In this document: in pieces, positions 1-64,000 of the stretch | Layout of the letters: every line of letters starts with the position of its first letter | How positions within the stretch are numbered: the first letter of the stretch is position 1 | Translations under genes and position numbers: made by a program | Assembly: GCA_964187785.1 (NCBI GenBank) | Contig: OZ076409.1 | Coordinates: forward strand, 22,818,001 to 22,882,000 | DNA length: 64,000 nt | Direction of reading: 5' to 3' | Origin: Amphiscolops sp. MND2022 | Lineage: Eukaryota | Notes under the pieces: model-generated | Databases searched by the model: none | What the model was told of the DNA's origin: nothing | What the model saw: only the letters and a program-made list of their open reading frames with translations

Positions 1-1746
1 GTTCCGTTTTTTTGGTAGGTGACCATTGGTAGGGACTATTTTACAAGTTATTTTTTGCTTACGTTCACAAACAAACATTTGGAAGCAAAACTTAAAAATG
101 CGTCTCGAAACGAACTGTGAGTCTGAATTTAGCTGAATTTACTCATGTTTGGTCTACAACGTGGCCTAAAAAATTTTGGAGGTCATCCAGTAGTGGTGAA
201 CGAGTTTAACGAAACTTTCAACACTAGCCCATAAATATAAGTGACACTGTTTTAGCCGAAGCTTGTTTTTCCAAATAAAAAAAAACATTAAATCAAATAT
301 CTGGCGAATAGTCTTAGAGAGAAAACGTCAAACTTGCCAATGAAGTTCATTGATGCGCTTAGTTTCTTAATTTGATGAAATCTCGAAACGATGAAAGAAT
401 AGATTTCGACAATTTTCGACTATTTTGGTAACGTCTAAAGAAACAGTACATTGATAAATCCTCGCAAATTTGATTACAGTGAACGTTTTTCGGAAGGTTT
501 TGAAACTCTTTTTGTTGCTCATCAATAATTCAGGACAATTTCAGAGTTTTGGCAGTTACTTTGAACTTAAATCATAAAGTCGCTAAAGCTTAGTTTTCAA
601 ACAACAGGTAGGTTTTTCATTGACATCTCAATTCATACTCAGTATTGAGATGCAGTTCGATGATGTATTGTTCACTCTTGTTTAGTTCTTATGAGCGAAA
701 ATTTATCGCAGCCGGTTTACTGCTGGAGGTCGATTGGTATACTAACCTGCTTTCTACAACTATTTTCGTTGGTAAAGGACTTCTCAAAAATGCTCGTTTT
801 TCAAAATCGGGATTTTTAAAAGGTTGCAGAAGTGTAGCTCTCTGTCCTTGCGACTCGCCAATTTTTTTGAAACGCTTCCAGATAGCTAATAACAGCTTCA
901 TAAGGTTGTGGTTGACGTTAGTAAAGGAATTTAACTATGGCAGCTCAAACGATACGCGCTGAACTCTAGTTGAAGTGTCGTCCATTATCTTTTTCATGAA
1001 TCGGAAGAAGCTATTAATATGATTTAGTAGGCACCATGTCAACACAGCCTCAATTGTTAAAATACTATACTCAGGTTTTGAAAAACTAATACGGATTGGA
1101 TACCTTTCTAATTAAAGTGGATATATTGATTAAAAAGTAATCACAAACAAGTTTTTATGCTATAAAATAAAAAATTCATGAGTAGGAGGATCAAAGGAAA
1201 TTACTGAAAGATTCATCGAAAATTTGAAAATTCTCACGGTTGAAATAAATCACCACATTACTCATAGAACTAACAAAATAAGAGGCTCCTGAAATGTTTA
1301 AATATAGATAACTATCAACTCAGCGATCCAGAAAAAGGTAATTCCTCTGTTACAAGTGGCAATAGGTATGTAGTTTAAGTGTACTACGAACTTATGTGGA
1401 CTCAAGGTGAACTCTGAAGATACAAACGCCTCGGTTGAATAAATATATAGATCGTGCGTTAATTCGAAAGACCCTGGCTACCTGGAAACCAACGAGACGA
1501 CTCTCTAGAGCGTGGGCATGGCCCCTAGCACGATCGTTTGTAATTATAGACTTTTTTCGAACACAAAGTCATTCTGCAGGAAACAGGTTTAGATCAAGTT
1601 TTGTTTTTCCAAATCTGTAAACCTGTCTGATTGATCTCTCTTCTGAGAAAATATAATCTCGAGTTGAAAAAAAATCATAAATTCACTTTCGATATGAAAT
1701 AGTTTATTAGGAAGTTCGAAAGTTCTTCAGCGTCTCAGATATCGAT

Positions 1747-2080
1747 TAAAAATTGATAAACGAGTTTGTAAAGTTGAGATTGCCTTCTGTTCAAATGTCA
1801 TCCTAATTAATTTTCGTGATGTTTTTTATTTATAGTCCTTGGCTGCAACATTACGAGTTTGATTTTTTAAATTTAAAAACACACTTGTGATAAGGAAGTG
1901 ATTGTTTCAATCATGATTGAAACAATCACTTCCTTATCACAAGTGTGTTTTTAAATTTAAAAAATCAAACTCGTAATGTTGCAGCCAAGGACTATAAATA
2001 AAAAACATCACGAAAATTAATTAGGATGACATTTGAACAGAAGGCAATCTCAACTTTACAAACTCGTTTATCAATTTTTA
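1747..2080. repeat. Perfect spacer-less palindrome, 167-bp arms
   Basis: TAAAAATTGATAAACGAG...TTTCAATCA|TGATTGAAA...CTCGTTTATCAATTTTTA; centre between 1913 and 1914; no mismatch found by eye. Confidence 0.95.
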
Positions 2081-3389
2081 GTTGCAACTAGAATTCCAAC
2101 TCAACAGGATATTTTCAAATTTCAATCAATTCTTTCCAATATTTCATATTTTCTTTCCTAATTTTAACATTTCTTAAGGAGTCTTAGGCATTGCTCATTT
2201 TAGTGTCATCTTCTTATTCAATATCAAAATTTCGGAAAAAAATCTTACCACGGGATGAACAGACATGTAAAATAAAGTAATATAGTATTTTTTCAGATGC
2301 CATAAACGTTATAATTTGTAAAAAAAAATACAAGTCAATCAAATGAACATCCAAAACGGACTAGGAAAGAGCGTAATCGCTCTTCAAGTACTCGCCCTCA
2401 AGAATCAATTTTTAACATTTTCATTCATTTATTGATTTTTTTTGCAGAACGATTACGCAATTATCACTCAGAACAGAATATACATTGCTTGTAATCTATA
2501 ATATACAAAGAACCCAATTTGGTAACGTTGGCCGGCATTTGGGTTGAACTCAATGTCATTAGGTATCATGAAATTCATAAAATCAATTAATAAATGAACC
2601 TTAATTGCCGTTAAAAACAATTTTCATGTCATTACTTTAATGTACGTAGAGTTAATGTTACTTTAGAGTACTCCATAACTGATCATTATATAAACTTGGT
2701 TTTCATTCATGGTCATAGTAAAAACTGGTTAGGTTCCCAAAAAAATAAATAGTAATGGTCTTCGGCTGTATATTTTTAAGTACATTTGTTACCTAGCCTA
2801 GTCAGTTCAACCAGATAGTAATAAATTTTTCGCTCATCACTCAACCAATGTGTCATTTTTGACCAAGAAATTAAGAATGTGGTTTTGTTGACGCCTCTGA
2901 ATAGAAACTGAAGACGTTTAGCTCTAAAACAACTAAAAAAGCAAATTTCAAAGTGCTATAAGATGATCAAAACAGCAGTACGTGCTATTTTTGACTAATG
3001 CGCCCTTATTTGACCTTATGAAGCGAGCGATTCAGGCAAAAATTGCGAAATCCAGACCTTTTATATAGTTTCCCTTTCATGTCCCGTTTTTGAGTCTTGT
3101 GGAGATTTATCAACTTTTTTTGTTAACAATTCTACATTTAGGAATAGTGAATAGATCTGGATTCCATTCTCGAGGAACACGACCGAAGTTGTCTGCTTGT
3201 TCAACATCAACAGTAATTGGGAGTAAACACCAAACATGAAATAAATAACATCATTTTTTTAGTATCCGATATAATGATGGTCTAACGTTTCCGTCGACGG
3301 TATCTACTCGAAATCGGGTAATATATCATGTTCTGGCGTGTTTGAAGAAACCTCCAGGATGTTAGTGTAATTAAATGCGAAATTGTTCC

Positions 3390-3594
3390 TGTTATAGACT
3401 CGCAGAAAAGATAGAATTAAGAAGTTCAAATTAAGAAGAGAGTGTTCTCATGAAATGAGAGTACAGAGTATCAGTATCTATACGTGTAGCAACGTAGGCA
3501 ACAACTAAATGATGGGGATGTTCTATATAGTTCATAGGCAGGTACTTCAATGTTCAATTAAGTCTGTCTAGACTATGTAACTTTCACCTCTACA
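3390..3594 (-). repeat. 3' LTR of element 1 (205 bp)
   Basis: TGTTATAGACTC...CCTCTACA, direct repeat of 9098-9288. Confidence 0.95.
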
Positions 3595-3607
3595 CTCCCC
3601 CCTCTTC
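3595..3607 (-). promoter_or_regulatory. Polypurine tract of element 1
   Basis: CTCCCCCCTCTTC on + is a purine run on -, abutting the 3' LTR. Confidence 0.85.
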
Positions 3608-3801
3608 GGGATTGTGGTACCATTCTTGAGTGTCTCAGGCGTTCTTGTTTTGGGCCTTCTGTTTGTTGGCTGTGTTTCGGATGAAGTGTATAACCTTCTT
3701 CTGGCTTTTTGGCTTCGGATCTAGAATAATTCAAAGGTTGTCAAAAGTATTCTATGCCACCCATTTTATTAACTCTTTTTGCGTTTTTGATTCTATTGGA
3801 T

Positions 3802-6800
3802 CTACGGATCCCTCCCCCCCACGATTTTTGGCTTGTTCTCCCCGACCTCTATATTGAATTCTACTACACCTTTATTGACTGAATTTGAGCCTTTTTGTGG
3901 TGATCCAGTTGGGATTTGGTCAGGGTCCTTGTTAGTACGGTGTTGTGCCAATTCCGTACTGCAACTGACGAGTGGTAGGATTTCGGGTGTTTGGCTTTCC
4001 TCCGATTTGGCCGCTGTCTCGTCTGTGTCGTTGGTATTGTACTTTATGTCTGCCGTGACGGTGATTTCATTGTCGGTATTGTCCGTGAGCGGTGGTTCTT
4101 CCGCTTGGGATGACTGACTGTCGAAGATTATGGTGACTTCCGGGATTTTTTCGGTCTGTTTGGCGGGCATCATTGGGAATGTTTCCGAGCTGGTCGATTG
4201 TTTTTGTAACTCTGATTTTACCCTTTTGTGGGTGTCGCATAGTTCTCCGTTGCTGAATCGTCCGCATCTTGTGCACCGTTTGGTCGGTTTTCTGGTCTCC
4301 TCGGTTTTCTTCAATGGCTGAAATTTTAAAGGGTTAGATGCCAGATTCTTATGAATGATTTTACCATCAGTAGTTGTTATGATATGTTTAGTCTCTCTGG
4401 CTGCAGTTAAAATTTTATCCGTTTTAAATCTACATTTTAGTGCATTGGGTTTGTTTTCCTTTTCGAAGAATTGGTAGCTTTTAAAATTGTCGCTTACCGA
4501 TCGTCCCCTCTTTCTTGACTCATTGAGTATCAAGTAATCGGCCAGTTCTCCATCTGAGTAGTGAATCGTAAAAACTTGCAATTCGGCAGGCTGGGCTAAA
4601 ATGTAATTTGTTAATGTTTTCTTCCAATTCGTTAATAGGCAATTTGGTTGACCAATCAGATTAGTTATCGGCGTGCGTGGTTTTCTCCCGTAGTGTAATT
4701 GGAAAGGTGTCATTTTCAGAGTGCTATGTTGTGTTTGCCTAATAGTTTTAATTGCCTTATTGACACTTTCTTCAAAGGTTAAATTGTCTTCTAAATTGGC
4801 TCTAGTTAGCGACTTAATTGTGTGAATTGTTCTTTCGACCAATCCGGTTCCCGTATGTAAATTCGGTGTGCACCGTATTCTTGTAATATTTTCGCCGTTG
4901 CAGTAGTCTTTAAATTCTTTGCTTTTAAAGCAACTACCGTTGTCGGTGCGTATAATTTGTGGCGTTCCGTTATCGGCACAATATTTTTTTAAAAATTTTA
5001 TTACGGTTTGAGAGTCCGTGTTTTTACAAATTCGGGCCGTTGGCCATTTGCTAAAACGGTCGATCGCGACTAAAATATAGACGTTTCCGCGTGATTTTGA
5101 TTTTATCGGGCCAGCGAAGTCTAGTTGGATTTCTTGTCCAGGTTCGGTTAAAATTTCGAGTCTATTTGTCTCCGATTGTGGTATTTGTGTTTTTAAGTTC
5201 TTACCTGCGGTTCGGCAGCTGGGGCAATTTTCAGCTTTGTCTCTGATCTCACGATGGATGCCCGGCCACCAGAAGGCCTCCGCAGACTTGTCCATCTTGT
5301 TGATAGATACGTGGCCGTTGTGTAGCATGGTGATCATCGTCGGTCTCATCGCTTCGGGAATAACTATGCGGTCATTGTAAAAAAGTAATCCGAAGCGGGT
5401 TTCAAGGTGTTCGCGATGTGGGCGATATGGATAAAAGATGCCGTCGCGGTTCCCAGTTTCCAGGGCGATGATAGCGTATAGTATCTTGGTGTCTTGTGCC
5501 GTTTCCTCAACCAGCATTGGCAGATCCATTGCAAATTCTCTTTCGGCCTTTTTAATCTTCTCTGCCGTTTTTTCGTTTCTGTCTTCTGGCAGCGTATTTC
5601 GTTTAGCGGCTTGTTTTAGTCGGATTAGATTAACGCTTTCGTGTTTTTTGAACTTTTTCAAAATGTTTGTTGGACATTTCTCCGTTTTCAGGTGACTAAT
5701 TTGGCTTTCGTTGTCGGAAGACACATTAATCCAGGATTCGTGGATGTTTTCGTTGAATTCTCTCAGGGGTAAAGTCCCCAGGCTTTCGCAATATTTGAAG
5801 AATCGATTGTAGATCATTATGTTGATTCGTTCAATTTCTTTCCTCTCTTGTTGTGAAGGACGGTATTGTTGTATGCGTTCGTTTTTGCTGCCTTTTCCTA
5901 CGATTCCGGTACGATTAGGTTGTAGGATTTTATTTCTTTCGGAGCGAAGTTTACTTGTTTCTGGGGAATGTCCCCGTTTTTTGAAAATAAATTCGATGTC
6001 AATTCCATTGACTTTATCCATTTTTGACATTTGCGGTACTTTATTCTCAAAGTTTGTACTGTTTGACGGTTCAATGTTGTTTCGCGGTGAGAAAGTTTGA
6101 ATTGAGTCTCTGTTGTTGGTTTGTTCACGTGTTTGTTTTGTGCGTTGTGGTTGGTCGGATTTTGATGTCGATGACTGTCGTTGGATGTGTTGCGTAATAC
6201 TGCCGTTCGTGCGATTAAACTCGAATAAGCCGTATATCTGATTTACTACGAATTCCTTTTCGGCTTCTTTTTCTTCGTTCTCGCATGATGTTTCCGCTTG
6301 GCGTTCAGTGAGTATCGGGTGTCGGCTTAGATAATCCGTTAATGGAATATTCTTGCCTGCGGTGTATTGCACATTCACATCGAAATGGCTCAGACGGTCT
6401 AACCACCGTGTGAGTCATGCACTATATTGTTTATGGGCTCGATTGCGCTTTAATAATGGTTGTAACGCTTGATGGTCGGTCAGGAGGTTTACTTTTTTTC
6501 CGTATACGTAATACCTGAAATATTCGAGGCCCCAAAAGACGCCTAATAGTTCCAGTTCGTTTATGGCGTATTTTCTTTCACAATCAGTGAGAAATCTGCT
6601 GGCAAAGGCTATTGGCCTGAAGTTTTCATCCTCTTTTTGCCATAGGGTTGCCCCTAATCCGGTATTACATGCGTCAGTTGTTATAAAATTATCTTTTTTT
6701 GAATCAAAGTGTGCTAAGCATGGTGCTTCCGTTATTTCCTTTTTTAATTGTTCGAAATCGTCATTTTTTTTGTCCATTCCCATTTTGTGCCTTTTTTCAG

Positions 6801-9075
6801 CAATCTTCTCATTTTGTCTGTTTTTTTGGATAGATTGTTCAAAAATTTTGATAAGTGTTGTATCGAGCCCAGAAATGATTTTAGTTCCTTGGTGTTTGTG
6901 GGTGCTTTCAATTTCGTTATCGCTTCTGTTTTATCTTTAATTGGTTTCACTCCGTTTTGGTTTATTTCGTATCCCAACCAGGTTAGTTCTTTTATAAACA
7001 GTTCTGTTTTTTTTCTCGCTCGCTCGGTAACCTTTTTCTTGTAGTTTCGACAGTATTTCGCGTAATTCTCCTTCGTGTTCTTCTATTGTTCCGTTGGTGA
7101 CACAAATGATGTCATCTAACCAGACTGGTGTTTTGAATTCTAGGACTTTATCAATATGTTCTTGAAACACGGTGGGAATATCCGATAGTCCGTAAAATCC
7201 CTTTTTAAATCGGTAAAGTCCGGTAAAATCACCGCCGATAATTGAAAACACGCAGTGTCGTGACGCTTCTGGAGATAGTTTTGCCTGTCCATATGCGTAG
7301 TCTAGGTCGATTTTGGAATCCATATCTCGCCGTTGTTTTTTGTGATTTTTGTGGATATTTTGCTGATTAGTTCTTCCATGTTTGGCATTGTTGCCTTTCT
7401 GTTTATGCAGGATTCGTTTAATTTCCTTGAGTCCAGTGCAATTTTTACTGATTCATCTTTTTTGATCGTTATGACCGCGGGTGAAACGAAACAATTTTCG
7501 GTCGTTTTTTCGGCTTTTTCCAAGTGCCCTTTATCAATTAATTTTTTAAACTCGTTTTTTACAATGTTCTGAAAGTGTATGGGTACCGGTCTCCCCTTTT
7601 GTTGAATGGGTTTTGTGTCTTTTTTCAACTGAATGTCTATTGTCAGGTCTTTTATTGTGTGGTTGTTTTTAAAAAGGTTTTCAAATTCTTTGAAAATTTT
7701 CTCACCTTTTTCACTTGCAGTTATGTTCCGGATAATGTTTGTTTCCAGATTTCCGTGTAATCCGATTTCCAACTTGTCTAGCCAGTCCATTCCCAGAAGG
7801 GGTTGTGTGTTTTTCTTTTCCGTAATTAGGATGGGTAGTACTGTTTTTGTTTTTGTCCGTTCTGACTTCTACCATCGCTTCCCCCTGGAATTTGATTGGA
7901 TTTTTGTTTACGTCAACGAAACATTTTGAAGTCGCTTTGATTTCTTTTGGATTGATAATTGGCGGGATTATCGTCACTGGAGAGCCTGTGTCAATAATGA
8001 ATTCTATTGGTTGTCCATGGACCAATAGAATTGTTTTGTAAAAATCCACTCGATTAATACCGTTGACGGACTGAATGTGATCAATTTCTGGCCATGGTTC
8101 GGTGTTGCTGCCCGACGATACTGCTTCGGTTATCCGCCTGACGGTCTTAGATTTGCAGACTTTGGCAAAGTGCCCCATCTTTTTGCAATTATTGCATTGT
8201 GATCTCCGTGCTGGGCAGACGTGTTCCATAGACCAGTTTGGTTTCCCGCAAAAGCGGCAATTTTTGTTTGAAGTTTTTCTTTTCTCGTTGAAGTGTGTTT
8301 TTCGCTTCCGTAATTGATTAGTATGGCCGATTTGTTCGGACGATGTTGAGCTGCTTGTGGAGTCTCTTTTGGCTTTTTTGATTTTGGGTTTTTTATCTCC
8401 GTATTTTCTGTTGTAGTTGTCTAGTTCTATGGTTTCCAATACCAATTGTATTTTCAGTGGGCCTTTTATGAAATTATCACGGGCTCTTTTGTCCTTTATG
8501 GTGGCTGCAAACTTGTATCTAATGATTTCTTCTGGTGTGACGTTGTTGAAGTCACATTTCCTTTCAATGTCCACCAGTCTTTTCCAATACTCATGCAAGG
8601 TTTCGTTTTCCTCCTGTTTCATATTGAAAAATTGTGCCCTGCTGTGGAATACATTTCTCGCTGGGAGGAAGGTTTTTTTGAATAATGTCAGCAGTTCTGG
8701 TAGTCTGACATCTTTTAGCTCTCGGCCCCATTGACCTCTCATAATTTCATGTTCGGCCTTTGGGCCCAGTGCCCAGATGACGTCGCCTTTTATGTGGTAC
8801 GCTGTATGTTGGTCCATGTTCAGTGGCCCCCTCTTCAGTGATCTCGTCTAGATTTCGGTCGTAAGTCAGATGGATATACTCCGATATTTGTTCCCACCAC
8901 ATCTTGGGATTAATCTTGGTGAGATCGGTATCTCTGTCTGATAAGATTGGGATTTTGTACTTACTTTTTTCGGCTTCTCGGACATTGTTTGGTTGTTTAT
9001 TGTTCTCGTTGACTGTTCCGATGTCATCGGCTCACCTTCCGTTGGGTTGGGGTCGGTGTTGTTGATTTCCAGCAT
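3802..9075 (-). pseudogene. Frameshifted gag-pol of element 1
   Basis: Gag with CRFCGKPNWSMEHVC and CNNCKKMGHFAKVC knuckles; protease FIIDTGS; RT WLDDII; RNase H TTDACNTG...NELE...TDHQAL; integrase HNGH...CPSC, LDFAGP, RTDNG, VERTI. Split over ORFs 8866-9081, 7711-8817, 7302-7790, 6937-7323, 6744-6977, 6415-6783 and 3802-6378. Confidence 0.93.
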
Positions 9076-9079
9076 GTTC

Positions 9080-9097
9080 AAATTGCTGACTGCGCCA
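9080..9097 (-). promoter_or_regulatory. Primer-binding site of element 1 (probably tRNA-Ser)
   Basis: TGGCGCAGTCAGCAATTT on - directly after the 5' LTR; complementary to a tRNA 3' end ...GACUGCGCCA. The tRNA identity is from memory. Confidence 0.75.
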
Positions 9098-9288
9098 TGT
9101 TATAGACTCGCAGAAAAGATAGAATTAAGAAGTTCAAATTAAGACGAGAGTGTTCTCATGAACTGAGAGTACAGAGTATCAGTATCTATACGTGTAGCAA
9201 CGTAGGCAACAACTAAATGATGGGGATGTTCTATATTACTTGAATGTTCAATTAAGTCTGTCTAGACTATGTAACTTTCACCTCTACA
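9098..9288 (-). repeat. 5' LTR of element 1 (191 bp, 14-bp deletion)
   Basis: Matches 3390-3594 but lacks AGTTCATAGGCAGG and has a few substitutions. Confidence 0.95.
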
Positions 9289-9316
9289 GTTCCCTCAAAC
9301 TCCTAAGTTGACAAAA

Positions 9317-9481
9317 ACGTAGCAACGTAGCAACGTAGCAATGTAGCAACGTAGGCAACAACTAAATGATGGGGATGTTCTATATAGTTCATAGGCAGGT
9401 ACTTGAATGTTCAATTAAGTCTGTCTAGACTATGTAACTTTCACCTCTACAGTTCCCTCAAACTCCTAAGTTGACAAAAAC
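9317..9481. repeat. Tandem duplication of the outer LTR half plus flank, headed by (ACGTAGCA)n
   Basis: Second copy of ...GTAGGCAACAAC...CTCTACA-GTTCC-CTCAAACTCCTAAGTTGACAAAAAC. Confidence 0.9.
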
Positions 9482-10109
9482 AAACTGATAAGTGGATTCA
9501 TTCAAGTGGACAAGTTTTGCTCTATTTTGCTTTTTTCAAGTTATCGGTCGGAAAAACCGCGCAAATTACATGTGATTTGACTTGGGTTCATTTAACAAGA
9601 TCGTTCATTTCTGTAATTTCTCACTTGATTACTTCGTTATGAGGTCTCTTTGCAGATTTAACTACCTTCAAGTTGAAATTGGTGTAGCCGTTTTTCGGCA
9701 CTTCTGTATTTTTGAAAAAAAACTTGACCGAAAAAAATAAATGGCATTTGGAGCAATTTACAAGCCGTAATTTATCAAGTAAGCAGTTCCCTCGGTCGTG
9801 TGCAAAAGCATTTTGTCACCTACCAATTGGTTATCAATTTTTTTGTGTTCAGGATTTTTTTCAGTGTCTTCTCAGCGATTGCAAGATAATGATTTAACGA
9901 TTGTAGCAAACTTTGCTCTCAATTTAATGGACACTCCGTTGGTTGGTCTAAGTTTCCTTTCTTTTCATAAAATCGAGATCAATGTTTCTCTAAATTGAAC
10001 AAATTTTGACATAATCTACATAAATTCGTTTGAAAAACTGTTTGTTTTCCTTGACAATAACCGCTGTCTCGTTTTGAAGCTGGGATGAACTTTCAAATTT
10101 TTCCAACAA

Positions 10110-10544
10110 TTTTTAGTCGGCGCTTCATGAAGTCGGCGCTTCAATCCACACGAACTGACCAAAATAGTTTTTTAAAAGTTCTACGAAACTTTATGGTGTC
10201 AAATTGAACCATTTGGCCTAGCGAACTGAACCAAAAAGGGTTTTCCTTTATTTCCGCGTCACATACAATACTGAGCGAGACTAAAGGATCCCCCTTTCAG
10301 TTTTTCTCGGCATTGTGAGACTTTTTTCAAAAAACTTTTGATGACTTCAAATGGTCCCCATTCCATTTTGTTGATGTTTTGCGACCCCTTTTTTTAGCGC
10401 GACAGGGGTCCGGGCTAGCGGGCCCCCGGCTTGCCAATTCGGTCCAACTTTTGGGTTTTTCGAGTACTGTAAAAGAACTTTGAAGTCCTTTTGCTATTTT
10501 TGAGCCTTAGATATGGCGCCGACTTAGGCCGGTCCTGGCTTGTT
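10110..10544 (+). mobile_element. Helentron-associated non-autonomous element (HINE/DINE-1-like), family A
   Basis: TTTT-AGTCGGCGC at the 5' end, inverted GCGCCGACT near the 3' end, short hairpin and CTTGTT terminus; same ends recur at 35715, 47904 and 61461. Confidence 0.7.
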
Positions 10545-10626
10545 GTTGTAATTCGCAGCTTCGAGTATGTCTTCTAACGCCTCGAAGCAACAATTATATG
10601 TGCTGTTAACTCGGTGGCTTTTTAAA

Positions 10627-10878
10627 TTTTCCGCTGTCGCAAATTTATTTATGTAGAAAGAGGAAAATTACCATCTGTTTGCGTTTTTTCTAAACAAATT
10701 CTGCCAAAAATACACTTTGCGATATATTTCATTTAGTAACTGTAGTTTGCCCAGTTAGCTGTTAAGGCGTCCGCCTGCCAGTCAGTAGGTGGTCGGTTCG
10801 AACCCAGGCCGATGCATGAATTTTTCTGTAATACGAGTGCGGCGGAAAATATCCCTGTGCTTAGTGGGCGTCTTGTTT
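10627..10878 (+). mobile_element. HINE-like element, family B, with a tRNA-like internal segment
   Basis: TTTTCCGC...GCGGAAAA subterminal IR and CTTGTT end; contains GGTTCGAACCC B-box at ~10795-10805; related inverted copy at 46115-46367. Confidence 0.6.
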
Positions 10879-11069
10879 AAATATGAAAGGTAATGTTATT
10901 AGAGATTGATCAATACATGTGCCCACAGTAACGGTATTTAATGGATCAAACAATATTGCATAACATTCTATTGATGAATAAACATGGAACCAAAAGTGTA
11001 CTGTCTATGTATCCATGTATCTCGAAAGAAATCAAATGCTTGAAATCGAATGTCCTAATGTCCAAAGAT

Positions 11070-11169
11070 TTTTAAATAGATAAATTGACAAGAATGGAAA
11101 GTTTTTTGATATGTATTTCGATGGTATATCAAAAAAACTTTCCGTTCTTGTCAATTCATCTTTTTAAAA
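11070..11169. repeat. Imperfect ~43-bp inverted repeat (hairpin)
   Basis: AATTGACAAGAATGGAAAGTTTTTTGATAT / ATATCAAAAAAACTTTCCGTTCTTGTCAATT with a ~13-nt loop. Confidence 0.85.
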
Positions 11170-11964
11170 GTGTGTCTAAACGGCTAAATGGATATTGAAA
11201 AAATGCTTTGCTGGAAAATATTTCCAAAGCAGAAGTTTGAAGTTAATAACCCGGCCAAAGTACTGAGTCTTTTCAGTGACCTGTGTCGGCCAACTTTCGA
11301 AACACCTTTTCACGAAAGCAAATAGGTTTTTGATCAAATAACCAGTTCCAAACTGCGATGAACGGTGATTGTATTGATGTTTTTAAACACACAGCCTGAC
11401 GTGAAACAGCAATCAACATTTTCCACAGTTCTTTCAACTCAAGACTTCGTGATTATTTGTACTGAATAGCAAATAGTTGAGTGGCTTGTTATTTCATATC
11501 TGGAGCCGCCATAAGGCTCCACAGAATTCCAGAGGACTCCGTTTAGTTCCATGAAAGTATATGCATTGAAATTTGAATTGCCGTTCCATAAAATGAATCA
11601 CACTGAAGGCATGTGACAGATATGATTCGATGTAAGTATTTTAGCAGAAACTGGCTATCCATTTTGTACGGAATTGTCTGGACGCTTTTTTGAACCAGAG
11701 CCGGGTTAATTTTGACTAGAAGTCTAATGGTCTAATAGTTTTGTGCCTTGACATAGTGATGCCGGCAATTGTATCATAAAGTGCCCTTAGACACCAAGCA
11801 GCTGCTCGAATCGAGACGGCTGGAACTTTTCACAAGCTACAGACCTGTATGCAGAATAATTTTTTAAAAACCTAGAAAATTCATTGATGGCATCCTTCAA
11901 AAACATGCAAACAGTTCAAGCAATTTGAACCAGGGTGAACACATTAGTTGAGAAGATCAGCTAC

Positions 11965-12695
11965 TGTAACGATCACTTATCGAGTCCGAGAATTCGAAAT
12001 TGTTTTGAAAATTTCGTTCAAGGGACTAGATGCCCTCCCCTGAAAAGTCATATTCCGCTGAAGGATACCGTGTCTTTACCAAAGGACCTGTCCCCGAAAA
12101 TGAAAAGGATTTGAGCGAGAGAAGCAGAAGAGACCCACTACGAACTAGACGACTACAGGAATCCGCAAAACCTGTCAGAAAAAGACTCAAATTTCGGCCG
12201 ATACGGACTAAACTCTGTTCCCATCGGTGCTTTCTTTAGCAGATCATTACAATATGTTGTGACCACCAAAATGAGTCAACTAGCTTGAACAAGCATCCGT
12301 GCTTGTGTCCCAGGCTAATTGCTGCCCCAAAAGTGCTAATTATGCAGTAAATTGCGTATTTTGTCGTGGTAATAGCTCGTGAGCTACATATTTCGATTTC
12401 CTCTGTAGCTACAAGAGAACACGATTTTCTTTTTCCACCTCACCTGTTTTTAAAGGCTATCTAAGCGTTGGTTTCGAAGAAAAAGCGTAATTCGCGTTGC
12501 TGATAGCAATTACAGACTGGATCAGGCCGGCGAGCACTTCACAAGAAGCGGAATCCTCCTCTGACGGGACAGTTTTTACCCGAAGGAGGCAAAATGAGCT
12601 CATGGTCATGGGCGCCTGTCCCGGGCAAATACCCATATCATGTGTTCCTCTTACTCTCATGGTTACGGCGACAGTGGTGAGAGCCTGTCGTTACA
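11965..12695 (+). repeat. 5' LTR of element 2 (731 bp)
   Basis: Direct repeat of 27808-28539; about 7 substitutions and 1 indel counted by eye. Confidence 0.97.
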
Positions 12696-12711
12696 TAGAG
12701 ACATCATTTTT

Positions 12712-12728
12712 TGGCGACCACAGAGGGA
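12712..12728 (+). promoter_or_regulatory. Primer-binding site of element 2 (tRNA-Arg-like)
   Basis: TGGCGACCACAGAGGGA, 16 nt downstream of the LTR end; resembles the complement of a tRNA-Arg(TCG) 3' end. Confidence 0.8.
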
Positions 12729-15608
12729 TCGCTTCGAAGTGCTTCCCTTAACGGTTTTAAAAGAGCCGACCCTCTGGTGATTGACGCCAAGTACGACCCG
12801 ACTCTGACGAGGAGAAGACAGAAGCAGAGTTTTCTATGTTTTTACCCTGTATGTACATTGTTGAAGGCTTTATGCCTGGTGGTTAAAGGTAAATTTAGTG
12901 AAAAAGCGCTGTATGTTGTAATTCTGAAGCTTTTTAGTAGTTAACAGGTAACAGTCGAAATAACCAACCCTCTTAACAGGTCACTCTCTAAAATTGGTCT
13001 AGCAAGCCGTCAAAAGGCTGCTAGAGGTGTTAACAGGTATTTTCCAGCCTTTTTCAGCTTTTTATGACCAATGAAGCGAGTGTTGAGAAGAGGATGATCC
13101 TTGCTCAAAAGTATCTTACAACCTGCCGGAATGGAGTTGTACGACTCGCCTATCCCATTTCTCGTACAGGCTACCCAGAAAAACGAAATTTGGTGGCAAC
13201 GTACTACAAACACTGACCTATCTAGAGATGCAACCCGTTTGTCTCTAACTGTTCTGGGTGACGAGTAAGAGGAACGGAAAGATACAACTCGTCGATCCAG
13301 GTTGTATGAATACTTTGAGTCAGGTTGAAAATTTTTTTTTTGATTGCTCAAAATTTTATGTGTAATCACTTGCCGATGTTCTTACGAGCTTTCTGCAAAT
13401 AGGCGTGTGCATTTGCACCTGTTTTGTGCGAAAAAAGTGCGTTTTTTCATGTATTTTCGACGAAAAGTGCCTAATTTGGCCACTTTGAGGCGAAACATCT
13501 ACATGAGCGCGAGCGCTCTTGGTGCCAGCCACACATTTGCAGAAATTAAATAAAAGTAGCTCAGAACTCTAATGAGTTCACAAAAACCAGGGCCAACTGC
13601 TCAAAGTTGCCCAAAAAAGCACTTAGTGCGAATCTTGTGAGAGAAAACCCCGTTTCGGAAAAATTAAGCACTTCTAGTAGTGGGGAGATTGATGTTGGAA
13701 CTTCCAAACATCCCCAATGTGCCACAATTATGTCAGGGCACACCAGCCGGTACCTAGAGCTGCCTGTTTCGGTAATTATTGTCACCACCTGCCACAAAAA
13801 CCTACAGAAATTGCAATTTTGAAGTTTTCCAAAAGTGTTTTTGAATGGAACTTGAACCGATCATTGACTAACATTCCTATACCAAGAACATTCCGCGGAC
13901 TGTTGCTTCCAGTTTATTCGAAAAATTTAACGGTCAAGAGTGAAGACCGCACCCCAAAATTCTTTTTCAGTGTGAAGAAAAGTTGAAAAACGTTGATTTT
14001 TAGTTAGTTTCAGGAGTGTCCGCATATATAATTAAAACCCCCTGGACACTCTGTCTTTTTGTTAGCTAGGAGCTTCCCAGCTCTCATTTCCTGTTTTTAC
14101 ATAAAAAATAACGCATAGTGCTGAAAACCGCGTCAAAAAATTCCTTTTCAGTGCTGAGAAAAGTGGAAAAACGCACTGAATCTGACCAAATTTCCACAAA
14201 ACCGGACTGTCCAATTGTTAGGGTCGGGTCATAGATTCCCGAACCCTAGCTGAAAACTGGTTGCATTTTCGTAACCACCACAAAAAATAATACTAGTGCC
14301 AAAAATTTGGTGAGCCTAGCGCTAACCAAAGTTGAGAAAAGCTCTCTGACGTTTTGACATCAGAACGAGCTGACCTAGCCGAAAATTTCCAAAACTATAA
14401 GACCGACAGTGCCTCAAACCTAACAGGCGCGGCTAATTGAGGACTTGTGGCAGTGCTGTGACTAGTGGGGCAACACGTTGACCTCATCTTGCCTGCCGTA
14501 ACGTTTGTAGTGTCGACCCTCTTAGCCTATTTGTGAAAAAAGTGTCAAAAAAAGGACTGTTGCTGAAATAGTGTCTGAACTCAGTAGAAACCCTAGGAAA
14601 GCTCGCGAACTTTCATCGGACCATTGAACCAGCATTGTGGGCGCCCACTGACAGCGCCTACTAAGTTTCGAGCCAATCGGTGTTGTATTTCTTGAAAAAT
14701 TGACTGAAAAGTACTGCTCAAAAAGAGGTGCAAAAAGGCAAATTTTCCGAAATTTTTCAGAAATGCCTGAACACCTTATTGGAAAAGTGGGGATAAATTG
14801 CAGCCCACCATCGTGACTTGTGCTAGTTGTTGCATTGTTAGCGAGAATACCGAACCGCTAACTCATACTGGTGCCTAGAAATTGTATAATAAGCGTGCAT
14901 TTTGACTCCTACTGAGACATAGGTGTACCGCACGTCTATACCAAGGCAAAACAGTGCACAACCCTCGGAGCTCAAATCGGTGCTCAATTCCGTGTACCTA
15001 TATGTGTGTAAGATACTCTGGTCTATTTTGAGCCAGATCCGATTCTTCAGGAACGAATTTGAGCCACTTATATATTTTTGGTACTCTCCGAGAAAATTCA
15101 AGATTTGTTGTAAACGTCGCATAATTGTCTCAGCGAAAAGGTAGCACCAATCTGAGCTCATTTTCTGAGCTTGTGGTTTAGTAACAACTGCTTGAGTAAG
15201 TTTGAACTCGCTACGACCATTAGATGTGGTTTCGACCCATTCGAGACGTGCGTATCATCATTCTGGCTCAAGTCTCCACCGAGGCGAAACCCGGTCTTCC
15301 ATGTAAAAAATTTGCAAAAACTCCCTTGTCTAAACGCATGTTAGTGAGTCCATCACTTAATGTGAATCGTGATATTTTTTCAAGTACTTTATACAATCGA
15401 ACATCACGTACCAGACGATGAGTGAATTTTGAAAGACTCCAAAAATCTTTGAAACTATCAAAAGAACTTAAGTGTGTGTGACATAGTTGCCTCGTGAACC
15501 CTAAATGCACGGTTTTCGACCCCACGCAACGGTATCAACGCGCAGTAAACGTTTCACGCCGAAGCGACTCCCTCATCGAATTTCGACTATTCCGAAATAG
15601 GCTAAGTC

Positions 15609-18300
15609 ATGAAAAACAACAACTTCCGCAGTCTTTGGAATTCGATCACAAAGACATTAAGTCGTTCGAACACCCATCGGCACTCACATCTTTCAAAGAG
15701 GGGTAGGGAAGCTGCCTCACTACACGCCAAAACACCGAAAACACCGGAACCCGTGGCGTGCGAGACAAACCTCAGTGCAATATCAGACCTAACCTCAGAC
15801 CCCAGGGAGGAAGATTGGCCAACTGATGACAGTTTTATTATGGAACCCGATTTTTCAGACCCTATGTCAGACAACGCATCAGAAGAATACCAGACCAAAC
15901 AGGTCACCAGGACGGCAGACGATATCGGGGGATCAGCCGACGAAACAGGAAGTCAGGCGCACACGTCCAAATGGTTGCAAGAACTGACCAAAGTAGCTGT
16001 CACACCTTTCGGTACTGACGAAGCAGGAACATGGCCCAACTCCAACAGAACAAATGCTGGGGAAGAAGCTGAAATGAGTTGCTTGAATGCTACTGGACAA
16101 TTCAAGGCTCCCAGCATGGCAAGCGAGAGCACTGCGAACACGGCAGAGATATTGCAACAAATGTCTTATGTCGGGGGTATGAATTATGCCAGAGCGCGCT
16201 TGCAAGAAGCCACTGCACCCCGGCCATCGGGAAAAAGTAGACAAATACGGCCTCCAGCTCTACTAGCACAGACTGGCACTACAGGACCTCATGGCGACTC
16301 GCGCTCGTCCTCACCTTCATCAAAAGCTGTGTCTGGTCGATCTTCAGCATACCGAGCTGTACATGAAGCAGCAAAGGCGCGTAAAGCCCTGCTGGAAGCC
16401 CAAGCTGGTGTGAAGCAAGCTGCTTCTCAACTATCTGAGCGCAAGGCGAGGTGCGATAGAGAGCATCAGGCAATTGTGGAGGAGATTGAAGCTGTGCAAT
16501 CTGAGTTAAGGACTTCCACTGAGCGACAAATGCAAGGACAGGAAGTACAAGCTGCTCGCATGGATGCCATGGGTTAACGAATGGCTGAAATGAAGGATAT
16601 GATGGCCCAAAGAGAGGTACGTATGGAAGCCCAAATTCAGGAGGTGTGCTCGCAAGTACAGGCGATGGGCACTGCGCTAAAAAATGTCCCGCCTCAATCA
16701 ACTCTACCAAACAACACCATCAAAGAACTATTGCAGGAGACTGACATGTCCCTACCAAAGCCTGTGAAGAGTGTTTCACTCAAACCAAAAGAGAGTATAA
16801 TCACCACGACGAAACCCTCAGGTTCCAAACAACCTATGGCGAGATAGGCACCCCTACCTCAACCCCTTGTTTCGAGTGGAGAAGCTGTATCAACGTCCAC
16901 GAAGCTTATCCTTCCAGCACAAACGGAGTTTATCCCGCCAATAACAGAGTCTCACGAAAAGGAACCAACGTATGAAGCAATAACCCTTGAAACTTCGAGC
17001 ATGGGTATCACAGGTCTACGAGAACCCACGTGCATCAACGAATTGACCAACACCACGAGTACCTTCCAAACAGCAAACGCGACTTTGGGAGAGTCAAATG
17101 CAGAATTCCAAACTGCGGACACTGGATTGCCCCCGGGCAATCCGTGCGCAAGCAGCACCCGACGCAGAGAAGTGATCATCTCGGAGAACACCGATGATTC
17201 AATTAACTCTACACGAGGTAGCAGTGTTCCACCACCGGCAACAACTGAAGAAGCACCAATATCACCGGAACAACTCAGATTCACTGAAGCGATATCAAAG
17301 GCAATGTCCAAAGAACTGGCGCCATTAATTGCTAATCGTGATCAGACGAGAGTCCGTCCTACAGTGTATAAAGGTACAAAAGACAGAACCGTTGACGGGT
17401 GGCTTCCACTGATGAAACGCTTCCTGGAAAGGGTACATGCAAAATCATCAAACGTCGACAAGGCATGGGCAATAATTGATCACCTAGAAGGAGAAGCAAG
17501 AAACTACATTATCAATAAGTCAGAACCTGAACGAGATACACCAGACAAGGTGTTCGCCCTCCTAACCAGCAGATTCGGGACAGGTGGCAACCATATGCAC
17601 GTCCGGCAGACCTTTATGTCTCGCGTTCAACAGGAGAAGGAGGATTGGATGCAGTTTTTGGACGCATTAGAAGGCCTGCGCACCCAAGGTTTTCCAGATG
17701 AGCCTATCACTACCCGTCGTTACGAAATCCTGCAACGCTTCATAGATGGTGTGAACGTCCCTACACTGCGACGAGAATTGGCTGTGGTGTACGCGGCGGA
17801 GACGTATCTGACTGAACCGCCCACTGTGGAGTCCTTGAGATTCACCACGCGGCAATTGCAGCGACACCGTCCAACAACGTCAAAGCCCTATGATCCTAGA
17901 TATGCGATGAGATCAAGGCCTCACCCTTTTGTGCCAGGAAAAGTGGTTCATCCAGCACCAGGTCTGCCACAAAATGTGCTCCCTCCAAATCAAGGACAAC
18001 AACACGAGGCAAAGCCCCAAATGGCCCCACCAGCTCCAGCGTCGGTACAACAAGCTGCACCGCCCCAACAACCAGCGAGGATAGTTCCCCCAGGAGCATG
18101 CTTCAATTGTGGATTACCCGGTCACTTCGCGCGGGAATGCCCAAATAAGGATCAAGCAAGGAAACCCATTGCTCGCGCTGCGCCAAACGAACGAGTAAAT
18201 CTTTGCGAAAGTAATGTGGCCTCGGCATGTTCCGGTCCTATGTTCTGTGTCAATTGTGGTATGACTGAACACTCAGCATCACAATGCCAAAACGTTCCAA
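15609..18300 (+). pseudogene. gag region of element 2: long N-terminal extension, capsid-like core, two CCHC knuckles
   Basis: ORFs 15609-16577, 16581-16847 and 17001+ share one frame, separated by single stops at 16575 and 16845; PTVYKGT...VDGWL...HLEGEAR capsid-like motifs; CFNCGLPGHFAREC (18099-18140) and CVNCGMTEHSASQC (18246-18287). Confidence 0.88.
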
Positions 18301-18829
18301 TACATGAAGATTTGGCCTACAGCTTCTGGGCTGCACAGCCATCAACCCCTCAGACAGTGAGCGATAGTGAAATGGTTCTCACGTTACGCCCAGCTGAAGC
18401 CGTTCATGTGGCAACCTCTCTTACCGTTACGTGCGGTAAAATTCAAATCCAGACGAGTCCAGAGCCAACTACTTTCGACCCTTCTGGACGCACGATAATG
18501 TCCGCCAGATTGCTACTGGCTATTGAGAGGGAAACACGCCCAGAACTCACCATCGACGCTTTGATCGAAGAGATGACTACCAATGAAAATTATCAGCAAT
18601 TGACTCTACCACAGCCCGGAAAGTGGCAAGTCAAGGGAGTCACTTCAACCTATCATGCCTATTCTCCTGTTCCAGTTAAAGTTTGCATTGATGGCGTCGA
18701 CATGCGTTTTGGAGTGACTGTAATAACTGATGCGTTTCCTCCTGGAATTTGCTTGGGACCTCGAGAGCTACGCTGCTACAATATTGATGCTCAAGAACCA
18801 TCTGGTGAAACGAGAATCGATGAGCGTGC

Positions 18830-19160
18830 GTCGCTCGTAGTTTCATTCATGGTCCCTGATGATGTACCCATACCACTGCGCGGATTGATAGACACTGGAT
18901 CGGGGGTATCTATCCTCACGTTCTCGGCCTATAACCGTGTCGCCGTGCGCACTGGTACACTTCTGCGACCCTACAATATTGATTTGTACGCGGCGAATGG
19001 AAAGACGATCAAAACTTTTGGTCTAGCAGAGAAAGTCAAATTCCAGCTGGGAGGTTACGAGTTGGAAACTAACTTCGTAGTGGTTGACGATGCTATGGGA
19101 GTGGAAGACTTTCTTCTAGGCAGGAACTTCCTCCGAGCCTATCAGGTCTTGGTAGACCTC
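18830..19160 (+). CDS. Retropepsin-type aspartic protease domain
   Basis: GLIDTGSGVSIL (DTG at 18891) ... FLLGRNFL. Confidence 0.92.
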
Positions 19161-19898
19161 ACTGCGATGAAAGTCATTGTCCGAGCCCCCTCGGAACCAG
19201 TATGGTATCACGCCCATGCGCAGGTAAGTGATGAATCGCTTAGCTCGTCGGTAGCTACGGCAGAGGACATAGTTTTGCAACCCTTTGAACGCGCCATACT
19301 GCGCGCTAAGTTACTTGCAAGTGATCTAGAACCTTTCATATTCCGTGCTGTCTTAATCAATTTTCAAACACCTAATCGAATGTTGAAAAACGCCATATTT
19401 TTAGAAGACACTGTGGCAACCGTGGGAGAAACAGGCTTCCTTTACATCAGTTTAGGAAACCTTACTAGCAACGTCCACTGGCAGCGGGTCAAAAAGGGAA
19501 CCCTCTTGGGAACCGCAATACCCGTGACCATGGTCCATAGAGCCATCCCCCAAGTTGTCCCCGGACAAGCAACTGAAACTCAGCAGTCAAATGCAAGTTA
19601 TGTTTGTAAAGTATATGAACAGATGAATCTTGATTCTTCATCTGAATATAGCTCTTCATCTGAATTTGAGTTTTTGTCTTCTACTGATCCCTCGGAGCTA
19701 AGTTTGTCAGAACGCGAAATAAAAAAACGCACCGATCCGGCACTAATGGCCCCAATACCGGGCCCGGAAGCGCAACTCGACGAAGTACGCAATTTATGGG
19801 GTCCGGCCGCCAGCGACACGCTCGATAAACTTTTAAAAGAGTTTGACGATTTGTTCATGAAGTACAAGGCTGACATTGGTAAGTGTAAAATTGCTAAG

Positions 19899-21190
19899 CA
19901 CCCGGTGGAAGTAGAGGCAGGGGCTATACCCCACCGCGAAGGTGCACGACGAATGTCGCCTGACAAAGCAGAACGGGCCAATCAAGAAGTTCGTGATTTG
20001 CTAGCTTTGGGAATGATACAACCTTCTCTATCCCCTTGGGCGAGTGGTATTGTCATGGTCAAAAAGAAGAGTGGTGAATTACGATTCTGTTGTGACTTTC
20101 GACCACTCAATGAAGTGACTATCAAGGATGCATATCCTCTACCACGAACTGACGAGAGTCTATCTCGATTAGGGAAGGCAAAGATCTATACCAGCATCGA
20201 CTTAGCATGGGCATTCTGGCAAATTCCTGTCCGAAAGGCTGATCGTCAAAAGACTGCCTTTGCTTGTGAACTTGGATTATTCGAATGGCGGCGCATGCCC
20301 TTTGGGATGTGCAATGCATCAGCGACATTTCAGCGGGCAATAGCGCGAGCGCAACAAAGAATAGTCAATCGTGAAGGAAGTATGGTGATGGCCTATATCG
20401 ACGACATCGTGATAGCTACTGAAACCATCGAAGACCACATGGATAGGCTTCGCGAAGTATTCCAGTGTCTACGCGAGGCCGGTTTCAAGATGAGAGTATC
20501 CAAATGTGATTTCATGAAGTCAGAAATCAAATACTTGGGTCGAGTAGTATCTGCAGATGGTATCCAACTAGATCCTAAGGCTGTCACGAAATTGAGAGAT
20601 TGGGATATTCCGCGCACCAAAACCAAACTACAGAGCTTTCTGGGTTTTGGCAACTACTACCGCGATTTTATCCCCTGGCATGCTAAATTGGTTGCCCCTC
20701 TGCACGCGATGACGGGTACAGGCTCTTTCTTTTTGTGGGGGGAGGAGCAGCAACGAGCCTTCAACGGCATCAAAGTGGCACTAATGGAAGCCACAGCTTT
20801 GGCACAACCCGACACCGAAGGCGAATTCGTGCTAGACACAGATGCCAGCGGCGTAGCAATATCAGGTATTCTTCACCAATGGCAGGGACCACCCGAAAAC
20901 CGCAAATTACGACCAATTGTGTTGGGAAGCAAAAAGTTGACTTCTACACAAGCCAAGTATGGAGCACCGAAACTGGAAATGTACGCTGCATACTACTTCA
21001 TCTTGAAGAACCACAGCTATCTCTGTCCCCGAAAATTTACATTGAGAGTCGATAATCAAGCCCTCTCATGGCTGAAGACATATTCGATGGATCAGGCGAT
21101 TATTGGTCGATGGATAGTGGCTCTAGAAAAAAATCATTTCAGCATTGAGCATCGACCCCGAACACAACATCGAAATGCCGATGGCCTTAG
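19899..21190 (+). CDS. Reverse transcriptase and RNase H domains (Ty3/Gypsy)
   Basis: LRFCCDFRPLN, MPFGMCNA, YIDD (20394-20405), YLG; FVLDTDASG, KLEM, RVDNQAL, NADGL. Confidence 0.97.
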
Positions 21191-21899
21191 GAAACGAACC
21201 AACGACTATAAAAAGCATGAGAAACAGCTACAAAATCTACCAGCAATTGCTAACAAATGGAACTTCCTATCGCAAGAAGAATATGACAGACTCCCGCTAG
21301 CCCCATGGTTTGATGTTCAAGGACGCAAGATACCGAATCACCCCGACCTGCCTACGCACTTGCAGAGATTGGCCACCCAACACTCACCTCAAACCACAAC
21401 GATCGCTCCCACACGGAGAAGCGGACAAAGTAGACAAAGTGCGATCATGCGCGACAAAGCGATGAAAGCGCCTATGCCTACACTGCCCAAACCCGAATTG
21501 GAGATGCCTGCAGATTTCTATCCCGAATATCCCGAGGATTGGCTAGAATTAACCGAAGAATATCAACGGGACTACTTGCTTCCCACACATGCTGCCAATG
21601 TCCCATCAAGAACGACCTACCGTTGACTGGGGAGGAAAAGCAAGCGACTGATACCGCGCCCGAAAACGTGAAGCAGATGGCACTAGTAGTTGAAAGTGTA
21701 TCGATGGAATTACATGAACACGCAAATACAGTTCATGGATTGAAGGATCTCCTTTTGGCACAGAACCGCGATGTCCACATCTTGGCCATCAAGAAATTGG
21801 TAATGAAAGAATCAATAGATGACGACATATTTCCCGAGAACGTGCGCACATTCGCCAAAAATTATTACAAACAGAAGAAGAACCTCCTGCTGATTAACG

Positions 21900-23020
21900 C
21901 CAACGGCGTGTTGTGTGTGAGATATCCCAAGAATCAGAGAGCACTGCATGAACGCCCATATATGATTGTGATGCCCCAATTATACCAGCATGAGATCTTG
22001 TTCAAGGCCCACGACGCGATGGGACATCAGGGTATCGCAAAGGTGCTGGCAAGGATACAAGAACGCCACACCTGGCCAGGAATACGCCGCACCATTGGGC
22101 AATACGTTAGCCAATGCATAACCTGTCAACAGGTACGCGATAAGCCTGGTGATGTACGATTTCACTTGAAGAACATTCAGAGTGGCTACTTCAATGAGTT
22201 GGTTCAATATGATCACTTGAAAATTTGTCCCTCAGATGATGGCAACACTGGAATCCTGGTCATCATTGATCACTTTTCCAAACTCGCGGAAGCAGTACCA
22301 TGCAACCACGACGAGTACGATGCAGCAACCACCTCGAAGATATTGCTGCAAAAATGGTTTGCCCGACATGGTACACCAACAAGGATGCAATCAGACAACG
22401 CTCCAAACTTTACCGCGGCAGTATCTATTGAGTTCATGAGAGCAGCACAGGTGACTAAGGTTACCTCAACCGCTGGTCACCCTAAAACTCAAGGACTGGT
22501 GGAACGACAAAATAGAACATTGCTTACCCTGTTGCGTGTGTTTTGCTCCCGACGAATGCGAGACTGGGACCAATACTTAGATGAAGTGATGGGTGCGTAT
22601 AATTCTACACGTCATGCAACGACTGGGTTTTCCCCGTATATGTTGACGAGAGGCATGGAAAAAGCAATACCCCTGACCTTCCTGTACCCAGAATTCGCCA
22701 CTCAGTCATTCGAATCGCACGAGGCATATGCGGAACATGTCTTGGCCTGACAGCAAGAGATCCATGACTTAGTTCGTCGGAATACACATCAAGCCCAACA
22801 ACGACAGAAATTGAAATACGACCGAGCTATTCGTGCTAAAGCTTATGAAGTGGGCGAACCTGTTTGGGTCTTCTGCCGATACATTCCTCAAAAGGGATCT
22901 CCCAAACTGATGAGAGCTTGGCGCGGTCCTCACAAAGTAGCACGAGTGTTACAGGAAGGACGCGTCTACATACTCGACACTGGTCAAAAGTTACATTTTG
23001 AACGACTAAAACCGCATCAC
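21900..23020 (+). pseudogene. Integrase (HHCC, DDE, GPY/F) with an in-frame stop at 22748
   Basis: HDAMGH...CITC; YDH, IIDHFSK, SDN, GLVERQNRT; WRGPHKV...HFERLKP. Confidence 0.95.
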
Positions 23021-24329
23021 GGTGGTCCAACAGAGTGGGCCGCAATCCCTGCGCACAACGGTGAAGTCGCTATCATTATGGATCCAGACCCAGAGCAGTC
23101 TCATGAAGATATTCGAGATGATGCATCACAACCTTCCTATCGTGCGGAAGAACCACTGTCGGAAGCCAGCAACGTCTCCTTGCCTTCCCGACAAAGACAT
23201 TGGATGGATACTCGACTGCGTACTCGTACACGCGCTGGTGGCAGTCGACTACATTACCAACAGTTCGATCATTCCGAAACGGAATCTGAAGACGAACGCT
23301 CTGATGTACTTCTATCAAGCGCTCAGGTGAATCCCGACGAGAGTGTGATTCTGTCGTCACTTGTGGATGAACCCGTGCCTATCCTTGAAATGCCGATCTC
23401 GCCATTACCTGCTAAGGAGGCTCTGTTCTCAGAGAATGAAGCAATACCTGACGTCATTGAGAACACCGAGAGTCCTCCTACTCAGGCATCTGCCCCTACT
23501 CAGATACCTACCAAGAATTCTAGCATTTCTTTAGCCGGTACGTCTGCTCCACTGTTAACGAACCCATCTCTCACGGATATGCTGAGTAATTTCCCCATTT
23601 GGCCATTGATTGACGATAGTGTTCCGAATTCACCCTTAGAGAATGATGGTAACGAATCGCTAATATCCGATGGTCAAGAAGAGTTAACTCCCCCCATAGT
23701 TATTCCAACCAACAACACAACCATAGCAGTAAAGCTTCCTGGTGTTCCCAGAGGACATCAACACAGCAGACCACGAAGACATCCGCCCGGCAGAGCAAGG
23801 CTGCGAGCCTCGCTGCCGCGTGGCCATCAACAAACAGGCGCTGTTAGGGGAGCTCGCAAGAGAGGACGCCCCAGAGGCAGACCACCTCAAGCAACACGTA
23901 CTGAACCCAATGCCTCCACCCGTGTTCATCATACCCCATCTGTGGATACTGATTCTTCTGCTCCTAGTGCAGCAGTCACCTCAGATCAAGCGCAAACGCA
24001 GGAGTTGCCTAATACTGGCTATGGCCTACGACGTAATCGTGCCCCCAGATACCGCTGTGGAACATGTGGCCTACGAGATTGTAAATGCAATAATCTGGTC
24101 CACGCGGACTTCCCAATTAGACCCCGGGGAGTCTTACTGACACGTGAGAAGGAGACGCCACTCCCAAACGGCACAGTCGACCGTTTGACCATTCGAGCCG
24201 AGAAGACGTACACTGGGCTACAACGCAGTGATAACCCGTATCCTATAGACTTTATCCTATCCAAGATGAAAGGCTCGACGGTAGCGAAGGCCCCATGTCC
24301 GAGATTCAAGGAATGGACTTATGATCTTC

Positions 24330-25409
24330 GCGGTCTTGAGTTCACACTGCCTGTTACTGTTCCTCCATTACCCGCTAATATTGCTTTCGGTCCCTTTAAC
24401 TATGAACGAGAACCCATTCAGATGGTACGTTGCATTCCAGCTGACCTCTTGTATGATAGGTATAATGTCGTTGCAACGCCAGGGGATGTGTATCAACCAA
24501 CAACTCATTGGTGGCTATTGGTCACCGCCCCTCGCGCTTCTGATTTGGTTGACCCTTTAACCCTGCACACTTGTCTCGAGAGTTTACGAACCATGGCCTC
24601 TCCTAACAAAATAACATGTTTCCACGTCATCGACTTGTATCGCGGCAAAGTCAAGTTTGAGTGGTGGTTGGAACTTATCATCGCGATCTTATCGAGTTTC
24701 CCTCGAATCCGCTTTCTCGACAGTGGACACATTCTTTTCCACGACCCACTTCACTCCAATCTGCCTTGCACGCGCTGGATACATGGTCCAGGGCAAACAT
24801 CGATAATCAATCCTTGCCTCGCTCGGTGTGGCAAGACTTGGGAACGATTAAGGGCTGTCTACCGGCTTCCTACGATGATGGCCTCTCCAATGATCCTGGA
24901 CGAGAACTGGTATATCATGGAATCGTGCGACCTCAACTGGTCGACTACACACAGTATGCCAGCACGGATTTCCTACAAGCTTCCCATCATGTTGTTTTGT
25001 GTGCCCCGCGAATCTGGAGACTAATTCTGCCGCCCTTCGCTACGTAATGCGTGAGCATGGAGCCGACACCATATTTCGACTCCGATCGGAAGTTGGAAAT
25101 GTATTGACGCTCCCTGTGTCTATGAAGAACGACAAACCCCAAACTATACATTTATTGATTACGCGCGCCACGCCCCGTTGCCCCATGATAGCTGATACTC
25201 TTTTCGTATGTCTGGAATATTTGAAAACGTTACTCGAACGCCTAGAAGCCACCGAGGTTCATTTTGCTATCATCGATCCCGAGCGCCCGATACGTAATCT
25301 CTTTGATTTTTATACCTGCTTAATGGACGCGTTCGCTGATACACCTTTGTCTGTGGTATTACATGATCGCATTTACGTTTCCATCGCGAGCATCGCTAGC
25401 TTTCCGTGA
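24330..25409 (+). pseudogene. Two tandem TARG1/OARD1 (Poa1p)-like macrodomains at the Pol C-terminus, with 2 frameshifts
   Basis: By-eye alignment to TARG1 (GDLF..HCIS..FG..GEV..YLITK..L..SL..F..I.V); frameshifts at ~24720 and ~25007 join ORFs 22811-25024, 24661-25047 and 24999-25409. Confidence 0.7.
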
Positions 25410-25558
25410 TTTTTTTTGTTGTTTTCTCGTATTCTTAGTTAGTTAAGCTTAATGAGTTGACGAAGTATGAGTGTATTTCTTGTTTTACCTTACTTATCCT
25501 TATGTCATTAGTTCCGCTACCTGGTTACCTGTCTTTGGTACTGCCCCAATGTGATTTT

Positions 25559-26903
25559 ATGTATTGCACTGCAAATGATCAACACGCAGTCAACTTGCGC
25601 TCTTTCAGAGACTTGGTGATGAATCACGGAGACAAAGCTGATGAAGGAAGTACCCCCACGATGTTCCAATGAATCACCTGCAATGGGACAGCGCATATAT
25701 GACACTGCGCGTGTTCAGCGAACATCTCAGGTCGCTTTCATTCGCGACCGCCTTGACCAAGGTCTCTCATCCGCTACTGTGGCTGGAGTGGCAGCGATAA
25801 TTGCACAGACGGAGTCCCAGACCCAAGCTCCAATGCTGACCATCTCAATCACGTCTGGTTTTCCTGGGTTTCAGCGGTCCATGACCTTCCATGAAGGAGT
25901 GTGGTTTGGTCATGATTTGACTCATCACTTCACTGACGATCGTGCTGCGATTTCCTATAGTTTACCCAGTGGCGGCGTCCACCAGACCCATTCTTTGCAG
26001 ATTCCATCTTGCCCTCCTCCACCACCACCGGTACCTGCATCTCAATCAGCCGCGGGTGCCGGAGAGCCCCCGGGCTCTCAGGCGCGCCCGCCTGCACCAG
26101 CGCCTCCTGATATGACGAATAGACCGTTGGCTGAACAGGCAGTTATCTCAGCCTTGCAAGCTGTCGCCATTGACCCACATTATTCTGACTTTATGACGTC
26201 CATGGAGCGATGCTGGCCGGAGTTACGCCAAATAACCCTTCCCACAGTCACAATTCAGAACACGAGTGCCCTCACTGCGCCATCCGCACTGACTGTTCCA
26301 CATGTGAACCCGCTGTCTGAACAACCGGGACATTCCCGCACAGTCACTATGGAACGCAGTCGCTCATCCTCACGCTCCTCATCTTCTCACAAGGGGGGAG
26401 GAGAGCGTCGTCCTGCTTCCCGAAAAAGGAATGATCGTTCACCGACAAGGGCAAGCACAAGTGCAATACCGCCAATGGCTGTTCGCGACAGCCCGTCGAG
26501 TAAACCACCACCGGATAAGAGAGTCTCCAACGAAAAAACCACGCCAGCATCCATAGAAGTACCCATGACTGTCAACGCATCTGATCACACAAAAACAATG
26601 GTGTCGGAAGCACCCGTGCTTCCTTCGCCGCCACCGAGCCAGTCCACTGAAGGACAAGGAATAATGCAACCACTGCCACCCTCACAACCGACATCGCGTG
26701 AATCGCTAGCACAAAGGGCGATTCCCAAACCATCGTCGTCAAAGCAGCAGCAAAGCAAACCCACAATCGGCTACCAAGGGACACCCCAGGCGCAGAGAAC
26801 CGTAGAGGATCATTGTCCGAGATGGAAGAGAAGAAGAGCACTTCGCCCAGGGCGCGCCACTCCTCCGCCACACAATGAAGCGAAGTCCAAACATCACCGT
26901 TAA
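25559..26903 (+). CDS. Additional ORF of element 2 in the env position; unknown function, Pro/Ser-rich C-terminal part
   Basis: 420-aa open frame 25641-26903; probably starts at MYCTANDQ (25559) via a 1-nt frameshift near 25635; no signal peptide or TM segment apparent. Confidence 0.7.
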
Positions 26904-27798
26904 ATTAAGAATTGCTGTTATGCTTTAAATGTCGCTACTAAGCTCTTTTATCGAAGCTTTGTTGTCAGATGTCGTTGATACGCTTCAACACTGTAACGAA
27001 CTTTGCAGTTGTATACGAAAACATCAATTAATCACGGTGCAGAAACCAAGATGCGAGGTTGAAGCCCGCGGGCTTCTTCCTCCTCATCTGTATCAATTCG
27101 GTGCAATAATTTTCGTTGTAGTTAGTGTTACTAGCTTGAGGGTATATAGTACACATCCCAAGCATATTCATCAGGTGCTATTACACCCATTTTAGTTACT
27201 AGTTTTGATATTGATTTTTAATAACGTCTGGAAAGACGGAAAAAGAAGAGAAGAGAACAAAGGAAAAGAAAGAAAACAAAGCTTTTGAGCATTAACCTGT
27301 TGTTTTCCTTGAGTTACATAGAAGGACTGAGATTGAGTCTCACAAAATATTTTTTAAAATAAAAATTGACTATATCTGTTAAATTGATGGGAGCTGCTAA
27401 AAAAGATAATTTTACCAAGCGCCAAGCAGCGCGAAGCTCCCGAGCTTCGGAAAAGAAATTTAACTTGTCATGTGAAGGTCGTTGACCTTAAAACAGATTT
27501 TGACACGGACGGCCGAACTTTGAGAGGCCGAAAAGAAGTTTTAAAAGCCCGAGTAGCTCGCGACGGGATATAAAAAAAAAATTGCCGTGTTAAATTTGTA
27601 TACGAAGCTGTAAGTAGTTTTGATCAAAATGCAGCAATGCTGGGTCAAAAACGCTTCCAATGGTCAACCGGACGACGCGACGACGAAACAGTCTATGCAA
27701 TGCAGCTTGCGACGGCAGATGAGCTCCTAGAGATGATACCTGGCAAGGAACTCGATGACGCCTACCCTCACTTGACGGGGACGTCAAGCATAGACCCC

Positions 27799-27807
27799 GG
27801 GGAGTGA
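27799..27807 (+). promoter_or_regulatory. Polypurine tract of element 2
   Basis: GGGGAGTGA immediately before the 3' LTR. Confidence 0.7.
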
Positions 27808-28539
27808 TGTAACGATCACTTATCGAGTCCGAGAATTCGAAATTTTTTTGGAAATTTCGTTCAAGGGACTAGATGCCCTCCCCTGAAAAGTCATATTCCG
27901 CTGAAGGATACCGTGTCTTTACCAAAGGAGCTGTCCCCGAAATTGAAAAGGATTTGAGCGAGAGAAGCAGAAGAGACCCACTACGAACTAGACGACTACA
28001 GGAATCCGCAAAACCTGTCAGAAAAAGACTCAAATTTCGGCCGATACGGACTAAACTCTGTTCCCATCGGTGCTTTCTTTAGCAGATCATTACAATATGT
28101 TGTGACCACCAAAATGAGTCAACTAGCTTGAACAAGCATCCGTGCTTGTGTCCCAGGCTAATTGCTGCCCCAAAAGGTGCTAATTATGCAGTAAATTGCG
28201 TATTTTGTCGTGGTAATAGCTCGTGAGCTACTTATTTCGATTTCCTCTGTAGCTACAAGAGAACACGATTTTCCTTTTCCACCTCACCTGTTTTTAAAGG
28301 CTATCTAAGCGTTGGTTTCGAAGAAAAAGCGTAATTCGCGTTGCTGATAGCAATTACAGACTGGATCAGACCGGCGAGCACTTCACAAGAAGCGGAATCC
28401 TCCTCTGACGGGACAGTTTTTACCCGAAGGAGGCAAAATGAGCTCATGGTCATGGGCGCCTGTCCCGGGCAAATACCCATATCATGTGTTCCTCTTACTC
28501 TCATGGTTACGGCGACAGTGGTGAGAGCCTGTCGTTACA
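27808..28539 (+). repeat. 3' LTR of element 2 (732 bp)
   Basis: Direct repeat of 11965-12695. Confidence 0.97.
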
Positions 28540-30493
28540 TACTGCTGAATCAACTCGAAGCAAATGGGAGATTTGAGTTCAATCGTTTGCAAACTTTTCC
28601 TGGATGACTGTTAGTTCCAGATATTGCTGAATGTTACACATGCAGAATTTATCCCGTTTTTCATTGCAGCAATGATTTTACCATAATGTTATCCAAATGG
28701 TTGGATAGCAAAACTATTTTTTGAAAGTTGTATGAATGTCGTGTTAGTTCTAATGGAGGGAGTGCTCTATCAACTCAAACTTACCATACTCTCCTCATTC
28801 TCATCTGCCCACTTTTTGAACACAGTGGGTACCTTATATAGTAGAATTGTTAGCATGTTGGGCTTGGAAACAGGAGTTCGCGGGTTCGGATCCCGCACTA
28901 ATTCCACAATTTTTTTTTTAAAATTGCAGAAGTAGACGAGACCAAAGGTCAAAGCACTTTCGGCACTGTGCCAATTTCGCCAGAAGGACCCTGTTTTGAT
29001 TTTTTGATGTTTTCAATAAGAAAATAGCATTTTTTGTGCCTCAAGCACTCGCTGTGCGAACGACTTTTTTTTCATTTTTTTTACTGCTTTGGGACATTCA
29101 AAGCATTTTTCGAGCCTCAGTGGCTTTTTCTGGGATAAGTTCCGCACAATGATTTTTATATTTAAAAAACTTTTGTAGAAACCACCTCCAACATATTTAA
29201 AATGTGTGTCATATTTGGTTTAAGTCTCTGTATAGGGAATAGGAATGGGTGATACGATTTTGCATTCCTTTGACACGTAGCAGGTTTTTTTTGGAAAAAT
29301 GTGGGAAGTAATTATAGCAGCTCTGCTACTTATGGCATGATATTACTTTTAATGCCACTAGATAAACATCTCTAATTTCAGTAAACTTCGCTATTTGTTC
29401 ACCTTAAGCTATGGCTTTAAATAATTTACAGGCTCAGAGAAAAACTTAGTTTTCTCTCAATCGCAATCAATATGAGTATATGAACAATTGTCTTGGAAGT
29501 GGGAGGTCTCCCTCTTCAAAAGGCACGGCGAAAAAATTGTGCATGCGAGAAAAAGCAAATTTTATGAAGCGACCAATCTAAAATCGTTTTGAGTTTGCGT
29601 CAAAACTGTTCTAGACAATTGAGATCTCTGGTTCCAACTTTTTTTGACATTCGCGCTACGAATTTGACATGTGAAGACCAGATAATAAGTATGGATTTAT
29701 GGATCGGTAACTTTCACTGAGACAGGAAGGCTTTTATTTGGCGGAGAAATGCAAAAAATTGATGTAGGTGCCAAATTTGGCAACTGAATCGCGGTTGAAT
29801 CTAAAAGTAACTAATAATTGTATTCCACCTTCAAGGTGATGACTAGGAACCGGATAATAGTTGATTTTTTGGGGGCAAAATAGTTGATAAAATAGTTGGT
29901 AAAAAAGGCGAAATAAATGAAAAAAAGATGAATTTTTCATGTCTTAGAGACAAAAGTTATGTTTTCCTTTGTAAGTCGCTGGCGCCTATCACATAAAATG
30001 GTGTTATAAACGCTGAAGTTGCGACAATGGGGGCAAACTTGGTGCACACCCTTTCTGTCAAAGAGCATTGTGAAAACCTGTTTTCACAATCATCTTGCAA
30101 AATTTCGCCACTTGACAATGAACGTAAAGCATCCTTTAAATTTTGTATCCTCTGTTTGAATCAAAAATCAGGCCTAGAGGAAGGTCCTTGATTCACTTCT
30201 CAATCCCCAGACAATGTTACGAATTCACAAATTAAACACTTTCTCAAAAAATGCAAAAATTCTATGGTTGCCTTCCTTTTGCTGGTATAACTCTGACATT
30301 TCAGATATCCTTTTGCACATTTATATGACTCCAATACAACGTATTCGATTGACTATTTTGTGGCTTCAAAAAAAGTTGGTAAAGGACATTCGCTTGAATT
30401 ATTCGGTGGTTTTGGTTGAAGCAGTTACCGAACGTAACGCAAACAAAAATATCGTTTGACAATGCTGCCTCACAAGCAAAAGCGCACAGCAGG

Positions 30494-30815
30494 TGTCGGA
30501 ACGTGTGTCTTGCCAATTTGGGGCAGTACTCAGAGCGTTCCCTTCTCTATTGCTAGAGGAAATCTTCTCAGTTAGTACCAAAACTAAGTTCGTTAACTCG
30601 GTGATTTGTTTATTCATTTCGGAGAATCGTTGATTTACAGTACGTCGTTCAATGTCATTTCGATTGTCGAGCATGTTTCCATTATCAAATTCGTTTATAT
30701 GTTCTCTTGTAAGAATATCAGGTATACTGTCTTCACTCTCAGAATCACTATATCTATCTGTTCCGTTCATGTTTGTGGGGATATTTTCAGCTGTCTGAGA
30801 TTTAGTGTTAACCAT
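30494..30815 (-). pseudogene. Gag-like N-terminal fragment encoded inside the solo LTR
   Basis: MVNTKSQ start, acidic patch, heptad-like segment RFSEMNKQITELTNLVLVLTEKI; reaches the LTR end at ...TRSD. Confidence 0.55.
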
Positions 30816-31515
30816 AAAGGAAAATACTGGAGTTTTTTGGGGTTTATTGAGGTATTGTAATAAGCGAATTCAAGTATTGGAATGTTGAGGTTAGTTGTAT
30901 ACGTTTATGAATGTGGTTAGCAACTGTACGTAATAACACAAAATCTACTGATTGCGCACTCTCGCCTACAATTGAGTACGTCGATTTCGGTCACTTGACT
31001 ACATCGGCCAGTCATTTTGCACTATATTGATGGTGTGAAATAGCACCTCGATTACTAATTGCACAGTTTAAGACTAAGTTTGGTTTTGCACCGAAATATA
31101 ATGTACACGTGTTACCATAGTTACATTACTCACTAATTGGTGTACTCGTTTGGCACTGCAATGTAGTTATGTTGCTATCATCGTATGAGCAAATGGCTTA
31201 TGTAAGCATTGGTCCCAATGTTAACTGCATTAAAACAAAATCTGAAGGTGCATCAGCCACATTACTTGTACAATCAAAAATATAATATATCATGAAATTG
31301 GTTTAAAATGTAGAGAGTGTATGGATTATGATTGAGAATATAAATATAAATGACGCATTTAAAAGGTTCGAGTTTAAGTTTCATGATGTGGTTTAGTTAA
31401 CCACATTTTTTCCTTCGCCAGTATTCGTTTACTGTATTTTGGTTTGTTTCAGCTCTGGAATGTTGGGTGGTTAGTCGCATTTTCTGTTCAATATTCTCGT
31501 GCATCAGGCATGACA
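30494..31515 (-). mobile_element. Probable solo LTR (~1.0 kb) of a third LTR family
   Basis: TGTC...GACA termini; near-TSD GCAGG (30489-30493) / GGAGG (31516-31520); contains an MVNTKSQ ORF that runs through the end. Confidence 0.6.
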
Positions 31516-31784
31516 GGAGGTTCTCAATCTATTTTACATCTAATTAACAACCTATTTAGAGGAATTCTTTGTAGAGAATTCTGTTGTCATATTTTCAGCA
31601 CTGTGAGATTATTTTGTCCAAAAAAATTCAAGACATTAAAATATGTTGTATAGTCCCAGTGATTCAGAGACAGTTTTTCTGGGTGTGTTCCGTTCTTGAA
31701 AAGTTTCAGTTTTCTTGCTTTTCGAGTATGAGACTTGAGAACTTGTTTTAAGAGAAAACCTTCAAGTGTCCCAAACTTAATAAT

Positions 31785-31857
31785 AAGTGAAGCAAGCTCA
31801 ACATGAAGAAAAGAATGACAATTTTCACTCTTTTTTCATGTTGAGCTTGCTTCACTT
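31785..31857. repeat. 73-nt hairpin with 23-bp perfect arms
   Basis: AAGTGAAGCAAGCTCAACATGAA / TTCATGTTGAGCTTGCTTCACTT. Confidence 0.9.
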
Positions 31858-32605
31858 GGTGCAGTGAGAAATTGTATCTATAAATTTTCATGTGTTCTGA
31901 GTCTAACAAGTAAGTATCACAGTACAGAAAGTCCGAAAAAGTTGATTTTTGCGTTACTGTAGTGTCTTTCGAATGTCATGTTTTCCACAGGAACAGATTA
32001 TTGCAAACGTGTGAGCAAACTATGATATATTGTCCCCTTTTGGGTTTCACGTATTTCTTGGTGGGAAAATGTTGATTCCACTTGTTTTAAGCAGGCAAAA
32101 CACAGCTTCTTTAGTGTACTTTGAAGACCAAGCGTCTGAGTGCTTAGGATAAATATCTCTTGTTTTTTCTTCTTATTTTCGCCTTTTCTCTCGTTTTCAT
32201 TCATGTTATGCACATTTCATTTAATCCTATTAACGTATCAACGTAGTTCCCTAATATTAGAGCTAGCTAATTAATATTAGTCCCACGGCCAAAGCATTCT
32301 GGGTTCAAAAATGGAACCATATGTACAGCATGGCTGGACTCAATTTTCGTCACCTGAGACAGCATTCTCTGTACGTACGGCGACAACTCATATCAAGCGA
32401 CAACTCATATCAAGCGACAACTCAAATCAAGCGATAACTCATATCAATCAAAACTCATATCAGAAAATCAGAATTTACAAACGAGCATTTTTTCCTAAGC
32501 CATCAGATAGTTAGGGAAAATTATTGAATTAATAAGTCATTATAAGAAATTATAAAATAGTAACAAGGTTTCGCGTTAAATATGTTTCAGTGTAAAGGAT
32601 AATTA

Positions 32606-33603
32606 CCCTGGTTGGAACCAGGGATTGGAAAATATTAAATGCGTTGACATTTAATGACAATATAATAACTGCAATAAATGAATGGTTTGCGAAAAGCAAT
32701 AAGAATTATTGAATGCTGGAATACCATTAACTTAACCAATTTAATTCAACCAATAAAATTCAAGTTTGTGATAAAAAGATAAAGTTTGTAATCCCATGTA
32801 TTCACAAGTTCGAATCATATAGAACGATTTTTTTTCAACGGCCAAGAAGTTCATTTGTCCGAATTTGCTATTACTGCAGAGCACATTGAAACTCAACTCT
32901 TTTTGCATATCAATAAATGTTATTGAAATGCAAATATCATTCAGTCATTATTGTAAAATTCATTTACAATAAATGCAATAAATGATTGTCTCCACTTTTT
33001 CATTAACAATAATTGATTCAGTAGCTACAATAATAATGCACTTAGTTTTTTCCAATCCCTGGTTGGAACTGCTGGAACTTTTTACAAGTTTTTGTAGGTT
33101 ACCAAGCTAATTTTGATGATTTTATAAAATTCTCAAGGAAACCTCCATGCATTAAAATTTCACTGATGCAATTTAAATTTATCAAGCAGCCTATAAGATG
33201 CATTCTAAATTTGGCGGCAATTCTGTGCCGCGAAGTTTTGCAGGTTTCATAAAGACGCCGTTCTTATTTTGAAAGCAGCTGAGACTTTCGTCATTTTTAC
33301 TTCGGTTTCAATGCAAATAAATTTCAGTCACATTATAAGTTTCAAAGCAGCGTCATACTCAGCGTGCTATTTGACTAACGGTGTTCACATGAGGTACTTA
33401 CTTGAGAAACTTACGCGTGAAAACAAAATGATCGCGGTGGTGAAGAAGTGGAAATGTTTTCAAGTTTAACTCAAATAGTGAAAGCTGCATAGTAATCCTA
33501 CAAAATGTTTCCATGCATGGTCACTGAATGTTCCATGTTTTATAAAAAGTTTTCCGGCATTTCTGAAGGTGCCTTTAAGACTTCGCGGCAATTTCGACTA
33601 GGG
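32606..33603 (+). mobile_element. CCC..GGG MITE (family X), TA-flanked
   Basis: TA|CCCTGGTTGGAAC..TGC ... GCAATTTCGACTAGGG|TA; body recurs at ~45610-46028, 46500-46989 (inverted) and 59330-59640. Confidence 0.75.
32619..33061. mobile_element. hAT-type MITE (443 bp)
   Basis: TIR CAGGGATTGGAAAA / TTTTCCAATCCCTG; perfect 8-bp TSD GTTGGAAC (32611-32618 and 33062-33069). Confidence 0.9.
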
Positions 33604-35714
33604 TAACTTCATTCGTCCACGAACGTTGCAGAGAAAATAATTTTGAGTAGAGCGCATGAAAGCGAAATGATGGCAAGAAACTTGGGAATTTCTGATTGCA
33701 GTTTATTATAAGTTCTGGAAATTTTCTTTTTTATTTTTAGATATTTGCAAATCTGATGTGAGTCTTCGCTTTTTCCTAATTGAGATAAGTTATCGCTTGA
33801 TATGAGTTGTCGCTTTTTCAAATTGATTTGAGTTGTCGCTAGATATGAGTTGTCGCTTGATATGAGTTGTCGCTATGCCTTCTCAGGCTTAAAATGAGGC
33901 TTTTAGTGTAAATTCAAGATTACCACTTCAAAAGAAAACCTCTTATCTTTTCCCGAAGTTTTCCATCAATTGGATAGAGTTTGTTTCAAAGTTTATGTAG
34001 GCTTCAGAAGCTTCTTTGAAGGCACAATTGAATGATGCCTGGATTTTCAAAGCTGTTGAAAAAGTGAACTAGAAGTTTTTTACAGAGTTGTCGATTTTTT
34101 TATCTGACAAAAGCAGTATACAAGCATTCATGCAGCATGTAAAAGATTCCTGTTCTTTTGACTAAAAACTACAGGTTTGGGTAAAATTAATATTTTTTGT
34201 TATTTGCGTTGTTGTACGATCTCACTTCCGTTTGAACTGTCTGTAACCGAGTAGTAATAAAATAGATGGATGTTCCCGTAGGCGTAAGATATCAAGACCG
34301 AAACCGCAAATACGTTAATGCGAATTTTGAATTGGAACGGACGTAATCTTGACAAAAATATTTCAGGGCACTGCTGTTGATGAAAAGCATCACTCTAGAA
34401 GTGAATGATGGGAAAATGAAAGAATCATGAATGTTGAATTCATCGATAGCTTCTTACTGACACTTGCATGGTTAATTGATAGTCGAAAAACTCTTCACTT
34501 ATGGGAGATGAAATGAAGCGAGGCAATTTCAAATGTCCTTCGGTGCTTCATTTGTTTTGTTGAAATTTCATGGATTCACGGCATAAAAGCACTCTACAGG
34601 CAATTCCGTGGGAAGCAAAATTATCTTGATAATTGGAAAACGGGAAAGACTGAAAGGTACGTTTTTGAAAGAAAAACACTTGAAATCTTTGCAGAAAGTG
34701 TGAAACTGTCGCTGAAGCACCGCTACGTTTAAACTAATCCATTTATAAATATATTACGTTTTTTGTGATGTGTTAAAAATTTCTCAGACACACTGCCAAT
34801 TTATAAAGGAGACTGCGTTTATCATCAATTGATGAAAGCTGAAAATTAAATGTTGAATAAAACCCTGAAATTCATGAAACTACCTTGATCAAGAGCCGTA
34901 AGGTTTGGAATTTGATGAGCTTTTATATTTATTCTCTTGGAAAGTAATTGGGTCAATTATTTGAACTCTCCTGCCTGTCAGTTTTGTGAAGTTTTATTCC
35001 TTCGAGAATCTCGTTTGACTTTGACAGACGTATTTCTATTTTTATCTTGAAATGCATAATCAGATTTTGATTGTGCGGATGTTGCAATTCAGGGAAAATA
35101 TCCGAACAAAACCTTCAAAACGTGTAGCAAAAGATACCGCAAAAGGAAAATGACAACGAAAATGAGATAACTGAATTTAATAAAAAGCGACAAGCAAATG
35201 AAAACAGAATTTTTATCAACGATTGATTGAGAAACTTTTGCAAGACATTATTTTACCATTGGAAGAACTGAAAACAAGCCGAGAAGGAACCTATTTGGCG
35301 ACCCATTTAAGGGTTGAAAAACACAAGGCATTTCAAACACACTGATAGTTATGCATGTTTTTGCGAAATTTCAAAACAGTCGCACAGTGCCAAATATACA
35401 AAAGGTTGGGGGATTTGAACTTTTTTCTTGTCCATGTGATTGCATGGTATCAATTTAAAGTATCCAAAGAGGGTTATTTTTTGAAACAAGAAAAAGAGGT
35501 TAAAAAACTTTAGGACAAAAAATATTCAAGAATGTGGATTCGTTTGACTTTTCTCGCTCCAAAAAATAAACGTTAAAAACTCAATTGGGCCATAGGTCGC
35601 CCGAAGTTATCGAAGGTCTATGACGACCGGACGCGTTATTTCCGAGAACATGTTGAGTCGTTTGCGTTAAACCAGGTAAGGGATGATATTCGTATCTTCT
35701 TATTTGAAACGAAG

Positions 35715-36128
35715 AACAAGCCGGGAACAGCCCAAGTTGGCGCCATATCTGAAGCTCAACAAATTATGTGAAATTTTGGAGAAAAAAATGAAAACGTTAT
35801 ATCCGCACTTTGAAAACGTTACATCTGCCCTTTGAAAACCTTATATCCGAACTTTGAAAACGTTATATCGAACCCTGAAAACGTTATATCCGAACTTTAA
35901 AAACGTTGTATCCAACTTTCAAAACGTTATATCTGAACTTTAACTTTGAAAACGTTACATCCGAACTTTGAAACGCTATATCCGAATTGAAATCCGGGTT
36001 GACCTTTCGTGCAAAGGACAAATGAACAAAAAAAGTACATCACAAAGAGTGAGATTGTCAGCTGAAAAAAAACTACCCACTGTAATAGTCGGGCTTTTTT
36101 CCTTAAGGGAAAAGGCGCCGACTAAAAA
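35715..36128 (-). mobile_element. HINE family A copy with an internal ~22-bp minisatellite
   Basis: AACAAG..GTTGGCGCC at the left; hairpin AGTCGGGC..GCGCCGACTAAAAA at the right; (AAAACGTTATATCCGAACTTTG)n at ~35790-35990. Confidence 0.75.
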
Positions 36129-36872
36129 TGTCATTTGCAAATGAAAAGAAAACCGTGAGAGCTGAAAAATGATTTATTTTGAAAAAAATTGAATTGGCTA
36201 CTTAAAAAGGGCAAAAACGCTAGATCCCTTGTACGTTAAGTCCGAAATTGTTTCTATTGAAACCTTTTTCTAAAGAAAAACTATTATAAGGCTCGTTGAG
36301 TTAGCTATATCATACAGCGATATTATTGTTGCTCCCTTTGAAGTTGAAGATAGCAAAATCTGACTTTAGTTTGATGCGATCTCCTGCTTTCCTTCCGGCA
36401 AGACCTTTATATATAGATTATATAATTTTCTGATATGACGTCAAAGCTTTGAAAAAAGCGAATTTGGGAACTATATATACTTTATATCGGAAGGTGGTAA
36501 CGTTCTTGTTCACTTCTGGAAGATCTAAGAATTCGACACAAGACAGACCCAAAAACTCACACTGTTAGAGGCAAGGTACTATTTTTTATAATAAAACGTC
36601 ATTAAATTAGAATTTGCCCATTTTAGCGTTATAGGCGTTATATTTGAAAACGGCATTAATGCAGTTCAATTTGAAAAGACACAGAAGTTCGACACTGGTT
36701 TGGTTAGCACTTCCACCCTCTTCCAAGCGAAACCTGAAACGTCTGTCACAATGATATACGTCCACGTTTTCTTTCTGCACGTCCACCAATTTTTCTGTAC
36801 CTGATGTAAAACAAAATGGAAGGTTTTACTCACAGTACGATGAACCCTATTAGCGTTGATTGCAATTATATA

Positions 36873-38720
36873 CTTCTTCTTCTTCTTCTTCTTCCTGCCT
36901 CTCACCCATCACTGGGTATTGGCCATATCATAACAGATCGTTCTCCATTGGGCTCGATCGGCAGCCAGATTCGTGAGATGACTCTTCCAATTCAGCTCAA
37001 AGTTTTTTTCTGCTGAGATTGAAAGGTCTCATTATCAATTTCTCGCATGCTTTTTTGAAGTAACGCTCATTGGTAAGTCACACTCCATTGGTAAGTCGGG
37101 GGTCTCTTCCAGTATGCTGGTGGATTATACAGGAAAATGATTCTTGGGAGCCTTTCCGCAGACATTGTTGATACATGGCCGAGGTACTTCTATTCCATGT
37201 AGATAACCTCCATGCCAATGTCGCGCTTTAATCCATATTGTGAGAGCAACTGACCACTGCTACCTAACCAGTTCTCTGTAATTTTTCTGATGCTGCGATT
37301 CTCAAAGGATTTCAGTCGGTCTAGATTGGAAAGTTTGGCAGGCCAGGTTTCTGCAGCGTATAGGAGTACAGGACGAATGAGAGCCTTTTTATAGGCGTAC
37401 TTTCAAGTTAGACGATAGATCTTTTCTTGACCAGAGCTTGCTAAAACACGAGAATGCAGATGTCGCTTTGCAAAAGCGTTTCTGTTTTTCTGAATCGATG
37501 TTTCCGTTAGGAGTAACTGTGCTACCCTGATAGGCGAACTCTTCTAGAGTCTCATTCGGCGCTTCGTTTACTTTAAAGACGAAATCCGTCGGCAAAGCAC
37601 TGATCACTTTGCATTTACTGTGGGTGAATTTGAACACAAGTTCGGCAGCTTTCATTCAAACATTGTCAATTAGAATTTGAAGAGTTGCAGCGTCAGTGTC
37701 AATGAGGTCGATCTCGTCAGCGTAATCTAGATCATTCAACACTTCGCCCGAAAATATGCTGATACCACCACTACGCTGTTTAAGGGCCGCGAACATAATC
37801 TCGTCGACGCAGCGCATGAACAATACTGGTGAGCCAATGCATCCTTGGCATACTCCACAACCAATATCGAACTCTTCCGTGAGTATTTCATTCACAAGAA
37901 TCTGCGATTTGATGTTACAGTACATGGCTTTCAACAGAGATAGTGTTTTTGTTTGCATTCCTTGAGCTTCAAGGGATGTGAATATTGACTCGCAGTCAAC
38001 ACCATCAAACACCGCGGAAAAATCTAGAAAAGCATGAAAAAGAGGCTGCCTCAATTCATGGTGTAGTTCTATAAGTTGCCGGATGACAAATATTTCATCC
38101 ACACAATCCCGCTGGGGTCTGAAGCCAGCTTGATTGTTTCTTGTGTTTCGTTCTACATCACTCTGATTTCTATTGTGAAATAATGCCTCAAGCGTTATAA
38201 ACATCAGTGAATTATATACATTAAAAAAACGTCATCATATTCGACAAAAACAATTTTAATGGTTTCATATTGGAGAGATGAAAAGCTCGAAGCATTTTTG
38301 TCGAATTCAAAACTCACACCAAAACTAATTGGAACAACAAAACCAATTGAATGAAATCCTGGTGGGCAGAATGATTTCACGAAAACACTTTTATTTGTCA
38401 AGTGAAGTAAACTCAACCAGTTTTGTCGGGAATTTTTTTTGCCTTTTTTCAATCGAAGAATTTTATCTTAATCATCTATTGTCGGACGGCAGTACATGTG
38501 AGGACTTTGACGTACCCTCTTGTCTGGATGTCTCTGCATCTTGCCCAAACCGTTTCTCAATCAGAGCTTTCAGGGATGGGAGTTCGTCTGTCTTGGAACT
38601 TCTCGAATCTCTCCTCATTTTAATTTGGAGTCTCATTTGTTAAAGCAGAAGACTGTGATCGAGGTTATAAAGGCTGGATTTCCTGCTGTTCAAAATTTAC
38701 AGTTGGAACCATGTCAATGA
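36873..38720 (-). mobile_element. 5'-truncated, decayed RTE-clade LINE with a (GAA)n tail
   Basis: QAGFRPQR, FLDFSAVFD, GVCQGCIGSPVLF, LDYADEI, FAYQGS, LKVRL..IRPVLLYAAETW; (CTT)n at 36873-36894. Confidence 0.88.
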
Positions 38721-41390
38721 CTTGAGTTTTATTTGTACTTTCTATTTCGGCAATTGAATGTTTAAAACATAGTGTTTTTCCAATTCTAAGTCTACTCATT
38801 TATCGGAGGACTACTCATGCCACGTGAAAAAGATGGCCCGCAGTATAAATTGTTAGATTGCAGTTGTGGAGAGGAGAAATCAGGATAGTTTTGCGATAGT
38901 TAGTGTTAACAATTTCAAGTTTTGCTGTTTACAAAAGTTAAAGTTTTCGTAGGTTGATTAGCTTGTGAATATCTGGGTACAAATCGCACTAATGATTATC
39001 GGTTTGATAGTTACCACTCTTACAAGGTGTCAACAAATGGGAAGACTTAGTTCTTCTTAGAGAAGTGTTGTAGAGATGCTCACAGCCGTGAACCTCATTA
39101 TATGGCTTCATATTGCCCTTATATTAGTGTAGATGACGTGAAATGTACATTTTTGGTAAGGAATAGATCTATATTCCCATCATGCTGGCTTGACATTTAT
39201 CTTAACGAATCGTTGTTCAAAAAAAGTTCTACTTGAAGTTTTGTCTGACAAGTTCGCGTGTTGAATATACAAGTGACTCCATGAAAATTTATTAACTTCG
39301 ATGGAGAAATTGACAAAGATTGCCAGCTTTGCAACCGTATAATCATCATAATGGTACTGAACTATTCTATGTAAATAAAAATATGCTGTTCAATATTATG
39401 TAATCTAACAAGAATATTCACGATAACTATGAAAATAAAAAATAGGCGTCCCTTAATTCCACTTTTCCGCCTATTTCGATCATTATCGCGCCTTTCCACT
39501 GTTTTAATGAGATACTTCTGAAAATATAGAATATAATTAGGAAAGAAGGCATATTTTTTGAATGTTGTTTTTGATTACCTTGCTAGATATTCAAAATGTT
39601 TTCGGTGTAAATATTGATTTACAACTTGTATCTTTTGTACCGAATAGAAATGGCTTGGAAACATAACTACGCTTTTTTGCAGTTTATATTGCTTGCACCT
39701 TTTCCATCTAAAGTGGCCACCTTTTTTGACATTACCATTAATTTTTATTTCCAAGTGATCGGGTGGAATCTTCGAAGAAAAACCAGTTTACTTGCAATGC
39801 ATACAACAGCTATAGCTGAGTGAGTGAGCAGATTCAATAACTTGAAAATTTGAACAAATCGAATGATGGTTGCTTTGGGAAGATTGAGGAATATATATAG
39901 GAAGATAAATATATAAAATCAGACTTGCAAATGGGAAATTACCAGACCTGAAGAAAAAACTAAAAATTATCGGTCTTGTGTGGAATTTAGCTGGCATAGT
40001 CTCCAATTTCTGATCCAAAAATATTTGAAAACCGCTGTCCGGAATGACGATGAATACATTAGTTTATAGCTCATGTTCGCTTAAGCGAATTAGCATGTAA
40101 TTTGCATACAAATACACATTCCATGGCAACATTTCACGCCATGTTAATTGCAAGAGCAGATTCGCGTGCCATTTTCTGGGAAAACATGAAAAGCGTGAAA
40201 TTGGAACAATCGTTGGAAGTCTGGAATCAGAAAAACGGAATAATCTACTTCACCGTTTGATGAAAATGCGCTCGGACAATATGAATTATTTAACGAACAT
40301 AACATAGACGCATGGGAAAAAGACAAAAATAAGTGGTTGCATAAAAAAAACGTTGCTAAACTCGACTGCAGTTTGGAAAATTCTGGTAGCAAGTGCATTC
40401 TTGTTTAGGTTTGAAAATATTTTTAAAAAATTGCGGATTAAAGTTTAGAAACCCTAAATCACTTGAGTTGATAAATTTTGCTAGTATTTCAACACTACTG
40501 CTGAAGTACTTTCTCTGATGTTTAATTATTCGACATACATCTAAAAGCCCAATGTATTGTAGTAATGGTTAAGATTTTTGAACTAGATACCAAGAGCCAG
40601 AAAAAAACATTGGTGGTGCGTTGGCTGCAGAATTTAATGATTGAAGAAATAGCCTTGATAGTGTTTTGTTATTTTTCACCAGAAACTCAAAAACTTAACT
40701 GACACCCTTGGCTGCATTTGAACAATACTTCCAATCTTCAAACCATCATGTGACTCTTGTTCAATTTTGTAACCTTGAATCTAGAAAAAGTTGCTGGTAG
40801 AACAATGTCGCAGCTTCTCAACTGTGCTTTGTGTGATTATGTAATCATCAAAAAACATTATAGCAACCTCGCAAGTTTACTTCGAAAAAAAGCACTCTAG
40901 AAAGAGCAACCGGTTTTTCATTATCTGTGAATCTCAAATTGACACCTTCAAGGACTTTATTGTTGCTTTCAAGTCGCACAAAACGTCGGCTGAGAAAACG
41001 GGTGTCAGGACATTTCATTCTGTGCAATGTCAATCTATGCATGTTCAACCGTCCGCAATTTCGACCTAAACTAATTTTGGCTAATGGATAATAATTAGTT
41101 ACATAACTTATTTTGGTTTTAGCTTTCATACATTTCTAAATTCAAATGTGCTAATTTTGCGCCAGTTTTGATACGTTTTGGCTTCTTCATGATAAATTAC
41201 CATTAATTAAGGCTGTTTGACTCATTACTGGTGTAGTAAATATTGTACTGAGATAATAGTTCAACCGAATTAAAACTAAATAGCCAAAATTTGTTTAGGT
41301 CGAAATTGCGGACGGTTGAAAAGGCAATAGGTTGAAATTATGAGCGGTTGAAATGGCAACGGTTGAAATTGCACAGGTTGAAAGTGTATA

Positions 41391-42332
41391 CCCGTACTGA
41401 GACTCCATTCAATCCCATCGATGGGCATCGAAGGGCCCTTTGCGTCCCATCGATGGCCATCGCAACTTTTTCCAATGAACATCGATGGGATTTGAATTAG
41501 ATCATGGGGGCACTTGTGGAGCATTTTAGGGTTAAATATATCTAATTTTAACATACTCTCATTTCTTTTTGAGCCTGATTAAGCTTTCTCGAGCCTGGAA
41601 ATCACTTATTTCGGAGCCTTGTCCTTGAATTGTTTGAAAAAAAAAGAAAAACCTGGCAAAATTGCAATTTTTCGCATGAAAATGCGATGGAATCGAGCTT
41701 CAATTGCTGAGAAAACAATCTGCTTGTGAGAAGAAAAAAGATCTGAAATATGCAGAAATTTGACTCTAAAAATACGTATTTATATCAAAAAATTTGGAAG
41801 TTTTTCTGTGAAAAATCAGAAAAACCTGGCAAAATTGCCATTATACGTATCAAAATGCGACGGAATCAAGAATTCCATTGCTGAGAAAACCATCTGCTTG
41901 TAAGAAGAAACAATATCTGAATTATGCAGAAATTTGACTGTCAAAATACGTTTTTGCATCAAAAAATTTGGTTTTTTTCCTTGGTAAATCAACAGAATCC
42001 GGTTTTTCACAAAGATAAATAATATGGATAACTATGTATAACTTCATTTCCGAATAAAATATTTGGGCATCCTCGAAATCCCAAACAAAGCTTAAATAGA
42101 CTGAAAAACTTGAATGGCGAGAAAAACTTGAACATGGCCAAGTCGAACGAATTTTTGTGATCAAAAAATTCGATTCCCATTGATGGGTCATCGATGGTAA
42201 TCGATGACCCATCGATGGGATCATCGTTAGAAAAACCTCATCGATGCCCATCGATGGACCATTGATGGCCATCGATGGGCCCCATGGGACTGCGATGGCC
42301 ATCGATGAACTGCAATGGGATCTCAGTACGGG
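41391..42332. mobile_element. CCC..GGG MITE (CMC/EnSpm-like), copy 1
   Basis: TIR CCCGTACTGAGA; TA on both flanks; many CCATCGATGG subterminal palindromes; 2 internal ~172-bp units; inverted homolog at 62196-63340. Confidence 0.9.
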
Positions 42333-42502
42333 TAGGACGAAATGTCATAGAACCGAGAAAACGACGATTTTTTTACGCACGTTTGACTTCTGTAAACAAA
42401 TTCCTGGTGAAAGTTTGTCGATTGTTCGATGGATCAAAACTCGAGACTCTGGTAATTGTAACGACACCTTCTATTTTTGCCGTTTTGAGATGAAAATTCC
42501 TA

Positions 42503-43068
42503 CTCATGTTGAGCTTTCCTTAAGAATCTGTACAGATCTGTGAGCCTTTTTTCCTTGAGGATCTGTAAAGATCGTGTAACTGCTACGTAAGGACAACTGC
42601 AGATCTGCAAGGATCTTTAATGATTTTCAAAGGTTTTCTGTACAGATTTGTCAGGAAAATTTTTAGGTGATTTGTCAGAAAATTAGACATGTGGCCACCG
42701 TTTGGGTTGGTAGAGGTGTTGATAAAGTGCTGTTGTTGTAATATTTCGGGAACATGGTTTGCTGGAGTAGTTTTAGTAATTGATGGAAACTTGGAATACG
42801 TTATAGTAATTTATTGGTCATTTTTGTATGGTTAAGTTTTGACAAATCCTGGCATATCTGTCAGGATCTGTACAGATCTGTACAGATTCGCACAGATATT
42901 TTTTTAAAACCTCAATTAAAAGACGTATTTATCTTGTAGAGCACTTTTCAATCAACTATTTTCCATTTCAAAAATGTTTTTATGATTAGTTTATTTTCGA
43001 AAAATCCTAGAATATCTGTCAGGATCTGTACAGATCTGTACAGATTCACAGGGAGTGCTCAACATGGG
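42503..43068. mobile_element. MITE with C(T)CATGTTGAGC TIR and AGATCTGTAC subterminal repeats
   Basis: TA|CTCATGTTGAGC ... GCTCAACATGGG|TA. Confidence 0.75.
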
Positions 43069-45609
43069 TAACCCAACAAAGACCAGGTACAGCAAAATAG
43101 TGTGAAAGAGTGTGTTCAGCGAGACAGACGATGAACAGGTGCCTTCGTAACCTTCGCAACGGCAAATTTTTGCTGCACAAAGTAGGGGACATTTCCGCTC
43201 GAATCCTATTTCCTTGCTACAGGTGCCACCTCCTGGCTGTAGCACCTGGTTTCCATCATTGCAGGGTTATCTGAGCAAGTTTTGATTATATTTTGGAGCT
43301 ACTTGGTTGGAAGTTTCATGAGAAAAAGATATATCCGGGATCAGGCGGTTCCTAGATCAAATTTCCCCTAAACCAGTCAAAATTACCTGCGCTGAATTAA
43401 TTTCCTCCCATCTTACACACAAATTTCCCTCACTGTTGAATCGCGAATCTCAGGTCCAATTGGCGCAGTTCAATGCGTATGGCGACACTTCCGTGCTTTC
43501 TTCGTATAAATAGCCAAAATGTGCTTCCTCCAATTTTTCACGCGCTGTAAAAAGTGAGAAAAAATTATCCACCGAAAATTTATTCAATCCTCGAGATCCG
43601 GTGTTCTGTTTAACAGTTTATTAAATCCAGTCAAAAGAAAATTGTCTCATTTTTTTCCAACCAAGCAAAATATTTCAGGTCGTAAAACACTGAAGAAATC
43701 CAATTTGAACAATCGATAAACATTTTTTCGAAGTATTGAAAAATTCATACATTACTTTTGACAATGAATTTGTCCCCAACTGGCAACAAGCATGTTTTAT
43801 ACAATTGAAAGCGGACACAAGTTACGTAGACGAATATATTGCGAAACTTCAAGAATTCATTTTTTGGTAAGGATTGCGGTTGGAAACTAAAGTCTTATCG
43901 GTTGGGTATACGATTTTTCTGCGTATTCGACTACAGTTTTAAAAACAAAACAACTCCTGATTGAGATTTGAGAAATCTTTTAAATGTTTACATCAGATAT
44001 CATGAAAAAATTATGAATCGTAAGTTGGAAATTATTTGAAAATGAGTAAGAGAGATTCAAATTCCCGTGTATGAAGCATGGGCCAAAAATCAATATACGG
44101 TCATTACTTTTCCTCTTTTTCGCCAGATGAAAGACCTCACACTGGAAGCTCCACTTTTTACAGTTTTTTCGTAACTTTGAGTTTGCTAGAAAACATCTAA
44201 AAGTCCCATTCTCGACAAGCTTACAACTCGGTGTAAAACTGGACGAGACCAAAGTATCCCTTTGGTTTTTCATCGGAATTTTTGGGCAGTAATCTTGATT
44301 TCTTTGAAGGAACATGCTTCATTTGTTTAAAAAGTACCTCTAGAGAGATTTTTATCGCCACTCTGAAGTTCTTCAAAGAGTGTCAGACAGGTGCCGTCGG
44401 AAACGAACGTTAACAATTTCTGACAGGTGCTTGCTGCTTGCAGTAGCGGATGCCTTCGGAAATGTACTTTTTGGCATAATCTGATTTCTTGTTGGTACGG
44501 GTCCCAGCTGGCGAGATGCGATACCGCGTTTTTTGCTATCGCATAGTTCATTCGGGGTGCATATTTTGCAGCCCTTTTCATTGTCTTGTACATTGATTTT
44601 GAATGAAGCCAACCTGTAGTACTGGTTATTGACAATTACTTTTTTTTTGGAAAAACTCGACATTTCCTATTTTGATATGTTTTCAAAGGCTAATTACTGT
44701 GTGTCTGTGGGTCTGTAAGCATAATGCTCGTCAGTTTTAACAATAACCAATTGGGTTAAATCAGGGGATATCATAGAAAACGACTCCCAAACCAGAGAAA
44801 AATGAGTACTTTGGTTTTATAAGGCTCGTCATGTGCTCTAAACCCTAATCATTGAGACTTCCCCGTTCGTTTGTAACTTCGAACTCGTGATGCTTGTGCT
44901 TACAGTTTCTTCTTAGCGGGCACTGTTCTTTTCAAAAACCGTATACAGACAGTTGTTCGCTTTCAACTCTTCCACGACTATTTTTTCTGCTCTATCTTTG
45001 GGTCGACGGAATACTCCTTTTATGGTGCTGAAGAAATAACAATGGGCTTCTTTGGGTTGCTTCCGTTCAGATGTTCTCGATTTTCTTCCTGTGTGATTTT
45101 GTTTCTTTCGATGACGCGAAGGTTCTTGAACTTCATTGAAATGCTATTATCACATGGCCGGATCACTTTTCTTAAATTAGACTTACTCAATTCCCTTGTA
45201 TACCCAATCTGACCTTTTTTTAAAGAAAAAAGAAGAAAGCATGCATACGTCACATTAAAATATGGGGTGTTATTTTTCTCTGATGAATTATAATACGACA
45301 GTTCGTCAGACTTTTTAGAATTTTGCTTAATCAAGTAAATGGCTGTTTTTGAAAGTATATTTGTTGTATTTGGAAGTAAAACAATAGCTGAGGTCGGTGC
45401 GGAAATGAAGCCACGAATCTCATCCCCAAAGAACAAAGATACAAATATTTCATTAATATTGATAACTAGGAATATCATGCAAAAGGGTTTACGTTGTAAA
45501 GAATCAAGAAGCTATCTGGTTCATTTTTACATACGTGAAAAATACATACCCTCGTTGAAATTGCTAGAACTTTTTGCATGTTGTTCGAAGTTGCTTCCAA
45601 TTTTTGTAA

Positions 45610-46028
45610 TGTTTTCATGAAACTCTTAGAGAAATTTTCATGCAAAAATATTTCCCAGTTCAATTTGACTTATAGCGAAAAGCTTGATAAAAGCATTCTA
45701 AATTTGGCTGCAATTTCATCATCAAAGTATTGCAGGTTTCATTAAGAAGCAGTTGTATTTTTAAATGCATCATCAATTTTACAAATTAGCGTCATCTTGA
45801 GCGTGCTATTTGAGAAGAGTGATCACATGTGAGATTAGTAGTTGAGAAAACAAATTGCAAATACGAAGTGATCGTGTCGGTAACGAAGTGGAAAACATTT
45901 TGAATTTTAATTGCAATAACGTAAGCTGCAGCCAGCATAATTTTACAAGATTTACGACCAGAAGCTTACTGAACTCAAAAATTTTCCTTCATGCAGCATG
46001 TAAAAAGTTTCAACAGTCTCGACTATAG
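45610..46028 (+). mobile_element. Degenerate family X MITE copy
   Basis: GCATTCTAAATTTGG..GCAGGTTTCAT..AGCGTCAT..AGCGTGCTATTTGA shared with 33200-33600. Confidence 0.6.
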
Positions 46029-46114
46029 TAAGTGAAAAAAAATTAGGCAAAATTCGAAAATTGTCCGAATCAGAGGAACTGGAGATCTTGCAGTGTGTCA
46101 AAACTCTTTAGTGT

Positions 46115-46367
46115 AAACAAAACGCCCGCTAAGCACTGGGATATTTTCCGCTAAAAATGTAACGCATCAGCACGGGTTCGAACTCACGACCTCGTGTCTG
46201 CCAGGCAGACGCACAGCCACCTGCGCTACCAAGTAACTAAAATAGTCAAGTAACAAATAGTCACGTGGAGTGAATGTAGATACTGGTGGAGATTTGGCAG
46301 ATTTTGTAAAAAAAAACGCAACACAGATTATGATTTTCTTCCCCTAGTATATGTGGGTGGAAAATAA
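46115..46367 (-). mobile_element. HINE family B copy with a tRNA-like segment
   Basis: Minus strand reads GTTCGAACCCG..GCGGAAAATATCCCAGTGCTTAGCGGGCGTTTTGTT, matching 10795-10878. Confidence 0.65.
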
Positions 46368-46499
46368 CAAGCGACACTGATTCTCTAAAACTGTTGTTGC
46401 AGCTCATTTTGAGAAAAATTCCAGCAAACTCAGAATTGGAACACATGGCTGAAATCAACGTCTCATTTTTGGACCCAAGTCGCGTTTGCTTGAATTTTG

Positions 46500-46989
46500 C
46501 AGCATGGGAACATGTAGGATATTTTTTACAAAACAATGGGAAATTCAGTGAGCATGCATAGAAAATTTTTTGTAGGAATCCAATGCTGCTTCAATTATTT
46601 CAATTAAAGCTGAAAACATTTCCACCGTCGCGATCACTTTGTTTTTAAGCGTAAGTTTCTCAAATAAGTGTCTTATGTAGTAAGACAGCATTAATCAAAT
46701 AGCACGCTGAGTATGACGCTACTTTAAAACTCATTATGTGACTGAAGTTTGTTTGCAATAAAATTGGGGTAAAATTGAAACAGGTCTCACTTGCTTTTAA
46801 AATTAGAACTGCGTCTTAAAGAAACCTGGAAAACGTCGCGGCTCGAAATTGCCTCCAAATTTAGGATGCATGTTATGGCAACTTGATAAATTTAAATTGA
46901 ATCGATGATGTTTTTTGAAAAATTAACTTGTATGTTACTTTGTGGCTTACTACAAAGACTTCTAAAATGTTAAGCAGTTTCAACCATGG
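46500..46989 (-). mobile_element. Family X MITE copy, inverted
   Basis: CAAATAGCACGCTGAGTATGACGCT is the reverse complement of ~33348-33373; ends GCAGTTTCAACCATGG. Confidence 0.7.
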
Positions 46990-47903
46990 CATGCTTTCAT
47001 ATATTTTCCGGACCTGTTAAGCACATTGTCCTCCGTTTTTCTAAATTTCTGGAAGATTGGGAAAAAATCCTAATCAAATACAGTAGAATTCTTAACGAGA
47101 ATCAATATAGAACAGAAAATTAACTTTTAGGCAACCATTTTGGTAGTTCTTTTGGTTTTTCCTCTCCTATTGCTCTCTTCGGTTTTAAACCAAAGTTACA
47201 CCTTCAGTGACTCCCGTTTTGACCTGATAAGCATGAAACTTGTTCCGCGTTTAAGCAAGAAATTGTTTTAATTGTTTCACTGATTACTCTACGTGTTACA
47301 ATCAATGTGCCAGCTAAGATTGAAACCATGATGCAAGATGAATGAAGAGTCAATAGTTCTGTAAGGAAAGAGGGCAGGTGTTTTTGATGACAATCATTGA
47401 TTTCTAGTCAAAGAAGGAGAGTAATTAACAAAGTTTCTTGCTTGGCGCGGACTGCCTCACTCTTTTGATGTTCCATGGAATCGCTCCCAGTAGCAATTTG
47501 AATTATATTGTCTGAGTTGATTCCATGGTATCTTGTGTTTCGTAAAATTACGTGAAGTAACCATCATACGTTTGTTGACACGATTTTTCAACGATGTCAC
47601 GGTGACCGTGTGACAAATAGTCTCACGATGGTGGCTAAAAATTACAGGAAATCGATTCCTAAAGCCTCCTAGGGGTCAACTTGGGATTTCGAAGGTTCAA
47701 GTCAGAGCTTATGAAGGCTTTTCAAAGAAGAGAAACGTTCAAAATTTACTCTTCATGAAAAATCGAGTTGCTAATCCGTTTTTCCCGTTTCTTTTTCTCA
47801 GAAGATCAAAAAGATCGTTGGAAATGTTTGAATTTCTTTGCTGTGCTTCATAATAACCTGAATGCAAATACAATTGAATTCTTAACGAGATTCAATATAG
47901 AAC

Positions 47904-48535
47904 AACAAGACGGGAACGTCTAAAGTCGGCGCTATGTCCAAGGCTCAAAAAGCGTTTTTAAAATATGCGCGGGACATTTTCATAGAAAACACCTGTTTTT
48001 GAACCTCCGCTTCCTCCTTAGTAAAACGCATTATAGTTCGGATATAACGTCAAAAATTCGGTTACAGCGCTTTAATCAGAATATTACGTCTATTTCGGAT
48101 ACTATTGAAAAAAATATTTGTGGGTATATATTCAGAACCTAATTTCAGACGAAAAATGAGAATTTTGAAACAGTCTCATAGTTCCGAAAAATGAAAAAGG
48201 AGACCCTTTAAGCTTTTTGAAAATCCAGTTTGTTACAAAATATCAAAAAAATTGAAGGGGGACCCTTTGAAGGCAAACAAAATTTGGAAAAAACGTCGCA
48301 CAGTGCCGAAATAAATTGAAAGAAGGGACCCTTCAGTCTCGTCCACTTTCGCAAAAGTTTCTGGCTAAAGCAGGGATTCGAACCCGTGACCGCTGGGTTC
48401 CCCGTAAACCGATTAAAATCTGTACTAAAAAGTGGTACACACAGGGTGAGGTCTGTGGTCTGACGGAAAAAAAGAGAAAAAAACTAGCCACTGTGATAGT
48501 CGGGCACTTTTCACTGGAAAAGCGCCGACTGAAAA
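47904..48535 (-). mobile_element. HINE family A copy
   Basis: AACAAGACGGGAACGTC..AGTCGGCGCT ... AGTCGGGCACTTTTCACTGGAAAAGCGCCGACT; GGGATTCGAACCC at ~48373; inserted in an A-run without a TSD. Confidence 0.8.
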
Positions 48536-50954
48536 CATTAACTTTTAGGCAACTACTGAAACTACTGAATTTTACTAATAAGGAAAAGTATTTATGACTT
48601 TCTTTGGTTAGTACAAGGTTTTTTGCTGAGCTGTTTTCAAAATGAACAAAAAGGTGGTCTAAAAATTGGTACCTCATCCTATGTTTCCATTTGACAAAAG
48701 AATTGAAAACATTTCAACTTTGTGCTACGAAGCAAGTAAACTCTTCATAATGTCTAACAAAAAAATCTTGCTTTGCGAATACTCCGGAAGGGAGGAAATT
48801 GGATTTTCTTATCATCTAAAATGTATGTTTGAAAATAATCTTTTCTGAAATCCTAATTTTCTATTCCTTGTTCTGATTGCTTATAAGATAGTATACGAAT
48901 TCAATCTTACGAGCTCGTAAGAGGCTTATAAGAACTATACGGAACGAGCATTATTTCTAGCTAAATAACTTAGAAGGTAAACTAGAAAAAAATACATTGC
49001 TTTGAAATCAGCCTCTAAAGGTTGCTCTTCAAGTTATATGTTTGTTGTCGTATGTTTTACCAGTTAGGTATAAGGTATTGCAATTTGCTTTCTAACCACA
49101 AAATAGCTCAAATTATCAAATTATTTGGAACCGACATTTTTCAGTATTGGTCAAAATGCTACTAATTTTTTTGCAGACCGTGGGTACTTTCCTGGGTACA
49201 TTTTTTGTTTCTGACTCCACACTATGGAAGGGATCCATTCATTAACATGGTGTCACAATAGAAAAGATGAAAAAGCGAGACTAGCTGAAGGGAAGTGACG
49301 GGACGAATTTCATTAAATAGATGGCCATCACCGCAGTTATGAACTATTAATAGCTAAGACCATGCTTAATAAAATCCACTGAACCTTGAATAAATTTGAC
49401 TTAGTTCAGTTGACGCTAATTTTTAATTCATTCAAAAGGGTTGGTCACAAATATCTGAATTTGACATCAAAGAACATTATGCAATTGCAATTTCAATCTG
49501 GCAAACCAATTTGCCATAGGAATTTATTGAAAATGAGGGTTGAATTCACTTTGAATTACTATAATCTAATTCCACTCCACTGCCTTGAAATTTTTGGAAG
49601 CAGAAAAATTAAACTGGAAGTAATAAATTAAAAATCTTTTTGAACTGGAAATTTTTGATCAATTGAAAAATTTTGATGCAGAAAAATTTGAATAATGCCA
49701 AAAAATCGGTTTAGCGAATAATTCCGCTTAATGCCGTCTGAAGTAAGATTACGCAGAATATTTAGAAAGCCGAAGAGTTCTTAGTTTTACAGCGCATCGG
49801 AAACATGTAAAATGGTTAGTGGAAAAAGTGCCACCTTTCTAGTTTTTTCATTAGATTTCTCGCAGTTCGTTTCCTGAAGACACTCCCGTAGGATTCTATC
49901 TACCCAAAATTTTTTGCAAGAAGGCGTTGGTTAATTATGAACGTAAGAGTCAAATTATTCCGTCACATGGATTCCCAGCCAAAGGGTTCGGGTTCAAATC
50001 ATGTCAAAGTCAAACCTCTTACCTTTTCAACTTCTACACTTTATTTTACTAAAGTAATTCTGACCATACATGCAACTTATAAAAAAATCTAAAAAGGTTC
50101 CCAGGAACAAGGTGTTTAATCGAACTTTATCAGCAACTAATTCTTGAACTTTTTAAAATGATCTACAATAAAAGCATTTCTGGTACACCAAATTTAACTA
50201 TTAAGAAATCGGACATCGAATATACAACTAGGAATTAACGCATCTGATTAAAAAAAATGTTTTTTGGGGCTGCTGAACTTTTTTATTTCGGGCAATTTGT
50301 TACAGGGACTCAAAAAACAAATCGTGAACAGCCCAAGTCAGAGGCTCAAAAAGAGCAAATTCTTTTATACATACCCAAGGATAATTTTTCAAAAAAACTT
50401 ATCAATTTCAAAGTACCAGAAAATAGCCAAAAGGGGCAACTATTTATTTGGCGGCCGTTTAAGATCACAAGGTGCTTTTTCTTTGCTAATACATCAAACC
50501 GAACAAAAGGTGACCGTTCGATCACGTCTAAATTTACAACAGTAAAATAAATCACAATTTCACAGGATCCGGACCCACCAACTCTTGCGTCTCGGTCACA
50601 TGGGGCTATGCACGGGGTCAAGCGCCGGGACAAACGAAAAGGCGATAGTTACATAAACTTTAAAAAGCGGGCAGTTGGAGGTGGTCTTTGGAAAAAGCTA
50701 CTTCTATAGTCTGTGTTTACTGACTATAGACTCCAGCTAATAATGTTTTGAGCAACTGAATTTATTTCCAAATCAACACTACATTTTGTCTTAGGCTTTC
50801 TTTAGAGATGGCAGACTAGACCACTTGATGCAAAAATTTAGGCTACAATACATGCAACATTACATGCAACAATACATGCCACATACATGGGTAGATGCGC
50901 TTGGTTTTTCAGCAATGTGCTATTAATTTTCGATTACCAGAAAGCTGAATACAA

Positions 50955-51322
50955 GGAAGTTCAACACAAGAACACTCAACACAAGAAAACTCAACACAGA
51001 AAATTCAACACTTTTGCATCAAAATTCTCTGTGACTTTTCGTATAACTTATTCGTTTCATTTTTCACGAAAGTTCTGCACAATGTTTTTTGGGCACAATG
51101 GTTTTGGGTTAAATGAGCCATTGGTTTAACCAAGTCTGAACATAAGTAATCCAGAGTCACAAATTAGTTAATTGAATGAGACATACTGAGTAATTTTTTC
51201 ACTTTTGCAATGATTAATATGAAGTGCGAAAGTTTGTTGAGTTTTCTGTGTTGAATGTTCATATATTGAATTTTCTGTATATTGCAATGTGTTGAATTTT
51301 CTGTGTTGAATTTTTGAATTTT
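50955..51322. mobile_element. Foldback-like element with inverted (AAAATTCAACACAG)n arrays
   Basis: TCAACAC repeats at 50960-51012 and the inverse TGTTGAATTTTC repeats at 51235-51322. Confidence 0.6.
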
Positions 51323-51343
51323 CATGTGATGAGTATTCCGTAC

Positions 51344-52353
51344 GGTGTGCGTTCATTTCACCCCAAAATCATTTCACCCCATATCACTTCACCCCATATC
51401 ACTTCACCCCATATCATTTCACCCCACATTCATTTCACCCCACGGGGGACTCTTCAATTCGTCGAACATTCAATTCGTCGAACACGTATTAATTTAGCGA
51501 CCATGGTATGACGTAATGGAATGAATTGATTTCGGCCAATCAAATTCGAGCATTCAAAATTACGATAACGTAGTCAGATATGTTCACATACCCCTAGTGC
51601 TCTAAATGCAGGAGCGAAGCGAAGCGGAGCGACGTGCCATATGGCCATGCCTCAATGTTGCTACTTGGCGAAGGGAGCGAAGCGACCGAGCCATACAACA
51701 AATATGTTATTCGTCACAAAATATAACCAAATGAAAATAATCGCTGATATGAAATTCTTTCGACGAATTGAATAGCTTTGCATTTTTCGACGATTTGAAG
51801 TTGCACCCACCCCACGTTCATTTCACTCCACATTCATTTCACCCCACAATCATTTCACCTCATTTTCACTTCACACCATTTTGTAATTATACAAAAGCGT
51901 CTCGCCTTAATTAACCAATTAGCAATTAAACTTTGATGCCTGCTGTCTTTGAGTCAGCTTTGATTTGATTATCAGTTTCTGACCTGTGGGATTTTTTTGC
52001 CGTAGAAACACCGAATAAGAAATTTTTTGATGAAGATTCGCAACATCCATAATTGTAAATTTTGATTGACAGAAGAAAAAATTTTTTCAGCGCCTTTATC
52101 AGAAGTATTACAATTCCGATAAATGAAACTATTCGGTTTCGAATCTGTGGTTCACAGAGAAAGCATCGTTTGCTTATCTAATTGGTAATTAGATTCAAGA
52201 CGCATTTGATAATTTAAATGTGGGGTGAAATGAACGTGGGGTGAAATGAATTTGGGGTGAAATGAACCTGGGGTGAAATGAACCTGGGGTGAAATGAATG
52301 TGGGGTGAAATGACATGGGGTGAAATGAACGTGGGGTGAGATGATACTAAACC
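51344..52353. mobile_element. MULE/foldback-like non-autonomous element (1010 bp including a nested insert)
   Basis: GG..CC ends; inverted (TCATTTCACCCCAC)n arrays; perfect 8-bp TSD TTCCGTAC (51336-51343 and 52354-52361). Confidence 0.88.
51445..51808. mobile_element. Nested MITE with TTCAATTCGTCGAA subterminal repeats
   Basis: GGG..CCC ends; 8-bp TSD ACCCCACG (51437-51444 and 51809-51816). Confidence 0.85.
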
Positions 52354-52668
52354 TTCCGTACACCTCCATTCTCGACCATTCAGAGTCTTTCAAGAAAAAG
52401 TCTTTGCTTTCGGTTTCTAACGCTATGAGATTGATCAAGCATCTTGCCCGAACTATATCAAGTTTCGTGTTCGATCCTTTTTCCTATATACAACGAATGG
52501 GAGGGAGCCCATGGAACATCCATGACACATGTACGGTTGTATATTCGTGAAATTGTACTCGGTTAATACACCTTTCAGGGGCCAAACATTAGATATGATT
52601 GTCTTCATAGAAAAATAATCTCAGTGAACGAAAACAGCGTCACTACTCATTCAGAGTTTCCATCACCG

Positions 52669-52694
52669 GAGAGAGAGAGAGAGAGAGAGAGAGA
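52669..52694. repeat. (GA)13 microsatellite
   Basis: Directly visible. Confidence 0.95.
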
Positions 52695-55149
52695 AAGCTG
52701 AAAAACCGGCTTATATTCAAATCAGATCATTTTTTGAAAGATGACCATTTTTTCCGTTCTCTGTATTTCACGATAAAATCAAAAACATTTAGTTTCAAAC
52801 AACTGCAAGTTAACTCAAGAGACTAGTTTCAACAGTCAGCACACATTTTCTGCATTCGCTCTGTACTGGAGCGGTAGCAGGTTCGAATTTTTCTCAACTC
52901 ACCATTGTTGGGCCTTAAGCAAGTCCTACATTCCTAGCTTTTAGTGGTGTGATCAATTACAAAGAATAACGCATTTGGCGGAGAAAAGCAAAAATTAAAA
53001 AAGCAACTGCAAACAGTCAGACCTTTGTGACTTTATCAAGTCGCATTGAAACCACAGCTTCAAGCCCAGTTTTACATGACCATTTGGCTGCAAATATGGT
53101 ACCATAACTTGCTACGGAGATAGTATCCTAATGGGCGCTGACTTAGAAAGCCAGCGCTGCTTATTTGGCATCCCGCCGTTATGAGGAAATTTACTTCCTT
53201 CAAAATAGGTTATCAGCTGTCTGCAGCTGTTCACAACCAAATGTTTTCGCTTAGAACTTCGTGCATTGAGCAAGGAGGTATAAAGGCTTATCATGGATTA
53301 ACTATGCAATGAAATCAGCTGGATAGCTTTAGAAACTATGATAATGGATGAATTCAAAAGAACAGACAGTTGAAACAAATGAAGTTTTCGCCCCGTTCAC
53401 ACTTTTCTGACAAATTGGAATTTCAAAAATTGTCTAATGTTATATCTCGAAATTTGATTTGGAAAAATGGTTTCCGAAACTTTTCAAAGTTTAGTACCAG
53501 TTTGAACAAACTGCTAGATCATCACAATCTTCCATTATTTGATGACATGCTGCAATTTTGGTACCAGTCATGAGTATCGTTATTCGTACTTTGGGGTGTT
53601 TCGTGTCAATCAAAACAATTTCAATTAATATAAAATTGAGTTATTTCAAGTTCTTCTGCCTTTCCAATAATGATCACTCAAAATCAGCGGAACAATCAGA
53701 GAGCAGCGGTAAAAGCGTCATTATAGCAGCTTTATTGGCGTGGAATCCAGGACAAGCACTGTCGTGGAATCCAGGAGACGCTTAACATCAAAGGGAAATT
53801 TTGTCCTGTAATCCACGACTTTTTTCAATTTTCGTGTCCCGGATTCCACGACAAGCAGCAAAATAGCTTGCCTATGCACTGTAATGTCCTTTTTTTTGTA
53901 AGAAGCATTAAATTTTTCGTTAGCTTCCGTCAGCAAAAAAGTTTGCATTTGCGGTTTTTAAAAGATTTTTTGTTATTGTTTGAATCCAAACTTATAAAAT
54001 GAAATCTAAAAAAGTTATCAAATGTGCGGCAAAGTTTGTCATCAAAGATATCAAGCATTTGAAGAACAGACTTTCGGTTAACCTTTTTCCTGAAAAACTC
54101 GTCACAAAAACTTTTCTAGATTGCAATTTCTGTTGAAAACAGTGAGAATTGCGTTTTCCAAGTGTATTCTTGAATTTCCAGCCCAAAAACATACGTTGGA
54201 ACCAAATATTTGTCAACAAACCAGCTGTTTAAAAGTTTTTATTCCAGGTATGTTTTTCTATTGGAAAATATGAGTGCTCAAAAATAGTACTACAAACTTT
54301 TTCTTTTCACGAAAAGTATCTCAGAACCACTGCATCTCTTCTATTCGGTTTTCTTTTCAGGTTACAAATCCGTGTCAACAACTGATTGGCTTAATATAAT
54401 GTTATTAGGTTATTGGTATTTTCGCAAGCAACTGAACTGAACGATAACATCGTGGAAAGCATTTGAAAGAACCAATGAAGTCTTGGTTGAACTATAATTC
54501 CTGTATCATCACCCTTACTTTCCTCTGGTGTGAAAAACTAGCGGCAAAAAACGTGCCTGTAGATACACAACATTTTTGGTGTTAATTGTCTTTTTTCCTA
54601 ATAAACACAGTTGATGCGAAATTTCGCCAAAAACCTGAAGCATTTGAATCAAACGAAAATTTTCTGTTTGACCAATATGCTAGACGCACTGCATGAATGC
54701 AACTTTCGCTACCCAGAGAAAAATGCTCTTTTTCAATTTCAACGGATTTTAGATATGCTGTGTTTTATTTTTCCATTGCTAGCAAGCCTCGATACGAAAC
54801 TTTTCATTTATATAAGAAATCAATATTGTTTAGTGCTGATATATGGGCAGCCCTTCATAAAACTTTTAGAACGTCTCTCGTTCTTTATAAAGTTTCAAAA
54901 TTATATCAGAATACAGAACCAAAATAATGAAAAAGAGTATCATTTTTCACTCTTGCTTGAACGTCGGTTCCGTTTTGAAAGCATCATTATTTTTTTCTAC
55001 CGGCACTGGCAAATATTGTGGAAAAAATGTGAATTTTTATTTTATACAGTACCATAGCTTCGGCCTTGCAGATACTTGCGCAATTTCTTTATAAGCCTCT
55101 TGCAAAGCTACAGACCTTGAATGCTGCGATTGGTGAATCCAAGACCCAG

Positions 55150-56250
55150 AATGAGAACAAAGCTAGGCTTTGAAGATTCCGCTATTTTGTTCACTCGGTG
55201 ACGATTCTGGGAACTGTGAAATTTGTTTTGTTTGGCTGGTTTTTACAACTGTTAAGGACACGCCTACTAATAATTTGAGACGGGATTTAGAAAGAAATGG
55301 ATCAAAATACTGGTTCATTTTATAGACAAATACAAACAAGCCAAATGTTACGATTTTAAGATGCAAGTCGTAATAAGCTGTCTGGTTTTACATGACTCTT
55401 CCAAGAGCGCATGACTTTGATTTGCAGAAAAAACACTGACTGAGGTTACACCGACAGCCAATGGTTTGTTTGAAAATCTTCCCACAACTATAAGTGACAG
55501 CAATATAGTTTCTCCAACTTTCATGGAAAAATGCAGTTTCAATTGCGAATAAGAACAATGATTTTAAAAGTCTGATGGGACTCAGTGCATTGATTTCTCT
55601 TTTTTTAAAGATCACAATACACAACAAACTGTTTCCAAACAGGATTGAAAAGTCAAAACAAATTTTTTAAAAAGAGAAATAAAATGAATTTTCCCAAAGA
55701 TGAGAAGGAAAAATAACTTCGTGGTTTTTGGGAGGAATTTTTTCGCAAGAATACAATTTTGGGCTTTTGAAAAAAAATTAGTAAGAACAGAAGAAAAGAA
55801 CAGCAATTGAAAGAACTTCCGGAAACGGTAGACATGAATAATGTTTTTGTAACAGTTGGAGCATAGTTTACATCTACACTACCACCAACTGTGTAAATTT
55901 CGTGCATCGTGACTTTAAAGCAATCAATGTACTTTGAAACTGAAGATTTGACTGAGACACTCAAAAAAGTCTTTCATTTGATTGCAATCAGCGATGAATT
56001 TTTAGTATGCTGTTCTCCTATCATTGAACATGATTTTGCTCTCGTTTTCAATTTATTAGTCGATAAAGTTGGATTTCCAATTATTTTGAGGATCATCTAA
56101 ATTGCACATTTGTTTGAGAAAAGAGATATAAAGATGATCCAGCAAATTTATTTCAAAAAAATGAAAGCTAAAGCAAAGATTTCAAAAAAAATATACACTA
56201 TCGAATGATGCGTTTGTCTATGGACAACAACATGCTTCATCCAAGGCAGG
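55150..56250 (+). mobile_element. Highly degraded CR1/L2-like LINE ORF2 remnant
   Basis: CCSPIIEHDFALVFNLLVDKVGFPIILRI..HLFEK..DDPAN..NNMLHP resembles the pre-RT region; many stops; boundaries approximate. Confidence 0.5.
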
Positions 56251-57096
56251 AGGAACAGCGTGTTCTGCTCAAGAATGATTTAGGTTAAATTGGTCAAAAA
56301 ACAGATGAAGCTTTTGCTCCTGACAAAAATCCATAAATACAAAAAATAGTTGGAATTACCTGTGTCTCTATGTGTTCTCCAGAACAGAACAATTCGGAAA
56401 CAAGTGGACACCCGATTCATGGCTTCAGAAAAGTGTTTCCGAAGTTTCTGTTCAACGATACTTATTGAAAAATTCAAAAAAATCATGGTGTCTGAAATAG
56501 GTGAAGAGCGGTTTATTCTCAAAAGAGTTGTTTTTCCTGATTAAAATATCCTGATGGAAATATAAAAAAAGAAAAATACCGTTGTTTGATTATAAACAAC
56601 GAGATTTCTTTGCAATATTTCATTTTCTACTAATTTGCGATTGGACTCTTACCAAGGTTTCTTGCAATATATATGTAAGAACGAGATAGATCTTGGCAAT
56701 AGTTTGCTCGGGGTATTCACAGAGAACTATAGTTCCCGTTGGTTGTTTCAACACTTTAAGTTGAAAAAAAGGTTGTATAAGACCAAAGAGTTCACTTTCG
56801 TGTTCGTGACTACATTCTGCATTTTTAAAAAGTTTTGTTTCAAATGATTTCCTTTTTGTTTTTTCTTTACAATTTGATACTGCTCGCACCACACACTACA
56901 CTATCATGCTTCGGAGTGTTGTTTAAGGAAACCCAAAGTATTGACATTCGGAATGTGTTAGCATGGTTGGAAGTGTAGAGGGATGCGGTATAATGGATGT
57001 CATGATCGTGCCGCAGTCGGCTATAGTTTTTGTTTCTTTCCACTAACAATTTCATCTTCTCTCTCCAAATTCTTGGCAAGATCTTGTATGATCATG

Positions 57097-57390
57097 GTGT
57101 CAATACACTTGCTACTAGGACATTTACTACTAGGACAATTGCTACTACCGGCAAAATGCAACTGACTTAATTGCTACTGATTGGGTGCCACTACGGCATG
57201 AGCAACTAGGCTAGTTAGTGGATAATGAAAACATTCAACTTTGCTAGTATTTGGCCCAATGTTTGTCAAAGTTGCCGGTTAAGTATGTAAAAGGTCATAG
57301 TTAGAATTGCTAGCTAACTACCTAGTAACAAATAGACCCTAGCAGCAAAATACTTAATAGTAACCGTCGTAGTAGCAAACGTATCCGCAA
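57097..57390. mobile_element. Small foldback-like element with inverted TTGCTACTA repeats
   Basis: (GGACA.TTGCTACTA)n at the left and TAGTAGCAAA-type inverses at the right. Confidence 0.5.
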
Positions 57391-57818
57391 GCATATCTGT
57401 AACTCGCGATCATTCAATTTCTTGGTGTTCTTAGTTTTCAAACTGGCTACTGTTTGGATATTAGATAAAAATGTACAAAACGTATGAAAGGTGATCTTTT
57501 TGGTTATATCTGAAAAAAACGGCCTTTGCGATAGTCTGTCCTCTTGAAAACCACCCGATAAAACAAGTAATTTGAATACAACAATAATTGATTCTTTTGG
57601 CTGATGTTACGTTTAATCAGAAAGCGAGCAAATAGTGAGCCTCATTACCATCTATACACAAAATCAGTCAGACGCCATTCACAGCATCCAAAAAAGCTGC
57701 AGCTATAAAAGGCATGCAGCTCGTAAGTGTCGTCTGACATTCATTTTTTGGAACGCGCGCGTTCGTTGAAGAATCTTTTCGCCACAAAATGTATTCGTTC
57801 TATTTCTCTTCCAAGGTA

Positions 57819-58779
57819 CCCGGGTCGACCCTCCATGGATATCTTAGTAAGATCTTGGCAAGATATTGCCAAGAATTGCAAGAAGTCATGGTAAGATCTT
57901 ATCAAGAGAGCCAAGTTCCCAAGAAAAATTTTATTGCATTATCCTAGTTGGCCAGAAAAAAACTGAAAGGAAGTCAACAAAAATCAACATTTTTGCAGAT
58001 TTATATTGTTAGACATTAAAATTTTCCGTTAGCAAGGAATCAAATTTGATCGAAAAGCCCTTATGCTGTTTATTTAGTGATGCACTAATTAAATTGTTCT
58101 ATTAATTGCAAAACGGTCGCCAACAACGGCGTCAGAAAAGCCTCGAGCTGAATCATTGCCCAAACTCGGGCAATGAACACCATTTCCAGCAGTAATACGG
58201 CTGCTGAAACAGGCTCAAAGAAAGACGGAGATATGAATTTACAAAAAGTTCCGGATTTTTAGGTGTTTCCTGTGTAACCTTCCGATAGTGGCTCTGGGCG
58301 TTTTAGAGCATTTTCTCCGTCTCTGGAATCGACAGAAGTTACAAGTTTTCAAAAGTCCTTGAAACGAGTTTTCTTTTGGTACATTCGCATTTCTCAGAGT
58401 TAAACAGGTAATGAGTTATTGGGATTCTCGTCAGAATTTCGGAAGCCAGAATACGTTATCGTAATTTTTCACACAATTTTGCATGCAAAATTGTTTTAGC
58501 AGATTGAAGCATTTTGATAATGAAAACGAGTAGAAATAATCGTTGTTGGGTGAAATGAGCCTTTAGATTGAGTCTCGGCTGCTTGTACCGAAGGTATAGT
58601 GTTTTTTATAATCTTAGAATTTTGTCCATTGTGATAAGATACGATCTTGGAATAATGTATTACTTTAGTAAGATCTTAATAAGACTCTTGCCATAGGATC
58701 CATGGTTGCCAAGGTGTAGTAAGAAGTTAGTAAGATCTTGCCAAGACGGCCAAGATGCTAGTAAGAGGGTCAACCCGCG
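57819..58779. mobile_element. CCC..G(C)G MITE with AAGATCTT subterminal repeats
   Basis: TA|CCCGGGTCGACCCTC ... GAGGGTCAACCCGCG|TA. Confidence 0.8.
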
Positions 58780-61460
58780 TAGTTAGGTCATTTGTAAAAC
58801 AAAAGAAAAACGTTATTTTAGTAGAAGCAGCAATATACTACTAAAATGTCAAGAATACTCCTTCAGTCTTATTTTAGGGGTTTTCAGTTCGTTCGAACGC
58901 GGTGTATAGATATAGCTGAAATTGCGTTCGAGTCCAATTTAAAGAGAACTATATTTTTGCCAGTTGTCGAAGGTTTTCAGTGATAATTTTGCATGGAAAT
59001 TTAGGCCTCTAAGTGTTGTTTTCAGATACATATTACGAACCACGTGAATTTGCGGCGCAATTGGCAGAAAGTAATGCAGAAATTTGCCGATGTAGCTTAG
59101 CTTTCTTCAAACTTTGAGATATCACTTTTATGGGATCTTTACTCGACTTTATACTTCATACGGTACCGACTAAAGAGAAAGAAAGATGCACTACTTTAGA
59201 AAAGAAGGAAATTTTCAAAATAGAATGAGACTGAACGCGATCTAACATTGGCTGCTCCCCTTGTTGAAATTTTTTGATCTTTTTGCATGTTCGTTGAAGT
59301 CACCAGCAACTTTCATTATGATTTCCTAGAACTCTCACGAAAATTTTCATGCGAAAAAATTCCCTGTTGTATTCGACTTTTATCAAGCTGCTTGAAAGAA
59401 GCATCCTAAATCTGTCGGCAACTTTAAGCCTTGAATTTTTGCAGGTTTTTTAGGAAACAAAGGTTATCACCGCCATTTTAATGCGAATTGACTTCATTCA
59501 CAATGTTATTAACAAGCGTCATCTTCAGCATGCTATTTGAAACGCTTTTTCAACATCAAATGAATGATTGAGAAAACAGAGTGTAAAAACAACGTGATCG
59601 TGTCGTGCCGGTAAGGAAGTAAGAAATATTTTCAACTTCAATTTCTATCGTAGAAACTGGTGACTATTCAGAAAGCCGAATTTAGAAATAGGTCCCAAAA
59701 AGCAGATTTCGATTTACAATAATTTAGTGCTAAACAGCCAATATCTAAAATATTGGTTGACGACTCGGCTTTCCTCCTTCCGGAGCTTGTCACGCCACTG
59801 CAGGACACCCTTCGTCTGCCAGCCACTGGACAAGTAGCCGTACGTCGCTCCGCTTTGCTTTGCTTTGCTCTTGCATTTGGGGCACTAGGGGTATATGAAT
59901 ATAGCTGTTACGTTACAATACTATTCCAAACAATATCCGATACAAATTTTCAAGTGAATGAATTCAATTCGATTCTAAATTTCACCCAATCAGGTTTCAC
60001 GACGACAAAATTTATGCTGTTTGAGATCATTTTCGACTATATGACATTTCGACGCATTGGGGGAATTACCCTTTAAACTGCAGGGTGATTCTAAAAAATT
60101 CACCATGGGAGACTTATTGAATTTTCTGGGTTTTTCAAATTACCCTGCATGCAGGCATGCAGCATGTGAAACGCTCCAGCAGTCTCGCCTAGGGTCCCTA
60201 TCAACAACACCATGTGTTTAAATCTGAAATTTCCTATAATTTATAATTGTAAAGCTTAAGAATTCTTCTGTCATTACTCCCAAAAGACTGAAAGCATTCC
60301 AGTGCACCTGTCAATAATTACAACGTTCGAAATTATATAATTGTGGAAACAACTTGCTCTAGGTAGGTTTGATACCCTATACATGAGCCAACATTGCCGA
60401 AACTGTTGTGTAGTTCTGTTCAAAGTAGTGTAAGTTACCAAGTTACCGCTACTTTGATACCATGTTTGGAACCAATTAGTGGAGCAATGGATGTTATTGT
60501 GGCCCCAAATGACTTGCATGAGGTAAGAATGGTCTAACTTAACTGTTAGTCGCTCCGATGTCTCAAATTTACTTTCTCCTGCATAATATTTGTTGTTATG
60601 ACCACACACCATTAGAAGAGACAAAGAGATTTGTTCAAGGTCCTAAAATGGGGAGTTGGGAATTCCGAACCCGATAATTCTTTGAGCTCTGCACTAATTA
60701 TCTTTCAATTAACGTTATTAGCACAAAATGTTTATTCTCTTGATAATAAATTAGGCAACGATATACAATGCTGTAATAAATTGGACCCTTGATTATAAAA
60801 AATGATTTGGACTGAAGATAAGTTTGCTCGGAACCCGAGTTATTTTGGAGGTAGTCAAAAAATGCTTGATTTAATATCATTCAATTTCTGAAAATACTTT
60901 ACAATAAGGTTTGAAATTTTGTATCCTCCCTGGTTGAAAAAAATGCGTTCCTTGCAAGGATCTTGAAAAATCTGCACAAAAGTAGTGTGTCTGCCTCCTC
61001 CTGTGTAAAACGCAAACGCATTATTTCTGATATTACGTCACAAAATCGGATATTTTTGAAAGAAATTATTTGTGAATATAACTTGATAAAGCCTTATATC
61101 AGATGAAACATGAGATTTTTGAACAATCTTAGAGTGCCTAAAGGTGTGAGAAGGGTCCCATTGAGATTTTTAACATCCATTGTGTTGCAAAATTTCAAAA
61201 AAGTAGGGGGAGATATAAAACTTTTGAAAAAAAGTCTCATAAAGCCGAAAAATGGGGAAGTCACATAGTGCCAAAAAAGTGTTAAGGGGTTGCCCTAGAA
61301 TGATTTTGGATTTCATGGTAGAGGCTTTGGATGCGTTCAAAATCAAGTAGTAAGTACTTAAGCGATACCTTCTCGTCAAAATGTACGTGATCAAATTCAA
61401 AATAAACATAGAAAGAGATAACCATCCTTGTTTTGGAAGTCTCTTTTAAAGGAGAGTGAA

Positions 61461-63367
61461 AAAGACGGAAACGGCAGAAGTTGGCGCCCCGCTTCAGGTT
61501 CAAAATAGCTGTAGGACTTCAAAAGGTAAAGTATCCGCTTCCATAGTACCCGAAAAACCCATTGAGGACCCTTTCGGGTCCAAAGTGTAAGTTGAAATTT
61601 ACTTCGGATAAAACGTCAAAAGTTCGGATACAGCGTGCTGGGACAAATGAGAGCGCTTGTTTCTGAACATCCGCCTCCTCCCCAGTAAAACCCAATAAAG
61701 TACGGATATAACGACAGAAATTTGGATATAGCGCAATATTTTGGAACCTCGTCCACCTTTATGATGAAGCGCAACTTACTTCGGAGATAACGTCGAAATT
61801 TCGGAAACACCGTGCTGGTTCACTGAGAACGGAAATTAATCATTTTGAAAAGTCTCACTATGCCAAAAAATGTAAAAGGGGAACCTTTGGGCTTTTTGAA
61901 CATGAAATATAATGCAAAATATCAATAAAACTAAAAGGGGCCCTTTGGAGACATTCAATAATTTTCAAAAAAGTCTCATAGTGACGAAACAAAATTGAAA
62001 AGGGGGACAACGTGTCTTTAGTGACTTTAGTCTCGTCCGGTTTTGTTTGTTGCGATCAAAAAAGGAAAAACCATCATAGTTCAGTTCCAAATAGTATAAT
62101 TTGGCTCTGTAAAATTTTGTGAAGTTTTGGTAGACCTATTTTGGTCAGTTCGTTTGGATTGAAAAAAAAAAACAAAGTTACCATTATTGTCCCGTCCCGT
62201 ACTGAGATCCCATCGCAGTTCATCGATGGCCATCGCAGTCCCATGGGGCCCATCGATGGCCATCAATGGTCCATCGATGGGCATCGATGAGGTTTTTCTA
62301 ACGTTGATCCCATCGATGGGTCATCGATGGACCATCGATGACCCATCGATGGAAATCGAAATTTTCGATCACAAAAATTCGTTCGACTTGGCCGTGTTCA
62401 AAATTTCAACAAAACTCTGGCCATTTAAGTTTTTCATTCAGTCTATTTAAACTTTGTTTGGGATTTCGAGGGTGCCCAAACATTTTATTCAGAAATGAAG
62501 TTATACATAGTTATCCATATTATTTACCTTTGTGAAAAACCGGATTCTGTTGATTTTCCAAGAGAAAAACCCCAAATTTTTTGATACAAAAACGTATTTT
62601 CAGAGTCAATTTTCTGCATATTTCAGATGTTTTCTTCTTACAAGCAGATGGTTTTCTCAGCAATGGAAGCTTGATTCCGTCGCATTTTCATGCGTATAAT
62701 TGCAATTCTGCCAGGTTTTTTCTGATTTTCCAGATAAAACGTCCAAATTTTTTGATACAAAAACGTATTTTCAGAGTCAATTTTCTGCATATTTCAGATA
62801 TGTTTTCTTCTTACAAGCAGATGGTTTTCTCAGCAATGGAAGCTTGATTCCGTCGCATTTTCATGCGTATAATTGCAATTCTGCCAGGTTTTTTTCTGAT
62901 TTTCCAGATAAAACGTCCAAATTTTTTGATACAAAGACGTATTTTCAGAGTCAATTTTCTGCATATTTCAGATATGTTTTCTTCTTACAAGAGATGATTT
63001 TCTCAGCAATGGAAGCTTGATTCCGTCGCATTTTTATGCGAACAATTGCAATTTTGCCAGGTTTTTCAACTTTTTCAAACAATTCAAGGACAAGGCTCCG
63101 ATATAAGTGATTTTCAGGCTCGAGAAAGCTTGCTCAGGCTCAAAAGGAAATGAAAGTAGGTTAAAATTAGATATATTTAACCCAAAAATGCTCCACAACT
63201 GCCCCCATGCGCTGGGCGATAATTCAAATCCCATCGATGGCCATCGATGGTCCATCGATGCCCATCGGAAAAAGTTGCGATGGCCCATCGATGGGCTTCG
63301 ATGGGCCCATCGATGGGATTGAATGGAGTCTCAGTACGGGGTTTTACTTCATGAAGCGCCGACTAAA
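61461..63367 (-). mobile_element. HINE family A copy interrupted by a MITE
   Basis: AAAGACGGAAACGGCAGAAGTTGGCGCC at the left; TTCATGAAGCGCCGACTAAA at 63348-63367 is the reverse complement of 10112-10131. Confidence 0.65.
62196..63340. mobile_element. CCC..GGG MITE (CMC/EnSpm-like), copy 2
   Basis: TIR CCCGTACTGAGA; GT on both flanks; 3 internal ~172-bp units. Confidence 0.9.
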
Positions 63368-64000
63368 TAGACAGGCACTTCCATTTTTAAAAAAATCATT
63401 TCCCTTTGGTGGCGTGAAGCGGAATAGTGTCCAATTGAAACATTGGTTAAATTTGCATCAACATTATAGCATTTTTTATTACCGTTAAGATTTCCAATCC
63501 CATTAAAACCCATTGAAGTTTCGTGCGATGACAAAAAATTTCAGCTTGAATTTTCTCACTTTTCCACATTTGCATTTCAAACTTGTCTCAACGATGCCCT
63601 CGTGGGATGCAGCGACAACATGACCCCCAGACGATCGATCTGAATCAAAGTCCAGATGACAGAAAGTTGTTTACTAACAAACTTTATTGACTGTAACATC
63701 TATTTATGTTGTATTGCTACCATTGTTGAATATAGTTAGATACGGAGATAGTTGAACGTTATTAAATTCCATTTGAGTTTTCTTAACCGTAAGATCGCGG
63801 AAACTAATAGCCCTTATTTGTAAACATGTTCATTCGGGTCATGAAGTTTTTTAATCTCCAGTTTTTTTCCAATAGCGTTAAAAAGTAAAACTTCTAATGG
63901 CTGCTGCAGCAGTCTGTCTGGCTATACATGTACTCATGTATTCATTCTCCTAAATTTCCAGTACTAAGGACAATATGTTCGATTCTGCAAAAAGTTTGAA

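What the first reader, a model, noticed from the sequence alone, without database searches (positions are those of the whole stretch)
18420..19160. Tandem protease duplication: a pseudo-retropepsin directly upstream of the active protease
Seen: segment 18420-18786 parallels the active protease motif for motif. TTFDPSGRTIMS matches GLIDTGSGVSIL; PVKVCIDGVDMRFGVTVITD matches KVKFQLGGYELETNFVVVDD; ICLGPRELRCYNI matches FLLGRNFLRAYQV. It has DPSG instead of DTG. Knowledge: retropepsins act as homodimers, and pepsins are bilobed through duplication. Inference: this could be a single-chain, pepsin-like bilobed protease or a built-in regulatory pseudo-subunit controlling processing of a very long Gag-Pol.
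Basis: partly seen in the sequence, partly recalled or inferred. Interest (0 to 1): 0.72.

Follow-up and report, generated by a model that had tools for sequence, protein, structure and literature searches.

The report
Dead protease twin in a retrotransposon
A family of large jumping genes carries what looks like an old, catalytically dead copy of its protease fused directly in front of the working one, probably as a built-in partner that controls when the protease switches on.

Summary
The segment lies in the Gag-Pol of a 16.6 kb Ty3/Gypsy LTR retrotransposon. A 142-aa domain (unit A, 18372-18797) precedes the D-T-G protease (unit B, 18807-19190). A is most likely (about 0.85) a degenerate retropepsin. 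Profile comparison with B gives E 3e-4 to 0.06 depending on the alignment, above all shuffles where tested. Language-model neighbours of A include aspartyl-protease clusters, and both halves of the AlphaFold model thread onto tethered HIV protease and pepsins. Pfam and PDB sequence searches miss A. A is not a local accident: 75 of 77 long homologous ORFs carry it (the other two start inside B), relatives at 24-39% identity keep it, and the A and B trees agree. None of 84 sequences has D-[TS]-G in A; distant relatives have Gln or Gly at the catalytic position, and DPSG is not safely the catalytic loop. An active pepsin-like bilobe is therefore unlikely (0.15). AlphaFold did not pack A and B as a pseudo-dimer; complex prediction gave weak support for A-B binding (0.59, best control 0.00). 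Best reading: a cis pseudo-subunit that restrains B, with B-B as the active enzyme (0.4). Ten literature searches found no such tandem.

The parts
11965..12695 (+). 5' LTR of the host Ty3/Gypsy element (TG...CA)
   Evidence: 726 of 733 aligned bases identical to the 3' LTR
15609..21626 (+). Gag-Pol frame (Gag, two CCHC knuckles, unit A, protease, post-protease domain, RT, RNase H); this copy has in-frame stops at 16575-16577 and 16845-16847 and changes frame near 21570-21620
18096..18290 (+). two CCHC zinc knuckles (nucleocapsid) just upstream of unit A
   Evidence: PF00098 E 3.3e-7 (ORF aa 417-433), PF14392 (aa 465-481)
18372..18797 (+). unit A: degenerate retropepsin-like domain, 142 aa, with a helical insertion and no D-[TS]-G triad
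18462..18479 (+). remodelled catalytic-loop region of unit A: conserved Glu (18462-18464) and the Asp of DPSG (18477-18479)
   Evidence: Glu 74 of 75, Asp 73 of 75 long ORFs; Glu in 10 of 10 family representatives that cover it, Asp in 7 of 10
18750..18758 (+). hydrophobic-hydrophobic-Gly (psi-loop) motif of unit A
   Evidence: Gly 75 of 75; Gly in 14 of 14 family representatives
18798..18806 (+). about 3-residue linker between unit A and the first strand of unit B
   Evidence: unit B aligns to retroviral proteases from model residue 142-143; spacing from A's Gly to B's Asp is 45-46 aa in 10 of 13 representatives, 40-52 in the other three
18807..19190 (+). unit B: intact retropepsin, D-T-G at 18891-18899, Ddi1/ASPRV1-like fold
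   Evidence: PF13975 E 2.5e-7; ASPRV1 E 1.3e-10; human DDI1 Z 13.2, rmsd 2.2 A, 110 residues
20058..21128 (+). reverse transcriptase and RNase H
   Evidence: best solved relative is Ty3 RT, E 2e-65
21974..22483 (+). integrase zinc finger and core, downstream of RT-RNase H (Gypsy order)
   Evidence: PF17921, PF00665
27808..28539 (+). 3' LTR

Best explanation
Unit A is an ancient extra retropepsin domain, probably a duplicate, that lost catalysis and was kept as a tethered partner of the real protease. Shown or supported: the Gypsy Gag-Pol context, B as an intact retropepsin, A lacking D-[TS]-G, A inherited with B across the lineage at near-fixed spacing, and A probably having the retropepsin fold. 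Inferred: in the precursor, A pairs in cis with B's dimer face, giving a one-aspartate A-B pair that is off. Many members encode Gag and Pol as one ORF of about 3000 aa, so every Gag brings a protease. A would keep it quiet until particle assembly raises the local concentration and B-B homodimers, the active enzyme, form by displacing or releasing A.
For: Fold kinship: hhalign. ESM Atlas neighbours of A alone include several aspartyl-protease clusters at 0.90-0.92. Tethered HIV protease ranks third in Foldseek with 276 columns, and VIA-align threads model residues 13-259 on a covalent dimer (172 aligned, while B alone accounts for about 99) and 13-278 on a pepsin (200 aligned). Loss of catalysis. 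Co-inheritance: the A and B trees show the same groups, and all 15 A units form one side of a branch at 99/97. A-B contact: complex score 0.59, best of 3 controls 0.00, runs agree in at least 90% of contacts, partner pLDDT at least 75. The tool calls this weak: at 0.60 or under, only 5 of 78 solved complexes and all 4 passing mismatches scored so, and a like complex is solved. In that test A's pLDDT was 75-76 with B and 48 with an unrelated protein. A short linker fits a tether. One-ORF Gag-Pol motifs in 58 of 75 long proteins. B has Gly four residues after its Asp in 84 of 84 sequences while A keeps a Glu near that place, an asymmetry that would suit an A-B pair (inference). Premature activation of retroviral protease lowers particle yield (PMC13067793, passages).
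Against: The AlphaFold2 tandem model (pLDDT 86, pTM 0.61) does not place A and B in dimer geometry: rmsd 12-19 A to tethered dimers and pepsins. That construct lacked the first three residues of A's N-terminal strand. A's C-terminal strand is polar where B's is hydrophobic, and B keeps a complete homodimer surface. No obvious cleavage site lies between A and B (by eye). A alone is not recognised by Pfam (0 of 27 members hit a protease family) or by a profile search of the PDB. The Atlas recognition value was just under its mark (2265 against 2300) and shared-feature counts were low (112-143 of 256). A's overall identity (36-60%) is not much above the knuckle/linker region (26-59%). The other Gypsy-like element in this window has no unit A, so A is not a general requirement.
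Confidence: 0.4

Rival explanations
1. A is a retropepsin-fold accessory domain that packs on B away from the active-site face, as in the AlphaFold model. B-B dimers form freely and A acts as an exosite, folding aid or second dimerisation module (A-A).
For: The AlphaFold tandem geometry differs from the dimer geometry; B keeps its own dimer strands; the complex score gives no interface and fits this reading too; A has a helical insertion.
Against: pTM 0.61 leaves the domain orientation unsure; A keeps the psi-loop Gly and an N-terminal strand; the spacing matches a tether.
Confidence: 0.27
2. A-B is an active single-chain, pepsin-like bilobed protease in which a relocated acid of A (the conserved Glu or the DPSG Asp) supplies the second carboxylate.
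For: Glu 74 of 75 and Asp 73 of 75 in the near clade; Glu in 10 of 10 family representatives; a tether-compatible linker; weak A-B complex support.
Against: No D-[TS]-G in A (0 of 84); distant relatives have Gln or Gly at the catalytic position and their Glu sits four residues later; the Asp is Ser or His in them; family A1 needs an Asp motif in each lobe (PMC2761423, passages); the model is not superposable on pepsins as a rigid pair.
Confidence: 0.15
3. A is not a protease homolog: an unrelated beta-rich domain, or a dUTPase remnant like the historical retroviral 'pseudoprotease' (recalled), whose likeness to B is chance.
For: No Pfam or PDB sequence match; hhalign probabilities only 1-38%; A was never superposed alone, because its single-sequence fold failed (pLDDT 32).
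Against: Both halves thread on tethered dimers and pepsins; Atlas neighbours are proteases; distant A units align to B's catalytic loop and following helix (E 0.0059); no dUTPase motif 2, 4 or 5 pattern in 16 A sequences, one motif 3 pattern, and no similarity to the post-protease domain (E 0.18-0.37).
Confidence: 0.13
4. A is a decaying, functionless relic of a duplication.
For: A evolves faster than B (36-60% against 64-85% identity; longer branches).
Against: Full length (139-142 of 142 residues aligned) and near-invariant positions across families; kept in relatives down to 24-39% identity; present in dozens of uninterrupted ORFs of about 3000 aa.
Confidence: 0.05

Closest known systems
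Retropepsins of Ty3/Gypsy elements and their cellular relatives ASPRV1 and Ddi1/Ddi2 (clan AA)
   Same: Unit B: D-T-G, hydrophobic-hydrophobic-Gly-Arg, Ddi1-like fold; position between nucleocapsid and RT.
   Different: These have one protease domain per chain and act as homodimers (PMC11402058, PMC2761423, passages); here a second, degenerate domain is fused upstream.
Pepsin family A1
   Same: Two clan-AA-like lobes in one chain, alike mainly around the psi-loop motifs (PMC2761423, passages).
   Different: Only one Asp motif; no rigid superposition of the two-lobe model; embedded in a retroelement polyprotein; closer to Ddi1 and retroviral enzymes than to pepsins (Z 12-13 against 8-9).
Engineered tethered HIV-1 protease dimers (1lv1, 1hvc, 3ka2)
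   Same: Head-to-tail tandem of two retropepsin folds with a short linker; among the top Foldseek hits.
   Different: Those are laboratory constructs of near-identical halves; here the tandem is natural, asymmetric and about 20% identical between halves, and the model's orientation differs (rmsd about 18 A).
Pseudoenzyme partners such as FLIP(L)/caspase-8, and the HIV-1 transframe region
   Same: Functional analogy: a dead paralog, or an upstream segment, that modulates a dimer-activated protease (search listings and abstracts; reference titles).
   Different: No homology. FLIP is a separate gene of another fold; the transframe region is a short peptide, not a protease fold (recalled).
Giant Gypsy elements such as Burro
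   Same: Very long single polyprotein, extra domains, a further domain between protease and RT (PMC6431247, passages).
   Different: The passages I saw list no duplicated or dead protease; relationship to Burro was not tested.

Membership tests
Ty3/Gypsy LTR retrotransposon (host element) | paired LTRs with TG...CA ends | tested here: met
   726 of 733 identical
Ty3/Gypsy LTR retrotransposon (host element) | Gag, then PR-RT-RNase H-IN order; RT closest to Ty3 | tested here: met
Ty3/Gypsy LTR retrotransposon (host element) | named clade within Gypsy | not tested
   no reference RT set was available
Retropepsin (unit B) | D-[TS]-G triad and hydrophobic-hydrophobic-Gly-Arg motif | tested here: met
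   D, T, G in 77 of 77 (P0163 with Asn there was dropped before the count); G-R in 76 of 77
Retropepsin (unit B) | retropepsin fold | tested here: met
   Z 13.2, rmsd 2.2 A, 110 residues to human DDI1
Retropepsin (unit B) | active as a homodimer | not testable with these tools
Retropepsin (unit A) | retropepsin fold | tested here: inconclusive
   supported indirectly; not superposed alone (one search failed); no Pfam or PDB sequence hit
Retropepsin (unit A) | D-[TS]-G catalytic triad | tested here: not met
   0 of 84
Retropepsin (unit A) | hydrophobic-hydrophobic-Gly psi-loop motif | tested here: met
   Gly 75 of 75 and 14 of 14
Pepsin family A1 (tandem A-B) | an Asp-[ST]-Gly motif in each lobe | tested here: not met
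   definition from PMC2761423 passages
Pepsin family A1 (tandem A-B) | two lobes packed about a pseudo-twofold axis | tested here: inconclusive
   AlphaFold model not so packed (pTM 0.61); weak A-B complex support without an interface
dUTPase (historical 'pseudoprotease', recalled) | dUTPase motifs 2-5 and a Pfam match in unit A | tested here: not met
   (motif patterns typed from recall)

The most novel reading that the evidence does not exclude
A Gypsy lineage has independently made a natural single-chain, two-lobed clan-AA protease. A and B pack about a pseudo-twofold axis, and in the near clade A's conserved Glu or Asp completes an asymmetric active site. This would be a living parallel of the duplication-and-fusion step proposed for the origin of pepsins.
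Probability: 0.15. Interest if true: 0.85.

Novelty: new variant of a known kind. Interest (0 to 1): 0.6.

Why it matters
Retroelement proteases are described as single-domain homodimers switched on by Gag-Pol clustering. A lineage that keeps a fused dead twin offers a natural, testable model of cis control of protease timing. It is also a natural head-to-tail retropepsin tandem, so far matched here only by engineered constructs. If A and B pack as two lobes, it bears on the long-standing idea that pepsins arose by duplication and fusion of a retropepsin-like gene. The domain is invisible to Pfam, so it would be missed in routine annotation.

Tried and rejected
Own-genome search: no genome is held. 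Metagenome contig scan: 297 pattern matches, none confirmed. Search for longer relatives of the distant member P0152: 0 of 1132 candidates (weak evidence). Cluster-member look-up could not be made, so host range and source names are unknown; 73 of 74 hits are unnamed ENA records. Sequencing runs: none was listed, no RNA holder listed. Single-sequence fold of unit A failed (pLDDT 32) and was not searched; both fold jobs were then spent. Viral fold library gave single-domain proteases and one tethered-dimer-length target. A-only profile against the PDB gave two unrelated hits at E 0.9 and 1.9. dUTPase origin of A was considered and rejected. P0143 (caulimovirus-type protein with six repeated stretches), P0145 (two repeated protease stretches) and P0230 (plant hit) were left out of the A counts as unrelated to unit A. 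P0009 and P0011 end inside A and were left out. Earlier scan findings: nothing. Literature: searches returned 0 papers; the listings showed no tandem or dead protease in a retroelement. PMC13612098, PMC2238898 and PMC11957051 (passages only) added nothing specific. No supplements were read; Repbase and subscription journals are not covered.

Full report
CONTEXT. The finding lies inside a 16.6 kb LTR element: LTRs at 11965-12695 and 27808-28539, 726 of 733 aligned bases identical. The long frame 16848-21626 carries a PNMA-like capsid region (E 0.007, below the Pfam cut-off), two CCHC knuckles, a retropepsin, RT and RNase H, and integrase follows. The RT is closest to Ty3 RT among solved structures (E 2e-65), so this is a Ty3/Gypsy retrotransposon. 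This copy is broken by in-frame stops upstream and frame changes downstream, but the A-B region is open. No genome is held for the window and the host was not identified.

OBSERVATION. The quoted motifs are present. I call the upstream domain unit A (18372-18797) and the D-T-G protease unit B (18807-19190); residue numbers count from 18381. Unit B is a plain retropepsin: Pfam PF13975 E 2.5e-7, ASPRV1 E 1.3e-10 by profile, human DDI1 Z 13.2, rmsd 2.2 A over 110 residues. Unit A has no protease match in Pfam, alone or in 27 of 27 aligned members, and its profile finds no protease in the PDB.

IS A A RETROPEPSIN? Three lines say probably yes. (1) Profiles: hhalign of A (49 rows) against B (66 rows) aligns the two C-terminal motif blocks over 38 columns at E 3.4e-4, score 27.6. 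One hundred column shuffles gave 10.4 +/- 2.0 with a maximum of 15.7, and Gag, RT and post-protease controls gave 7.3-11.5. With other alignments the signal fell to E 0.0053 (score 22.3; 60 shuffles, maximum 20.6) and to E 0.063 for near relatives only. HH probabilities were only 1-38%. The three distant A units align to B's catalytic loop and following helix (E 0.0059) and to the window's A (E 9.9e-5). (2) ESM Atlas neighbours of A alone are unnamed clusters and aspartyl-protease clusters at 0.90-0.93; the tool's recognition value is just under its mark and shared-feature counts are low, so this is a lead. (3) AlphaFold2 with a 68-row alignment folds both halves confidently (mean pLDDT 86). 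Foldseek ranks tethered HIV protease third, over 276 columns (E 1.2e-6). VIA-align threads residues 13-259 on a covalent HIV dimer (172 aligned, Z 7.1) and 13-278 on a pepsin (200 aligned, Z 7.5), more than B alone can supply. A was not superposed alone, because its single-sequence model failed. I put homology at about 0.85. A dUTPase origin, the fate of the historical retroviral 'pseudoprotease' (recalled), is not supported.

CONSERVATION. A search with A alone found 11 proteins at 52-98% identity. The tandem found 370 representatives at E 0.001 or better, of which 150 were listed; 37 of those 150 span the A-B junction. A profile search found 74 long proteins. Of 77 long ORFs examined, the window's included, 75 carry A; the other two begin inside B. 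These 77 and 7 distant fragments fall into 14 groups at 85% identity, and one group holds 57 sequences, so the counts are not independent. A is 36-60% identical to the window's across seven relatives, against 64-85% for B, 81-91% for RT and 26-59% for the knuckle/linker region. It keeps full length, the psi-loop Gly (75 of 75; 14 of 14 groups) and a Glu (74 of 75; 10 of 10 groups that cover it). Trees of A (15 rows) and B (18 rows) show the same groups, with longer branches in A. In a joint tree all A units lie on one side of a 99/97 branch, with a long-branch warning. This fits one old origin, not a recent duplication; blastn finds no DNA-level repeat. Motifs of Gag, RT and integrase occur in one ORF in 58 of 75 long proteins by a crude pattern test. 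All long A-bearing hits are unnamed ENA records, so the host range is unknown.

THE CATALYTIC LOOP. The strand and helix after the loop (residues 39-49 in A, 177-191 in B) put D33 at the Thr position. Counting from the preceding hairpin points to E28 (inference, using recalled retroviral numbering). The distant relatives P0144 and P0152 keep a G-A-E-V motif with Gln or Gly at the Asp position, and P0141 appears to lack the loop. D33 is kept in 73 of 75 near-clade ORFs but is Ser, His and Ser in those three. A is therefore best read as catalytically dead across the lineage, with two conserved acids of unknown role in the near clade.

DO A AND B PAIR? The evidence is mixed. For pairing: B's fold starts at residue 142-143, leaving a linker of about three residues, like engineered tethers (recalled). 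The spacing from A's Gly to B's Asp is 45-46 residues in 10 of 13 representatives. ESMFold2 on A and B as separate chains scored 0.59 against a best control of 0.00, with runs agreeing in at least 90% of contacts and partner pLDDT of at least 75 (48 with an unrelated chain). The tool rates this weak: 51 of 78 solved complexes and 2 of 108 mismatches reach the mark, but at 0.60 or under only 5 of 78 solved complexes and all 4 passing mismatches did; no interface was given, and likeness to solved retropepsin dimers could explain it. Against pairing: the AlphaFold tandem model sits 12-19 A rmsd from tethered dimers and pepsins. Its pTM is 0.61 and it lacked three residues of A's first strand. A's last strand is polar, and B keeps its full dimer surface.

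MECHANISM. Most likely (0.40), A is a cis pseudo-subunit that occupies B's dimer face in the precursor and keeps it off until B-B dimers form in the particle. The regulatory step is inference. Premature activation is known to lower particle yield in HIV-1 (PMC13067793, passages). Rivals: an accessory domain packed elsewhere on B (0.27), an active asymmetric bilobe (0.15), no homology (0.13), a relic (0.05).

COMPARISON AND NOVELTY. Retropepsins are single-lobed homodimers, and pepsins are bilobed monomers with an Asp motif in each lobe (PMC2761423, PMC11402058, PMC11957051; passages). The tandem fails the pepsin test on the second Asp, and A fails as an active retropepsin; B passes. A review of giant elements lists extra domains but, in the passages seen, no doubled protease (PMC6431247). 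Ten full-text searches found no such tandem (with 0 papers; by listing), but Repbase and subscription journals are not covered and no supplements were read. The scan's own notes hold nothing like it. Verdict: a real, lineage-wide architecture, a new variant of a known kind; interest 0.6.

Noticed in passing
window 3390-9481, minus strand: A second, smaller Gypsy-like LTR element (Gag, knuckle, one protease, integrase; terminal repeats at 3390-3624 and 9098-9481). Its protease has no unit A in front, and the A profile finds nothing there.
   Followed up: partly
window 19215-19547: A beta-rich domain between protease and RT, conserved in relatives (33-68%), that by eye resembles the degenerate dUTPase-like domain reported at this position in other LTR elements; no Pfam hit.
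   Followed up: partly
window 24299-25406: Two alpha/beta-looking domains after integrase, in the same ORF as Gag-Pol in relative P0169, that by eye recall macro domains (recalled resemblance); no Pfam hit for either and no PDB sequence hit for the second. Possibly a second tandem duplication in this lineage.
   Followed up: partly
window 25623-26903: A 426-aa Pro/Ser-rich frame between Pol and the 3' LTR with no Pfam match.
   Followed up: no
window 12695-12730 and LTR flanks: A primer-binding-site-like TGG stretch begins about 16 bases after the 5' LTR end rather than next to it, and the flanks share only three bases, so no clear target-site duplication was seen.
   Followed up: no
window 1747-2080: A perfect 167-bp inverted repeat with no loop; could be an assembly artefact.
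   Followed up: no
window 41500-42330 and 62090-63210: Related arrays of about 173-bp units in opposite orientation, about 20 kb apart.
   Followed up: no
window 18903-18905 (unit B, four residues after the catalytic Asp): Gly in 84 of 84 sequences, while unit A keeps a Glu near the equivalent place; may reflect a division of labour between the two units.
   Followed up: partly

Follow-up and report, generated by a model that had tools for sequence, protein, structure and literature searches.

A Ty3/Gypsy retrotransposon in the 64,000-nucleotide stretch of DNA analysed here (the window) ends its Pol region in two tandem domains. Both are predicted to have the macro fold of human TARG1, both are held by purifying selection, and in both the residues that correspond to the catalytic pair and the diphosphate loop of TARG1 have been replaced. 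The pair may serve as a binding module of the polyprotein.

The element, its open copies and the extent of the family

The window contains one LTR element at positions 11965-28539 (Table 1). The Pfam domains of the element occur in the order gag zinc knuckle, protease, RT, RNase H and integrase and it has paired LTRs, 98.9% identical over 734 nt; it was therefore classified as a Ty3/Gypsy LTR retrotransposon. The copy is damaged. Stops end its ORFs at 16577, 16847 and 22750, and comparison with an uninterrupted natural copy located frame breaks near 21619, 24721 and 25001, of which the second falls in the segment between the two tail domains and the third lies inside domain 2. Both tail units are present in the window, as the first-pass annotation had said, although they are spread over three overlapping frames (22751-25024, 24661-25047 and 24894-25409). 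That annotation had joined them by repairing two 1-nt frameshifts. The first, which it placed at about 24720, was found near 24721, but the second, which it assigned to a CCCC run, is near 25001, a few bases upstream of the run, and for this reason the junction residue it proposed differs from that of the open copies.

The genome (G000, 1.07 Gb) was searched for other copies. When the DNA at 24300-25450 was used as the query, the best 40 of 953 candidates were all 98-100% identical, and when the protein sequence of domain 2 was used, the best 150 of 3488 candidates consisted of the window's subfamily and one about 83% identical to it; these candidate numbers are not copy counts. Twenty of the 40 best-scored DNA matches were examined and both tail domains were found in one open frame in 16 of the 20. 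A natural frame of 3124 aa runs from gag to the end of the tail in one copy (L020), and a natural frame of 2101 aa joins the tail to the integrase in another (L018). The check on other genomic copies that had been proposed thus came out in favour of contiguity with Pol. The window element is a broken copy of a multicopy Gypsy family that is large and recently active. Downstream analyses were carried out on natural open copies; the last 450 residues of L018 (P0001) served as the reference tail, in which domain 1 is residues 102-222 and domain 2 is residues 291-439.

Among the 120 tail homologues listed of 165 matches, identity ranged from 98% down to 37%, and 405 representatives passed an E value of 0.001 in the tail-homologue search. 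The tandem arrangement probably exists in genomes besides this one, since the most distant tandem sequence (P0150) was only 35% identical to its best match here among the best 121 of 3469 candidates.

Table 1. Features of the Gypsy element, in window coordinates.
Feature	Positions	Strand	Basis
5' LTR (TG...CA)	11965..12695	+	98.9% identical to 3' LTR over 734 nt; ends read
Gag, protease, RT and RNase H part of the single gag-pol frame	15606..21626	+	Pfam zf-CCHC, gag-asp_proteas, RVT_1, RT_RNaseH
Integrase (H2C2 zinc finger and rve core)	21434..22750	+	Pfam Integrase_H2C2 E 4.6e-17, rve E 1.8e-8
Integrase C-terminal region, then Pro/Ser/Thr/acidic low-complexity linker	22751..23854	+	Sister-subfamily comparison
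AT-hook-like motif (R-G-R-P type)	23855..23887	+	Loose [RK]x0-2GRP pattern, 39/40 long homologues
Cys4 motif C-x2-C-x3-4-C-x-C, possible zinc site	24056..24088	+	Kept in 37/40 long homologues
N-terminal beta/alpha extension, predicted to fold with domain 1	24179..24361	+	215-residue model including the extension: pLDDT 84, pTM 0.80
Predicted macro-fold domain 1, strongly degenerate	24362..24724	+	Fold matches, alignment, residue census
Conserved strand, helix and linker between domains 1 and 2	24725..24927	+	Homologue alignment; dN/dS 0.08
Predicted macro-fold domain 2, TARG1-like	24928..25373	+	Profile and fold matches, residue census
Conserved C-terminal strand-like tail and stop codon	25374..25409	+	Near-invariant alignment columns; low pLDDT
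5' remnant of second large ORF	25623..26810	+	10/10 other copies diverge from the window at 26810
3' LTR with purine-rich tract before it	27808..28539	+	LTR comparison

Behind pol, the other copies have a large second ORF, represented by open pieces of 833 and 300 aa (L077:2-2500 and L068:2-901) and probably more than 1100 aa in all. Past 26810 these copies continue in long open frames of different sequence, and the window copy is without most of this ORF. Pfam and the PDB gave no match to it, and an SGNH-like appearance was not confirmed by Pfam, the PDB or pairwise comparison. In one RT relative (P0407), which may be a rearranged copy, a partial integrase is followed by a GDSL/SGNH-like match (E 8.8e-7).

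Several further features of the window were recorded. About 2.9 kb without a long sense ORF (12696-15605) separates the 5' LTR from gag, and a TGG-starting sequence resembling a primer-binding site lies about 16 nt past the end of the 5' LTR. The element is flanked by a direct repeat of only 3 bases (11960-11964 vs. 28540-28544), with no clear target-site duplication of 4-5 bases, and the 3' ends of 10 other copies lie further out. Elsewhere there is a perfect 167-nt inverted repeat without a spacer at 1747-2080, possibly an assembly artefact or a fold-back element; a repeat-bounded element of about 6 kb at 3390-9481, whose + strand is strongly skewed towards T and which is probably an LTR element of the minus strand; and long inverted repeats with 173-174-nt subrepeats at 41503-42332 and 62196-63209, about 20 kb apart, which are probably transposon ends.

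Predicted fold of the two domains

The tail was modelled with AlphaFold2 from 28 homologues (pLDDT 69.8, pTM 0.50). In the full-tail model the interdomain linker, residues 246-293, has pLDDT below 50 and the relative placement of the domains is of low confidence; domain 1 was also folded separately together with its N-terminal extension (Table 1). The best Foldseek match of domain 2 was human TARG1, with an E value of 1.2e-8 and a TM-score to the target of 0.78-0.83. In VIA the same pair gave Z 17.3 and rmsd 3.1 with 142 residues aligned over residues 291-438, and the next matches were DarG and Poa1p. TARG1 was also the best Foldseek match of domain 1 alone (E 9e-5, TM 0.60), and in VIA TARG1, DarG and 2AFC tied at Z 11.0-11.2 (TARG1: Z 11.1, rmsd 3.0, 115 aligned). 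The profiles of the two domains aligned with each other in hhalign with a probability of 86% (E 5e-6, 73 columns), and homologue profiles ranked human TARG1 first of 177,635 PDB sequences, weakly, with E values of 0.25 and 0.013.

As judged from these models both units have a TARG1/ALC1-like macro fold, in line with the first-pass annotation, which had described two tandem TARG1/OARD1-like macrodomains and had called the preceding copy the more diverged. Structure comparison and the weak profile matches thus agree with that description, but Pfam Macro does not recognise the domains: PF01661 gave no match to the tail at E values up to 10 and none in the 28 alignment members at E up to 1. Pfam scans of the window pieces left the tail without any match, and a single-sequence phmmer search of the PDB returned nothing relevant for it. 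In the ESM Atlas no score reached 0.9; Macro clusters ranked 15th and 5th, and these are leads only. In a viral fold library, macrodomain-bearing RNA-virus and phage proteins were matched at 6-16% identity and no close viral donor of the tail domains was found.

Domain 1 is the more altered of the two. The first phosphate loop and its helix are missing, the adenine Asp is lost, and the second loop reads D-x-Y-R-G. The domain is predicted to fold with the N-terminal extension and with a C-terminal strand and helix. No fold match to the extension was reported in the VIA comparison of the domain-1 model, and hhalign found no similarity of the extension to domain 1 or to domain 2.

Active-site residues

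According to passages of the papers cited, Lys84 of TARG1 is catalytic and the K84A protein is catalytically dead (PMC8501950), Lys84 pairs with residue 125 (PMC7050489, where it is written Glu125), and the substitutions G43E, I44E and G123E abolish catalysis as well as the binding of ADP-ribose, although the G123E and G43E proteins still bind RNA (PMC5928194). Residue 125 is Asp in the aligned TARG1 PDB chain, on which a single offset of six fits K84, G43, I44 and G123. The register was carried to the tail through an intact element-borne domain (P0270), and the alignment was free of gaps across the second loop. Residues were then counted in 71 domain-2 rows, dereplicated at 90% from 154 with short rows dropped, and in 96 domain-1 rows from 204.

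The position of K84 in domain 2 is Arg in 66/71 rows and Lys in 1/71, and the position of D125 is Pro, Ser or Gly and never Asp (0/52). The G121 position is Asp in 52/56, the G123 position is Glu in 44/55 and Gly in only 2/55, and the G43 position is Ala in 60/64. In domain 1 the corresponding residues are Ala or Ser at K84 (89/96), Gly at D125 (80/87) and Tyr or Phe at G123 (78/87), with Asp again at G121, and Pro (48/71) at the position of the adenine Asp. The Lys is kept at the K84 position in a distant domain 2 (P0161) and in the domain of a sister lineage (P0430). The first-pass reading of the LITK lysine as R or A holds, R belonging to domain 2 and A to domain 1, and so does the loss of the canonical catalytic pair, neither Lys84 nor its acidic partner being present in either domain. 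The same annotation considered the GCGLD loop to be absent. Its residues are indeed gone, but the loop has been replaced in register rather than deleted, by D-P-E-R-P in domain 2 and D-L-Y-R-G in domain 1.

The Asp after strand 1, which we take to be adenine-binding, is kept in 54/59 domain-2 rows, aligned through intact element domains with G-D-L-F at this point, so that half of the domain-2 pocket appears to be conserved. Small residues at the positions of G43, I44 and G123, by which a reader would be recognised, were not found as a set, and domain 1 is without the G43 loop. Both domains are mostly acidic; the net charge of domain 2 runs from -10 to +2 and is zero or negative in 36/41 rows, vs. 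0 to +14 for 16 intact element-borne TARG1-like domains, of which 13 are at +7 or more.

Because the Lys/Asp pair is gone and the diphosphate loop is acidic or bulky, neither domain would be expected to bind or hydrolyse ADP-ribose in the manner of TARG1. In the alignment the diphosphate loop appears to bear, naturally, the substitution that kills binding in TARG1, and its acidic or bulky residues would occlude the pocket. Loss of the Lys and Asp is nevertheless compatible with hydrolysis as such, because SCO6735 is an active ALC1-like hydrolase without the pair; DarG keeps only the Lys, and the TARG1/ALC1-like class includes readers (passages of PMC7050489).

Selective constraint

The L020 and L053 subfamilies were compared. 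Domain 2 gave a dN of 0.092 and a dS of about 2.0, which is near saturation, for a ratio of about 0.05. In domain 1, where dS is saturated, pN was 0.097 vs. a pS of 0.81. The linker is 72% identical in amino acid sequence with dN/dS of about 0.10, the ratios in RT, RNase H and protease are 0.01-0.03, and the integrase C-terminal region is 99% identical in amino acid sequence in the sister-subfamily comparison. Both tail domains are therefore under purifying selection, which is the outcome of the dN/dS check proposed in the first-pass annotation. The tandem is kept across families that are only 35-40% identical, and an ending similar to the short C-terminal tail is found in the single-domain sister lineage.

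Related elements and the origin of the tandem

When the genome was searched with Pfam Macro, further Gypsy families came to light in which a single TARG1-like domain is present; one of these domains matches TARG1 at E 1.3e-27. A search with this intact domain gave 1444 candidates, of which the best 150 were scored, and 19 loci (the L037-L056 set) were chosen from these for long frames and diversity. The macrodomain is at the end of Pol, after the integrase and a linker, in 15 of the loci, between RNase H and integrase in one, and after the protease region or before RT in three. The equivalents of K84, G123 and D125 are kept in 16 and lost in three. Retention of the catalytic Lys, the loop Gly and the Asp in so many loci suggests that active ADP-ribose erasers may be encoded by retrotransposons of this genome. 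Some of the intact domains pass the Pfam Macro cut-off, only just. The suspicion that single macrodomains occur in other retroelements was thus well founded, many being present in this genome; the RTs of the 19 loci are 24-34% identical to that of the window element.

Examples of single-macrodomain loci are G000:C12:44814600-44824500, C9:45001600-45011500 and C10:23506400-23516300. Degeneration of the element macrodomain, apparently independent and with different replacement loops, was seen in L038, L039 and L052 and in P0452, P0459, P0470 and P0473. One locus has a weak dUTPase match between protease and RT (L037:1839-7613, E 0.003, below the cut-off). The host macrodomain genes observed were two MacroD-like exons and a macroH2A-like locus (L031, L032, L033); from the macroH2A-like gene the genome appears to be that of an animal.

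Relatives were also collected by RT. Among the 120 listed, most of which end before the tail, both domains are present in seven (RT 72-95% identical), a single domain with a D-P-N-R-G loop in three (56-57%; P0430 has the N-terminal part only), a single intact TARG1-like domain in five (46-52%), and an otherwise degenerate single domain in four, two of them recognised by eye only. A midpoint-rooted RT-RNase H tree of 16 chosen rows places the tandem lineage (100/99) as sister to the lineage that has a single rebuilt-loop domain (91/94), with the intact-domain lineages outside; the bootstrap support of this key branch does not reach 95%. A quick 35-row RT tree agrees, with long-branch warnings. 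In a tree of the macrodomains themselves, the intact domains and two degenerate ones form a group (99/97) that excludes domain 1, domain 2 and the sister domain. Scores with a domain-1 profile were 21-25 bits for the single domain of the sister lineage, against -1 to 8 bits for intact domains and no more than 6.5 for shuffled sequences.

The simplest reading of these comparisons is a series in which an intact eraser at the end of Pol had its loop rebuilt and was then duplicated. The loop change probably preceded the duplication, since the nearest single-domain lineage already has a D-x-x-R loop. This sister lineage was not found in the present genome at E 1e-40 among the best 150 of 3107 candidates. 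Descent of the tail from the intact C-terminal lineages of the same genome (L037-type) was considered and rejected; their RT is only about 24% identical and lies far away in the quick RT tree, which carries long-branch warnings.

Proposed function and alternatives

Domain 1 starts about 570 residues after the integrase core, past a long low-complexity linker. The first-pass annotation placed the domains where a chromodomain lies in chromoviruses, which is correct in that they are C-terminal to the integrase but only loosely so at this distance from the core. No Chromo match was obtained in Pfam scans of the integrase-tail region or of the whole 3124-aa frame; the folded part of the tail is the predicted macro fold, and the element is in this respect not a chromovirus. 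Two motifs precede the domains. The AT-hook-like motif, of the R-G-R-P type, was found in 39/40 long homologues with a loose pattern, on rows that were not dereplicated and with no chance control, and Pfam AT_hook matched weakly (E 0.2 in 2/28 members). The Cys4 motif, present in 37/40 of the same kind of row, also not dereplicated, has pLDDT below 50 in the model and may bind metal.

In passages of a single paper, AT-hooks are described as binding the DNA minor groove and as present in the HIV tethering factor LEDGF (PMC5053271), and chromovirus integrases as having a C-terminal chromodomain that steers integration (Gao et al. 2008 as cited in PMC5053271). With these precedents, the AT-hook-like and Cys4 motifs favour a tail that tethers the integrase or binds a cofactor. 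We give about an even chance to the proposal that the tail is a duplicated pseudo-macrodomain interaction module, perhaps for integrase tethering. Such a module would form the C-terminus of the single Gag-Pol polyprotein; the conserved Arg at the K84 position and the Asp-x-Glu-Arg at the old pocket, together with the C-terminal strand, would make up a protein-binding surface. The weakest step is the last, in which the two motifs, the flexible linker and the module would, in the manner of chromovirus chromodomains, hold the integrase complex on DNA, chromatin or a host cofactor. The fold probably serves a new kind of binding and not the reading of ADP-ribose. No insertion bias was seen in flank GC; next to nine insertions it was 0.31-0.37, and elsewhere in the window it is 0.32-0.42, so that the flanks are not lower in GC. 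A broader proposal, which we put forward tentatively as possible but rather improbable, is an arms race over ADP-ribosylation in which the module of this clade acts either as a new kind of integration-targeting reader, which would recognise a host cofactor, a mark on chromatin or a DNA end that is adenylated or ADP-ribosylated, or as a mimic that blocks a host ADP-ribosylation factor.

The possibility was considered that the domains are non-catalytic readers of ADP-ribose or PAR and either direct integration into PARylated chromatin or serve as decoys against a PARP-type defence, as the first-pass annotation supposed. The TARG1/ALC1-like fold, whose class includes readers (passages of PMC7050489), the adenine-site Asp of domain 2, the basic Arg at the K84 position, the tandem macrodomains of PARP9/14 among the fold matches, which bind ADP-ribose, and the intact domains of related elements, by which ADP-ribose would matter to the clade, are all consistent with this. 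However, Glu or Tyr at G123, Asp at G121 and Ala at G43 occur nearly throughout, the net charge is negative, G123E kills binding in TARG1 (passages of PMC5928194), and domain 1 has neither the adenine Asp nor any of the first phosphate loop and its helix. We consider reading of ADP-ribose unlikely, and the targeting and decoy ideas, which rested on it, are left without support. Domain 2 could instead still be an enzyme whose chemistry or substrate has changed, the substrate being for instance another adenylated or ADP-ribosylated nucleic-acid end. It would then use the newly conserved Arg, Asp, Glu and Cys/Ser residues, and domain 1 would be a structural partner. Near-invariant residues do cluster at the old active-site positions, SCO6735 and DarG depart from the Lys/Asp pair, and P0161 and P0430 retain the Lys, but the glycine-rich phosphate loops are gone and the conserved pocket residues suit a binding site equally well, and an altered enzyme seems to us distinctly doubtful.

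The tail might also act away from integration, as an accessory protein released by the protease or as a particle component that binds RNA or a host defence or translation protein, in the manner of the coronavirus SUD macrodomains. It follows a long flexible linker in a polyprotein that includes a protease, macro folds that do not serve ADP-ribose (SARS SUD-Paip1, aminopeptidase N-domains) are among the fold matches, and TARG1 G123E still binds RNA (passages of PMC5928194). Adjacency to the integrase is not required either, the macrodomains of other lineages being found before RT or between RNase H and integrase. Against this, the acidic net charge does not favour RNA binding and the AT-hook-like and Cys4 motifs directly upstream point to DNA or chromatin; such a role is quite unlikely, if somewhat less so than an altered enzyme. 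Finally, the loss of catalytic and binding residues and the recurrence of degeneration in several lineages could be explained if the domains were functionless relics carried by active elements. This is already largely refuted by the dN/dS of domain 2 at near-saturated dS, and the near-invariant new motifs and the retention of the tandem across distant families and in other genomes also speak against it, making it very improbable.

Comparison with known systems

The interaction module favoured here is of interest because a role is known for few of the accessory domains found on retrotransposon integrases, with the chromodomain as the classic case. The clade described here, which is recently active and present in many copies, has retained two macro folds that escape Pfam. 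Its relatives provide a natural series from an intact TARG1-like enzyme through a rebuilt single domain to the tandem, in which the conversion of an ADP-ribose enzyme into a pseudoenzyme of new function could be followed. The many intact TARG1-like domains in unrelated Gypsy lineages of this genome suggest that animal retrotransposons are under real pressure from ADP-ribosylation of their DNA, RNA or protein. A macrodomain of Poa1p-like type is listed in the automated annotation of some animal Gypsy polyproteins. A full-text literature search limited to main texts and mostly to open-access journals returned no paper on Gypsy macrodomains or on the tandem degenerate form, of which repeat-library or domain-database annotations could hold unpublished mentions; macrodomains go unmentioned in the main text of an opinion article on the accessory domains of retrotransposons (PMC6338049). 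Single retroelement-borne macrodomains are known and the tandem degenerate form appears to be new.

TARG1/OARD1/C6orf130 (4J5Q, 4J5R, 2L8R) is the closest known protein, as the best Foldseek match of both domains and the best profile match of domain 2, with which it shares a minimal macro fold and the adenine-site Asp. The tail differs from it in identity (about 14-15%), in the loss of the Lys84/Asp125 pair, in the replacement of the Gly121/Gly123 loop by D-x-E/Y-R, and in being acidic, tandem and fused to a retrotransposon polyprotein; domain 1 is in addition without loop 1 and its helix and has extra N- and C-terminal elements. DarG (5M3E, 5M3I), Poa1p (6LFQ), SCO6735 (5E3B) and the Bacteroides BT proteins 2AFC and 2FG1 are of the same ALC1-like/Poa1p-like subclass, with VIA Z scores, where listed, of 13.5-15.8 for domain 2 and 10.1-11.2 for domain 1. 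The first three are stand-alone or antitoxin enzymes, and 2AFC and 2FG1 are of unknown function by title; none of all these proteins is tandem or element-borne.

The single TARG1-like Gypsy domains (L037-L056; P0445, P0449, P0463, P0469) are likewise retroelement-borne, and 15/19 end Pol, but they occur in one copy, 16/19 keep Lys84, Gly123 and Asp125, they are mostly basic, and some pass Pfam Macro. Fish epsilon-like ERVs, which occasionally encode macrodomain proteins (a passage of PMC4977317, citing Basta 2009), are another retroelement-borne case, with a single copy unlike the tandem. The chromodomain of chromoviruses is also an accessory, reader-type domain C-terminal to a Gypsy integrase, although its fold is unrelated, the tail domains lie about 570 residues from the integrase core, and targeting is only proposed here. 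Tandem macro folds within a polyprotein are found in the coronavirus SUD (6YXJ, 8UFM) and in PARP14/PARP9, which match with lower Z scores (7.0-11.8) and are of separate origin. The PARP macrodomains bind ADP-ribose, whereas SUD to our knowledge does not, and SUD is thus a case of macro folds repurposed from ADP-ribose.
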